DNA from: Paraspadella gotoi | Taxonomy: Eukaryota; Animalia; Chaetognatha | Assembly (NCBI GenBank): GCA_051294375.1 | Contig: CM119267.1 | Location: forward strand, 13,966,710 to 14,030,709 | Direction of reading: 5' to 3' | Length of the DNA stretch: 64,000 nucleotides | Shown here: positions 1 to 64,000 of the stretch, one piece after another | Numbering within the stretch: position 1 is the first letter of the stretch | Layout: every line of letters begins with the position of its first letter | Translations under genes and position numbers: made by a program | The notes under the pieces: generated by a model | Seen by the model: the letters and a program-made list of their open reading frames with translations, nothing else | What the model was told of the DNA's origin: nothing | Database searches by the model: none

Positions 1-697
1 CCCCATGGTATATATCTCCACTTCTCTACATCTACACCACCTTCGACCCATCACGTCCTTTCCCTCAAATCACCCGCCCCTCCCCCACCTCCCTCCCCTC
101 ATTTTCCCACCCCCTAATCTCTCGGCTCCTTCCCCCATTCGGCCGGATCGCCCAGTCATCCGGGATATAAAGGCGTCGGCGATGCCGCTCGAATGGCCCA
201 TCGCGCCGCGTTCGCGACCGCCTTAAAAACGAGGCATAAATCTGTCGCCGCTCGGGACGATGGCGCTGGCGATGGATGTCGACGCGTGACGCCGGCGTGA
301 CGAGAGCGTGACGCCGGCGTGACGCGGAAAGTGACGGAAGCACGACCTCAGCGCGACCTCGGCGCGTCACGGGCACGGGCGGGAAATAGGCTTGACGCAG
401 TCTTGACGCAGGCTTGACGCGGGCCAAGTCTCTTTTCGAGTTACTTCGAAGTGCATTTTTTGCTTTTAAATCGACAAACAAGACTGGATATGGAAGAATT
501 GATGCAACAAGATTCGAGTTTTTTTGAGGAACAAGAGTCCACCCAAATCTTCCGTGAGAGCAAAACGGAGTGAGAAATCACGTGAAGAAAAATAAAAAGT
601 CGATAAAATCAAGAAAAGAGGAATCTCCACAGAAGAGACTTTCATGTGACGTATCGGGCAAAAAAGAAAAGCGGGCGAGATATTCACAGGGGGGAGG

Positions 698-740
<43 letters not shown>

Positions 741-1352
741 ACTCGTAACGCTCCACACACAAAAAAAATCCACACATAAAAACAAGAAGCGGATCGATAT
801 TCGCCATCTTCTGTCAAATTAAACGGACAACAACGACGAGGACTTTTGAAGTTTTTTTCTCAGAGAAAACGACGAAATATAATGACGAAGGACACACATG
901 GGTAAGTGCCGAAAGGGGGGAATCGGGTAAGGTACGATTTGAATTGAGAAGAGGTTTGCACGAGGGGCCCCGATGGATTGGCCAAGGAATTTAGGGTCAG
1001 GAAAGGTAAATAATTTAAAGAAAAGAAAATTCTTCATCTTACCAAACACTGAAGTGAAAAAGAATGTAAGAACATTTTTATCTTCGGTGTAAATACTTTT
1101 GTTTCGTTGAGTTTGAATATGGTTAAAAATGAGTTTAGTAATTTGAACAATGATACTTAAAACTAAACGATTCTACTAATGCCGTACACGAAACCCAAAA
1201 CTTTACGAAATCTACGTACGGAACAAGGAAAGGTCACCGGAATCCAAGCACTACGAGGTGCGAAAGAAAAAAAACCCCAAAACTCCGCAAAACTCGAGAA
1301 GAAACCTGAGCTGACGTCAACCGAGCGAACGAGGGGGAAAAAAACCCCAGTG

Positions 1353-1426
1353 TCACGTGAAGGACGACGCCGCATCACGTGATCCGCTTCCTCGAATCAC
1401 GTGAGAACCAGAGAACGTTCACGTGA
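1353..1426. promoter_or_regulatory. Cluster of four TCACGTGA (E-box/CLEAR-type) palindromes at exact 22-bp spacing
   Basis: TCACGTGA at 1353, 1375, 1397 and 1419 with three unrelated 14-nt spacers. A CRE palindrome TGACGTCA lies at 1312-1319. Function is inferred only. Confidence 0.5.
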
Positions 1427-2030
1427 TCGCCTCCCGGAACACATGTCTGCTACAAGACGCTGATGATGCAGTGCGTGGGAGGAAAGGAAGAGGAAGAGAA
1501 GTAGGAGGAAGAGGAGGAGGAGGAGGAAAATGAGAAACCGGGAGAGGGAGGAGGAGGAGGAGGAGGAGATAGAAAATAAGAGAAGGATCATATGAGAACG
1601 AGTGAGAGAAAGAGAGAGAGAGAGAGAGGGGAAATGAGAGAGAGGGAGAGTGTGAAGGGGGATAGAGAGAGAAAGAAGACTACGGGAAAAAAAGCTGAAT
1701 ACGAGCTGGCGTGCGAGAAGAGGGAATGTGCGAAGAAAAATGACAAAAAATGAAAAAGTTGAGAAGGGGAAAAAATTAAATTAAAACAAAAAAAAGAAGT
1801 CTAAAGAAAGAGAAAGGAAAATGGGAAAAACTAATAAAAAAAAATTCTGAAGATATACATAAATAACGAGGGAAACAAAAAGATAAAAGAATAAATATTA
1901 AAATAATAATAAATAATAATAAAAGAATAAAAATAGAAAATAAAGAAATTGAAAATGAAAATAACGGATGTTCTGTTAGGAATTAGATTGGGCGATAGAA
2001 ACTACGGTCTTTTTCTGAAAGACGAGAAGT

Positions 2031-2070
<40 letters not shown>

Positions 2071-2347
2071 AGAGATTCAGGATGCTGATCGCGTTGAAGG
2101 CAAAACGCGAGAGGGCGACAGGCGAGCAATCAGAGAATTTTTAGTCACGAGTCAAGGAAAGAAATTTCGGGTTCACTCGGTTTTTTTTTTATTAACTTTT
2201 TCTTATTTTTGGAGGAAAAATTTCTTTTTTTCATTTTCTTGGGAAAATATATAATTTTAAGTGAAGAATAAAAAAAACACGAGGAAAACGAGAAAATTTG
2301 TTGAGAAAAATGAATCGACGACTGAAAATAACAAAATGACGAAATGA

Positions 2348-2381
<34 letters not shown>

Positions 2382-2553
2382 TTTGACTTTCGACAGTCGC
2401 TGAAAATTTTTTTTTCATTGAGTCGATTGTGACCGTAAAATGATGGCGAGAGGGAAAGAGAAAGAAAAGAAAAAAAAGAAAGAAAAAAAAAGAAAGAAAA
2501 AAAAAGAAAAAAAAAAAGAAGAAAAAAAAGAAAGAAAGAAAGAGAGAGAGGGG

Positions 2554-2625
<72 letters not shown>

Positions 2626-3645
2626 GAGAGAGAGAGGAAAGGCACATTGAACAACGCCGATATTACGATCGCTAAAAACAAAGGATAATACTTTTAAAAA
2701 AAGAAATGAGACTCCGACAATAACTCGTAACAAAACGATCACAATATATACACTCCAGTAACGTTACAAATAAAGCCAAAAAGTTTTCTGTGTCAAGTAA
2801 AGATTGCGCCATGAAAAGACAAATGTGGTGCCCATAATAAGAATGATATCATTTACTCATGTGCAATTTAAAGGCTATGCTTTTTAAAATTTAAGTATAT
2901 AAGGTGATTTTTAAAGTCTGATATAAAGTGGCGCGTTTTTTTTTAGACATGACTGTACAAGAGCGCGGCTTCCTCGTTTGCTTCCCTCCTCCTCCCCCTC
3001 GCGGGAGGTTTTAAATTTTTAGTATAATTCACCCGGAGGATTTCTTCGCCGGGACAGCAACGAGGCCGAGGACGACGACAACAGCGTCAGGAGCGGGATC
3101 GGCGCAGCGGCGCGCGGCTGCCGACCTCCTTATCTCTTTATCGCCAACTGCAACTTCGGCAAGGACGAAGACGACGATGACAACGACGAAGGACGAAGAC
3201 GTCGACCCCGAGTCCGACCTTCGTCGACCGAGCGCCTGCGTCTTCTTGACCCCCACGACTTCCGGTTCCGGTGGCTTCTTCCGCGTTTCCGTTTCGACTC
3301 CTTCGGTTCTTCGAGATCTTCCCTCTCCACCGCTCATCCCTTTCCCCCAATTTCGATAACTCCGTTTTTTTTTTTCTGCTCCTTTTCTTCGAATTCATTC
3401 TTCTGCTTCTCAACTGTTTCTTGTTTTACTTTTGATAAGCATTACCCTAAATTGGTCCTGCTTGCTTAATTCATTCAGTTCGTACTTGTTATCCTAGTTC
3501 TTCCGTTCTGCCAAGATTTTCTCGCAACCTCCAATACAGTTTCTTACTTACCTCTTTCATTATCTAAATATTTCTTCAAAGAGCTACATCCCTCTTTGTC
3601 TAATAGATGTGCGTACTTTATTCTTTGGTCCTTCGTCTTTCATAC

Positions 3646-3720
3646 TACAGGGGTGGGACACTATATCGGGACAAAATTGATAAAAATCATTACTTTAAAG
3701 CTCTTAATAATTTTTAAAAT
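3646..3720 (+). mobile_element. Possible single terminus of a Tc1/mariner-type MITE
   Basis: TA|CAGGGGTGGGACA opens an AT-rich block. No matching inverted end was found in the window. Confidence 0.25.
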
Positions 3721-5763
3721 CTGAATAAATATTCGCTTTTAGATGATGTATTAATTTTTTTGAAATTCTTCGATATTATGCTTTTTTTGATGCATCAAAG
3801 GCAACTGCTCGGTTTTTTCCGCGCGGTTTGGAAAAAATGTTTGAATACTTATTGTTAAATCTCATTCTAATATATAAAAGTGAAAAATATTCTTGGAAGT
3901 ACTTATTTGTAGTATAATAATGCTCCTGGCAAGGTGTACATGGTATTTTGGTTAAAAAATTTTAAAGTAAGCAGGTAAGATTTGGGTAATTTTTTAATGG
4001 TTTAATTTTTATTAAAACTTACTTTTATCAAAAAATTTATTAACGATATTGACAGATAATTGTAAGATTTAAGATTGTAAGATTGTAAGATTGTAAGATT
4101 TAAGATGTAAGATTTCTGAATGCATAATAAAAGCGTCAAAAAGGTAAGAAATACATAAAGTATTTGACAATTGAATATATTCGTTATAATCCTCCTATAA
4201 TTTTGTTTTACTGACCTGAAAAAAAATTAAATAGGTTTAATTTGGATAGTGATGAAAAGCTTAAAATCAGGTGTATTGAAGATAAGACATAACACTGTCA
4301 TGTTTAGAGACGACCACTGAAAGATATTAACAAATATGGCTTTTATCTTATACAATACAATACGCGCGCATAAAAACGACTAAATGTTTTGAAAACATCC
4401 ACGACGCATTGCAGTTGCTTAAATATTTATTTTTTTTAATTGCATATAAAAATTGTGTATCAAATCGTTCAGATAGGGCAGGATGTTAAGTTTTGTCTCG
4501 ATATAGGGTATGTCTTTCATCGTTTTCATCAATACCCACTTTCTCTTTTTGTCCCCGCTTTCCTCGCTAAGTCATTTCTTGGCGCTTGCAACACCTCTTC
4601 TGGACTTTCCCACCTCTACTCGCTTCTTCTCCCCTTACCGCTTCCAAATGTTCCACCCGCCGACGGCCATTTTCTCGGCTTCCGCCGCCGACGCCGATCA
4701 GCCGCGTCTGCGCCGTTTCCACTCCGTCAGCCACTCTACATCCAACTCCCATTTTCATACCCATCCACCGGCGCCACCCTCGCGAGCAAGGCCGCCCGGA
4801 AGTTGGCGTGGGCGTGACCGGAAGCGACGTGGGCGTGTTTGAGCAAGACGTCTCTAACGCCTCCGAACGTCGAAACGAAAATCCCGTAAAAATGATGGAA
4901 TATTGTCGCCAAGGACGAAAATCGTCTACGACTACGACGACGACGATGACGACGACGACGATGACTGCTTCCAATGGTTGAACGCCAGAAGGACGACGAC
5001 GAAATGATGCAATCGCATATTGCGTTAACGACGACGATAACTACGACGACGACGACGTCGACGTTTAATAGGGTGAAGACGGGGGAGGCAGTTATTTCTT
5101 CCAAACGACGAAAAGGATTAGGAAGCAAACAAAGTCGCGAATAGTATGACAGAATATATTGAGTCGCTCGGAGCAGGATTGGAGGAAAAAGGAAAAGAAA
5201 AGAATGTGGAAAGGATTTAAACGGAAAAAAGGAGGAAAAGAAAAAAAAAAGGGATTAGAAAAACGATTTGAGGAGAACGGGGGAAAAAGGAAAAAAAAAA
5301 GAAGAAAAATAAAGGAAGAAGATAAGTAAGGAAAGTGATAGAAAGAATGGATTTGGAGTAAAACCAGAAAAGAAGGAAAAAGGTAGTACTAGCGGGGAAA
5401 AAAAGAGAGAGAGAGACAGAGAGAGAGAGAAAGAGAGTAAAAATAAAAATAAGACAATAAAAGGTAAAGAAAGGCAGGAAAATGGCGGAGCAATTTCACC
5501 GTCGCGTTGGTAAGAACAACAAGACCAACGCGACGAAAAAAGAATTGGATGGAAATAAAAACGAAGCGAAAAGAAAAGAAATTGTTCTCGTTTTTGTCGG
5601 TTGTTTTTTTTTTGTTTTTTGTTTCAGCGACGCGATGCGTGAAAGGTCAAAACTCCGAATGTTCATTTGATGATTCTCTGGAAGGAAGGAAGGGGAGCGA
5701 CGAAAGCGAATCACGCTAGAGGGCAGAATAATTTAGAGATAGATTGAGTGGGTCCATTTGTTG

Positions 5764-6007
5764 TTTTTAGTCGGATCCCGACTCTATTATCCACTTTGAC
5801 TTTGTCGGTCCACTTTGACTTCTTCGGTCCGTCGGTCCCACCACAAAATCTTGTCGGTCATTCAATTAAATCATGTCAGAACATCAAATTATGATAAAAT
5901 ATGCAAAAAAATGATGTCCGTCCGCCCGTCCGTAATTCATCATCGGATTAGCTTATTACCACTTAATTATCGTAGACATATCCGACGTTGTTTGCTCAAA
6001 CTTGTTT
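5764..6007 (+). mobile_element. HINE/DINE-1-like element, family B, short copy
   Basis: 5' TTTTTAGTCGGATCCCGACT, GTCC microsatellite, 3' ATCCGAC (inverted subTIR), hairpin GTTTGCTCAAAC and TTGTTT. Both ends are homologous to the reverse complement of 54036-54620. Confidence 0.65.
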
Positions 6008-6992
6008 TTTTTTTTTTTTCAACTTTCGAACATCGGTGGAGCCACTGCAAAGTCTCGCGCGATTAAATGGCCGAATTGGACCCATAAGCGTCGCGCTTTG
6101 TCACATGACGGAACCTCGTCAAAGGTCAAGCACCCTCTCGCGCATGGTCATTGATCGATCACGGACCGGGTCACGCGTGAACGTCGACGCCGTTCTCGTA
6201 TATACGCGCCGATCGACGCCGGTTTTTATGCCGGAAACCGGGTGACAAGTCAATCGTCGATCGGTTGAGTCGAAAGAATCGAGGAAGAATCAGGTGGAGC
6301 TAAGTGGTGAGGTGGAAAGATGGTGGGTTGGTGAGGTGGTTAGGGAGTTGGATAGGATTGGATGCTACTCTTCCGAATTGTGAATATAAATATAATGTAA
6401 AAAAAAAAGAGACTAAACCGTAAAGTTAGACGATTTAGAGATATACTTTAAGAATAAAGCAAACTGGCCATACGGTTTTAGGAGTTCGGGGCCTCAGGCG
6501 TTCCTGATCGTATGTGGAAAGTCTGAAATATTATCGAATCGTCCTTTCCAAGATCTCATGACGAGAGTGTCCCAATCATGGATTCCCATTGAGAGAGGAC
6601 TTCTATTAAAGAAGGCAACGGGGCTCCAGGTGCGGGCCGAATTATATGTCCTCCTTTCTTTCCTCTCTCTCACTCTCTCACTCTCGCTCCAACCCTTCTT
6701 CCCCCTTATACGGCCCCGTCCGCGCATGGGGGAAATCGACGTCGGTCCTCCTTACGAAAAATCCAATTCCCAACCAAATTGCGGAGCTGCCTCATCCTCG
6801 TTTTTGAATCTCTCTCTCTCTCTCTCTCTCTTTCTCTCGTTCTCTCTCTTTCTCTCTCTGTTACTCTCTCTATCACTCTCTCACACACACACATCCCTTG
6901 CGCGCACACACAAACACAAAGCTCGCGTTTTCAGGTAGATGTGACTCAAAGCGAGAGGGAGGGAGAGAGAGGGAGAGGGAAAGGGATGGAGA

Positions 6993-7058
<66 letters not shown>

Positions 7059-7578
7059 TCGAGTGATAAAAAAAAACCCGTGTTTTCGCTCAATTAAGTT
7101 TCGCTTGTGATCGAGTTTAACGTCTCATTTGCACATCGAAGGTTCCGAGTTTGTCCTTTGAATGCCTCCCACAGCGTCGCTGAGGCAGAATCGCTGAGGA
7201 CGCGAGCAATTTAAACCCGAAGACTAAAACAGTCGATTTCGGTTCTATTGATTGTTGTAAGCTAAACAGTTGTGAACTATCCTTTTAAGTGTTTGCGACA
7301 AAAGTTGTATGATTGCCACTCTCAGAAAGATTTCTTTTTCCATAGATTGTCTTTGACAATGTCATTAACATCGGTGCTTTATACTGATAACGATAGTGAA
7401 ACTTGCTCTTACTTAGCGTGAAGGGATATAAATGTATATAGATTCTAACATCGATGAAGTAAAAACGTTTTAAACCATTAAAAATTTAACTTCCCTGAAA
7501 GAAGTTTAAAATATAATAGTTTAATATATTTCCAATCTTTTTGGCGCGCGAAAGCCAAAAGAGCAACGGATTAGAGGG

Positions 7579-7617
<39 letters not shown>

Positions 7618-8599
7618 TAGAGAGAGAGAGAGAGGGAGAGAGAGTGGAGAGAGAAGGAGAGAGAGAGAGAGAGAGGAGCTTCACGATGACACTTCGTAAT
7701 GGCGCGGCTTTTAGTCTTACTAGCGACGCCGTGAGAATTTCCTTTTTCAGAGAGGAATGGCTTTTCCAATTGCGCCGCAATTTTCTATCTCTCTCTCTCT
7801 CCTCTCTTCTCCTCTCTCTCCTCTCTCTCTCTCTTCTCGTCTCTCTCATCTCTCCGACGTCGAAATTCGAGTTTTGAGGTGGAAATGAAATTCGACCGAG
7901 AGAAGAAAGAGAAGAAAAGAAGTAATATCTTTTGATTTCCCATCTTGGAAAATGAATAAATCGCCGAAAAATTTGTTAGTTTCGGTAACTTTTGTAATCT
8001 GATTAGAAATACCATAAAGAAAAGTTGTATTTTAAAATATTCTGTTTTGAAATAAAGATTTTCAACGTTAAGATTGATGTTCTCTGTGTATTATATATAA
8101 TATACATAGCTCAATACTATTATCAAATAATGCATATATCAAAACCCACAGAGGTTATATTAAGTATAGATATAATAATTCTTCCAAAAAAATTATCATA
8201 ATGTTTTTTTAATCGCAACTCGAATCGGAACTTGAATCATTCGAATAAAAAAAATCATAATTTTTCAGATATATGTATCATTTTTTCCCTGATATTAAAG
8301 GAGCCAAAAGTTAGGCAAAAGTTTAAAACTGAGAAAATCCGAACAAATAAAACAGTTGGACGGAAACACAAATCTTACGAATAGAACGAGCCAAATTGAA
8401 AAAAAGAAAAAGAAAAGTAGAAATATCTAATAAAACGACCCAATTAAAATAAAATCCCAAAAAACCTTTTTCTCTCAATTTTTTTTTGGAGAGCCACCTT
8501 ATCGCAAGCTTAAAAAAAACGAAATTAAAAGCAATTAATTAGGCTAGGAATTTTCTTTGTTTCTTTGTTTCTTTGTTTCTTTCTTTATTTGTTTCTCTC

Positions 8600-8644
<45 letters not shown>

Positions 8645-9013
8645 CAAGTGCTCTAAGCTAAGGAAAAACTAAAAAAAAAAGACTAAAAAGAAGAAAAAGA
8701 AGAGGAAATAATTTGAGAGAGAGTCAAAAAGTAGATTCGCTTAACTTCGCCTTCTTTCTTCTCTCTTTCTCTCTACTCGTTCGTCGCTTCTTCTCTTTAA
8801 CCCTGTTTCTTCTATGCCGAAGGTCAACCTTAACATAAAGGAAGAAGAGGAAAGAAAAGAAAAAGAGAGGGAAAAACAAAAACGAAATGAGAAATACTTG
8901 AGTTTAAAAAAAAAGAGAGAGAGAGCGAAGAAAATTGAGGCTCGGGGAAGGAAAATTAAAGATATAGAATTGGTGAAAGAAAAGAGAGAAGGAAATAAAA
9001 AAGAAAGTAAGAC

Positions 9014-9050
<37 letters not shown>

Positions 9051-9086
9051 TAAAGAAAGAAAGATTAAAAAAAAAGTAAAAAAAAG

Positions 9087-9491
9087 AAAACAAGAACGGT
9101 AATTCAAATTAGTTGCGCCGCAGTAACTGCTTTATCACGTGTATTTCTCATTGACATGACATGACGTGACATGACATGACATGACGCGACATGACAGGAC
9201 TACATGACTGCAATAACTTTCTTAGCCGTTGTATTTATGACAGGCACTCCATCGGAATTCCGTCTTTTATTCCTTATAATTTTTCGGAATTCCTAAAGGC
9301 GGTGCTAGCAGTCCCTTAGATTTTAGGTTTTTTTTGTCTTAACAAATGAGCAACCAACTATAGGCAAATTATATGTACTTTTAACGTAAGTAGGATAGAC
9401 CAACGGACAGACATACCGACGAACCGACCGACAGACCGACCGAAAGTGACTAATAGAGTTACTCCGCGAGTTCTCGTGGCGCAACTAAAAA
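9087..9491 (-). mobile_element. HINE/DINE-1-like non-autonomous Helentron derivative, family A, copy 1
   Basis: Reverse complement of the copies at 56223-56586 and 63004-63374. It has a perfect 10-bp subterminal inverted repeat TAGTTGCGCC (9110-9119)/GGCGCAACTA (9478-9487), an internal GACC/GACA microsatellite, a (GACAT)n tract, a CTTGTTT end and T-rich flanks. Confidence 0.7.
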
Positions 9492-9661
9492 GAAAAAAAA
9501 AAAAAGGAAAAAACTCAAATAGAATAAAGAGAGTAAAAAAAAGGCTTCAACTTTTTTCCTTCGCATTTTTCCTTCAGAGTCACAATTCATCGGAGGGAAA
9601 AGGAGGATGAAAAGAAGAGATGAAGGAAATTAAAGAAAGAGGAAAAAAAAGAAAAATGAGC

Positions 9662-9782
<121 letters not shown>

Positions 9783-9894
9783 CGCTGATCCACGGGCGCC
9801 ATTACAAAGAGATTGGGTGCTTTCGGCCAAAAAAGGAGGAAGAAAGGAAAGGAAAGGAATCTTCGATCGACTCCGATCTCTCAACGGTCCGAAG

Positions 9895-10510
9895 AGGATG
9901 GATGAGGAGGAGGGGGTGGCTGAGGAGGTAGGGTGGATGAGAAGGAGGGGTGGCATGAGAGGAGGTGGATGAGAGGAAGGGTTGAGGGGAGGTGGAGAGG
10001 AGTGGATGAGGAGGGAGTGAGTTGACTGAGGAGGAAGGGTGGATGAGGAGGAGGGGGTTGATGAGGAGGAGGGGTGGATGAGGAGGAAGGGGTTGATGAG
10101 GAGGAGGGGAGGATGAGGAGGAAGGGGTTGAATGAGCAGGAGGGAGTGGATGGAAGGAGGGGTGGATGAGGAGGAAGGGGTTGATTGAGGAGGAGGGAGT
10201 GGATGAGAAGGAGGGGGATGAGGAGAAAGGTTTATGAGGAGGGGGTTTGATGAGAGGAGGGGGTTAGATGGAGAGGAGGAGAGATGGAGGAGGAGGAGGA
10301 GGTGAATGAAGAGGAGGGAGTGGATGAGAAGGGGTGTTTGATGAGGAGGAAGGGGTTGATGAGGAGGAGGTGGTGATGAGGAGGAGGAGGTTTGATGAGG
10401 AGGAAGGGTGGATGAGCAGGAGGGTTGATGAGTGGAGGGGGTGGGTGTCGGAGGTAGAGGGAGGTAAGGTTGAATTAAGAGGAGGGAGTGGATGAGAAGG
10501 AGGGGTGGAT
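9895..10510. repeat. Degenerate purine-rich minisatellite (GAGGAGGARGGGTGGAT-like units)
   Basis: Recurrent GATGAGGAGGAAGGG/GGGTGGAT words. Explains ORF 9630-10613. Confidence 0.85.
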
Positions 10511-11333
10511 GCGGATGCAAGACCAGCAGATGTAAGGTCATTAAATGCCAAGACAGCAGATGCAAATACAACGGATGCAAGCCGAGGCGATGCAAGACTT
10601 GGAGGTGCGACACAAATAGATGATATTGAAGAGTTCTATCTTATTTTCTTTTTCGAAATTGTTTCATTTCATTTCAAGAAAAACGATTTCAAATGAGAGA
10701 TTTATGTAAATTTCAAAAATAAAAACAATTTTGTAAATGTGTAAGAGACTGCAAAATTCTTTTCTTAAATAAAGCAAGTAAATTTCTCGAATTGAAAATA
10801 AAGTAAAGACTTTTCCTTGAATAAATTCTTTGAATAAATTTCGCCTTCATTTCCAACAGAAAAGTCATTTTTATTTTAATCAATAATAAAAGTAGAACCT
10901 TCTCTAACGTTTCACAGTATGAAGATCGAAGACATTGAAGAACATTGACTATTCGCAACGAAACGGAGAGTAAAGTTGCCTCGAAGTTGAAAATCAGAGA
11001 ATCAGAGATTCACTCACAAATCGAATGAAGTCGGAACGAAAGCCAAAGAAGCTAAGGATTGGGAAGCAGGGTTGCGGAGGAAGTCAAGGGGTCACCCGAG
11101 TTAGAGAAAGACAAGAGAAAAAGGAAGGCAAAAAAAAATAAAAGGAAAGACAAATAAAAAAGGAAGAAAAAAAGGGAGAGGCGCGGGAGAAAATGAAGGA
11201 AAAGATGCGTAAACATTGCAAATGGATTCACAGATTATGGAACAGAAACTTTTTTTTCCTTTTGCTTTTGCTTTGGCTGATGTACGTTGTAAATAAAAAT
11301 TTTCTACCGGAAGTGATCGTTGACAACTCAAAG

Positions 11334-11383
<50 letters not shown>

Positions 11384-12069
11384 ATATCCCGACATTTGAC
11401 ACAGACAAGGGAGAAAAGGAGAACGATAGATCCCGGCTGAAAGACAAACAACCCAGTCTATTACAGAATCACAAGGGAATGAAATTTCGAAAAAAGGTAC
11501 ACGGAAAACAATTACCATAATTTAATATCCAAAGATTAATACATTTTTAGGGATGACCCGCTGTCAATATATTGGAAGGCCGGAGTTAACCAAAGAAAAA
11601 TTGATGGGAGAAAAGATAAAAATTAAAGAAAGGGAAATATTTAAAATAAATAGAGAATATATGTACAAAAGCGGACATTTGCCTAAAATAAGTTTTGAGG
11701 CTTGTAAAGCAAAAAAGTTTTTCTAAGGAGAATGGCTAAGCCTAAAGGATTCGCGTAAATATGTAGTAGACAATATCAAAAGTTTAAGAAACAAATTTCA
11801 TTAGAAAAAATTAATAAAATAAAATTTCATTAGTCGCATAAACATCATTAAATTAAATAATTAAATAAAAACAAAACCTATAAAACCTAACAATATTCTT
11901 GAAGATAGAGGTAAGTCGCGGCTTAAAACTATGGATGGGAGAAAATTAAAAAAAAAAGGATGGATAAATTGAAAAGCGAAGGATAAAGGAGAAAGAAAAG
12001 GAAATAAAAAGAAAAACCACGGGAAAGTGAAAGAGAGAAAGAAAAGAGGGAGAATAAAAAACTGAGCAT

Positions 12070-12119
<50 letters not shown>

Positions 12120-12892
12120 AAATGGAAACTTAATCTCGGAAATTCATTATGAAAGGCGATCATCTGAAACTGTGAATAGGCGAAGGCACAGTCGGAGCGT
12201 TAAAGGCGCTGTGAATGTTGGTAGGGTGGTGGAGGTTGGGTGGTGGAGGTTGGGTGGTGTCGAGAATGGTAAGTTAGAAAAGCTCCCGGATGTGTTACTG
12301 TTGGGGAAACCCGTTTAAGGTGACGATGAAGAAATGAAACGCGCGTGGAAGCGTTAATCGAAAAGTCAACAGCAGCGGCGTCGTCGTCGTCGTTGTCGTC
12401 GTCGTCTTCGTCGTCTAACGACGTGTTTTTGTCGGTATATTTTCCCTTTCGTCGAGTCGGTTGGAATAAGAGATTACGTTAGCTCAATGTTTAACACTCC
12501 ATTCACGGAAAATCCAACTTCGCCTCACCGCTTGTGAAGCGTAACGCCAGGCAAGTCGCTGCTCACGTTCAACAAGTCATCTGCCCGATGCTCGAATTGT
12601 TTCAGTCTCTCCTCTCAAATTAACGCCGCAATCAAATTTCTCTTTTACACACCGGTAATTATAGTATTTCGATGCTAGTGCGGAGAACAATATAGTATTT
12701 CCCGATCTAATAATTGAGGTCCTTTGATTCATTTTAAACATTTCATTGATAAAAAAAAACTTAATTGTTTTAGACATCTCTGTTATTCTGTCCAATCACT
12801 TCTCCCTAATCATCCAATTCAGTCTTTCCTTCAGATCTGCGCCTAATAAGGCTACTTTTCCCCCCCTTTTTTTCTTGATCTGTCTCTGTACC

Positions 12893-13004
<112 letters not shown>

Positions 13005-13091
13005 CTCCTCCCTCGACCCCCCTCACTTCCTCCTCACGGGAAACGTCAAAGCTGTGAAGGCTAAAGGTCTCGGCTAACTAATTGCGCAGCA

Positions 13092-13129
<38 letters not shown>

Positions 13130-13299
13130 AGTCTTCGTGGTGATTTCCTTCGTCATTAGAGTCAATATATCGTCAATACTGACAAATTGTCAATCGCCAC
13201 TCTTTATATCCTCTCATTCTTTTTCTTTATCGTCGTCAGCTTGGCGTTTGTCATTTGTTTTGACTTTCATCGCCGACGTCGTTTCGGGGTTGACTTTCT

Positions 13300-13715
13300 C
13301 GTTTTTCTTCTTTTTTATCCCTGTCGTCGTCGTCGTCGTCGTCATCATTATCCTTTTCGGGGTCGTCTTGATCATTCCCGTCGTTGTCGTTATTGTCATC
13401 GTCCTCGTGATCGCCATCATCGTCTTCATCGACATCATTGTCATCGTCTTCATCGTCGTAGTCATCTTTTCAGGGGTAGTCTTGGTCGTTTTCTTCTTTT
13501 TATTTCCAGTTGTTATCCTAATCGTCGTCGTCATCATCCTTTTCTGGATTGTCTTGATCATTTTTACCTTTTTCATCCCCGTCATTGTCGTCATCATCGT
13601 GATCGCCATCATTTTCATCGTCATGATCGTTGTTGTTGTCCTCATTCTCTTCGGGTTCATCTTGGTCTTCATGGTCCTAGTCGTCATCATCGTCGTCATC
13701 ATCGTCGTCATCTTC
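13300..13715. repeat. Degenerate (TCG/TCA)n triplet repeat with higher-order units
   Basis: The unit TCCTTTTCGGGGTCGTCTTGATC recurs in variant form near 13351, 13465, 13537 and 13646. CGTGATCGCCATC occurs twice. Explains the Val/Ile-, His/Arg- and Met/Thr-rich ORFs. Confidence 0.85.
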
Positions 13716-14568
13716 ACTCGAGCCCCAGTTTTAAAATCTCGATCCCGGGAGCAACAACGCATTTGCATTCGCTCAATTCGATTCGCGAGTGACGCAAAGA
13801 TTTGCTTCGCACTTCGTTTCAATCCCCGTCGCAATTGACTCGCAGTAGAAATTGCCCTCGCGACTCGATATATCGCATTCGTCGTCGACAATTGCCGACA
13901 GCAATTGCAGTCGCTATTGTTTCTGCCATTGCGAGCTCTGGCAGTGGCTGCTGATGGCGTAGTAGTTGTTTTTTTTTGGCAAGGCCGATCGCCGATCTCT
14001 ACGTTGGCGATGAGTCGTAAAATCAACTACGTATGTAGCGATGAAAAATGAAGTATTATTCCTGGAATAATAATTGTGTGCATTTGCAATTCGAAATTTA
14101 AAAGTCGCCAATAAGTCTTCGAACCCAATGCGAAGAAAATTTCAGTTCCGACATCTGGCGGAGTTAATGAGACAAAAGTAAAGAAAAGGTAAAGGTAAAG
14201 TTAAGGCCTCTATCCCTTTAATAATATTATAACTATATTATAACATTGTAACGGAGTCGCACTTCCAGTTCCGCTTTACAAATGAATGATTTTATGATCC
14301 AATGTCGCGATGAGCTTTTCTCTATGTCGACTCGAGCCAAAGCCGATGGCAGAAAACCGCTCCTCTCATCCTCCTCAAACAGACGCCGCATTCGCGCCAA
14401 AGCAAATGATGGGAAAAAATTGAAGACCACCTGTGAGTTAAAGATTGAAGAAAATGAATATCCATTATCCATCAGCCTTTCCTTCGATGAGTCGACGATC
14501 GACAGATTTGTTGAATCTATCTATCTATGCTTGCTTTGTCTCTGTCTATGTATCTCTCTCTCTCTGTA

Positions 14569-14601
<33 letters not shown>

Positions 14602-14650
14602 GTAACTACGTATTTCTCTCTCTCTCACACCATCGCGTAAACTTAATCAT

Positions 14651-14701
<51 letters not shown>

Positions 14702-14995
14702 GCGATGAGCGAGTACACCCGGATTTCTCCCTCTCTTTCCTCTCGAAAAAAAAAAGCTTAAGTCATCAGAATAAAACCTCTTCTCCGATGAAATCCATTT
14801 GAATTTCAAAGTCTACTTTTCGTAAGCGCGATGGATTTTTCCTCATGCAAATCTTCGTAACGTTTCACCATCGAAATTCCACGATTTTTTTTTCCTGATT
14901 TTTTTTAACGTTTTTACAAGTATTTTTTTTTCGTCTCCCTTTTGACTTTTAAAGGATGTTTTTAGCCGATGGTCGGAAATGTATAAGCCGGGAAT

Positions 14996-15039
<44 letters not shown>

Positions 15040-15929
15040 AAAGAAAAAAATCTCGTTTTTCACAGATGAGCAGACTGAATATGATTCGTTTAAAGAAGCC
15101 AATCAACATATGAAAGGCGCGAACTGACCATTCGACGCCCTAAGGTAAAGAAAAACGCAAGAATGGGTGGTGACCCGAAGGTTGAGATCACAAGGTCAAT
15201 GAAAAAGGCCATTGTATGCATTAGGATGACGAGCGCGCTGGGGAGAGGGCTTTATATTTAGTTCTGAGATTCAGATGGAAGAGTGAAGAAGACTACGAAG
15301 TTTCACACTCAGAATTATGGGTCGAGAATATTGAATCTCCGTAAAGCGCTTGTTAAAATTAAACCTTTTTCTAGTAAATATGTCTTCGAATTTGGTAAAC
15401 GAGCTAACTTGACATGGGACATGGATTAAGGTCTCCCTTTCTCTTACTAGATAATATCATATCGTAACATAACATCGAGAATTCGTGGGAAGGCCAAGAG
15501 TAGTGTCGGTCCAACGCTGCAGAGTGAGTCAGGAGAGGAGAAGAAACGAGCAGCGATCGCTGCGGGTCAAATTCAAAATGGCCGCCGTCGGTGTCGAATC
15601 TTCTCCGCCTTATTCTTTTTTTTTCGATCTCCACTGTCTTTTACCGCTCTGCCGCCCCCTCTGTCGGCTCACGCGGTCTAATTAATGATCGCATCTCGGT
15701 CGACGGAGGCCAAAATATGCAAACGAGGAGCGCATCCCTAAAAAAAAACCCTCGCGGGCTACGATATGCAAACAAGCGTTTCCAAAAAAAAANNNNNNNN
15801 NNNNNNNNNNNNNNNNNNNNNNNNNNNNNNNNNNNNNNNNNNNNNNNNNNNNNNNNNNNNNNNNNNTTCCTTTTGGTTTTTTCAGCGTCCGGTGGATCAC
15901 TCAACCTATGTTCTCTCTTCTTTCATCCT

Positions 15930-16049
<120 letters not shown>

Positions 16050-17481
16050 ATTTGCATTTCAAATATTCCTTTTTTCATCTGAAAAAAAAGGTTCGGTGCA
16101 GAAGATTGGCCTCTGAGATGTGAGATATCGTGAATGTGAGTGGCGATCGACGATGAGCGATGACTCTACGCGTGATCGATGCGCTCCTTCCGCCCCCCCC
16201 CGCCCCCCAAACTTCCTCGTCACATCATATCGCGCGCGCGTGAATCCGCGTGCGTCGTGGCGCCCGTGGGTATTCGTCGTTCGCGTCTCACGTTCGCGTT
16301 TGGGGATATCTCCGTAAAATGTTTTATGGCGATTTTCTTATTTATTCGTCTGGAGAGAAGCGACACCCCGTTGTTTTTTTTTTCCGTCTGTCCTTCTGTC
16401 TGGGAGTCCGTTTACCGTTTTCTCTCCATCCTTCCACTTCTTTCGCGCCTTTTTTTCTCGGTTTCAATTTCTCCTTTCTGCTTCTTCAATCTCCAACGCC
16501 CTCTCTCCGCTGACGATTTCCCTTTTTCCAGTTCATAATATCTTTTCCCTTTTCTATCTCCTTTCTCCCTCTTCGTTATTCTTCCTATTTTCCTCTTTCA
16601 CTTATTCTTTCTCTTTCCCCTTCTTTCTCGTTTTCTGCTTTTCCTCCTTAATCCTCTTCTCTGTCTACTCGAACTCTAGTGACCAAAGTCGAGCTAAGTT
16701 TTCGCTTCACTACGCCATCTATTTTTTCTTTTATATCTTCCACTCACCCAATCAACCCCGATCATCCGCGGACTTGAGCGTCTACTCCCGTATTAAAAAT
16801 AGAAAATTTCCTATAAATATGATTTAATCAATCATTAGTTTTTAAGAACCATAATTTAATTACGTTATCAGCATGAGTAGTACAGTACAGAGCAGTAGGT
16901 AAGATCCAAATGTTCAAAACCGAACGAAGAATAATTATTCAGCCATTTCCTCTTATTATTTGAACTTAGTCAAATCAAACTTTGCCCAACAGGATAATCA
17001 AAGCTTTTTTTCCCAGCCTGACTTAGAAATAGGTTAGCGTCCGAGGGCCTCGAGGCCTCGTGGCCAAACATCACTCTTTCCACCCTTCTTCTTCTTCTTC
17101 TTCTTCTTCTTCTTCTTCTTCTTCTCTTCTTTTCTTCTTCTTCTTCTTCTTCTTCTTCTTCTTCTTCTTCTAACCACTCCCACAGTCCCCCTATCTCTCC
17201 CCCTCTCACCATTAAGCCTTCCCCCTCCGCCCCCTGACGCGGAAGTCTACTCCTCTCGATTCCTCCTCTCGCCTCCGCCAAAATCACCGGAATTCGAAGA
17301 GAAGGAGATTGAAATAAGACGCGAGGAAAAAAAAAGAAGAAAGAAGAAAAGAAAAAAAGAAAATGAAGGAAAAAAGAAAAAGAAAAATGTGGAAGAAATG
17401 ATTGAAAGTCGACGTCGTTGGTTCCTCGACGATTCTATGAATGATCTTTCGCATAAAGACTCACGAAAAACCCCCTTTGCG

Positions 17482-17578
<97 letters not shown>

Positions 17579-18084
17579 TCATCTCTAACCCCCTCCGGCG
17601 CCTCCCATTGATCGGGCCTCGATATTTATCCTCTTTGCCACCAGCCATCCCTGGGCTAATATCTTTTTACCTTTCTCGCTTATTCCCCTTATTCCTTCCC
17701 CCGAAACCTCGTTCTCTTCACTTCCACTCTCAATCTTCTCATCTATCTCCCTCTTCCCCTCAGCCAGTCTGGCGACTCGGAATCCCTCAGAGTTCGAAAA
17801 ATTCCCGCGGTGCATTGAGCAGCTTAATATACCGAGTTATTTGCAGAGTTATTGTTATTGTCGACATAACTGACCGGCGCACAGAGCGTTTTAAGATTAA
17901 AAAAAAAAGAAGAGAGAACAACTAAGAGAAATATAATTTTGCAAGAGCACTATATTCCCACGGAATATATATTAGTAATTGGGCGGTTTTAAAATCATTT
18001 AAAAGTAAACTATTGTGAACAGAGTCTGGCGAGAAGCTGTTCAAAAACTATTCGTATACATTAAAATAAAGATTTTATGGCAAC

Positions 18085-18310
18085 AGCCGGGTTGCCTGTG
18101 ATGCCCATTGGGATGGGACATCTCACTGTTGGCTTTAGGGGCTTCCGACCCTCAGTGGCGCCACCTTAGGACGGTCTCGCTTTGCCAACGCAGAGGGAAG
18201 TCGTTAGGACGATGGAACGCAGCGCCTGGGATGGTGCGTCCCCCCTCTGAGCCAATGGGATTTGCTGAACCATGGAGTATGTAAGGCGGTGTGATTATAC
18301 CGCCAAAATT
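18085..18310 (+). ncRNA. Candidate structured RNA or structured repeat, unassigned (strand tentative)
   Basis: GC-rich island with nested complementary segments: CCCATTGG 18104-18111/CCAATGGG 18252-18259, GTTGGC 18128-18133/GCCAAC 18184-18189, CAGAGGG 18191-18197/CCCTCTG 18243-18249, and a terminal hairpin GGCGGTGT-GATT-ATACCGCC 18285-18304 followed by AAAATTTTT. Confidence 0.3.
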
Positions 18311-18486
18311 TTTCTAAAAAATTTAGCCTACGAAGTCGAACCAAGCAAAACAAGCTGCGTGGACAGCTGCGCCTTTGCTCCAAAGCCGAGGACGGATATT
18401 ATAGGACTGAGGACTCTTCATCCTCAAAGAAAAAAGTCTTTTTTTTTGCTTTGGAAGCCGAAACAAGCAGATACAGAGATAAAGAA

Positions 18487-18522
<36 letters not shown>

Positions 18523-19235
18523 AAACCATAGGCCGAACCGAGTGGTCGTAAGATATTGAACAGATGTGGTAATTTTCTTATGATGGAATTCGGGCAGGGA
18601 TTGCCTTCTCACAGCTGACTGCCTTTCGTCCAGGCCTGAGATCGGGGCGAGGGAGAAAGGGATAGAGAGAGGCCGGTTCCAAGGGGGGTAAATAAAATGA
18701 GATGGCGAAGGAGTAAAGGGGCCAAAGGGTTCTTAAGTTGGTCACTTAAGTCATCTTGAGAATAAAGAATGTTTCCTAAAGGTAAAACGCGAACTCTCTC
18801 TGTCCCTTTAATTATTATCGACCGCCTTTTTACTCGATTAGACAATTGGATTTTAGTTCAACATCAGGATTTTTAAACTTTTAAAATTAGAATGAGTAAT
18901 ACTGATGGCTTTTGTTCAATTACAATATATTCGGGATGTTCACTAGATCGTGAAACGTCGAAAAGTCCTAATCGATCTTAGCTCTCTTTCTCTCTTTCTC
19001 TCGCCCCGCGAACTCGCAGAGGAAATCTCTCTGCCCCGCCCACTGGCGCGAAACGGACATAAAACGCAATTTTCGCTGCTCATTTGTCCGATTTTTGCCG
19101 TCGTTCTCGTCGTCGCTCGCGGCGACGCCTCTCGGGCGAAGGATGAAAACTAATTTCGGTCGCCGTAAAAACGAGACCTCGCCGCTACCGTGACGAGGAG
19201 CGGGCAATCGTGTTCGCCGCTGCCGCTTTTTTTTT

Positions 19236-19965
19236 CGGCCGCTGCGACCGATGCAGCCGACGCTGCCGTCTCCGATTGATAGCCATTTCGCGCCAAATTC
19301 ATTCGTATGAGGAAGAAAGGTCGAAAAACATAAATTTCGACGACCTCACGATGGCCGAGGTAGAGTGAGGCGGAGGGTGGGGCGGAACAGGCGTGGCCCT
19401 TTTTTATTAATATCGTTTATTTCTAATAACGCGGCAAAAAAAAAAAGCGCATCGGCGACGCCCATCGTAATTAGTTAAGAAGAAAAAAATATATATTGAG
19501 AAATATATTAAAACTTTGGAGAAGATCGTGAATGAGAGGGAATCGAATAAAATGCGATATGGGGGAGAATCGAACCGTGTACAAAGAGAAAGAGAGAGAG
19601 AGAATTTTTCCGGCCGCTGCGACCGATGCAGCCGACGCTGCCGTCTCGCATTGATAGCCATTTCGCGCCAAATTCATTCGTATGAGGAAGAAAGGTCGAA
19701 AAACATAAATTTCGAACGACCTCACGATGCGCGAGTGTAGAGTGAGGCGGAGGGTGGGGCGGAACAGGCGTGGCCCTTTTATTTAATATCGTTATTTTCT
19801 AAACAGCGGCAAAAAAAAAAAAGCGCATCGGCGACGCCCATCGTAATTAGTTAAGAAGAAAAAATATATATTGAGAAATATATTAAAACTTTGGAGAAGA
19901 TCGTGAATGAGAGGGAATCGAATAAAATGCGATATGGGGAGGAATCGAACCGTGTTACAAGAGAA

Positions 19966-19975
<10 letters not shown>
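19236..19975 (+). repeat. Tandem duplication, period about 375 bp
   Basis: CGGCCGCTGCGACCGATGCAGCC starts at 19236 and 19611. The copies differ by scattered indels and both end in (GA)n. Confidence 0.9.
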
Positions 19976-20013
<38 letters not shown>

Positions 20014-20034
20014 AGAGAGAGGAGAGAGAGAGAG

Positions 20035-20225
20035 AGAGACTATCTCTATGAAGGAGTCATATACTCAGCTCTCCCGAACGCAGCCGTAGACCGGAGCGGC
20101 GGCGCGCGGCTGCCGATCGACTCACCTTCTCCTTCCGGGCTTTCTTCCGCTCGGATCGGGGAGATTTTCTCTTCTCTCCGGGCTTCTTCCGGTCGAAGTC
20201 CGAGCGGATCGGGCCGGATATCTCT

Positions 20226-20263
<38 letters not shown>

Positions 20264-21606
20264 GACAGTGCTAAGCTGTATAAACTGGACCCCATCGAAG
20301 TTAAACAAACTCCATACAGGAGCCTGTCTCTTCAATGCCAATATCGATATCCGGCACCATCGACACGCAGTCTAAAATCATCTAAAAAGACTGGCGGCCA
20401 ACATCATCTCCAATTCCTTGGGAGGCAAAAACTCGTTCTTGTAACTAATAAATTAAAATTGATCGACAGTTATATCTCGTATATTCTTCTCCTTAGAATA
20501 ATATTCTTGTTTCGTGTCCCAGGAACCTTTTGATAAAGTTATTGACCGTGGTTGCGAGTTCATAAAACCTATATTTTAACCAATATGGTTAAATAATTTT
20601 ATATCTTTAGCTTCTGTTATTTAAATTTCGTTTTAAAACTGAATAACACTTTCTATCCATTGTTTCGTCGATTTCAATAAACGTTGCTCATTGGTAGATG
20701 TAGTAAAACTAAAAGAGTAGAAAAGGCAAGAAATTATGGACAAATACTCTGAATAGAAATAGTGATAGTATTTGGCGGGTAAGACCCCGCCGGGGCTCGC
20801 TTTTTTTTAATGTATTAGTTGCAAGTTAGGATACCCTAGTAATTTTTCAAATACCCTAGTATTTTTTTAAAATTACTTTGATACTTTTACAAATCGATAG
20901 ATTTTAAGTATAAAAGTTAAGCGCGTAAGACCTCGCGGGGCGCGCACAAAGTATTTATTTGGCGATAAGACCCCTAGGAGGGCCCGCAAAATAGGATCGC
21001 CCTAAGGCTGTTTTTCTCCTCATCCGCGGGCGTTTTTAGTAATATCTTATCATCATCATCATCATCTCTCTCTCTCTTCTTACTCTCTCTTGCTCTTGCC
21101 GTCTCGCTCTCTTTCTATCTTTTTTTTCGAAGGTTTCATGTTGTTTCGAGGCTTCTGAGTATAAGCCATGCTATGAAGAATGAATGATTCTCAGCTCCTC
21201 AGATCCAATCATTACGGCCCTCTGAATCTTTGGGGGCTCCGCGTCCCGATTTAAATTCCTCCCTCTTCTCCCAGCCTCGCTTCGCCATTGGTCGAGGATG
21301 CAAAATGAGGGAACGACTGATTGGTCGGTGCCCGACTCCTCCTCGATTCTCATTTGCCAATTTTTAGATCTAGTCTCGAGTCATGAATCAAGCGCCATTT
21401 TTGGATGAGGAGAAAAAAGGGAGGGAGAATGGAGAAAAGAGATAAAAAAAAAATGGCGAGAGTAGAGAAGAGAGAGAGAGAGGCAGAGAGAGAGAGGAGA
21501 GAGAGGAGAGAGAGAGTGAGTGAGTGAATGAGTGAGAGACGAGAGGAGACTCGTAAAAAGAGTCCCGAGAAGGATCTTCATNNNNNNNNNNNNNNNNNNN
21601 NNNNNN

Positions 21607-21697
<91 letters not shown>

Positions 21698-21880
21698 CTA
21701 TCTCTATGAAAGGAGTCATATACTCAGCTCTCCCGAACGCAGCCGTAGACCGGAGCGGCGGCGCGCGGCTGCCGATCGACTCACTTCTCCTTCCGGGCTT
21801 TCTCTCCGCTCGGATCGGGGAGATTTTCTCTCTCTCCGGGCTTCTTCCGGTCGAAGTCCGAGCGGATCGGGCCGCCGGCA

Positions 21881-21919
<39 letters not shown>

Positions 21920-22345
21920 GACAGTGCTAAGCTGTATAAACTGGATCCCCATCGAAGTTAAACCAAACTCCATACAGGAGCCTGTTCTCTTCAATGCCAA
22001 TATCGATATCCGGCACCATCGACACGCCGTCTAAAGATCATCTAAAAAGACTGGCGGCCAACATCATCTCCAATTCTTGGGGAGCAAAAACTCGTTCTTG
22101 TAACTAATAAATTAAAATTGATCGACAGTTATATCTCTATATTCTTCTCCTTAGAATAATATTCTTGTTTCGTGTCCCAAGGAACCTTTTGATAAAGTTA
22201 TTGACCGTGGTTGCGAGTTCATAAAACCTATATTTAACCAATATGGTTAAATAATTTAATATCTTTAGCTTCTGTTATTTAAATTTCGTTTTAAACTGAA
22301 TAACACTTTCTATCCATGTTTTCGTACGATAATTCAATAACGTTG
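20035..22345 (+). repeat. Direct repeat of about 650 bp (20035-20686 and 21693-22345) on either side of a 25-N gap
   Basis: GACTATCTCTATGAA...CAATAA(A)CGTTG is present twice, with indel-type differences. Confidence 0.9.
20770..21040 (+). repeat. Element with three copies of a GCG..TAAGACCCC..GGGGC.CGC hairpin motif; possible non-autonomous Helitron-like remnant
   Basis: TAAGACC at 20780, 20926 and 20966; ATACCCTAGTA at 20831 and 20851; ends in GC-rich CCGCGGGCG..TTAGT. The repeat is seen directly; the class assignment is weak. Confidence 0.45.
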
Positions 22346-22439
22346 AATCTCTCTCTGGGGATCTCATCGTCACGTAGCGAGGCAAAAAAAAGTTAGGATG
22401 CAGAGTTGGCCCTGAGTTTGGTTCGATGCTAGATTGAAG

Positions 22440-22566
22440 CGGGATGGAGTGGGACAGAGTGAGATGGAGTGGGATAGAATGAGATGGAGTGGGATAGAAT
22501 GAGATTGAGTAGGACAGAGTGAGATGGAGTGGGATAGAATGAGATGGAGTGGGATGGAGTGAGATG
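22440..22566. repeat. 20-bp minisatellite GAGATGGAGTGGGATAGAAT
   Basis: About six tandem copies are visible. Confidence 0.9.
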
Positions 22567-25346
22567 TATTTTTGCGAAGAGGCATGAAATGTATAGAAAA
22601 TGGAAGGAGATGCCAGATCTTGGGAGAGGGCGGTGAAATTACATTGTGAAGTTGAATTCCAATCGTTGTTCTTTTGTTCCTTGTTCACCGTTCAGTCCAG
22701 CTCAACTCACAAAACTATTTACAAATTCACTACGAGCACATATATAGGCTCTCACTTTAATGAACTGCGGGTGAAAAGCGAAACATCATCCTTTTTGGGA
22801 TTATTTGAGAAAAAATCATTAGACCTTCATTTCTACCATTTTCACAGCTTCGTCACGGACCTTCCCCTCTCAGACTCGCCAATACTTTTCGAGCGATTTC
22901 CTTCTGCCACGCGCCAATCTCGTACACGAGGAGCTCCAAAGATTAGAAACAAATAGATACGAATGGTTTTGTTTCGGGCCAGCGCCGGGCCGCCGCCGGG
23001 CCGCCTCCCCGGTCCGCCCCGGTCCGGCCCGGCCCCGGTTCGCTTGTCTGTCGGGCGAGAGCAGAGGGCAGAGGTTCTCAGGATGAATGAAAGGGGATGG
23101 ACGGGGAAGAGAGAGAGAGAAAAAAAAACATTTCCAAGTATTTTGTACTTTTGTCTGAAAAAATAATTTTCTGATTGCTTTTCTTTTCTTTTTTTCGTTT
23201 TTATTGAATTTGATGACGATATATCCTTTTGTTAAAAATTGTTTAACGATATTCAAAAAAAAATCCATTTAAAGCCGACGAAAACGGTCGGAAGATTGTT
23301 GAAAAACATTAATAAAAGTGGAATAAAGATAAGGAGAAGCAATAAAAGAAAAATAACGAAATTAAACACAAAGTAAATATACGAGGAAAGAGAGAGAGAG
23401 AGAGAGAGNNNNNNNNNNNNNNNNNNNNNNNNNNNNNNNNNNNNNNNNNNNNNNNNNNNNNNNNNNNNNNNNNNNNNNNNNNNNNNNNNNNNNNNNNNNN
23501 NNNNNNNNNNNNNNNNNNNNNNNNNNNNNNNNNNNNNNNNNNNNNNNNNNNNNNNNNNNNNNNNNNNNNNNNNNNNNNNNNNNNNNNNNNNNNNNNNNNN
23601 NNNNNNNNNNNNNNNNNNNNNNNNNNNNNNNNNNNNNNNNNNNNNNNNNNNNNNNNNNNNNNNNNNNNNNNNNNNNNNNNNNNNNNNNNNNNNNNNNNNN
23701 NNNNNNNNNNNNNNNNNNNNNNNNNNNNNNNNNNNNNNNNNNNNNNNNNNNNNNNNNNNNNNNNNNNNNNNNNNNNNNNNGAGAGAGAGAAAGGATGGAA
23801 AAATGGAAAACCGAGAAAAAAAAAGAAAAAAAAACGTAACGAGCCAAAAAAAATGGCGGAAGAAAACTGAAAGTAAAAGAAGACAAAAGTTTTGTCAAAA
23901 TGTGTCGATTGAGAGACAAAGTTAATGTTCTTATCGAACTGGGTTTTGTTGGTTTGAATATCGAAAGGTTTAACTTTCAGTTCCAAATGTTTAAAACAAA
24001 TGATCGATTAATCAATTCATACGAATGAAGATCACGTTTATTGTAAAAAATTATATTCGATCTCACCCAAATTCTTTCGCGTGATATTCGCGGCGAAAAA
24101 TTGAGATTCTTCGCCAAAAACCAAATCCTCACTGAAATTTGCTGCCTTTCTCTCTTCTTCATATGACAGATATATGCGCTTAATGTGCGTCCATCTCTCT
24201 CTCTCTCTCTCNNNNNNNNNNNNNNNNNNNNNNNNNNNNNNNNNNNNNNNNNNNNNNNNNNNNNNNNNNNNNNNNNNNNNNNNNNNNNNNNNNNNNNNNN
24301 NNNNNNNNNNNNNNNNNNNNNNNNNNNNNNNNNNNNNNNNNNNNNNNNNNNNNNNNNNNNNNTCCTCGGCCTGTCCCCCCCTCTAGAGCCCCCTTCACTT
24401 CACTTCAGTACAGCACACAGCACGTGGGCTCACGTTTTCTTCGTCGCGCGTTTCAAAGAGGCCTCTTTTTATTCTCGAACCTGAAACGGCTCGACCCCGG
24501 GAGGCGTCCTTTTTACGATAGACGATGCTAAAGTGACGTACACCCTGCGATCTGAACCAAATGACGAACACTGTATTTTTTTTTTAATAGGCCATGTAGC
24601 TTCGCTTGATGTCTTTGTTTTTATTCACACCTTTCTTTTTTGACAAGAATATTTGTTAAAAATCCTATTAATCATGCGTAAACTTTTTTTGTAAGAGTTC
24701 TTGCACTTGTTCTCTATTTCGAGCAGAGAAAAANNNNNNNNNNNNNNNNNNNNNNNNNNNNNNNNNNNNNNNNNNNNNNNNNNNNNNNNNNNNNNNNNNN
24801 NNNNNNNNNNNNNNNNNNNNNNNNNNNNNNNNNNNNNNNNNNNNNNNNNNNNNNNNNNNNNNNNNNNNNNNNNNNNNNNNNNNNNNNNNNNNNNNNNNNN
24901 NNNNNNNNNNNNNNNNNNNNNNNNNNNNNNNNNNNNNNNNNNNNNNNNNNNNNNNNNNNNNNNNNNNNNNNNNNNNNNNNNNNNNNNNNNNNNCCAAAAA
25001 GTTTATAAACACGAAATAAAAAAAAAGGAAGGAAAAAGAGAAATGACGTCAAAAGAACATGAGAGGCAGTTTCCTTTTTTTCCCTCTTTCCTCTTTTTTT
25101 TTCTTGCAATTTCATCCTTCTTTTTCCTCCTCATTCGTTTCATATTTGTCTTTTCTCTTTCTATTTTCGTTTCTGTTTTCTCCAATTTGTTGTTTATTAC
25201 TTTCACTTTCTGCAGAGTTAACTTTTTTTTCATTTTCCTTTTTTTTTCATTTTCTGTTTATTATTTTCATAAAAAATAATTTTTAGCTGATTTAATGACC
25301 TCTATAGTCTACAGTCTATAGTCTATAGCCTATAGTATACTCCATT

Positions 25347-25436
25347 TTTAGAGATGAAACGAAAAATTCGTTGTAATAGCAATTTTTATTTAAAAAAAAA
25401 ATGCTATTAAAACAAATTTTTCGTTTCATCTCTAAA
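25347..25436. repeat. Near-perfect 90-bp palindrome flanked by a 13-bp direct repeat
   Basis: The 22-bp arm TTTAGAGATGAAACGAAAAATT pairs perfectly with AATTTTTCGTTTCATCTCTAAA, and pairing continues imperfectly to the centre. AGTATACTCCATT occurs at 25334-25346 and 25473-25485. Confidence 0.85.
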
Positions 25437-26616
25437 CTATTTTAAATAGCAAAAAAGAAAATCAAAATACAAAGTATACTCCATTAAATAATACTTAAGT
25501 TTAAAAAAAAAACATTTCCTTATTTTTTTCATAAAATTACTGCGTACCTTATTTTAACAATCATGCTTTCCTCTCGTTCTCTATCTCTCTCTCTCTCCCT
25601 GAAAATAGAATTAAAGAGAAAACCATTGAACAATAAACTACATGTTTTTAACGCACGTTAAAAAAATTTCAATCTTTTCTTTTTCTTTTTTTTATTTTCA
25701 TCATTTCTTATTCTTCTTTTTTTTTTAAATTTCAACTTTTCCCTTTCTTTCGCCTTTTTCGAATTCGCTTCCCTTTTTCAATTTTTCCTCTTGATCCCTT
25801 TTTCTTCGTCGACCGCTCAATCGCCCCGCATTCCTTTCCATCGATAAATCTTTACTTTTACTTTTTAGTGTAAAATTTCACAGTCAAAAGTGAGATGAAG
25901 GGATGTAGAGATGTCGGGATGTAAGCGGGGATGATGTTGTGATGGAGAAATGTTCGAATTTAGCGATATATAAATGCAATGATGGATGATGCTGTGATGT
26001 ATCTAGGGAAATAAAAATGTAATGAATAAGTATGTTGTGAAGTAGTGATATAGAAATGTAATGAAGAAGAATGTAATGATACGTAGGGAAATAGAAATTA
26101 AGGTGATGTAGCGATAAAGGATGTATTGATGTAGGAAAGGAGATATGCAATGATATGTGGTGAAGTTGATGCAGGGATGGAAGGATTAAGTCGTGAAAAG
26201 AGAACAGAGGGAGCGGAGAGAAATAAAAATGGTAAGTGGAACGAGGTGAGGAAAGGCGACAGGACGAACCTGTCAGGGAAGGATAAAGGGTGAGGCGTGT
26301 CGAATCAATTACGAGTTAGTCGCCGCAATGAAGGACTCAAATGAACGACTTAACCGAACGACTCAAGCGAACGACTGAAACGAACGACTGAACAAAATGA
26401 CTCAAATATGGTTTTTACTAAGAGGAATTCTTTAATGTCAAGAATAGCTTGACTATGACTATATAGTATATACACTGTATAAAGTATACCAAATAGGTTT
26501 GCCACTTTCTTATCAAAACAAATTTTCTCTCTATTGAGAGATTTATTGTCATGCCATTGAAGAGCGACTGAGTTAGGAGACTTCCTGTCCGTTGTAGCTC
26601 TCTTTCCTCCTCAACG

Positions 26617-26672
<56 letters not shown>

Positions 26673-28044
26673 TCTTCTCTTTCAATTCGCTCTTTACTTT
26701 CCGTTCTTGTCTTTCAAACTTTTTTTTTCCCTTTTTATTTTTTTTCTTCTTTCATTCTTCATTCTTTCTATTTTCTACTCTACTATTTTCTCTCTCCCCC
26801 TCGTTCCTCTTTTTAACCGGAACGAGCGGCGATAAAGATTCTTGATCCATTATCATTCCTTCACCGAATTTATTGCCTACGTATTTCTTAAGGACGAAAA
26901 CCCTTTTTTTAAAAAAAAGGGGAATTTTCCCTCATTCACGGGGCTTTTTTTTTTTTTTGTTGTTTTTCTTTTGTTATGCATATTAATTTTTTGGGTTTTT
27001 ATCTTCCGATTTTTCATCGTTGTTATCTTTCTTTTTCATTATCAAGACGTGAACAAACAATTTTCGAATATAAAAATAAAAATACGACGAGGTTTTTAAT
27101 AATTAGAAGCTGAAAACTATTACGAATAAAGAGAAAGCTGAGGGAAAAAAAGGAAGGAGTCTTGAAAAAAAGGAAGAAAAGGATTGCGGCTTTAAAAACG
27201 ACAAAAGAAACGAAATAGAAATAATGTCAGACTAACAACAAGGCAAACAAAGGAACAAATAGTTTTGAACCAAACCATATAATGATTATAACAATTAAAC
27301 ATAAGAGAAAAGGAACATAGAGAGAAAGAAAGAAAGAAACTGAGAGAGAGAGAAGAGAGAGAGAATGAGAGAGAGAGAGAGAAAGAAGGAATTTCCCGCC
27401 CTATTCAGACGTCCTTCTTTTCTCCATTAACCTTTCTCACTTTCTTCCCTTTTTTAGGACAAGGGTCACTTCCGGAACTTCGGAACTCACCCACTCGCCT
27501 TCTCACTTCTCACCCACTGGCCCTCTCGCCCTCTCGAGTTGCGAACCCTCTCGCTCTCTCGATCTCATCCTCTCGTATTTCGCAATCTCCTTCACTTATT
27601 TCTGAGGTTTAAATAACAAAATTTGTTACATTTCTTTTCCTTGCACGTTGGATTGCGTGAACTCTAAAATCCCGCTACTCTCTCTCTCTCTCTCTCTCTC
27701 NNNNNNNNNNNNNNNNNNNNNNNNNNNNNNNNNNNNNNNNNNNNNNNNNNNNNNNNNNNNNNNNNNNNNNNNNNNNNNNNNNNNNNNNNNNNNNNNNNNN
27801 NNNNNNNNNNNNNNNNNNNNNNNNNNNNNNNNNNNNNNNNNNNNNNNNNNNNNNNNNNNNNNNNNNNNNNNNNNNNNNNNNNNNNNNNNNNNNNNNNNNN
27901 NNNNNNNNNNNNNNNNNNNNNNNNNNNNNNNNNNNNNNNNNNNNNNNNNNNNNNNNNNNNNNNNNNNNNNNNNNNNNNNNNNNNNNNAAAAAAGGAAAAT
28001 TTGTTGTGCTATAACATTAAGTACATTTGTGCCTACGTCTCGAG

Positions 28045-28125
28045 TTAAAAGTATTGGGCCTTGTCGAGATCATTGGGCCATAATAAAAGTATTGGGCCTT
28101 GTCGAGATCATTGGGCCATAATAAA
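28045..28125. repeat. Two-copy tandem repeat of about 38 bp (TAAAAGTATTGGGCCTTGTCGAGATCATTGGGCCATAA)
   Basis: Adjacent identical copies. Confidence 0.9.
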
Positions 28126-28418
28126 ACGAATTGGTCCGAGAAAGATGTTTTGGGGTTGAGGAGATTCTTAATCATTGACCCGTCGATTCGATGGAGTCCG
28201 AACGCCGCCGTCTTAGACTGAAGGACATTGCTGACTTACAAAAAAAAAAAAACCCGCAACAGCCACCGACGCTGCGTCAACGGCATCCGTCGGACCGCAG
28301 CAGCGACGGCTGCGGCGGAAGCAGAAGGAAAAAAAAATAAGACGAGATCGTCGACGACGAAGTTTCGGACAAAGTTTTGTGGTTTTTTCCGTAACCACCA
28401 CAAAACGAGAGAAAGGGG

Positions 28419-28502
<84 letters not shown>

Positions 28503-28949
28503 TCTCTCTCTCTCTTCTCTCTTCCGCACGTTTGTTTGCGGCATAATTTTCCCCCCGCTAAAAGGAAGAAATACAATTAAAATCCATACTCTAAGACTGC
28601 AGTCGAAGACTGTCGTGAGCATAATCGGCGGGTAACTGGAAGGCTTGAATTTTGAAATAGCGAAAGAATCAAGAGAGTTTGAGAGAGTGGAAAGCGAAGT
28701 ATCAGCGAGATTGAAAAGAAGTAAATTTGAAAAATAGCAAATGGAAAGTTGGATAATGATAGTAGCCATAAATTAATGATATTGCACCGATCCTTGTGGA
28801 CTGGCAAGTATCGAACATGTAATTAAGAACTATTTGATCTTATTCATTTAAACCCTATGAAAATCTAACTCTACAATTCAACGAAATTAATACATAAAGT
28901 TGTCTTAATTAACTCATAATGCAAAAAGCTACCTCAAGTCAAAAATAAA

Positions 28950-28989
<40 letters not shown>

Positions 28990-31570
28990 CTCTCTCGGTT
29001 CTCTCTCTCTCTCTCTCTTCTCGTCTCTCTCTCTCTCTCATTCCCCCCCCACTTCTCGTCTGCCCCCATCTTTTTTCCCCCGCCAAGGATCAACGGGCCT
29101 CATTACAGAAGCGCGAAGCGAGAGATGGAACTTTTTTTTTCCTTCCCCGTGGTCCTGGTCTTGAGCCGATTCGGAGGTTGGCTTGAGCGATTCGGAGTCA
29201 ACAGCCAGACAAGAAGAAACAGGATTTGAAAAAGGAATCTTTTCGACTTCTTTCGAACCGAAGCGGCGGTCAGGAATTTAAAAAAGAGAGGACGACGACG
29301 ATGAGGACGACGACGACAACGACGGAGGAATGAAAGCCAAATCCGTCCGATTCGCGATCCGACAGAGAGACAAAAAAGAAAATCGGTGATATGGATTTTA
29401 CACCCGACGGACGCGCTTCTAAGGCATCAGTGCGCTGTTGCTTTTGGAACCGACCGTCGCTGCGCATTTCCCGAGAAATAGGACCGATGGTGTTACGGAT
29501 CTACTTTTTTTTGGGCTATAAAGTCTAATAATATCCTCGTCTGTCTTTTATGAAGATTTTCAAAACTACTTGTTTCCACTATTTTTTATTTTTTATTTTT
29601 ATATATTTGTTCATGAAGATTTTACCATCTTAATCTATATTCTTTAAATATATATAATATTGCTTTCTTTAAAATATTTTACTTATCATATATCTAATAA
29701 CTTCATTTCTGGGAATGGGGAAGTCCAGTGTTGTCTTCTGGAAATAGGAGGACAGCATCTTCTACCACAACACAAGGTTTAGATTACAATCTGTCCTAGT
29801 TTTTCTAATAATATCACACATATCATTTCCTGTTAGAGAAAGTCAATTATATGAAAAAATCCTATATATTCTTAATTAGGCCCCCTGAAACAGAGCGGGT
29901 GGGAATGGATAATATTTTGTGTATGGGGGACCAAAGTTATATTTAGATTTTTTTTAAAAAAAAACTAATTAGGGATATAAGGACTACAAAAGCTAGAATT
30001 GTAATTGTTCTCGATAGGGGATACATACATGGAAAAAAAGGTCTATAGGGGCACCTTTTATGTCTATGAATATAATTTAAAATAACCTTTAAGTGAAAAA
30101 TAAATTTTTTCCTTTATCGCTAATTTAATTATTTCTATTTCTGAATATTTTTTATCTATTATGTTTATACAATGGGAAGGTCATCAAGTTGGGAACCATA
30201 TACCTACCTATACCCTATATAAAAAATATCAAGTTATTACTATGAAAACATTTTTCCGTCTTGGGAAAACAAAGGAGAAATATAATGGTGGAAAGAGGGA
30301 GGGAGACGAAGAGGAAAAGGAGGAGGAAGAGAGGATGAGAGCCGTTGGAGGAGGCGAGAAGAAAGTCGACGTGGGTCATATGAAGAGGAGGAGGAAGAGG
30401 GAGGAGGAAACGCCTTGAGTTTCGTGAGCTGATGGAGGTGGTCGACGTTTTAAAAAGATTTTGCGGGATGTGCCAATGTAAAATTGATAGGCGCGATCCA
30501 ATTCAATAAATTCCGTTCTCTCACCGATGTAAGCTTATTTTTTTTTTCCTTTTTTCTTCTTCCTCCTCTTTTCTCCTCCATCCTCTCCCGCTTTTGTCTG
30601 CTGTTCACCACTCCTCCTTCCTCTTTTTTTCTCTCCCAGACTCAAACTTGTGTCCCAGCCCGCTAAAAAAATAAAACCTTCTTACTCCTATTTTGATCTT
30701 ATTGTTTTTTTGTATTCGATTTATGTTGTTCGATTTTTTTTCTTTCCGTTAGGGGTGTTTTTTTTTTATATTTGGATACGGTAAAGCAGCAATGGACAGA
30801 CAGAGAGGAAAAAAAGGAGAAAAAGGAAAGAAAAAAAAAAGGAAAAAAAATAAGAAGAAAAGGAAAAAAAAAGATAAAAATAAAACGAAAGAAAGAAAAA
30901 TAAATAAATAAAGAAAAAAGAAAGAAAAAAGAAAGAGAAGAAAGATCAAGAGAAGAAAGAAAGAAAGAAAGAAAAGAAAGAAAGAAAGAAAGAAAGAAAA
31001 AGAAAGAAGACAGACAGACAGACAGAAATAGAGAGAGAGAAAAACGTATTCTGATTTCTTCAGCGACAGTGCCATCGCATGTTGCGAGATTTAATTTCAG
31101 CCATTAAGGAGCAAGAAAAAATTAAAAAGGAAAAAATACTCGCATTTCGAGATTTTCGTTACGAGTTTTGATCCCATAAAAGAAATTAAAAGAACTCTAC
31201 TCGATTTCCGATCCGATTCCGTCTTGAGACAAGAAATGTTCCAGGCTTCGTCCGTCGTTGTCGATGTTAGTGGGAAACGATTCAACAACTAAAGTTCATC
31301 TTCTTCTCATATCATTCGAATCGTCTTTAGAATCTTTGTTATTGCTCACGGACCAAAACATTGTTGGGGTGCGTCGGTTGAGCATTCGAGTACAATAAAT
31401 TCAAACTTTTTTAATCGTAACTATGATTATATTTTGTTGATTTGCCCTCCGGTTATTATGGATATTATCTATGTTATTTAACTTACCACGACACAAACAA
31501 AAATTAAGGAGAGAATATCAGCAACAGCATCAATATTCAAGTCTTCATTCGACGGCCATGATTCGCCACA

Positions 31571-31819
31571 ATGGCGCCCACCCACATCCTCTTCGTGCCT
31601 CCCCGCCCATCGCTCCTCGCGTTCCCGCCGTGGGCCCGGCTCTCGGCTCTCTATCTGGGCGCCGACCTTCTAGTGGTGGGCGTGGAGGCGTGGTCGCGGC
31701 GCGCAGATTCGGTGGTTTTGGCGCCGGGGGACCAACTCATCGCCGTAGATGACAGTCGACGTGACGGGATACTCGGCCGACGGGCTGTGAGGATGGTGGC
31801 CAAGAGGAAGAGGATGGAG
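31571..31819 (+). CDS. Exon encoding PDZ-like domain of the Delphilin-like gene
   Basis: 83 codons MAPTHILF...LLVVGVEAWSRRADSVVLAPGDQLIAVDDSRRDGILGRRAVRMVAKRKRME, ending at a strong GAG|GTAAGC donor (31819/31820). The segment V..V...S.A....L.PGDQLIAVD matches the PDZ betaC-alphaA-betaD pattern. Confidence 0.65.
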
Positions 31820-33051
31820 GTAAGCGGATTGTAGAAGCTGGACAGAGGGTGAAAAGGATCAAATATAATATAATTGTATATACAGCATTGTACATAAAAA
31901 GAAAGGAAACTGTAAAAATTTTAGAGATGACACGGCCAAAACAGGACGAACAAAGTTACTTATGTATCGATTCATTTTGTCTCCATATCTTATATTTTAC
32001 TCGAAGGATTTTCTCGCCATCAGCCGAAATCACATTCCCTCATTTTTCGCAGGTGTCGGCACCCGATTCGCCACGCATTGACAAGTGGTACTGTCCACGG
32101 GGGTGCAGACGAGGTCGAAGATTCCTCCATCGAGCAGATGGCGCTACGGATTCACGTCATTGAGCAAATCCAGTTCAGGTTCTTTGTTTGCCTCAATACA
32201 TTCTGCTCGCGTCTTGTCTGTCCTTAAGAATGGCTCGTTTCATCAAAGCCTTCTTCCGCCCCCAATCAGGGTTGGCTCCGCGTCTTCCAGGATCTCCAGC
32301 TTTACAAAAACTCGCGTCCTCGCCCCGGCGACGTCGTCCTCTCGTAACGGACGCCGCGTTCGTCCGCATGCGAGATTGCTGGAGACGCTGCTGGTTAAGG
32401 CCGCTGGGTCGCCTGCAGCTGGAGTATTGCGGGCCGGATCAGCCGCCGAAGGAATCGTACCGCCAAACGCCCCTCCGTTTGACGCGCGGTCGCGGTCTTT
32501 CGGCGCTCGAGGTGGCTGATGTGAGGACGCGACAAGCATCGCGCCGTGGCTGAGGACTTTAAGAGAGATACGCGGAATCGCAGCGTAATAAAACATTATA
32601 AAACAGCATATAGTTTTTTTATATAATTAGTATCGGTCCACTTTTCAGACGTCCACTTGGTGACCCAATTCCTTGAACCTTGCTGTTTGACCACCCCCAA
32701 GCAAACGACAGGTCATCTCAGTCATCCGACCCTTCCAATCCCCCAAGCATCATTTGGCGCAATTCGACGAAGACTCAATGGGTCGAAAGAGAGAGGAAGA
32801 GAAATCAGGCGCGGCAAGGTCCGACCACATTTTTTCACCTAATTCTTTATTCTCAAGAAACTGGTAAAAAAAGAAATTAAAAGCATTAAACATTACAGAT
32901 CCCAACAATCGTCAACTCGATTCGGCCCGGACCTTCCTCCAGGCAGCTTCAAACCGTACTACCTCTCTACCACCATCAACGCCAACCGCAACGACGCAAC
33001 AAACGTCGATGATCAGAACGCCTCGTCGTCATTCGAACGATTTGGCGCGGC

Positions 33052-33091
<40 letters not shown>

Positions 33092-36000
33092 GGGCGGCGG
33101 CCCGTCAGCGGGCGTGAAACGAAACCGACGACGGACGAAGTTTCGGCTTTCGTCATCCGAGGATCCACCCGACGCGCGTGGAGCAGCTCGAGGTCGACGC
33201 GCTGCCGTACGCGCCGGTCTCGCCGTCGCGACGCCATCTTGAAAATCAACGGGGAAATGACGTGGAAGGCGTCGCACACGCACGTCGGTCAAGCTGCTGC
33301 AGGGTTCGGGATCGTTCGCCGACGCTGCTGGTGTCGCTTGGGGAGGCGGAGGAGGAAGCGGGAGATGGTTTTGGGGGAGATTTGTTCGATTCCTCCTTTG
33401 GGGTTGCCGAGCGGAGGGCGCGCTTTTCTCGCGAAAAGGAGTGGCGAAAATCTTACGGGATATTTGGAAGAAGAGGTGTGTTTGTTGGTTGGAATGAGGG
33501 AAACGAGGTCAAATTTGACAAATGTATTAATTCTTAAAATGAGCTCTGTAATAATGGGAAGCCAAGCCAAGCCAAGTTTTTGTTGTTGTCGTTGGTTTTT
33601 TGTTTGAATTGATTTTGTCAGCCGACTCCATTTCACTTCCAATCCCCATTCAGGTCGTAAAAATCTAGCGATCTCGCTTATCTCATCAGACCCCCTCAGG
33701 GAAGATGGATCCAAATCAGAAGCTGAGCTTTCGAAGAATTCAGCCTTGGACCGCCTTCAACCGGGGAGGCATCTTATCTTGGCAATGCGGACTTTCAAAG
33801 AGAAAGATCGGAGTATCACTTGACCAAAATAGCAGCAAATCAAACTGCGCAAGATCCTCGAAGATTTACTTCGACGATCGAGACGTCGCCGCCTTCGCGG
33901 ACCGGCAGTTCGACGACCTGCTGGACAACGACGCCAAGCGCGACCCCTCTGGCCAGGATCCTTCAGTTATTGCTTATTCGCACCAAGAGTTTATTAAGAA
34001 CGGGAGAAGGAAAAGAAGGAAATCTTCTGAGGTCGTTGGGTTCGCAGCGGATCGAAGAGTTGGAAAAGATCGAAGGCAACGGACGGATCGAGTTCGGGGA
34101 GATCCACCGATTCAAAAGTCACGAGTCGAAAAAACAAAGAGAAAATATTAGAGACATCGAAGAGTTAAAAAAGGCCCTCCTTGACCAAAGACGGACGACG
34201 ACGACCCCATCGACCTCGAAACGGAAAACTCCATCGCCTCAGGCTCAACCCAGTTTATCGACTCATCCGCCAAATGGAGCGAGAACGCCTGAACAAGGCA
34301 CGCCGAAATCCTGGGAGAGCATCCAGCACCGATCCGACGGCCGATTGAAGACGGCGTTGAGGCGACAAAGCTTCGACACGTTGCAGACGTTCGAGTGGAG
34401 GAAGTGACGGCGAACCTCGTTTGAACGAGGACAGTTGAGAGCGCAGAGGCGGATCGCCGTTTGAGCATCGGAAGATGCGGATGGAACGGAGGCCGTCCTC
34501 ACCGGCTCGTCGATGTGGACGCCCGGCTCTAAAGAGTAAAGGGGCGGTATGAGAGGCCGGCGACTCGCGCGGACGATGCGCTGGGAAAATCTCGTCGTCG
34601 AAATCCGTGGAGACTCCCAGGACGAAATGGTGAAGATGAGGAGGAGGCAGGAAGAGTGGGATGTTCACGTGACTTAATTTCGATATTTTCTCTTCGACAG
34701 TGAGGATTTGATGAAGAGTGAGGTCTTGGAAGAGGAGATAGAGCGTCAGAGTGGTCAGAGTCATCCCTGATCCATCTGCTACAGTGACGACAACGAGACA
34801 ACGGACACGCCCTTAACGACGACGAAATCGCCTCCTTCGAGAATTTCTCGTTGCCTGACCCTTTCGAGCGAGAAACAGACTCAAGAAGGGGAAGGGATCC
34901 CAGTAAGTCGACGCGGGAAAGAAACTCACCCATGGACCGGAGGAAAAAACTTCGTGCAGCAGGCCAATTCGAAATCTCCGCAGCACAGGACTAAATCCGC
35001 CGAATCAACTCCGACGAACGGAGACCAAACGACGACAATGTTCGCAAGCAACAATAACAGGCAGAAATTCCAGAATAGGCCAGCAACATCGCGTTTGTGC
35101 TTCCGGTCCGTCACAACGCCATGGAACTCCCAAGCGACGAATTACGCGAGGTCCGTCAACCGGGAGGAGTTGCCTCCGGACCCCACCTCCTCCTCCTCCA
35201 CCACCGCCCCCTCCTCCTCCGCCACCACCGCCACCTACAAAATCAGCCGAAGAAGAAACATCCTCCTTCCGTCGCGACCCGATCGCCCTCGACCGTCGCA
35301 AAGCCCCCTTGACAGTTCTGATGGCGGAGCTGCAGGCGCCGCGTCAACTCTTCCTGCTGCGTCCGGAGGACAATTCGACGACGATTGGGGACGGTCGATT
35401 GCGAGGGACCGTCTTAGGAAACATCGTCTGAGGCGCGAAAACTTCGAGATGGCCGTCAAAGACTATGGACGCTCCACGCTGACTCCGGATGTCGCCGAGG
35501 ACGTGGAAAGGGCGTTTGCCCGGAAGAGCGGAGACGGTTTGGGGGAGGAGGAGGGGATTCGGGTAAAGGACGTTGCGGTCATGAACAGACTCGAGAAGGT
35601 TTGATGTCGTGGAGAGGTTATATAGAATTGGATTGATGGATTCATTGAAATAATTGTTGATTTGAATTTAATTTACCGATCAAATGCGTATGAATTGAAT
35701 GATTGGTTTTGAATGTATTCCTTGACTGATTGATTTGATCGGGTTTTGATTCAAGATACGATTCCATTTTTCAGATTCCGTTTCTCAACTTCGCGTTCGC
35801 GATTTGATGTTTAAAACGCAATTTTGCAAAAAAGCAGAAAGAACCGAGCAAAGTTTTTTCGCTCATTTCCCTGCCGCCGAGGAAATCGTCATGAGCGAGA
35901 TGCTCGGCGCATTTTCGCAGGTCATTCAAATCATGCACGCTGAGCCGAGACCAAGGTTCGTTTGGTTTTTTTTTTATTTTAATGAAAATAAGCTAAAATA

Positions 36001-36857
36001 AGTATTCAAGAAAAAAATATTAGTTCATGACAGATTTTAGAAGAAGATTTCGTTTGTTTCGTGTCCAAGGTCCGGTGTCTCGGGTTAGAATTTTTACAAA
36101 AACTTGATCAACATTCAATCGGGGATTACAACCATTTACAGGTACTGTATAATCCCGATGTTACAAAGAAAGACATTTAGGATTCTGGTATCTTTTAATA
36201 TTGCCACGCATTATCTTTTATTCAGCGTCTCGTAGCAGCCATAAAGGAACACGTGCCCGTGGCTTTAGATCTGAGAAAAGATTTGCCGTCTTTGAGTCAG
36301 CCGCCTCGTTATCTTTTCTCGTCTGCTCTCGCGAAAAGAGAAGTAGGGATACTCGCTACTCAGCGCTGATCCATAGTTATCACACTTTGAAAATTTTTTT
36401 TTTTCTTTTTTGCGATTAAGGAATTATTGCGACGGGATTGTCTTTGATTCCGACCATATCTAGAAGCTTTGAAGGACAAGCGTCGCAGAACAGGGGTATT
36501 TAAATCATTTTATTATTTTATTAATAAAGACCAACGCCTACAATTTTATTGTACTACATTCTTATTTACTTTTGGAATTTCAAATATCCTAATACGTCCC
36601 GGCCTCCTCACAGGGGCGACCGCTATGTAGAAGTGATGAGCCTCTTCGTCCGCACGCCTCCGAGCGCGCAATACGTTTGGACGCGACAGCGCGTCTTGCA
36701 GAGAGATGCTTGCAGCGCGCCTGGCGCCGTGTGGACCTCGTCAGTGACGACGCGGACGTGGGGGGTTACGCGGAGGAGACAAAAACGAAGCCCAAATTTA
36801 TTTTCGCGTCTGGAAGAATTCGTTCTAAGTTTTGAACGAGAAGCGAGACGAACTTGA
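31571..36857 (+). CDS. GRID2IP: Delphilin/GRID2IP-like formin (PDZ + putative harmonin-N-like + FH1 + divergent FH2), about 11 exons; whole-gene span
   Basis: Proposed exons bounded by GT/AG: 31571-31819, 32053-32178, 32229-32520, 32649-32818, 32899-33475, 33654-35598, 35775-35955, about 36034 (or 36070)-36141, 36226-36342, 36421-36495, 36614-36857. Domain order is PDZ-like LLVVGVEAWS..PGDQLIAVD, a long low-complexity linker, 18 consecutive Pro codons, then FH2-like segments in the correct order, with a stop right after FH2 and no DAD. PDZ+FH1+FH2 ending at FH2 is the Delphilin architecture. Several 1-nt indels must be assumed. Orthology is inferred by eye and the true 5' end may lie upstream. 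Confidence 0.72.
32053..32520 (+). CDS. Two exons (32053-32178, 32229-32520) encoding a possible harmonin-N-like helical domain
   Basis: Acceptor TTTTTCGCAG, a 50-bp GT..AG intron at 32179-32228 joining ..IEQIQF-R-MARFIKAFF.. in frame, and donor GTGAGG at 32521. With frameshifts the fragments RVFQDLQLYKNSR and GIVPPNA..RFDA resemble harmonin-N-like repeats of Delphilin. The domain call is tentative. Confidence 0.45.
32649..33475 (+). CDS. Linker exons 32649-32818 and 32899-33475 (low complexity, includes poly-Gly from (GGC)n at about 33054-33100)
   Basis: The phase-1 intron 32819-32898 joins ..RNQARQ-D-PNNRQLDSARTF.. in frame. GC-rich coding-like sequence lies between AT-rich GT-AG introns. 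At least two frameshifts are needed. Confidence 0.5.
33654..35598 (+). CDS. Large exon: Ser/Thr/Arg-rich linker, FH1 polyproline (35183-35236) and start of FH2
   Basis: 18 consecutive CCN codons with mixed third positions (CCA/CCT/CCG/CCC), which favours coding sequence over a pure microsatellite. Downstream ENFEMAVKDYGRSTLTPDVAEDVERAF..VMNRLEK resembles the FH2 knob. Donor AAG|GTTTGA. The overlapping ORFs 33705-34151, 33820-34407 and 34954-35604 are probably frameshifted pieces of this exon. Confidence 0.65.
35775..35955 (+). CDS. FH2 exon (coiled coil leading to the post region)
   Basis: IPFL/QLRVRDLMFKTQFCKKAERTEQSFFAHFPAAEEIVMSEMLGAFSQVIQIM (one frameshift) aligns without gaps to the FH2 pattern P..RL..L.F......K.E....S......A..E...S..L...L..V..M. 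Acceptor TTTTTCAG, donor AG|GTTCG. Confidence 0.78.
36034..36495 (+). CDS. Three small FH2 exons (about 36034-36141, 36226-36342, 36421-36495)
   Basis: The spliced reading LGLEFLQKLDQHSIGDYNHLQ|RLVAAIKEHVPVALDLRKDLPSLSQ/AASLS resembles the FH2 pattern FL..L...K.....T.LH.L......H.P..L....DLP....AA. The intron 36142-36225 is phase 0 and in frame. The 5' boundary of the first exon is uncertain. Confidence 0.72.
36614..36857 (+). CDS. Last coding exon, C-terminal FH2 helices
   Basis: GDRYVEVMSLFV/HASERAIRLDATARLAERCLQRA.../NLFSRLEEFVLSFEREARRT* (two compensating frameshifts) matches the recalled Delphilin C-terminus D.F..VMS.F...A......LD...R.A...L..A ... FF....EF...FER. Stop TGA ends at 36857. 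Confidence 0.78.
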
Positions 36858-39800
36858 ATCAATTCTGTTTTCATTAGATAAAAACTAACTTATTTTCGAA
36901 GCCCATACGTCTTCGTTTTACTTTCCTTTTTGCTGATTCCTTCATTCGAAAAATATATCTAACTTCATATGCGATGAACGATATATATTATTTTTTATAA
37001 CACAAAAGTTTTTTTTACTATGAGTACTGCCTACTCGAGTTTTTGAAAAAATACTTACACTTGTTTCACCACAAAAACTTATTTCCTACCAAATTACCAA
37101 TAACTTCTAACTGATTTTTATTAAAAAAATTGTTAATAATTAATTAAAACAATGAAGTGCAGATTAGATATTGGGTTCACACAATGACGAGGCCAGTAAA
37201 ACAGTAAACTAAACTAAACTTAAAACAGCTAAGAGGCCACAAATGCAGGGATTAGGTTATATTTTTGTTTTTTTTTTTATTTAAGCGCCACCGTCTCCGC
37301 TTAGCGCTAAGTTCGCTCTCGTATGGATTAAGAAAAATAGACAAATGGAAAACCTTTTAAATTAATATTATAAAAAAATATCAAAATATTTCTTTGCATT
37401 TTCTCATGTAATCCACTTAGCCTTTCGGGCATATTTTTTCAAAAGGCGAGATAGTTAGATTCGTTTTGAATTAATGGGGGAAGTGAGGTATTAAACAAAG
37501 ATATTCCATACTAAAATTTTGACGCTTCAACCAGCAGACCTCCTAAAATATTTGAGTTTAAAAATTGTTAAGTTTTTTAAACTACGAATTACAAAAAAAT
37601 ATTTAACAAAAAAAGCAGTTTTAGCTTATAATTTAAGCGTTGATTTAAAAAAAAAAGAGATCTTTTGTTTATCCGTAGCAACGGTATTACGATGCCATCT
37701 CAGCAAGATTTTTGACGAGTTGCCCGAAAAAAAAAGTAAGCAACGCCATAATTTTTTTCTTAAACAGCAAGGACGATGACAACAGATAATTGATAAAATA
37801 ATTTACAAACAGCGAATGTTTAATTCGTAAAACCTGCAGTTTACCTAAATTTTTTCTGAACTGTCTTTTGAAAAAGAATTTAAATTTTAAGTTGGAAAGA
37901 AAAGACTTCTTCACACCAAAGACACTTAACCTTGACCGTCGGGAAAGCAAGTAAAAAAAAATAATGTTTGGGCAAAGAAGCGATTTCTGGGTTTGGAAGG
38001 AAACCGTTTCGTCTCTCGCTTCCGCCGTTTGCTAGGAGAAAAAAAAAAACGCGAAAGAAACCAAAAACATGTCGATTGAAGGGACGAGGAAACTGCACTG
38101 AAGGAGTTCCGAAGTTGGGAAAGTAATGAAAGAGTAAAACAAAGAAGTGCAAAAGTGAGGAAGTAATGAAAGGTAAACAAAAAAATGCCGAAGTAGGGAA
38201 ATCAGAAATGTGAGGAGAGAAGGCAGTGGAATGGAGGGAGAAAATGGAAAAAAGAAAAGCAAAATGGGAAATATAAAACGGTTAGGAAAAAGGGTGTGAG
38301 TAGTTGCGGATGTGAAAAAATGTTGAAAAGGAGCATGGTGAACGTTGCAGTGATTAAGAAATGAAAGGTGAGCGAAAAAAGTGTACCAGGTGTTAAAGGG
38401 GAAAAAAAAGAAGGTTGCTGGTAGAAAAAAACAAGTTATTTACAAATTGAAAACTCGAGGAAAAGATTGACGCGAGATTTGAACGATATCTTTGCCAAAC
38501 TTACTTTTCCTAAGGATATTTGGGCAGACGACGAAATGATATCTGCAAAAAGTTAAGCCAAATGTTTTGGCTAAATCGTCGTTAAACGATTCTCCATAAA
38601 GTTGCGGCCCGCTGTTTTGTTTCGTCACGGACGGTGTTCGTCGACGTTTTCAGAAAGTTGGCTTCGACGCTTCGTGCGTCGTGCCGCGAAAATCGCTTGC
38701 TGTTGTCAAGCGGTATACGGTGCGTTTTTTTTTTAGTCAGAGTCCTCGGTGATGAATGACTTTCACCCTCTGCCCCCTGTGGTCTTCAGTTCGGGATCTC
38801 TCTCTCCTCGACGAGATATTTTTTTTTTCGCCTCGAGGGCATTCGGGCTTTTTCGTTTTATCAATCACGACAAATCGATGCCGGAAAAAAAAGAGGCGTC
38901 AACATCACTGTTTTCGTGAAAAAGAAAACTGATATGTTTTCTTTTTTAGATGTCAAAGTTTAACAAAAAAACTACTTGACATAATTATGAATGGAACGAA
39001 TGCAATAATCCATGCGAAAGTGGTCATCAACCAAGCATTCCTCGTATTTTTTTTACACCATTGACGAGAGAGTCACTGCTCGCCAGCAAGCCAGTCGGTG
39101 CCAAATACACGACGCCGTTTCCACAAGATTGGCGACCGCCGAGGGCGCGATCCGACGCGAAGATTTGTGATCAGCGCCAAAGGGGAGGTCCAAAACACAG
39201 AGGGCGCCGCCCACGCCAGGGTCGAGAGAGAAAACGCCGTTCGCAGGTCAAAAAGAAAAGTTGCGGCGCTTTAGGCGTCGGGCAACCGTTCGGCATCGTG
39301 TCCGCAAGAGTTCGGCAACTATCCGGCAACGGGTCGGCAACGGGTCGAAGCGGAAAAAAGCGATTTGGCTCCGATTTAGTGTCCGAGGTGGCGTCGAAAC
39401 GCGACCATATCGCTTTCGACCTTTGAGAAGGAAAAAAAAGGGAATAAAAACGAAAAAAAAATTTGGAAAAAACAAAACCGAAAAGTCAGGGAATCACGTT
39501 AGCCTGAAAAAACAAAAAGCACTGAACTTAACATTTATTGTTTTTTCTTTCTTTCTCGCTGATGTAGTTGAAGGCGAAGTTTCTTAATTTTTTAAGTTTT
39601 TTTTTTTTTATTAAAAAAATACACGAACGGTTGAAATCAAAGAAAGCCGTATATATTCTCCGGTCGATATCCCTTGATCCTTTTTCATTGTTCGGATTTT
39701 CTTCTTGTCAAATAGTTTGTTTTTTCTTGCTTTCATACCTTTTTCACAACGTCGACGATGTATTTACCGTCGTTTTCGTTGTCTTGCTTGTTCTATTTGT

Positions 39801-39949
39801 TCTTTCCTGTATGTCGGCCCGGGGGTCATTTGTCCGATCGACGACCCCCCTCTGGCGGAGGAATACAAATGGAGAGATCGACGGATATCCGCGAAAAAGA
39901 GGCGAGAGAGAGGAGAGAGAGGAGAGAGAGAGAGAGAGAGAAAGAGATA

Positions 39950-39981
<32 letters not shown>

Positions 39982-40489
39982 CGAGAGGGAGAGAGAGAGA
40001 GAGAGAGAAGCAGAGAGAGGCCTAATNNNNNNNNNNNNNNNNNNNNNNNNNATTTAAAATTATAATTTCTAAGGGGAAAAAAGCCTCCGTGGGGAATTTT
40101 GTCTACGATACAGCGGAAGAATCTTTGGAAGATGCTGTAGCCGAAGACGATGCCGAAGACGATGCCGAAGACGATGCCGAAGACGACTAGAGAATCAAAA
40201 GACTCGACCGAGAAAGATTTTTTTAAGACGACGCGATATTCGATGCAGCTGTGACGAAGAGCGAAGGAAAAGCTCCAAGGAAAAAAAAAGGAGAAAAAAA
40301 AAATAAAGGAAAAATTTAAAGATCCAGCGAAAAAAAAAACTGAGTCGAGTTTTCTTTAAAAAAAAAAGCACAACCTTTTTTTTGGCATCTTTTTTTTTTC
40401 CTCTGCGTCTGAACAAATACGAATATAAACCCTCGACCTCCGTAAACAAAATCAGTTGGGAAATAAAAAAGACACGGAAAGTAGAAAGT

Positions 40490-41136
40490 GGAAAAAAACA
40501 GAAGAACATCTCTGAACCCCGGAGGGTCAAAGATGAGAGTCGGCGGGATCGAGGAAGTCGCGGACCGGGAATAAGCGGGATTCGAAACCCGGACGTGCCG
40601 AATCATAAGGGATTGGGAATGCGGACTGCGGAGGGCAGGGGATTGTAAGGGTTAAGGTTAAATGAGTCCAAATTGGTTGATCTCTTGACATCATCGAGTC
40701 TTGAGAGAATGCCTAAGTTAGAGAATAAGCCTCATCGACTAGTTTGCCAAACGGATGTTTCCTTCGAAGGCGGAATCGGAGGGCCTTGTGAATCCAGGGA
40801 CCCGTGATTCTCTCGATGTGTGAGGGGAAATCTCTGCCCTCGATTCCGGAGAAAGAAAAAGTCCCGAGCTCTGAGATTCGCGGTCTCCCCCTTGCCCCCC
40901 CCCAAAAAAGGGGAAAAAACGGGATCTATTTTAGAAAATGATCACCCCCATTCTCTCAAGAGGCGACGCCGGCCGGAAACTGCCGACGCCGGTTCCCACC
41001 GTCCGGTGAAACGTTGGGTCGAGGCGAAACCATCAGCGCCGGTTAACGACGCCGCGTCGCCGCGCGCCGCAGCCTTCGACGCCGGAGACCCCGGTGACGC
41101 TGCCGGCGGCGGCGTCGTCGTCGTCACCGTTGTCAC
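40490..41136 (-). CDS. Possible frameshifted coding exon of an unidentified gene
   Basis: GC-rich non-repetitive block with minus-strand protein-like pieces (TPPPAASPGSPASKAAARGDAASL; HGSLDSQGPPIPPSKET; LDSFNLNPYNPLPSAVRIPNP). No recognisable domain. Confidence 0.22.
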
Positions 41137-43541
41137 CGGTCACGGACGATAAAAAAGAAAAGTATTTCAGTCGAAAGGTTTTGTGAAAATTTGATGAGGG
41201 CCAAAAAGTTTCGGCCCAAAACTGTCAGCGTCTTCCTTCCAAATGAGGTACTTACTAAAGGTAAGTTAAAAATAAAACGGGAGGAAAAAGGGACGCAATT
41301 CCCTCGTATTTCGGTTCAAAAAATCAGATTTTTTAGCGATTTACTTACCCACTGAATTTGTAAATTTTGTTCCCCTTTTTTAAAAATTTGTTTCCGTCTA
41401 TATAATTTTTCCTTCCTATGAGGGGGATTTTTTCTTACTTTATTTACTGAAAGTATTTTCCTTTTCTATAGAAATTTTGTTTTAGTCTTAATAAATGAGA
41501 TAGCTGTACAAACAAAATAGCATTTTAAAAAAAAAAATAGCAATAAAAGTTTTTATAAGTATATTTTAAGTTTACCCTGCTTATAAGCATGATACCTTTA
41601 TTTATGACTTGGAAGCTCATTGAGTAAAGCCATCAACTCATAACCACTAAGTACCGGGTTCAATAAATTTTTTTTATTTAGTGACAGTTTATTAAGAGGT
41701 CAAATTTAAAACTTCATAAATACAATTTTTCTGATGATTAAAAAGTACTTAAAATTAAAGCAAAAATAAATATGAGGTAATGAATATATGTGGCGGACGG
41801 ATACTAATGGCCACGTTCGTTAGAATCTCAAGTTTCATAAGTTCGTTCAAATAATAAAAATGTTTCCAAGAACAAAAATGTTTATTTGTTCAGTTGTAAA
41901 ATAGACCTTAATAAAATAATCAAAGCATATAGATATTCACTGCTTTTGTTAGCAAGCAATTTGAATACCTATATGTCTCAAGCAATGCAATAACAATTAA
42001 TAAACATTATTAATTAGCTAATAATCATTAACGAGTATATTGATCTGAAGACTGATGTTAGAACAAAATCCTTTGTGAAAAGGAAGGAATCAGTTAAGGT
42101 AAAAATGGAAACAATAAAATTGCTACTACGTGTGATCTAGTTATAACATAGGTAAATGATGATGATGTCCTTTTTTTTGGACATGATTATGTTAACATAA
42201 TATCATAATACAATGTATTTGGAATATCTATTGTTAGATGTTGAAGTGGTGAAAACCACTGGGTCATAGTTCTTGGATTATAAGTCCCGGATCGAATCGG
42301 GAGATGACTCTTTTTATTGTGATTCAATAAATCGTTTTAGGGATATATGTATGTAAAATAAGAGTTTGGTTTATTTACAAAGCTAATTGGTAATTTGCCC
42401 CTTCTCAGGCCCCGAAGCAAAAATAAATATGAGGTAATGAATAAATAATATTTTTTTTCTATTTAAAATAAAATCAAATTTAAGTAAATTCAAACATCAA
42501 AATACCACTGAGAGCTAAAAAATATAAATCAAGGTTATTAAAAAAGTTGTTAAGCATTAGTCATATTATTGTTTAATGTATGAAAACAAAACTTGTACTA
42601 AGTTTTAAAGAATAAAAATTAAAATATTTTATTACCCACTTAATAATTTTTTTTGAATTTTATTCTAACTATAAATTTTTTAAATTTAAAAAAAATATAA
42701 AATCAGATAATGTTTAATAAAAAAATTATCTTATTACTATTCTGAAAAGTTATTAAGAATCAAAGCATTAAACAAATATAAAATCTATACCATATTAAAA
42801 AGCAGGCAAAATGCTACATTTTATATACTATACTTTTTTAATTTAACTAAGTTTTGATTGATTGTAACTATGTGAATATTAAAAGGTAAAAAATCAAAAG
42901 TTGATCAACAAATATTATGAGTTTATTAGGGCCTAAAAGTTAATACTAAAGACTTATTAGAATTATATAAAAATTGATCGATCTAAAGATGCCAGACAGC
43001 AGGCTATAAAATGATACATCACAACAGGAAATGTTACAATTAATTGAAAGCGATTTACATGTATAGGCGCAGCCACTGGTTCCTTTTGATTTCGAACTAT
43101 TTTAAACAGATTAAATAATGAAAAGTAATTATTAAAAAGATTTGATAAGTTTGTAGTTACAAAAATCTAGTGAATTAACTCTTTTTTGTTTATCTTTTCT
43201 CTTTAACTGTTAAATGTTATACCTCGCCATTTTTGACTCTAACTCTCTCTCATCCCTCTCTTTTTATGTTCTGTTCAATCGACTTTTGAAGTTGTACTAC
43301 GAGAACTAAAACGACAGAAAGAAATAAGCGCTTTGAAAATTGATATATGAAATGATAGAATGATTACGTCAGATGTCTACAAACTCTACATGGATTTCAA
43401 ATGGGAGTGAAATGAAAGGATCAAATACTGTGACTAAATTATTTGTGATAGCAACTTCAGATTTCGCACCCTTGTAAAAAAATCGCTGAAGATTTTTATT
43501 TTCTAACTCCCACTTAGTTAGATTTTTATTTTCTAACTCCC

Positions 43542-43542
<1 letters not shown>

Positions 43543-43580
<38 letters not shown>

Positions 43581-43595
43581 CAGTTAGTTAGTTAA

Positions 43596-43664
<69 letters not shown>

Positions 43665-43678
43665 AAGTTAGTTAGCTA
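43543..43678. repeat. (GTTA)n microsatellite
   Basis: Long near-perfect tetranucleotide run. Confidence 0.95.
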
Positions 43679-43759
43679 ATGAAATTAACAAATATTAATC
43701 ACAATCAGTCAGTTAAGAGTTATAACAACTCTTTTCATTTTACTCCCATTTGAAATCCG

Positions 43760-46700
43760 TGTAGTTACGGAAAAACAAGATATTTATATCTGCTAAACAA
43801 ACAATAGGAAGAAGAGAAAGAAATTGTAACGAGGAAAGATGAAACTGGAAAAAGTTGAAAAGTAGCGAAGACGTGACAAAAGAAAGAGGAAAAAAAAAAT
43901 TTCCGGAAGTAAATAAAACTTGTTTGAGTGAGAGAAGTTTGCAGACAAATTTTTTTCAATTTTCTTTTTTTTTCTCCTCCATCAAACTGTTTCCCTTTCC
44001 TCTCTATTTTCACTTTCTTTTCTTCATTTTCTATTTCCATCTCTTTTTTATCCCTCGATTTTCTTCTTTTTTAGCACTTTGTCTTTCCTTTCTCCTCTAT
44101 TTTCTTCCTCTCTTAGCACTTTTTTTTATTCCTTCACTCTTTAATTCATTAATTTACGATTTTTTTACTTTTCCTTCTCTTTTCACTTTCTATCTTCCCT
44201 CTCTTTCCCACCACTCCTACCCTTCTTTCTCCTTTTTTAATACCATTCCTCTCCTCTATCTTCCTCTCCTTCTCCTCCTCCCCGCTTTCACCCACCCCTT
44301 CCCCCCTTTCTCGTCTCCCTTTCCTCTCGAAATCAGCCCTCGAGATTTGTGGAGGCAAATTCCGAAATGAAATCGGGTTCGAGAAAAACATTTTCGGAGG
44401 TAATGTGACGCGCCAAGCGACGGGGCGAACTTCCGGCGTATAAAACGAAAGGGAGACGTCGGGAGTCGATGGCGTCGGTGAGGGGGGGGCGTGGCGTTTC
44501 TGTTTCCACTCGACGCCATCAACGACGCCACAACGTTTCTAAGAAATCGTACGATGTAGAATAAAAAAAAGAAAGAAAAGAAAAAAAAACATGAACGAGA
44601 GAAACGATTGCGCTCGAAAATTACAATTTTTACCCGACAGATCGCGCTCGACAACGGTATACGAGCGAACAGACACAGGAACGGACGTAACATATATCTA
44701 AGTCTGCTAAACACAACACAATATTGAAGTGCAGAGAGAGAGCTATATACGAGAGATTTGCAAGCTGGAAAAAGTTGAAAGTAGCAAAGACTGTGACGAG
44801 ACGAAAAAAGAGCGAATAAAGTAAAAAAATTTCCGAAGTAGAAGTGAGAAATAACTCTCGTATGAGCGAGTGACGACAAGTGTCGTGCAGACATGACGTA
44901 TATTGTCTATCAGAGAGTGTTTCCTTGTGCTATTGATTTTTGATTGCACGTGCCTACCTCACCTTGCAAATCGATAGTTATCCTGTCTTCACATACATTA
45001 TAATATATAAACATCTCTCTCTTTCTTTTCCTTTCCTACTCTCTATTTCCTAGTTGTTGTTGTGAGTAGCCCTCTCTCGATTTTCTTCTTTTTTAGCACT
45101 ATTCGTCTTTTCCTTTCTCATCTACTCATTTCTTCTACTCATACATTCTATATTCATTCAAGCGAAGTCTCCGTCCTTTAGATCCTCTATCTTTCAATAA
45201 TCGCCTTCACTGCTTGCCATCGCCATATACATTACACCTTGAGTCTCACTCCGTGATTTTATTTTCTCTACTTTTCACTGTACTCTTTCTTTTTCATGCG
45301 TGTTTCTCTCGCGACTCCTGCTCCTTCGTGCACTCGCTTTCTCGTGACCTATACTCTGTCTCTTGTTTCTCGTATGTCTCTTAGGCCGCTCGTCTCCTCG
45401 CGTATTGTCCTGCGTTTCTCTCGTCGTTCCCTCCCGCTCGGCTCGTGTCGATCCACACCCCATATACACTCTGCTATTACTCATTCCTTCTTCGTAGCTC
45501 TCATTCGAATTTCTACTCCTAGAACCTTCTTTTTTCTCTTTCCTTTCTTTTTTTCTACTTCTACACTCGTACGGATCTTCTTAGCAAACGCTTGTGGCGT
45601 CCGCTTGATGGCGTCGCAGTGGAACAGACAACGCACGCCCCCCTCACGACGCATCCGACTCCCGACCGCTCTTCCTTTCGTTTTATACGCCTGAAGTTCG
45701 CCCCGTCCGCTTGGCGCGTCACATATTACCTCGACAAATGCTTCTCTGTTAGACATTCGTATGTGGACGAGTAATTCTCTCACTCTCTCGGAATTTGTTC
45801 TTTTACACACCATACGCAGAAACTCTCGAGGGCTTGATTTCGAGGTATACGAGAAAGAAGGAGAGACGAGCAGAATTATGTGCGGAGGGCGATAGGGGGT
45901 TAGGATGTGGAGTGAAAGCGGGTGAGAGCGCGAGGCGGAGGCGAGGAGAAGACTGAGGAGGATGGCAGGAGAACAATATCCGGGGTATTAAAACGAAGTG
46001 GAAGATAAAAACGAAAGCGGACGACGTGGTGGAGGAGTCAGATGGGTGGCGGTCAATAAAGGAGAGGGACGAGGAAGAGGTGTAGAGGAAGCGGTGTATT
46101 CTAGATATAGTACGCAACGTGCAGAACGGCGCTAAAAAAATTCCAGCGATAAACGTCTCATAGCAAATCTGAATTTCTAAGATAGATCGGGTGAATACAA
46201 GAAAAATAAGATGATGCATATAAAAGAATAAAAAAGACTTAGATAGAAAGAGAGAGGAAGAAAAAAAAATTAAGTGAGAGGAGAGAGGAAGAGAGAAGGA
46301 AACGACAATTACTCGCGTGCTGAAAAATTTACGAAAGAAATTTGTCGATTGACCTCGAAAAACGAACAAGAGCTGACAGAATCGAACTCGAGAGCAGGAA
46401 AAGAACTGAAACGAACTAGACAGAGCGAGAGAAAGCGAAACGACTTGTGGATTGCGAGACGACAACAACAAGATTCAGGACAGATCGAACAGAATATCGA
46501 ACAAAAAGTGAAAGTAATTTAACGTCTGCAAACTTCTCTCGTGCACAGGTCACACAGTTTACTTACTTCCTCAGAGCGAGGAAGCCTTAGTGTGTGCTAC
46601 TCTGCTTCTTTCTTGTCACGTCTTCGCTTGCGATCGCCTTTGTCAGGTAGGCTTTTGTCGAACTATGTTTTCCATGAGAGGTACGTGCATACGTTCTGAT

Positions 46701-46800
46701 TTACTCGTTACAATTTCCTTTCTCTTCTTCCTATTGTTGTTAAGTGTCAAGATTGTATATTATACTTGACTATTTACCTCGTTCATCTTCTCACCGGTGA
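43760..46800. repeat. Noisy direct plus inverted re-reading of about 43760-44640 (fold-back), likely raw-read artefact
   Basis: 44768-44890 is a degraded direct copy of 43850-43950. 45585-45740 is the reverse complement of 44390-44540. 46525-46745 is the reverse complement of 43790-43947. The region ends at a 25-N gap. Confidence 0.8.
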
Positions 46801-47123
46801 NNNNNNNNNNNNNNNNNNNNNNNNNAAGTATAAAATTATCAACAATCAGACAAAAAAGAGATTTGATGATAAAAAAGAATTTGAAATCTTAATTTTCACT
46901 AAACTTCATCTCATAGTTAACTCGGAATATCCCCATATTTATGCCTAACAGATTAACAGAACTAATTACTAATTTCGACGGAAATTATGCTGGAAACACG
47001 TCGATGCCGACGAAAATACGGAAGAATCTCTTGCAGTCTCTTCCGGCGATTGCTGATTAGCCCAAACTTTTTTTCCTTGCGCTAAATAGAAGGGAAACAG
47101 TTTTTAAAAATCTTTTTCTTGTT

Positions 47124-47158
<35 letters not shown>

Positions 47159-48807
47159 NNNNNNNNNNNNNNNNNNNNNNNNNNNNNNNNNNNNNNNNNN
47201 NNNNNNNNNNNNNNNNNNNNNNNNNNNNNNNNNNNNNNNNNNNNNNNNNNNNNNNNNNNNNNNNNNNNNNNNNNNNNNNNNNNNNNNNNNNNNNNNNNNN
47301 NNNNNNNNNNNNNNNNNNNNNNNNNNNNNNNNNNNNNNNNNNNNNNNNNNNNNNNNNNNNNNNNNNNNNNNNNNNNNNNNNNNNNNNNNNNNNNNNNNNN
47401 NNNNNNNNNNNNNNNNNNNNNNNNNNNNNNNNNNNNNNNNNNNNNNNNNNNNNNNNNNNNNNNNNNNNNNNNNNNNNNNNNNNNNNNNNNNNNNNNNNNN
47501 NNNNNNNNNNNNNNNNNNNNNNNNNNNNNNNNNNNNNNNNNNNNNNNNNNNNNNNNNNNNNNNNNNNNNNNNNNNNNNNNNNNNNNNNNNNNNNNNNNNN
47601 NNNNNNNNNNNNNNNNNNNNNNNNNNNNNNNNNNNNNNNNNNNNNNNNNNNNNNNNNNNNNNNNNNNNNNNNNNNNNNNNNNNNNNNNNNNNNNNNNNNN
47701 NNNNNNNNNNNNNNNNNNNNNNNNNNNNNNNNNNNNNNNNNNNNNNNNNNNNNNNNNNNNNNNNNNNNNNNNNNNNNNNNNNNNNNNNNNNNNNNNNNNN
47801 NNNNNNNNNNNNNNNNNNNNNNNNNNNNNNNNNNNNNNNNNNNNNNNNNNNNNNNNNNNNNNNNNNNNNNNNNNNNNNNNNNNNNNNNCCGTCACGATCG
47901 CCCATAACTCTGTAACTGCACATTGTTGCCAAGAAACGCCATTGACTCTCGACGCGTCGGTGGTCGCGTCTCTTCTCCCGGATCGGGTGGCCGGGGTTCC
48001 TCGTTAAGATTCGCGACCCCCGTCTCGAAACTCGCCTGACCCGGCCAAAGAGCCGCCGGTGAATTCGGCGGACTTACCCAGTCTTACCCTCCCGACAAAA
48101 AAAAAGGGCCGCTCGTTTTTTTCTTCCCTCAATTACAAAAACTTGATCCGTCTCTGGAACCATGAGAATTTCCCTCCTCTCTCCTAGTTAGCATTCATTC
48201 GCGACGCATAATCCTTTCTCTCTCTCTNNNNNNNNNNNNNNNNNNNNNNNNNNNNNNNNNNNNNNNNNNNNNNNNNNNNNNNNNNNNNNNNNNNNNNNNN
48301 NNNNNNNNNNNNNNNNNNNNNNNNNNNNNNNNNNNNNNNNNNNNNNNNNNNNNNNNNNNNNNNNNNNNNNNNNNNNNNNNNNNNNNNNNNNNNNNNNNNN
48401 NNNNNNNNNNNNNNNNNNNNNNNNNNNNNNNNNNNNNNNNNNNNNNNNNNNNNNNNNNNNGTAAGTGGCCCGCATTAGATCAAAGGTTCGGATTTCCCAG
48501 TTAGTCGCTATTTTAATTTCGTGACTCGAGCTGAGATTTTTGATGGGAAAGTAGTCTACCTTTTTTAATTAATTTTATTGATTAAAGATTATTTATTGAA
48601 AATACTCATGAATTACTTCTCGACTCAATCTACATAAAAAAATATGTAGACTGAATTTGTGAAGCCGATTTTAATTACTTTTCGTTCAAATTTAGAAATA
48701 TTTAAAGTTTAATTAAATTCCCGATAATTATTACAATTGGAATGAACCCGAAAAATCCAATCAGTCACTGTTAATTCAGATCTGAATCGAATCAAATTTT
48801 TTTTCAG

Positions 48808-48928
48808 CAGCGTTCCCAATAATAATCGATCCCAATTACGGCAGCGATCCCAATAAAAATCGATCCCAATTTTTCTTCAGCGATCCCAATAAAAATCGAT
48901 CTCAATTAGGGCAGCGATCCCAATAAAA
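48808..48928. repeat. About 34-bp minisatellite built of CGATCCCAAT subunits, running into a gap
   Basis: CAGCGATCCCAATAAAAATCGATCCCAATT-like unit repeated about 3.5 times. Confidence 0.88.
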
Positions 48929-49235
48929 NNNNNNNNNNNNNNNNNNNNNNNNNNNNNNNNNNNNNNNNNNNNNNNNNNNNNNNNNNNNNNNNNNNNNNNN
49001 NNNNNNNNNNNNNNNNNNNNNNNNNNNNNNNNNNNNNNNNNNNNNNNNNNNNNNNNNNNNNNNNNNNNNNNNNNNNNNNNNNNNNNNNNNNNNNNNNNNN
49101 NNNNNNNNNNNNNNNNNNNNNNNNNNNNNNNNNNNNNNNNNTTCGTGTCTCTTTGTCCACTCGGAACCAACAGAGGGAGTGGAAGAATGAAGTGGAAAGC
49201 GAGCGGATTATGACGATTTGAGAGTTGGACAAAAG

Positions 49236-49268
<33 letters not shown>

Positions 49269-52200
49269 CGTGCAAGGTAGCGCTTGTCACGATTTTTCCT
49301 CGCGACGTTAGAAACTCGAGCGTGAGGAATTCCAAAACGTCGAGCATTTTTCTTTTTTCTTTCTTTTTTTCCCTTTTTTTTTTCGAGCATAAAACTCCAT
49401 CTATTCTCGTCGACGTGACAACAAAAACAAAATACAAACCAAAACAGTAACAACGACAACAACACCTTGAATAATTGCGACTTGGTGCCGAAAACCATTT
49501 TCGCTTTTTTTTTTCGGGAAATTTTTCTTAAGTAGTGAAGGGTCGTTTTGAAAAAGGAAACTCCTAGTATGGAAGTGTGGAAGTGATGGAAAGCGGTTAC
49601 GTTTGTAGGAAATTCGGAAAACAAGAAAGAAAGTTCCCGAATTCGTAAGAAGCAATCTTCACTGCATCAGTGCAACACACTCAAATATGGAAAAAGGCAA
49701 CAATAAAAAAGCCATCAACAGTCAACACGACGCCATAACTTTGTCGACCTTAGTCGCTTCCTCTCCTGACTTACCTCGTATATTGAAATAAAAATAAGAA
49801 AAAAAAAAACTAAACAAAAACAAACAAAAAGAGAAGAGTTTTGACCCTCTGCAAATTTAGTAGTAGGTATGTAGTAGGGTAGTAGAATAGGTAATACTAT
49901 TAAATTTGTATGAGAACTTAAAATTTTAAATTAAAAGTAAATTTGAACACATAGAATGAGATGTGAGATATTAGGAAGTTTAGACATGAAGGATGAAGAA
50001 ATGGAACGTTTCCCGATCCATCGAAATGTCTCGAAGCTAAAACAGTCTTGATTGGCTCGTTTCGCCCTTCAACTAGTTCGTCCTGTTCTAAGTCGCCATG
50101 CAACAGCGGGTAATCTCCCACCCTCCCTTACTGGCAAGGTTGCCACCACTCACTACCACCACTCTCCAGTCTCCACCAATCCCCGTTTCGAGGATTAACC
50201 CGCGGAACAGAGATGGCGATTTGTGCGAAGATGAAATTCCTTCGGACTGAAACGAGGAGAAAGCGTAGGAGAGGGAAGTTCCGCGGAGTGAGATCGAATT
50301 GAAGGGTGGAAATAAGGAAGTGGAATAAGGAATAAGTGAAATAAGGAAGTGGAATCCACCGAAGCGGGAGTGAAAAGGTTAAAGGTTAAATAGTGGCGGG
50401 CATGACTTTGGGTTCGGGTTCGAGTTAAGGCGGAACAGGTTGAAAACTAGATGTTCTATATGTATATATAATACATATATATATTTTTATATATATGTAT
50501 GATAAGTAGATTTTCTATATGTATATATAATACATATATATGCTTGGAGCGCAAAATTTTGAAATTTCTTAAAATCCGTCAGGTGGGCAATAAAGCAATT
50601 ATTCCTCCGGCATCTGTTCCTAGCGAATATAAAGAAAATTTTAGCCATATTCGAAGAGTTATGAGAGCCCTGAACTTCTGGACTAGAGAAAAGTTTACTG
50701 TATGTATTAAAGCGTAGCCAGCAATATTTAATATCAGTAAAATCACGAAACAGGCTGTAAAACATTTTTAAATCTAAAAATATTTTTTTAATTTTCACAT
50801 TAGGCCCTAGTACCTTCGCCTAGACAATGTTCAAAGTTTTAAATGTTTTTTTCTTATTTTTAAAAGTCTATAGTTATCAGAGATTCGAATTCATTTATAT
50901 AAAAGTGAAAATAACACATTTTTCGAAAATTTTCATTGAGTCAAAATCCTAAAAAAACTATTATAAATCAACCTAATAATTAAATTTTTAGTTGTAAAAA
51001 AAAGTTTTTGCAAACTTAATATGAAAAGAATTTTGAATAAAACTTATATTTTCTGTTACATCAACTTCTATGAGGAATGTCGTGTAGATAGACCAATGCT
51101 GCTTACCTCTCTTACCTAAAATCTGCTTTCCAAAAATAAAAAAAATTTTAAATTTGAACATTCTGTTGGTAGTTTAGTATAAGTTAGCTATAATGTTTTA
51201 TGTATAATATGCGGCTTAATGCAAATTGAGAAATTTTTTTAAAAAAATTTAATATAAATTTTCTTTAGTCTTTAGTTACTTTAGTTCTTTAGTTCATGAT
51301 CAACGTATGTATCGAATTATGATCTGCAAACTTTCACTACGCCTTAATATATATATATTGTTAAATAAAATTAAATGAAACAGTTTTCAGGATTTAACTT
51401 TAGTAAATGTATCTTATAGCTTAAGGCAAGCAAGTTTTTTTAAATCAACCAAGTTTTATATAAAATTACAATTTTATATAACTGTCAAACTTACAGAATA
51501 ATGATTATAATTTGTGAAAATAAAAAAAAATCAAAATTACCATTATTTCACTTTTTTATCTCTATCAGAATCCGGTTTTTCAAAATCAATAATTTATAAA
51601 TTATATTTAAATAAATAACAAATTATATCATAATTTGTTAATTTATTTATACCGATATTAAAAAAAAATAAATTATGCATTACAGTGTCAGGTACAAATG
51701 AATTGCTTAAAAATGTAAAATTATAAATCAATTTAGTATCAAATAACAAATAGTTTAATTAGAATAATTTTTTTATTGTAAAAAAAAAAACTCTTTCCTA
51801 ACAGAGCGAAGAGTTGACTAGTGTGAGATGAGTGAACAGGGTAAAATTAATTGGTGCCGTTTCTTCGTCGTTCGGGTCAAGTTGGATAAAAAGTCTAGAA
51901 ATCTCTGCGTGTGAAGCATCAACTTCCAAGCGAAAGGGAGTGATTTGAGGCAAATATAATTAAAAATATCAGTTGGAAGCTGAGTTGTTCTAAGGGTCTT
52001 TGAATTTCATGTATATGAATGACATTCGCGAAAGTCCTTATATTGCCCGTTATTTAAGCGTTTTTTTGTCCTTTTTGGTCCCGTACCTTTTTGTCACCGC
52101 GTGCGACGGCAGATTTTACGCTCGCTCGATAAATTTTACACTTCAAACGTAATAAAACCAAGTGAAAAACTGGCGAGCTATATGAATCACGTGATATTTT

Positions 52201-53093
52201 GAAAGACAGCAGGTGTAAAAAAAAGGTCGATAAATTACTGTGAAACGACTGAACGGTTGCAAATCTTCAGAAATGCGAAGAGAGAAAATCGTGATACGAG
52301 TTCGTTGCCAGTAGACTGAGATGATTTAGTAGACGTGACGTTCCGGACGCGAGCGACTCGGACGATTTCCCCCAATTTTTTTTTATCTTTCGTTTAAGAG
52401 AAAAAAAAAAACAACAAAAAACAAAAACCCGAAATTGACAAATAAAATTCTTTTATATTTTCCCCTTCGTTTTGCAGTACGAATATATTGAAAACCAAAC
52501 ATTGAAAACAACAATCCAAATTTTACGAACGTCGTTCTTTTTTCAAAATAAAAATAAAAACGAGACGAAGAAGAAAATAAAAAAAGAAAAATATTCCTTT
52601 TGTTTTCTTTGTATATTTGTTTTCTCTTTACTTTCTCGGGTTTATTTCTCCGCAAGTGAAAAAGAGAAAAAAATTTCCGTATAAGAAAATTAAAAGTACG
52701 TAAGAGGACGAACGACGAACGACGACGACGACGACAACCGACGTTTGAATAACGAAGCACGACCCGGCCTCTGAGGAGAAATAGAAAGATGACAAGGTGA
52801 AAGACCGACACATAAGCAGAGAGGGGTGAGGAGGAGGAGAGAGAGGAAGAGAGAGGAGACGGGTGAAGGGGAAGGAGGAGGAGGAGGATGCACGTGAAGG
52901 AGGAGGAATAAGAAAAAAGGGAGGTTCACTAAAGGAAAAAGGAGACGAGCGCTTTTTGGAAGCAGAAGCTAAGACAAGAAGAAAGAGAAAGAGAGAATGA
53001 GAGAGTCGAGAGAGAGAACTTTAGAAAGAGAAGATAGAAGGCTGAGACAGAAGGATGCAACGAGAGTAGGAGGCAGAAGAGAGAGAGAGAGAA

Positions 53094-53125
<32 letters not shown>

Positions 53126-54035
53126 CCTAACGAGAAAGAAGGATAAAATCTAGGACAATGAAGAGAAAATGCAAAGGAGAGTAAAAGGGAAGAGAGGAGA
53201 GAGAGAGGAATGAGAGATGAGAAGAGAAGAGAGGAGAGGAGAGAGTAGAGAAGAACTAAAGAAAGAAGGATAAATTAGGCAAGAGAAGAAATGCAAAGGA
53301 GAGTAAAGGAAAGGGAGAGAAGAGAAGATCAGAGAATGAGAAGAGAGGAGAGAGAGAGAGAGAAGCTAAAGAAAAAGATAGAAATTAAGGCAAATGAGAG
53401 AAATGCAAAAGGAGAGTAAAGGCGGAAAAAAGAGAGAGTGAGAGGAGAGGAGAGAGAGAGAGAGAGAGAGAGACTAAAGAAAGAAGGATATAATTTTAGA
53501 GGCAATGAGAGACATGATAGAGAGGAGAGAGAGAGAGAGAAGGAAACTAAAGCAGGAGGAAATTTAGGCAATGAGACAGAGCGAGACAGAGAGAGAGAAA
53601 ACACTGCAAAATGGCAAGAATCTGGGAAGTAACGAACCGCGAGAGATAAACAAGAAACTCAAAAGAAGGGTTTTCAATTCGCTGCCTCGCGACGAGGCGG
53701 AAAATCTTCTTGCACACAATGGAGGAGAAATGGAATGGGGAGGGAACGGCGGCGGGCGGCGGAGGCGGCGGCGGCGTTTTTTTTTTTGCGTTTTTTGAAA
53801 AGAAATCAGCATCGGAATGAATACATGAATTAAATGATTGAGGTCTAAGTTTTTTTTTTTCGTGCTTTGGAACGGACAGATGATGATTCTTAATTTCGGA
53901 GGGTGTATGAAAAATGCATGGTATACAAATTCAAAATGCTGGTTTAAATCAAAAGGTTTGATAATCAAAATCTACGAATTAATAACTCTCGTATCTTCTG
54001 GTCGTCTTTCAATTGCAGAAAAATAAAACGCCTTG

Positions 54036-54620
54036 AAACAAGTTTGAGCAAACAACGCCGGAATCTGCAAGCGGGCATTTAGCGTAGAGGCCAATCAGAT
54101 GATTAGTTAATATTAATCTGGCAATTTTTTGTGTTTTATTAAACAATTTACCGACAATATTAATAATTCTAACTTTTTTTTATGGTAGTTTGCTTTAATT
54201 TTCGTTTTTATGGAGCTGGTGGTGGTAGTTTTGATTTGAACTGTTTGGTTAATAATTGTTGTAGTTGTTGTTGCAACATAGCATTTTACATTTCAAAGGC
54301 CAAAACTAAATGTTAAGCGTAATTTTTTGTTTTTTCCACTTCAACCTGCATTTCCACTCAGAAGATTTTCATCGAAACATGATTTTCATCTAAAAGCACA
54401 AATGTTTCCCAGCCCTACAACAATATTTAAGGTCAACCGCACAATCGAACAAATGAGTAATTGGCGTTCAAAAGCTAAGAGGGGACCGGGACGGACGGAC
54501 GGATGGACATGTTTTTTTGTGAATAATTTATCATATTTGATGTTCGACTTGTCCGGCACGATATGGGGTGGGACCGACGGAACGAAAAAGTGATTATCGA
54601 CCCGGGATCCGGAATAAAAA
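54036..54620 (-). mobile_element. HINE/DINE-1-like element, family B, long copy
   Basis: Begins AAACAAGTTTGAGCAAACAACGCCGGA and ends (GGAC)n..GTGGGACCGACGGA..GGGATCCGGAATAAAAA. Shares both termini with 5764-6007 but has a longer, different interior. Confidence 0.65.
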
Positions 54621-55792
54621 TAACAATTTCTAAATTAACGTTATTAAGAAGTGTCCTGATACTAATTACTATATTGGCAGATGCCACTTTTTGCGGACTG
54701 TCTTCGACTTAACATTCCACCGACAGGAGAAATGGCAATCTTCATAATTTTTACGACTTCGGTCTCATCTCTATGCAAAGAGTCGAGAATGAGCGGAGAG
54801 TTCAAAGAACTTCAGCCTCATTCAGCCGAATATTTTTTTTTATTTTTTTTTTTTTTTTTGCGTTCGCGAAAAAGCAAATTTGGCAATCGATACGGATTTC
54901 GTAATCCGGATATGTTAAATGAGGTCGACTTGTTATTTCTGCGGCAAAAAAAACTTTTGGTGATCGCGTCATTCCCTTTGGTCACGAACATCTCGGACGC
55001 ATCGATTTTTCCGAGCATCGGAATTCCGGCCGTGAACAATGTTTTTATCTTATTGGTTTCATTAACTAGAAAAAAAAAATACATTTGTTGTTTTTATTAT
55101 AATCGCAGAAGAGCAACTATTTATGAAAATTATTACAACCAATATAATTTTTTTTCTTTCATTATATAACATTAAGCAACATAATCATATATTTTTTTAA
55201 GAATTAAGTTTTAAATCTTTGACAAACTGAAAATTAATTTCAGTTTTGGGGAGGAAAAAGGGAAAAAGAAGTCTCACATTGTTAACGATTTTTTTACCCA
55301 TAAAACTGGAGGAGAAGAACGTTAGCATTAAACCATAAGTGACTCAGGATTTCCTGCATCTAATTTGGTTGAAGCGTCAGACATCCTTCTCTCTTGCTAA
55401 TTTCCATGTTAAGAAAGTCTCTCTCTCTCTCTCTTTCTCTCTCTCTCCTTCTTCTTCTCTCTCTGTCTCTCTCTCTCCTCTCTCTCTCCTCCCACCTGTG
55501 ATTCAAAAGAAGTCGTTAATCGTTTCAACTTCGTCTCTCCAACGACAACGGACGAATGAAGACGAACCGACGATTAGTTTTTGTTTATTCTTATAAAAGT
55601 TTATATATATAATTTTGCGCTAAAAGTTATTAAATTGCAAAGCTTAACGGTTTAACATTTTGAAAAGACGTAGAAAGCAGAACAATGAATCGGCATGACC
55701 TCAAGAGAGCAAAAGAAGGACGATGATCTTAAAGTAAGAAAGAAGGGAGAGAGAGAGAGGAGAGGGAGAGAGAGAGAGAGAAGAAGAGGGAG

Positions 55793-55876
<84 letters not shown>

Positions 55877-56222
55877 CCGAATTAAAGAAAATATTTGAAA
55901 ACTTAATAACTAGTGAAAATAAAAAAAAAAAACTTTGTCCCTCGTCTAATGGGCCTCGATACCTCGATAGAGACTGGGTCTGTCCTCGCCTCTTCGTTGC
56001 CAGGGCAGTCACGTCTCTGTTTGTGCTTATTATGATTTTGAATCTTTGATGCAATCTCTTTGGCCACGAGGACGACGAGTATTTCCAGTCAGCGAAGCTG
56101 TCATCCTCTTTTTGATTATCACCGACTGATGTCGTTGTCCGCCAAATGGGATGGAACGCCGCTCATCCTCTTTGTTTGTTGTGGTTTAGATTGTTGTTGT
56201 TGTTGTCGGGAAATAGGGTCGA

Positions 56223-56586
56223 TTTTTAGTTGCGCCGCAGTACTCGCGGTCTTAACTCTAAATAAGTCGGGGACGGTCAGTCGGTATGTCATGTCCATCG
56301 GTTCTTGTCCAACTTTCGTTAAAATGCTAATAACTTGCATTATTGTTGGTTATTCATTTTTTTAAGACAGGAAAAACCTAAAAATCTAAGGGACTAACTA
56401 CGCCGCCTTCAGGAATCCTAAAACTATAAAGAATAAATGAGGAATTCCGATGCAGTGTGTGTCATAAATACACGGAAAAGAAAGTTATTGTCGTCATGTT
56501 GTCTTGTCTGGTCAACACATGTCCATGTTCACGAGAAATATATGTGATATATACGCCTAGTCACATTTGAATTACCGTTCTTGTTT
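56223..56586 (+). mobile_element. HINE/DINE-1-like element, family A, copy 2
   Basis: Starts TTTTTAGTTGCGCCGC, contains GTCY-type repeats and ends GAATTACCGTTCTTGTTT. Homologous to 9087-9491. It lacks the 3' GCGGCGCAAC subTIR seen in the 63004 copy. Confidence 0.65.
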
Positions 56587-57794
56587 CCTAACATCTTTCC
56601 GAATTTTACAACGACGACATATATATATTCCGTCGTAATGTGACTCTATCACGTCTTCATCTGACCTTGTACCGTAATCTCTTTTTCTTTTGTAATAGAT
56701 ATATAATAAAGTTAACAAAGACTCTTATTTTTTTCCGAGTTTGAGAAATTTCTTTGATTTTGGTTTTGAGCTTTGGGTTTATGATCACTTTTTGTTACTA
56801 ATGAGGTGTAATAATTACAAACAAATATATATACATTGTAATACTAGCGCGTAGCACGTTACAAGTAGAAGTAGTAGTATTAAGTCGTAACTAGTTAAAA
56901 GTTATTAACTAAGTTATTAGTTTAAAAATGTACATCCTGGATTTTTTTTGTTGATTTCCGCGGATTCCATATCTCACACCGCCATCGATCGTCGTCGACG
57001 TCGTCGTCGTTTTCATCGCGACCGTCGCTTTGTTCGGTCGTCATCCTCGTCCGGGCGCGTCCGTTTTGAGTTTTGTAAGCATTCGACTTTGAAGCATCTG
57101 GAAAGGTTTAACCTTGGGCCCTGGCGACGACGGACGACGACGCTGAATGCGACGATGAGAGACAGCCCCATGACGACGACGATATGCGAAGACGGCGACG
57201 ACGGCGATAACGACGACCGAAATGAAGATGAAAACTCGCGAGACCAGAGTCTTGAGAGTATGGAGAACAGAGAGCCGCGAAGGGAAGTGGGGGGTTGGTG
57301 AGGGAAGAGAGGGGGGGGAAGAGACGAGGGGGGAGGAGGGAATGAGAAGATTAAAGAAGAGAGTAGGAGAGGTGGAGGTGAGGAAAATAGGAAAATGGTG
57401 TTAAAGATGGGGGCAGAAGGGGTGGAGAGGAATAGAACGTGGGTAGGGAGGAAGGGAGTGTGAGAGTGTGGAGTGTGGAGTCCACAGTGTGGAGTGTGGA
57501 TGTGGAGTCCACAGTGTGGAGTGTGAGGGTAAAAGGAATAAGGGGGAAAGAGGATAAGGAGCTGGNNNNNNNNNNNNNNNNNNNNNNNNNATTTCGAAAT
57601 CTGTTTCAACTTAAAAAAAAATTTTAATTTGGACATTTTATGGTGAGTTTTGTTAATTATGGGATATGCAAATGAGAAAACAAGAAATTTTTTTAAAAAA
57701 TTTAATAATTAAATTTTCTTGCTTCTATTCTTTACGTTTTTAGGTTCATGATATCAACTATATTGAATTATTGATCTGCAACTTTCACTACTGC

Positions 57795-58542
57795 TGAGAG
57801 GCTGTTTTATACAGGGCGCCACACGCAGCGGAGTCACCCTCGTGGCGACGCGAGACAGCATGATTCAATGTAGTCCAGGAGCTTTGGATCTGGAAGTAGC
57901 CCATGCGCCTACAGGCGGTTACCCCTGTCAATCCACTTATCTACACATTGACTACTCAGGGCTCGACCAGGGCACTGCACATGGTGATGATGCCATTAGT
58001 CCACTGAAGCACTGAGGCGCTACGAAAAGAAACAGCTTTATATCCCATCTGTGGATGATAGTACCACCAGCAGCCGCCACCAGGACTCTCGCATTTATGA
58101 GAGTACGAAAGCAGGGATGAAAGGATGATCTCTTCTGGCTGATACCTTTCTTTCCATTCTGGTGGCCTTGCTATTGGTGGCAGCTGTGCTAGCTCAAAAC
58201 ACACACTCAAGGGCAGTGGGATATATCATGCCGGGTTGCGTGTTACGGGTATCACGTCGGGTTCACATTTGAAGAGCTGGAATTTACAGGGCGACCACAC
58301 CGCGCGGAAGTCACCTCGTAGGCGACAGCGAGACAGCTACTGTCATGTAAGATCCAGAGCTTATGGCATCCTGGCATTTAGGCCTGCCTACGGCGGGTTA
58401 CCCGGATCCATCCCACTTTTCTACATGACAACTCAAGGGTCGAACAGGAGCACATTGGGATGAGTGCACTTAAGGCACTGAGTCACTGGAGCGCTGCGAA
58501 AGAAACCAGCTTTATCCACTCTGTTGGTGATAGCCACCAAGA
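57795..58542 (-). mobile_element. Miniature non-autonomous LTR retrotransposon (TRIM-like), tRNA-Trp primed
   Basis: Direct repeats at 57795-58072 and 58270-58542 (about 275 bp; start TGA(A)GAG, end CACCAGCA/CACCAAGA) flank a 197-bp internal region. The minus strand reads TGTGAACCCGACGTGAT (58267-58251) 2 nt after the LTR, versus the canonical Trp PBS TGGTGACCCCGACGTGAT. A G-rich GGTGGCGGC precedes the other LTR. Flanks are AC(t)GC and ACGC, and the empty site at 51339-51342 in the sister copy has a single ACGC. Confidence 0.85.
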
Positions 58543-60839
58543 ACGCCTTAATATATATGATATGTTAAATAAAATTAAATGAAACAGTTTTCAGGATTTA
58601 ACTTTAGTAGATGTATCTTATAGCTTAAGGCAAGCGAGTTTTTTTAAATCAACCAAGTTTTATATAAAATTACAATTTATATATAACTGTCAAACTTACA
58701 GAATAATGATTATAATTTGTGAAAATAAAAAAAAATCAAAATTACCATTATTTCACTTTTTTATCCTATCAGAATCCGGTTTTTCAAAATCAATAATTTA
58801 TAAATTATATTTAAATAAATAACAAATTATATCATAATTATGTTAATTTATTATATACCTATTAAAAAAAAATAAATTATGCTAATTAACCGTGAGTACA
58901 AATGAATTGCTTAAAAATGTAAAATTATAAATCAATTTAGTATCAAATAACAAAATAGTTTAATTAGATAATTTTTTTATTGTAAAAAAAAAAACTCTTT
59001 CCTAACAGAGGAAGAGTGACAGTGAGAGAGTTGAACCAGGGTAAAATAATTTGGTGGCGTTTCGTCGTTGGGCTCAAGTGATAAAAATCTAGAAATCTCT
59101 GCGTGTGAAGGCATCACTTCCAAGCGGAAGGCGAGTGATTGGAGCAATATATTAAAATATCGAGTTGGAAGGCTGAGTTGTTCTAAGGGTTTTGAATTTC
59201 ATGATATTGAATGACATTTCCGAAAGTCCTTATATTGCCGTATTTAAGCGTTTTTTGTCCCTTTTGGTCCCCGTACCTTTTTGTCACCGCGTGCGACGGC
59301 AGATTTTACGCTCGCTCGATAAAATTTTACTTCAAACGTAATAAAACCAAGTGAAAACTGCGAGTAATAATCACGTGGATATTTTGAAAGACAGCAGGTG
59401 TAAAAAAAAGGTCGGATAAATTGCTGTGAAACGACTGAACGTCTGAAATCTTCAGAAATGCGAAGAGAGAAAATCGTGATACCGAGTTACGCTGGCGTAG
59501 ACTGAGATGATTACGTAGCGTGACGTATCGTGACGCAGCGACTCGGGACGATTTCCCCCAATTTTTTTTTATCTTTCGTTTAGAGAAAAAAAAAACAAAA
59601 CAAAAAACAAAAACCGAAAATTGGAAAAAAAAATTCTTTTTTTCCCTTCGTTTTTGCGACGATATTGAAAACAAACATTGAAAACAAACATCCAAATTTT
59701 ACGACGTCGTCTTTTTTCAAAATAAAAATAAAACGAGACGAAAGAAAATAAAAAAGAAAAAATATTCCTTTTGTTTTCTTTTATATTTTTTTCTCTTTCT
59801 TTCTCGGGTTTATTTCTCCGTCGTGAAAAGAGAAAAATTTCCGTATAAAGAAAATAAAAGTCGAAGAGGACGACGACGACGACGACGACGACGACAACGA
59901 CGTTTGATAACGAAGACGACCGGCCTGAAGGAGAAATAGAGGAACAAGTGAAAAGACCGACACTAGAGCGAGAGGAGGAGGAGGAGGAGGAGGAGGATAA
60001 GAAAAAAGCGAAAGAGGTTAGCCTAAGAAAAAAAAAAAAGTGAGAATTCAGGATCAAAAGAACTTTTTGAAAGCGAGAGACGAGACAGAAGGAGCACGAG
60101 AGAGGAGCAGAAAGAGAGAAGAGGGAGAAGGACGAGAGAGAGAGAGAGAGAGAGACCTAACGTAGAAAGACAGTGATAGAATCTAGAGACAATGAGAGAA
60201 ATGCAAAGGAGAGGTAAAAGGGAAAGAGATGGAGAGAAGAGAGAGAAAGATGAGAGATGACACGAAGAGAAGAGAGGAGAGGAGAGGATGTAGAGAAGAG
60301 ACTAAAGATAAGAAGGATAATTTAGGGCAAGAGAGAAATGACAAAGGAGCAGTAAAAGGTGGAGAAGAGAGATCAGAGAATGAGAAGAGAGGAGAGAGAG
60401 AGAGGACTAAAGAAAAAGATAGAAATTTTAAGGCAAATGATCTCTCTCTNNNNNNNNNNNNNNNNNNNNNNNNNNNNNNNNNNNNNNNNNNNNNNNNNNN
60501 NNNNNNNNNNNNNNNNNNNNNNNNNNNNNNNNNNNNNNNNNNNNNNNNNNNNNNNNNNNNNNNNNNNNNNNNNNNNNNNNNNNNNNNNNNNNNNNNNNNN
60601 NNNNNNNNNNNNNNNNNNNNGAGAGAGAGAGAGAGAGAGAGAGAAGAAACTAAAGCAAGGAGGAAATTTAGGCAATGAGACAGCGAGACAGAGAGAGAGA
60701 AAACACTCAAAATGGAAGAAATCTGGGAAGTAACGAACCGCGAGAGATAAACAAGAAACTCAAACGAGGGTTTTCATTCGCGCCTCGCGACCGAGGCGGA
60801 AATCTTCTTGCAACATGGAGGAGATGGAATGGGGAGGGG

Positions 60840-60872
<33 letters not shown>

Positions 60873-61127
60873 TTTTTTTTTTTCGTTTTTTGAAAGAAAA
60901 TCAGCATCGGATGAATACAAATGAATTCAAATGATTGAGGTCTAAGTTTTTTTTTTCGCGCTTTGGAACCGGACAGATGATGGATTCTAATTTCGGAGGG
61001 TGTAATGAAAAATGCATGGTATAAATTCAAAATGCTGGTTTAATCAAAGGTTTTGATAATCAAAATCTCGAATAATAACTCTCGTATCTTCTGGTCGTCT
61101 TTCAATTGCAGAAAATAAAACGCCTTG

Positions 61128-61697
61128 AAACAAGTTTGAGCAAACAACGCCGGATCTGCAAGCGGGCATTTAGCGGTAAACGGCCAATCAGATGATTAGT
61201 TAATATTAATCTTGCAATTTTTGTGTTTTATTTAAACAATTTACCGACAATATTAATAATTCTACTTTTTTTTATGGTAGTTGCTTTAATTTTCGTTTTT
61301 ATGGGAGCTGTGGTGGTAGTTTTGATTGAACTGTTTGTTATAATTGTTGTAGTTGTTGTTGCAACATGCATTTACATTTCAAGGCCAAAACTAAATAGTT
61401 AAGCGTAATTTTTGTTTTTTCCACTTCAACTCATTTCCACTCAGAAGATTTCATCGAAACATGATTTTCATCTAAATCACATGTTTCCCAGCCCACCAAC
61501 AATATTTAAGGTCAACCGCACAATCGACAAATGAGTAATTGGCGTTCAAAGCTAAGAGGGGACGGACGGACGGACGGATGGACATGTTTTTTTGTGAATA
61601 ATTTATCATAATTTGATGTTCTGACTGTCCGGCACGATATGGGGTGGGACCGACGGACCGACAAAGTGAATTATCGACCCGGGATCCGGATAAAAAA
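61128..61697 (-). mobile_element. HINE/DINE-1-like element, family B (duplicate of 54036-54620)
   Basis: Same sequence and flanks as 54036-54620 within the segmental duplicate. Confidence 0.65.
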
Positions 61698-63003
61698 TAA
61701 AATTTAAATTAACGTTATTAAAGAAGTGTCTGATACTAATTACTATATTGCAGATGCCACTTTTGCGGACTGTCTTCGACTTACATCCACCGACAGGAGA
61801 AATGGCAATCTTCATAATTTTACGACTTCGTCTCATCTCTATGCAAAGAGTCGAGAATGAGCGGAGAGTTCAAAGAACTTCAGCCTCATTCAGCCAATAT
61901 TTTTTTTCTTTTTTTTTTTTTTTGCGTTCGCGAAAAACAAATTTGGCATCGATACGGATTTCGTAATCCGGATATGTTAATGAGGTCGACTTGTTATTTC
62001 TGCGCAAAAAAAAAACTTTTGGTGAATCGCGTCATTCCTTTGGATCACGACATCCGGACGCATCGATTTTCGAGCATCGGAATTCGGCCGTGAACAATGT
62101 TTATTTTTGGTTTACATTAACTAGAAAAAAAAATACATTTNNNNNNNNNNNNNNNNNNNNNNNNNNNNNNNNNNNNNNNNNNNNNNNNNNNNNNNNNNNN
62201 NNNNNNNNNNNNNNNNNNNNNNNNNNNNNNNNNNNNNNNNNNNNNNNNNNNNNNNNNNNNNNNNNNNNNNNNNNNNNNNNNNNNNNNNNNNNNNNNNNNN
62301 NNNNNNNNNNNNNNNNNNNNNNNNNNNNNNNNNNNNNNNNNNNNNNNNNNNNNNNNNNNNNNNNNNNNNNNNNNNNNNNNNNNNNNNNNNNNNNNNNNNN
62401 NNNNNNNNNNNNNNNNNNNNNNNNNNNNNNNNNNNNNNNNNNNNNNNNNNNNNNNNNNNNNNNNNNNNNNNNNNNNNNNNNNNNNNNNNNNNNNNNNNNN
62501 NNNNNNNNNNNNNNNNNNNNNNNNNNNNNNNNNNNNNNNNNNNNNNNNNNNNNNNNNNNNNNNNNNNNNNNNNNNNNNNNNNNNNNNNNNNNNNNNNNNN
62601 NNNNNNNNNNNNNNNNNNNNNNNNNNNNNNNNNNNNNNNNNNNNAGAGAGAGAGAGAGAGAGAGCGCCCCGAATTAAAGAAATATTGAAAACTTATAACT
62701 AGTGAAAATAAAAAAAAAACTTTGTCCCCTCGTTCTATGCCTCGATACTCGATAGAGACTGGGTCTGTCTCGCCTCTTCGTTGCCAGGGCAGTCACGTCT
62801 CTGTTTGTGCTTATTATGATTTTGAATCTTTGATGCAATCTCTTTGGCCACGAGGACGACGAGTATTTCCGATCAGCGACGCGTCATCCTCTTTTCGATT
62901 ATCACCGACTGATGTCGTTGTCCGCCAAATGGGATGGACGCCGCTCATCCTCTTTGTTGTTGTGGTTTATGATTGTTGTTGTTGTTGTCGGGAAATAGGT
63001 CGA

Positions 63004-63374
63004 TTTTTAGTTGCGCCGCGAGTACTCGCGTCTTAACTCTATAAGTCGGCGGACGGTCAGTCGGTATGTCTGTCCATCGGTCTGTCCAACTTTCGTTAAA
63101 AATGCTAATAACTTGCATATTGTTGGTTATTCATTTGTTAAGACAGGAAAAACCTAAAATCTAAGGGACTACTAGCGCCGCCTTCAGGAAATCCTAAAAC
63201 TATAAAGAATAAATGAGGAATTCCGATGCAGTGTGTGTCATAAATACACGGGAAAAGAAAGTTATTGTCGTCATGTTGTCTTGTCTCGTCACACCATGTC
63301 ATGTTACGAGAAATATATGTGATATATACGCCTAGTCACTGCGGCGCAACACATTTGAATTACCGTTCTTGTTT
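63004..63374 (+). mobile_element. HINE/DINE-1-like element, family A, copy 3 (same locus as copy 2 in the duplicated segment)
   Basis: 5' TTTTTAGTTGCGCCGCGAGTACTCGCG (subTIR plus palindrome), 3' GCGGCGCAAC..CTTGTTT. Confidence 0.68.
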
Positions 63375-64000
63375 CCTAACATCTTTCCGAATTTTACAAC
63401 GACGACATATATATATTCCGTCGTAATGTGACTCTATCACCGTCTTCATCTGACCTTGTACCCGTAATCTCTTTTCTTTTGTGAGTGGCTAACTATTAAG
63501 TTAACAGACTCTTTTTTTTTTTCACGAGTTTGAGATTCTCTTTGATTTTGGTTTTGAGCTTTGGGTTATGATTACTTTTGTTACTAATGAGGTGTAATAA
63601 TTACAAACAATGAACCTCAAAGCAATCAATTGTAATACTAGCGCGTAGCACGTACAAGTAGAAGTAGTAGTATTAGTCGTAACTAGTTAAAAGTTATTAA
63701 CTAGTTATTAGTTAAAAATGTACATCCTGGATTTTTTTGTTGATTTCCCGGATTCCATATCTCACAACCGCCATCGATCGTCGTCGACGTCGTCGTCGTT
63801 TTCATCGCGACCGTCGCTTTTGTCGTCGTCATCCTCGTCCGGCGGCGTTCCGTCTTTGAGTTTTGTAAGCATTCGACTTTGAAGCATCTGGAAAGCGTTT
63901 AACCCTTGGGCCCTGGCGACGACGACGACGACGCTGAATGCGACGATGAGAGACGCCCATGACGACGACGATATCGAAGACGGCGACGACGGCGACGACG

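Follow-up and report, generated by a model that had tools for sequence, protein, structure and literature searches.

Two groups of LTR elements are among the closest described systems for the locus considered here. LTR retrozymes are mainly plant elements and mainly hammerhead-based, according to the available part of a 2026 preprint (10.64898/2026.07.22.740005), and the LTR retrozyme cycle has been demonstrated so far only for plant hammerhead elements. As described in the accessible sections of the report on plant LTR retrozymes (Cervera, Urbina and de la Pena 2016, PMC4918200), these are non-coding elements with one type III hammerhead per LTR, a primer site for tRNA-Met, a Gypsy helper and a 4-bp target duplication; the units between the two cuts measure ~600-1000 nt, and both cleavage and circles have been shown. 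The second group, Helenus/TRIMp3 (Kojima 2024, PMC10886601, consulted in its accessible portions), comprises elements of less than 1 kb with two LTRs and with A and B boxes in the LTR. In those portions of its main text, twister is unmentioned and ribozymes occur only in the title of a reference.

In a window from Paraspadella gotoi (the window being the entire stretch of 64,000 nucleotides that was analysed), copy 2 of a duplicated segment carries a 748-base insert at 57795-58542. The insert is an LTR element without coding capacity, and it lies on the minus strand. A sequence-only reading of the same DNA had described an ordinary element of the TRIM type, and it overlooked two features of the LTRs, namely A and B boxes and a fold resembling a twister; together these shift the likely mechanism from that of an ordinary TRIM to that of a Helenus-type element that is a candidate LTR retrozyme. 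We consider it somewhat probable that the insert belongs to an abundant family of non-coding LTR elements that is transcribed by Pol III, cut by a predicted twister and copied by a Trp-primed Gypsy helper, and that the copy described here was recently inserted.

Layout, ends and target site of the insert

The direct repeats of ~275 bp reported previously are evident, with a local alignment score of 202.5 against 29 for the best of 500 shuffles. On the minus strand, the 5' LTR occupies 58270-58542 (its last base may be 58543) and the 3' LTR occupies 57795-58072, whereas the 197 bp between them (58073-58269) form a non-coding internal region. The longest stop-to-stop frame within the insert is 106 aa, in agreement with the earlier statement that a long ORF is lacking, and a Pfam search with three insert frames gave no match. 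Thus, the size and coding features of a TRIM (less than 1 kb, two LTRs, no coding capacity) are all present. The GC content of the insert is 51-53%, against 21-23% for its flanks, and no second copy of it occurs elsewhere in the 64-kb window. Pfam searches with 27 and 105 frames of the window yielded nothing above the curated cut-offs. GC-rich open frames of 160-277 aa at 33669-35604 look like a frameshifted coding region, although no Pfam family scored above cut-off there.

TG or CA is visible in the window at three of the four LTR ends. The right repeat opens with TG at 58270, not 58268, and this plus-strand TG corresponds to the minus-strand CA end of the 5' LTR. The inner repeat end at 58071-58072 is CA, and the loose ends of short-read contigs from runs X2, X5 and X6 place the LTR boundary at the same two letters. 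The TG..CA ends claimed by the sequence-only reading therefore stand at three LTR ends but not at the outer right end, 58541-58542, which reads GA in the window and for which we infer CA from short-read loose ends. The two copies of the target site read ACTGC on the left (57790-57794, plus strand), which is one letter too many, and ACGC on the right (58543-58546, plus strand). A 4-bp target duplication remains likely, as had been proposed from these flanks, but its exact letters are unsettled (ACGC or, one base along, CGCC), and the flanks may alternatively be read as a 3-bp duplication.

Short-read support and abundance

Nine public runs were listed, of which eight held part of the window. 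Four of them, representing three samples from two studies, were compared as assembled contigs over 57725-58635; after record filtering, this cover excludes 58190-58375 in every run compared and the flanks in X5 and X6. Pieces of the insert lie on contigs with depths in the thousands in all four runs, and over 58071-58109 of the internal region the contig depth is 959-6409. X2 is the only run with a flank contig. In that run the unique right flank has a depth of 12.9, and parts of the insert reach 183-342 times the flank depth (about 180-340). Contig depth is only a rough guide to copy number, and on this basis the family may be put, roughly, in the hundreds of copies. The multi-copy character of a TRIM is thus seen through depth alone, from deep contigs in 4/4 runs, while insertion sites elsewhere are not directly visible.

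Both junctions of the filled allele are represented. Record 1 of X1 (98 bp, depth 43.9) aligns to 57769-57824 and extends by 34 loose letters that match the left flank, and it therefore spans the left junction. Record 16 of X2 agrees with 58540-58634 at every position; the empty copy can be aligned with it only from 58543 onwards and has a mismatch at 58610, so the simplest reading is that this record represents the filled allele and crosses the right junction into the LTR. The earlier claim of a real, multi-copy element thus gains support, directly at the left junction and by inference at the right one. These two contigs also contradict a concern raised with that claim, namely that a single chimeric read might be the sole support. 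The window copy is noisy and adjoins an assembly gap, as might be expected of a chimeric-read artefact, but with the left junction crossed and the right junction supported in separate runs, we regard such an artefact as extremely improbable.

The noise itself is readily observed. Short-read contigs differ from the insert in the window at 10/88 and 17/99 places, mostly by gaps, and the alignment of the two LTRs is likewise dominated by gaps (231/308 columns identical, 12 mismatches and 65 gap columns or, with a different scoring, 30 mismatches and 47 gaps). This supports read error as the main source of the LTR-LTR differences, as the sequence-only reading had suspected, although family variation may add to them. 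Because noise dominates in this copy, divergence between the LTRs cannot date the insert, and an age estimate on that basis was rejected. Contigs of 777-831 bp and depth 20-99 (records 8, 14, 22 and 29) share 58392-58432 with the insert and then diverge; they probably come from a related subfamily that is less common and has a longer unit.

Filled and empty copies of the insertion site

The two near-identical segments extend over ~51.1-57.2 kb (copy 1) and ~57.6-64.0 kb (copy 2). As had been reported, copy 1 reads through 51331-51348 without the insert, and the empty target site lies at 51339-51342 (plus strand). The right flanks of the filled and empty sites show six differences in ~257 bp (98% match), two of which are A/G transitions (51406/58610 and 51432/58636), both less than 100 bp from the insertion site.

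We judge that the segment duplication looks like an assembly overlap, because a 25-N gap (57566-57590) separates the copies, because the same pattern recurs at the 25-N gap at 21582, because the differences between the copies are mostly gaps, extra bases being up to ~three times more numerous in copy 1, and because copy 2 has N gaps at places that are filled in copy 1. Duplicate copies that are separated by Ns and differ mainly by gaps are what we take gap-filling overlaps to look like in such assemblies. The gap at 21582 is flanked by a 730-bp duplication (19960-20686 / 21614-22345; 95%, mostly gaps) that is likely of the same kind, and no duplication was found around the 25-N gaps at 40027 and 46801. 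Given that exact loss of the element together with one duplication would be hard to produce by error, the empty site is best attributed to a second haplotype. We therefore hold with good confidence that a second haplotype is present and that the insertion is recent and polymorphic.

The sequence-only reading had gone further and proposed a heterozygous insertion. Its inference of a second haplotype is retained, but heterozygosity finds no such backing in the short reads. No contig that skips the insert was found among the four runs, which is a weak test because the flanks are bare in X5 and X6 and the stretch compared takes in only ~70 bp of the left flank, itself a repeat. On the unique right flank a single contig was found, from X2; it runs unbroken into the LTR and leans slightly against heterozygosity in that sample. 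The empty allele is known from the noisy assembly copy 1 alone. The lack of an empty allele among the short-read contigs and the unbroken X2 contig would also fit a true tandem duplication of ~7 kb, with the element in one paralogue and no polymorphism between animals. That arrangement is improbable, however, in view of the 25-N gap with its counterpart beside another duplication, the gap-dominated and lopsided differences, and the N gaps in copy 2 at places that copy 1 fills.

The neighbourhood of the insertion site has a feature of its own. In copy 1, 50425-51347 is a ~915-bp stretch that runs from TTAA-GGCG to CGCC-TTAA, and TTAA with an RR..YY pattern is given for Kolobok DNA transposons in the accessible part of PMC9587614. 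The right end of this stretch lies on contigs with a depth of ~1400-2000 in X1 and X2. The insert landed in its last few bases, so that the copy 2 counterpart of this stretch borders the insert on the left as far as 57794.

A putative two-part tRNA-Trp primer site

A putative primer-binding site for the 3' end of tRNA-Trp is located at 58251-58267 on the minus strand, 2 nt from the 5' LTR. Reference sequences were obtained by a pattern scan of metagenomes that gave at least 130 loci, with 134 tRNA-Trp genes among the 176 tRNAs listed. Positions 58252-58265 correspond exactly to the last 14 nt of the commonest tRNA-Trp gene listed (14/14 nt, against 13/14 for the next), followed by CA and then by the 2 nt that lead to the LTR. 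The Trp assignment made earlier is thus supported, and a tRNA-Trp site adjoining the 5' LTR is the arrangement expected of a TRIM. It also falls in the primer class of Gypsy-32_NVi and Helenus-2_SyJa, as far as the available text of PMC10886601 covers them, which supports the earlier proposal of a TRIM layout with Gypsy-type integration.

The complementarity does not end at this site. After an 18-nt primer site and a 6-nt break at the T loop, an 11-nt block at 58234-58244 (minus strand) is complementary in 11/11 nt to the variable loop and the 5' strand of the T-stem (tRNA positions ~45-55), which would give a two-part site of 29 nt. With the block included, the predicted primer duplex changes from -26.2 to -46.3 and from -23.2 to -40.1 kcal/mol. 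The block, which lies outside the short-read cover, may have been selected as a second site, or it may be left over from copying that ran beyond the end of the primer. In viral contigs, the split pattern with a spacer of 5-12 nt gave 0 matches, and in metagenomes all of the at least 143 matches listed had the 4-nt spacer of tRNA genes. Four of those listed (L043, L058, L065 and L095) are tRNA-Trp 3' halves with an encoded CCA, two of them without the anticodon arm, and are likely retroposed tRNA-Trp fragments. The available Helenus supplement (PMC10886601) contains 0 matches to the 11-nt block, although line breaks in that text can hide a match.

At the other end of the internal region, a polypurine candidate at ~58073-58084 is G-rich but interrupted by pyrimidines, and the sole minus-strand run of at least nine purines sits mid-way through the region. 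Inverted repeats (58071-58082/58175-58186 and 58076-58083/58159-58166) and a small hairpin near 58086-58104 were also observed.

Pol III promoter-like motifs in the LTRs

Each LTR contains A-box-like and B-box-like motifs on the minus strand, at 58475-58485 and 58436-58446 in the 5' LTR and at 58001-58011 and 57959-57969 in the 3' LTR. When A+B pairs were scored with matrices built from tool-found tRNAs, the score of the pair was reached by 0/300 shuffles for the 5' LTR and by 9/300 for the 3' LTR, whereas in the control regions (the plus strands and the internal region) 95-119 of 300 shuffles reached the score. The distance from A box to B box is 39-42 nt, and a loose end of an X2 contig at the matching place in the 3' LTR is a perfect GGTTCGAG box. 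Thus the boxes are present in both LTRs and on the sense strand only, which is a Helenus feature, and transcription by Pol III is predicted from them. Whole tRNAs are a different matter: ARAGORN found 0 tRNAs in the entire window, alignment of whole tRNAs to the LTRs did not exceed shuffles, and a search of the insert against Rfam with E values up to 10 gave no tRNA.

Neither LTR has a run of four Ts (T4) after its B box, and for this reason a ribozyme could supply the 3' end of the transcript. A T4 at 58028 is T3 in the other LTR and in the short reads. Another T4, at 58199 inside the internal region, could stop Pol III there.

A twister-like fold behind the boxes

Downstream of the boxes, both LTRs can be arranged as a type-P5 twister-like fold on the minus strand, at 58341-58430 in the 5' LTR (predicted cut 58400/58399) and at 57865-57951 in the 3' LTR (predicted cut 57921/57920). 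The order of elements is an enclosing helix, GA with the T1 strand, a 6-nt linker, UAA, a short P2 strand, GC, the P3 hairpin, P4 and an 8-nt L4. This order agrees with the Rfam P5 consensus (RF02684) and with the published twister parse, as given in the accessible part of PMC8501958. The enclosing helix has 9 bp in the 5' LTR (58430/58341; 7/200 shuffles) and 7 bp in the 3' LTR (75/200 shuffles). The L4 half of the 5' LTR is garbled, whereas L4 of the 3' LTR is found at 57881-57888 and can form 3/3 pairs with the T1' strand of the 5' LTR, by eye, the letters of both strands differing from the customary CCC/GGG. The core, with its order of elements, the T1 and T2 pseudoknots, the UAA site and the conserved G and A, is complete when both noisy LTRs and the short-read pieces are combined. 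The 5' half of the fold, 58392-58432, is covered by short-read contigs in 4/4 runs.

Some characteristics of the fold imperfectly match the canonical architecture. There is no intramolecular P1 stem, its place being taken by the 6-nt linker, which was also seen in 1/59 phage P5 candidates (L249). The P2 5' strand has 3 nt, including in the deepest short-read contig (X5 record 23), and the pair that closes L4 is A-U. For these three reasons we file the fold as twister-like and not as a canonical type-P5 twister. According to the available text of PMC5408937, P1 is dispensable in vitro, whereas 4 nt is the rule for P2, changes of which may disrupt the site, and the L4-closing pair is a near-invariant G-C.

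Searches with a pattern descriptor were informative for one of the two LTRs. The descriptor was tuned three times, after the sequence was known: version 1 missed both controls, and a version that requires two P2 pairs misses both LTRs. The loose version, which requires at most one P2 pair, accepts both Rfam-confirmed controls and the 3' LTR, which 5-7 of 3000 shuffles equal, and it finds 1-2 sites in the whole 64 kb; the 5' LTR passes no version. Rfam searches of the insert and three sub-regions with E values up to 10 returned no twister and nothing relevant, a result whose power is lowered by the noisy sequence. A custom P5 model was built from 45/59 descriptor-picked phage sequences (overlapping and some other sequences were dropped, and the seeds share a fixed P2). 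It gave on the insert only a 0.8-bit local match on L4 (E 1.3), and nothing within the insert in a whole-window search. Folding energies of minus-strand LTR pieces are unexceptional (z -1.4 to +0.75). For one LTR piece the plus strand reached z -3.7, which we attribute to the same long helix seen from the opposite strand. A hammerhead was considered and rejected, because neither LTR has a CUGANGA core or an Rfam match, and neither therefore carries the ribozyme of the plant retrozymes.

Another P5-type twister-like motif was noted on the minus strand at ~18125-18200. It has a 6-bp enclosing helix by eye, a 4-bp P4, T1 at 3/3 pairs, a 3-nt linker for P1 and an unpaired P2, with A- and B-box-like motifs ~150-190 nt upstream (by eye). 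It has no Rfam match, and its similarity to the LTRs of the insert is not above shuffles.

Could the boxes and the fold be chance look-alikes in noisy sequence, within an ordinary Pol II TRIM? The failure of whole tRNAs to exceed shuffles, the lack of an Rfam match and the late tuning of the descriptor are all compatible with this view. Given the shuffle results for the A+B pairs and the descriptor, the restriction of the boxes to the sense strand, and the position of both motifs on the primer-site strand, with the tRNA-type motif ahead of the ribozyme, we regard coincidence as quite improbable. Descent of the fold from a twister is very probable in our judgement.

Whether the fold still cuts is less certain. 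The element might be a Helenus-type TRIM that moves by the ordinary LTR route and retains a decayed or inactive relic of a ribozyme. The stunted P1, the 3-nt P2, the A-U closing pair and the negative results with Rfam and the custom model are consistent with such decay, and Helenus elements are assumed to move without ribozymes (PMC10886601, in the portions available). Yet a family of high copy number has retained the P5 helix, T1 and T2 as well as the catalytic G and A, and the relic would leave an uncut transcript with no Pol III terminator behind the boxes. We thus consider the relic unlikely, if a serious competitor, and we predict, with a fair measure of confidence, that the twister fold is active in the family of the insert.

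Proposed mechanism

Under the model that we favour, Pol III transcription would start just upstream of the A box of the 5' LTR. The transcript would then cleave itself at U^A once per repeat, at 58400/58399 and 57921/57920, which are 479 nt apart in this noisy copy. Probably, the two ribozymes complete their missing P1 stems on each other via the self-complementary 6-nt linker. The freed unit of ~480 nt, without a terminal repeat, could close into a circle. It is predicted to fold no better than shuffles (z -1.0). A tRNA-Trp would prime on the 18-nt site, with the 11-nt second site holding the freed T-stem strand, and a candidate helper of the Trp-primed Gypsy kind (CsRn1-like) would provide reverse transcription and integration, including the 4-bp duplication. 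The second haplotype would be the source of the empty site. Two points, namely the T4 at 58199 and the poor polypurine tract, fit this mechanism poorly.

The most specific form of the model is an animal LTR retrozyme that combines a tRNA-derived Pol III promoter, a twister that functions only when the two LTRs act as a dimer, a two-part 29-nt Trp site and a ~480-nt circle, that is still jumping, and whose locus is polymorphic between chromosomes. We advance this full combination tentatively, as a possibility that falls somewhat short of an even chance. If the fold cuts, an animal would possess the retrozyme life cycle, based on a Pol III promoter and a ribozyme of a different class, and LTR retrotransposition would become a process in which twister takes part. 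With one site available in both its occupied and its empty state, recent movement and target duplication can be tested directly, and through the two-part primer site the engagement of the primer can be tested in an element of very small size.

Comparison with known systems

In literature screened by title and the start of the abstract, with few subscription papers covered, no entry described an LTR element that carries a twister. The twisters of the Schistosoma element Perere-3 (S. mansoni; PMC8501958, accessible part) begin P3 with the same CUGUAG as the insert, but these motifs are P1-type and sit at the 5' end of a non-LTR element. With the type-P5 twister consensus (RF02684), the LTRs of the insert share the motif order, the 8-nt L4, the possible pseudoknots and the UAA site, and they differ in having no intramolecular P1, a 3-nt P2 strand, an A-U closing pair and a sub-reporting Rfam score.

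With regard to priming, the CsRn1 clade of Ty3/Gypsy, as described in the available part of PMC2582038, has a tRNA-Trp site that varies at the same seventh position and makes 4-bp duplications, as is likely for the insert; unlike the insert, it encodes Gag and Pol. Trp priming is not unique to this clade, and the clade is therefore named only as a candidate helper. Extra T-arm pairing outside the primer site is known from boxes 0 and 1 of Ty1 (PMC3592414) and from the retroviral primer activation signal (PMC11181671), according to the parts of these papers available, and the 11-nt block resembles it. The insert differs from both in that a full 18-nt site and, 6 nt further on, the 11-nt block are separated at the T loop. 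The biv-TRIM (PMC6934838) is an animal TRIM, as is the insert, but is described in the accessible text as being without a canonical primer site. It was rejected as a relative: both repeats begin, on the plus strand, with sequence similar to one of its printed primers (4 and 8 of 1000 shuffles), but the other primer fails to match (p ~0.5-0.8).

Among the Helenus elements, Helenus-2_SyJa and Helenus-2_SyUm are closest. Beyond its size, its two LTRs and its boxes, the insert shares with the accessible descriptions of the group (PMC10886601) a primer site, the Gypsy-type Trp primer class and, likely, the 4-bp duplication, and it departs from them in its twister-like fold in place of a hammerhead and in its poor polypurine tract. 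In the available supplement of that paper, the LTRs of the two wasp elements (Helenus-2_SyJa-LTR and Helenus-2_SyUm-LTR) show, by eye, a hammerhead core whose loops are complementary and which follows the tRNA-like part. What the present locus adds for elements of this type is the empty site together with the longer primer site.

In its presumed way of working the insert comes closest to an LTR retrozyme. It is like the plant LTR retrozymes in being non-coding and in its primer site, its ribozyme-like fold in each LTR, its likely 4-bp duplication and its presumed Gypsy helper, and, by prediction, in the unit between two cuts. It contrasts with them as an animal element, known from sequence alone, with a twister-like fold, a tRNA-Trp primer site, Pol III boxes and a predicted unit of ~480 nt.

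What the first reader, a model, noticed from the sequence alone, without database searches (positions are those of the whole stretch)
58234..58324. Three-part complementarity to tRNA-Trp around the primer-binding site
Seen on + strand: (i) ATCACGTCGGGTTCACA (58251-58267), close to the tRNA-Trp 3' 18 nt ATCACGTCGGGGTCACCA; (ii) after a 6-nt spacer ACGGGT, GGTTGCGTGTT (58234-58244), equal to the variable loop plus 5' T-arm of tRNA-Trp; (iii) inside both LTRs ACC(C)TCGT(A)GGCG (57836-57847 and 58313-58324; consensus ACCTCGTGGCG), equal to the 5' end of vertebrate-type tRNA-Trp GACCTCGTGGCG. The tRNA sequence is recalled from memory. The minus-strand transcript could therefore pair with the 3' end, T-arm and 5' end of the primer. 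Established: extended primer contacts exist in Ty1, Ty3 (bipartite PBS), HIV-1 (PAS) and avian retroviruses (U5-TpsiC). Inference: a tiny parasite may use multi-point tRNA capture to compete for primer and RT, or be targeted by 5' and 3' tRNA fragments. I do not know of this arrangement being described for an animal TRIM.
Basis: partly seen in the sequence, partly recalled or inferred. Interest (0 to 1): 0.8.

Follow-up and report, generated by a model that had tools for sequence, protein, structure and literature searches.

The report
Extra primer-tRNA contacts in mini retrotransposon
A tiny protein-free jumping gene carries an over-long match to the tail of the tryptophan tRNA that likely starts its copying, plus an 11-base match to that tRNA's other end, which would give the tRNA a second docking site as in better-studied retroelements; binding and function are untested.

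Summary
All three matches are at the stated coordinates, in a ~750-bp non-coding LTR element (RNA = minus strand). The copy is noisy: its LTRs differ mostly by gaps. Against tRNA-Trp genes fetched here, blocks i and ii are not independent. They form one collinear copy of tRNA positions 44-72 plus tail, broken only at the T-loop (m1A58). All 120 distinct ii-spacer-i matches in public contigs have a 3-nt spacer, and 9 are CCA-ended over-copies. Block iii is real: both LTRs and one accurate contig agree (shuffle chance 0.0008-0.004). However, it is one arm of a predicted U5 hairpin and fully fits only a minority tRNA-Trp type (8 of 103 genes); the host type is unknown. So the contact is likely two-part: a long PBS plus a masked U5 site, like Ty1 boxes and retroviral U5 contacts. 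Conservation across copies could not be tested. The element looks like a Helenus-type TRIM, with twister-like motif pieces that other notes from this genome already report. The scan has also noted over-copied Trp PBSs and U5 tRNA-Trp complements in other genomes. Verdict: new variant of a known kind, moderate interest.

The parts
57792..58540 (-). Short non-coding LTR retrotransposon (TRIM), about 750 bp; right end approximate
   Evidence: Direct repeats; empty-site copy at 51340/51341 fixes the left junction and the right junction to within a few bases; a contig of run X1 spans the left junction; no Pfam hit in its five tested frames
58270..58540 (-). 5' LTR (relative to the element RNA)
   Evidence: 75% identical to the other LTR; 35 gap events, 8 transitions, 22 transversions
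57792..58072 (-). 3' LTR
58251..58267 (-). Block i: primer-binding site for the 3' end of tRNA-Trp (2 differences in 18 nt, likely read errors)
   Evidence: same PBS in Fig. S2 of PMC10886601
58245..58250 (-). 6-nt spacer facing the 3 T-loop bases around m1A58; true length unknown
   Evidence: alignment; no contig covers it; noise simulation
58234..58244 (-). Block ii: complement of tRNA-Trp gene positions 44-54 (variable loop and 5' T-stem strand), collinear extension of the PBS
58313..58324 (-). Block iii in U5 of the 5' LTR, about 45 nt upstream of the PBS: complement of tRNA-Trp positions 2-12 (one inserted base in this copy)
57836..57847 (-). Block iii in the 3' LTR (one inserted base, absent from an accurate contig)
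57816..57850 (-). Predicted U5 hairpin of which block iii is the 5' arm
   Evidence: ViennaRNA folds; the register differs in the noisier high LTR
58425..58508 (-). tRNA-like head with box A (58485) and box B (58446), sense to the element RNA; likely Pol III promoter. Counterpart at 58011/57969
   Evidence: ARAGORN only at a relaxed threshold (ps90); PWM best pair at homologous places in both LTRs but weak singly (p 0.13 and 0.09); a contig loose end shows a canonical box B start
58345..58432 (-). Twister-P5-like motif pieces (counterpart about 57870-57950); predicted cut sites 58400/58399 and 57921/57920, unit about 480 nt
   Evidence: Compared by eye with the Rfam RF02684 consensus; L4/P4-like stem-loop at 57875-57893; 58392-58432 is covered by contigs in 4 of 4 runs; Rfam cmscan finds no twister in either noisy copy
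51330..51355 (+). Empty insertion site in a duplicated copy of the flank

Best explanation
The element is a non-coding LTR retrotransposon whose RNA is likely primed by tRNA-Trp through two contacts, not three: one over-long primer-binding site (blocks i+ii, about 32 nt, broken at the T-loop) and a separate U5 site (block iii) that is predicted to catch the tRNA's freed 5' strand. Shown: the matches, their collinearity, and the presence of iii in both LTRs and one accurate contig. Inferred: a Ty3/gypsy partner supplies RT and chaperone. Block ii arose when plus-strand synthesis ran past m1A58 and the extra copy became fixed; the mismatch falls where m1A58 cannot pair. Annealing of the PBS opens the acceptor and T stems. 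Block ii then pairs with the freed T-stem strand, and the freed 5' strand can open the U5 hairpin and pair with iii, a switch like the masked HIV-1 primer activation signal. Gain for iii is modest, about -5 to -7 kcal/mol before loop cost, and only with the matching tRNA type.
For: Collinearity with fetched tRNA-Trp genes. 120 of 120 distinct ii-N(2-14)-i matches in genome and metagenome contigs have a 3-nt spacer. 9 of these are non-gene copies ending in CCA, running 0-18 nt beyond block ii, and 2 of the 9 have a change at the A58 position. L147 has two such ~32-nt copies stacked before its own short PBS and RT/RNase H/integrase ORFs; L151 has one before a protease ORF. Read-through of m1A58 is documented for HIV-1 (PMC13191261, passages). 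The window is insertion-rich relative to contigs (7 of the 8 indels listed at 58110-58154; 4 of 6), so the 6-nt spacer is probably inflated. Block iii: chance 0.0008-0.004; its duplex (-22 kcal/mol) beats the best duplexes of 13 other tRNA 5' ends (-12 to -17); none of 18 comparator PBS loci has more than a 7-nt exact match to the tRNA 5' end on the U5 side. Precedents: Ty1 box 0/1, Ty3, Gypsy, ASLV, HIV-1.
Against: Only one noisy full copy and one 92-nt contig were seen; no contig covers 58210-58379 in the 4 runs laid, so family-level conservation of ii and the spacer length are untested. Pure noise would rarely put 3-4 edits exactly at the T-loop (0.001-0.05), so part of the spacer is likely real and a true loop remains possible. 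The host tRNA type is unknown; with the commonest type (80 of 103) block iii pairs at -14 to -19 kcal/mol against about 16 kcal/mol opening cost, i.e. marginal. Trp-primed Helenus-2_SyJa and -2_SyUm lack both blocks. Not all 9 CCA-ended copies are LTR PBSs (L139 lies before LINE-like ORFs, L197 is joined to pol-like sequence). In Gypsy the second site is dispensable (PMC1635307 abstract), and in M-MuLV tRNA modifications abolish extra contacts. The three-site complex is a pseudoknot that cofolding cannot model.
Confidence: 0.45

Rival explanations
1. Only the standard 18-nt PBS matters. Block ii is a neutral relic of one read-through event, and block iii is a hairpin arm that matches tRNA-Trp by chance or as a functionless relic.
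For: Over-copied tRNA-Trp 3' ends occur in unrelated settings (9 of 120). iii is one arm of a predicted hairpin costing about 10 kcal/mol to open. The matching tRNA type is a minority. The match was picked post hoc from a scan of many elements. Published Trp-primed Helenus lack both blocks.
Against: An 11-nt match to the same tRNA that primes the element, 45 nt from the PBS and on the right strand, has shuffle probability 0.0008-0.004. Block ii is 11 of 11 perfect although it is not refreshed from the primer each cycle if synthesis stops at m1A58 (inference).
Confidence: 0.3
2. One reading: three separately selected sites, with a real 6-nt internal loop between i and ii as in the bipartite Ty1 PBS, together capturing both displaced tRNA strands and helping the parasite compete for primer.
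For: Edits cluster exactly at the T-loop more than noise predicts. Cofold gives i and ii as two helices round a small loop. Ty1 has this layout (PMC5371799).
Against: The window is insertion-biased. No data on competition.
Confidence: 0.18
3. The blocks are target sites for 5' and 3' tRNA-Trp fragments loaded on Argonaute/Piwi proteins.
For: Block iii matches tRNA positions 2-12, which covers a small-RNA seed (established knowledge); any PBS is a possible 3'-tRF target.
Against: A selfish element gains nothing by keeping a silencing site outside its PBS; iii is predicted to be paired. No small-RNA evidence was obtained.
Confidence: 0.05

Closest known systems
Helenus TRIMs / TRIMp3, nearest Helenus-2_SyJa and -2_SyUm (Kojima 2024, PMC10886601; main text parts 1-4 and 6 of 6, supplement parts 1 and 9 of 11 read, two motif searches)
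   Same: Short non-coding LTR element, tRNA-like box A/B inside the LTR in sense orientation, tRNA-Trp PBS, presumed Gypsy partner
   Different: Those two have a 13-14-nt PBS with no block ii and no block iii; the paper found no complementarity between LTR tRNA-like parts and the PBS and reports no antisense tRNA match in U5. No sequence hit to this family in the supplement (line breaks can hide matches).
Ty1 extended PBS (box 0, box 1, box 2.1; PMC3592414 and PMC5371799, passages)
   Same: Pairing continues 3' of the PBS into the T-arm across a small internal loop, like i+ii
   Different: Autonomous copia-type yeast element, 10-nt PBS, tRNAi-Met; tested biochemically
HIV-1 primer activation signal, ASLV U5-TpsiC contact with tRNA-Trp, FIV (PMC13191261 and PMC5371799, passages; the FIV contact with the tRNA 5' end and the masking of PAS are recalled)
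   Same: A U5 site upstream of the PBS pairs with a tRNA strand freed by PBS annealing
   Different: PAS and the ASLV site bind the T-arm; here the U5 site matches the acceptor 5' strand and the start of the D stem; these are retroviruses with 18-nt PBSs
Drosophila Gypsy second tRNA-Lys,2 site and Ty3 bipartite PBS (PMC1635307, abstract and passages)
   Same: Second 11-nt GC-rich site for another part of the primer tRNA in an animal Ty3/gypsy element
   Different: Lies near the 3' end of the genome, binds anticodon/T stems, and was dispensable for cDNA synthesis
CsRn1 clade of Ty3/gypsy (PMC2582038, passages)
   Same: tRNA-Trp PBS, 4-bp TSD, invertebrate hosts: a plausible autonomous partner
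   Different: No partner found here; its reported PBS is about 12 nt
Plant LTR retrozymes (PMC4918200, passages)
   Same: Non-coding LTR element with a ribozyme-like motif in each LTR, unit RNA holding the PBS
   Different: Hammerhead, tRNA-Met PBS, plants; the twister-like motif here is only partly verified

Membership tests
TRIM | Two LTRs round a short internal part, under 1 kb, non-coding | tested here: met
   About 750 bp, LTRs about 270-280 bp; no Pfam hit in its frames
TRIM | PBS next to the 5' LTR | tested here: met
   58251-58267, 2 nt from the LTR end
TRIM | Polypurine tract before the 3' LTR | tested here: inconclusive
   58073-58090 is only moderately purine-rich on the minus strand and contigs show an indel nearby
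TRIM | Target-site duplication, TG...CA ends | tested here: inconclusive
   An empty site exists; only 2 of 4 expected duplicated bases read correctly on the right; the left end reads TG on the plus strand; other ends are noisy
TRIM | Interspersed high copy number | tested here: inconclusive
   Contig depth up to 6,400-19,000 on parts of the element against 44 for the junction contig; the tool warns that depth is not copy number
Helenus (TRIMp3) | tRNA-derived box A and box B in the LTR, sense strand | tested here: inconclusive
   Best A+B pair at the same place in both LTRs, p 0.09 and 0.13 singly; ARAGORN only when relaxed; canonical box B start in a contig end. Likely met.
Helenus (TRIMp3) | 4-bp TSD in animals | tested here: inconclusive
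Helenus (TRIMp3) | Pol III transcription | not testable with these tools
   No RNA holder laid
Multipartite primer-binding elements (Ty1/Ty3/Gypsy/retroviral type) | Complementarity to the primer tRNA outside the 18-nt PBS | tested here: met
   Blocks ii and iii
Multipartite primer-binding elements (Ty1/Ty3/Gypsy/retroviral type) | Conservation of the extra sites across copies | tested here: inconclusive
   iii in 2 LTRs and 1 contig; ii uncovered in 4 of 4 runs; no genome held
Multipartite primer-binding elements (Ty1/Ty3/Gypsy/retroviral type) | Match to the host's own tRNA | not testable with these tools
   Host not identified; type frequencies
Multipartite primer-binding elements (Ty1/Ty3/Gypsy/retroviral type) | Demonstrated binding or effect on priming | not testable with these tools
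   Needs probing and primer extension
Twister-P5 ribozyme / LTR retrozyme | Rfam RF02684 match | tested here: not met
   No hit at E<=10 in either noisy LTR
Twister-P5 ribozyme / LTR retrozyme | Core motifs in P5 order (L1 strand, P1, UAA, P2, GC, P4 with L4 loop) | tested here: inconclusive
   Pieces seen by eye across both LTRs and contigs against the consensus, with an apparent compensatory pair in T1; P2 is weak and neither copy alone is complete

The most novel reading that the evidence does not exclude
A Pol III-driven, ribozyme-processed mini-retrotransposon clamps tRNA-Trp at both displaced strands within 90 nt of a ~480-nt (possibly circular) RNA. The tRNA's own 5' end would act as a key that opens a U5 hairpin and licenses priming. 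This would be a minimal, protein-free primer-capture switch that lets a parasite outcompete its Gypsy helper, and a compact model for testing why retroelements use contacts beyond the PBS.
Probability: 0.15. Interest if true: 0.75.

Novelty: new variant of a known kind. Interest (0 to 1): 0.4.

Why it matters
Extra primer contacts are known from a few model elements (Ty1, Ty3, Gypsy, ASLV, HIV-1), and their value is disputed. A 750-bp non-coding element that keeps them would show they matter to a parasite with no proteins of its own, and would give a very small RNA for testing them. The over-long PBS also records reverse-transcriptase read-through of a tRNA modification. My searches found no paper describing this layout in an animal TRIM, but the library lacks most subscription journals, Repbase and bioRxiv supplements.

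Tried and rejected
No genome is held, so no multi-copy alignment or host tRNA scan was possible. No second copy in the window. Run search: 8 DNA holders in 2 studies; no RNA holder listed. Laying contigs: nothing covered 58210-58379 in 4 runs, and 3 of 4 runs gave nothing on 57780-57935; holes prove nothing. Viral-contig scans for ii+i and i+iii found 0; a twister-like window pattern gave 8 hits, none a ribozyme. Host identification failed: 151 window ORFs gave no Pfam hit above curated cut-offs and one protein search found nothing. Rfam found nothing meaningful on the element. Look-ups of earlier findings by sequence and relatives were empty. Rejected: a degenerate tRNA gene or permuted tRNA on the plus strand (ARAGORN none at default; the parts lie in LTR and PBS positions). 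Rejected: an old element with diverged LTRs (gap-rich, transversion-rich differences match the noisy flank). Rejected as independent evidence: the PBS-like 10-mer next to iii, because it follows from the hairpin mirroring the acceptor stem. Pairing of iii with the PBS itself is weak (-10 to -14.5 kcal/mol). L123 has a 10-of-12 match to the tRNA 5' end 47 nt from its long PBS; I estimate about 0.09 by chance over 9 loci, so it is not counted as support.

Full report
Observation. They lie in a ~750-bp insertion bounded by direct repeats at 57792-58072 and 58270-58540. A duplicated copy of the flank at 51100-52850 lacks the insertion, which fixes the junctions. A short-read contig spans the left junction. 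The PBS sets the element RNA on the minus strand.

Sequence quality. The LTRs are only 75% identical, but the differences are 35 gap events, 22 transversions and 8 transitions. The left flank shows the same pattern against its empty copy (73%, 28 gap events). Contigs differ from the window by 5-19% in five pieces, mostly because the window has extra bases. I infer raw long-read gap-fill sequence next to the 25-N gap at 57566-57590. Small indels in this copy therefore cannot be trusted.

Real tRNAs. Together these hold 120 distinct matches, 103 of them full-length tRNA-Trp genes. The host could not be identified, so its type is unknown.

Blocks i and ii. Block ii equals gene positions 44-54 and block i positions 58 onward; the spacer faces positions 55-57, which include canonical A58. 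All 120 matches have a 3-nt spacer. Nine are non-gene copies ending in CCA, hence copied from mature tRNA, and they extend 0-18 nt past block ii. Two of the nine differ at A58. L147 carries two ~32-nt copies stacked before its own short PBS, upstream of RT, RNase H and integrase ORFs; L151 has one before a protease ORF. L139 and L197 are not LTR PBSs. Plus-strand synthesis normally stops at m1A58 but can run past it (PMC13191261, passages). So i+ii is most simply one over-copied tRNA tail. Six differences in 32 nt fit the local noise (P 0.13-0.59), but 3-4 edits exactly at the T-loop do not (0.001-0.05). At least part of the mismatch is thus likely real. No contig covers this stretch. The i+ii duplex is -40 kcal/mol against -23 for i alone.

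Block iii. Each LTR has a different single inserted base. One accurate contig (run X2, depth 49) lacks the one at 57839 and so gives the 11-nt match to positions 2-12; two of its substitutions near the ends are unlisted. Shuffle probability is 0.0035-0.0043 for any 11-mer of tRNA 1-58 and 0.00075 for the first 14 nt. None of 18 comparator PBS loci has more than 7 exact bases of the tRNA 5' end on the U5 side. The site lies 45 nt upstream of the PBS and is the 5' arm of a predicted hairpin. Opening it costs about 10 kcal/mol and freeing tRNA 1-12 about 5.5-6, against duplexes of -21 to -22 for the matching type and -14 to -19 for the common type. The full three-site complex crosses (pseudoknot), so cofold shows only i and ii.

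What the element is. On the sense strand each LTR holds a box A/box B pair at tRNA spacing. Evidence is weak per copy (p 0.09, 0.13), but the pair sits at the same place in both LTRs; ARAGORN finds it only when relaxed. This is the Helenus layout (PMC10886601). The two Trp-primed Helenus families that I read in its supplement have a short PBS and neither block. Earlier notes from this genome led me to look for a twister motif. By eye, pieces in P5 order are present when the two LTRs and contig ends are set against the Rfam consensus, but cmscan finds none in this noisy copy. If real, the ~480-nt unit RNA would hold iii, i and ii once each.

Mechanism. Most likely (0.45): tRNA-Trp anneals to the long PBS, which frees its 5' acceptor strand, and this strand can open the U5 hairpin and pair at iii. 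The matches are shown; origin by read-through, binding and function are inferred. Rivals: neutral relic plus chance hairpin arm (0.30), three selected sites with a true loop (0.18), tRF targeting (0.05).

Comparison and novelty. It works like Ty1's looped PBS (PMC5371799, PMC3592414, passages), retroviral U5 contacts including ASLV with tRNA-Trp and Gypsy's second 11-nt site, which proved dispensable (PMC1635307, abstract and passages). Other papers seen as passages only: PMC2582038, PMC4918200, PMC6154101, PMC11181671. Eight literature searches showed no animal TRIM with this layout; supplements other than that of PMC10886601 were not seen, and 9 of its 11 parts were only motif-searched. The scan has noted similar things on other DNA (e1-10321918, e1-9869716); these are leads, not support. 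Verdict: observation confirmed, interpretation partly supported, new variant of a known kind, interest 0.4.

Noticed in passing
window 51100-57200 vs 57591-63995: About 6 kb is duplicated in tandem across 25-N and other gaps (89-92% identity in three blocks); only the second copy has the TRIM. It may be two haplotypes assembled in a row, i.e. a polymorphic, recent insertion, or a real duplication.
   Followed up: partly
Supplement of PMC10886601, Helenus-2_SyJa-LTR and -2_SyUm-LTR: These published Trp-primed LTRs show what looks like a hammerhead ribozyme core (motif recalled) after the tRNA-like head; the parts of the paper I read do not mention it.
   Followed up: no
L147, minus-strand 4927-5051: A Ty3/gypsy element with two ~32-nt over-copied tRNA-Trp tails stacked upstream of its own 14-nt PBS.
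   Followed up: partly
L123 204-295: A 33-nt Trp PBS with a 10-of-12 complement to the tRNA 5' end 47 nt into the LTR, nearly the same spacing as block iii here; suggestive, not significant. The contig is eukaryote-like DNA inside a bacterial MAG.
   Followed up: partly
L121, L122: Animal-type sequence (a 14-gene eukaryotic tRNA cluster; a long Trp PBS) inside bacterial MAGs: contamination of GTDB genomes.
   Followed up: no
L139, L197: CCA-ended tRNA-Trp 3' halves joined to a LINE-like ORF region (ORF1-like protein with a NADAR domain) and to pol-like sequence: RT mis-priming or template-switch products.
   Followed up: partly
828-831-nt contigs matching 58392-58432 in 4 of 4 runs: A diverged sister family shares only the twister-like core with this LTR, which suggests that core is the most conserved part.
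   Followed up: no
window 33669-35604: GC-rich stretch with several long open frames and no Pfam or protein-database hit.
   Followed up: partly
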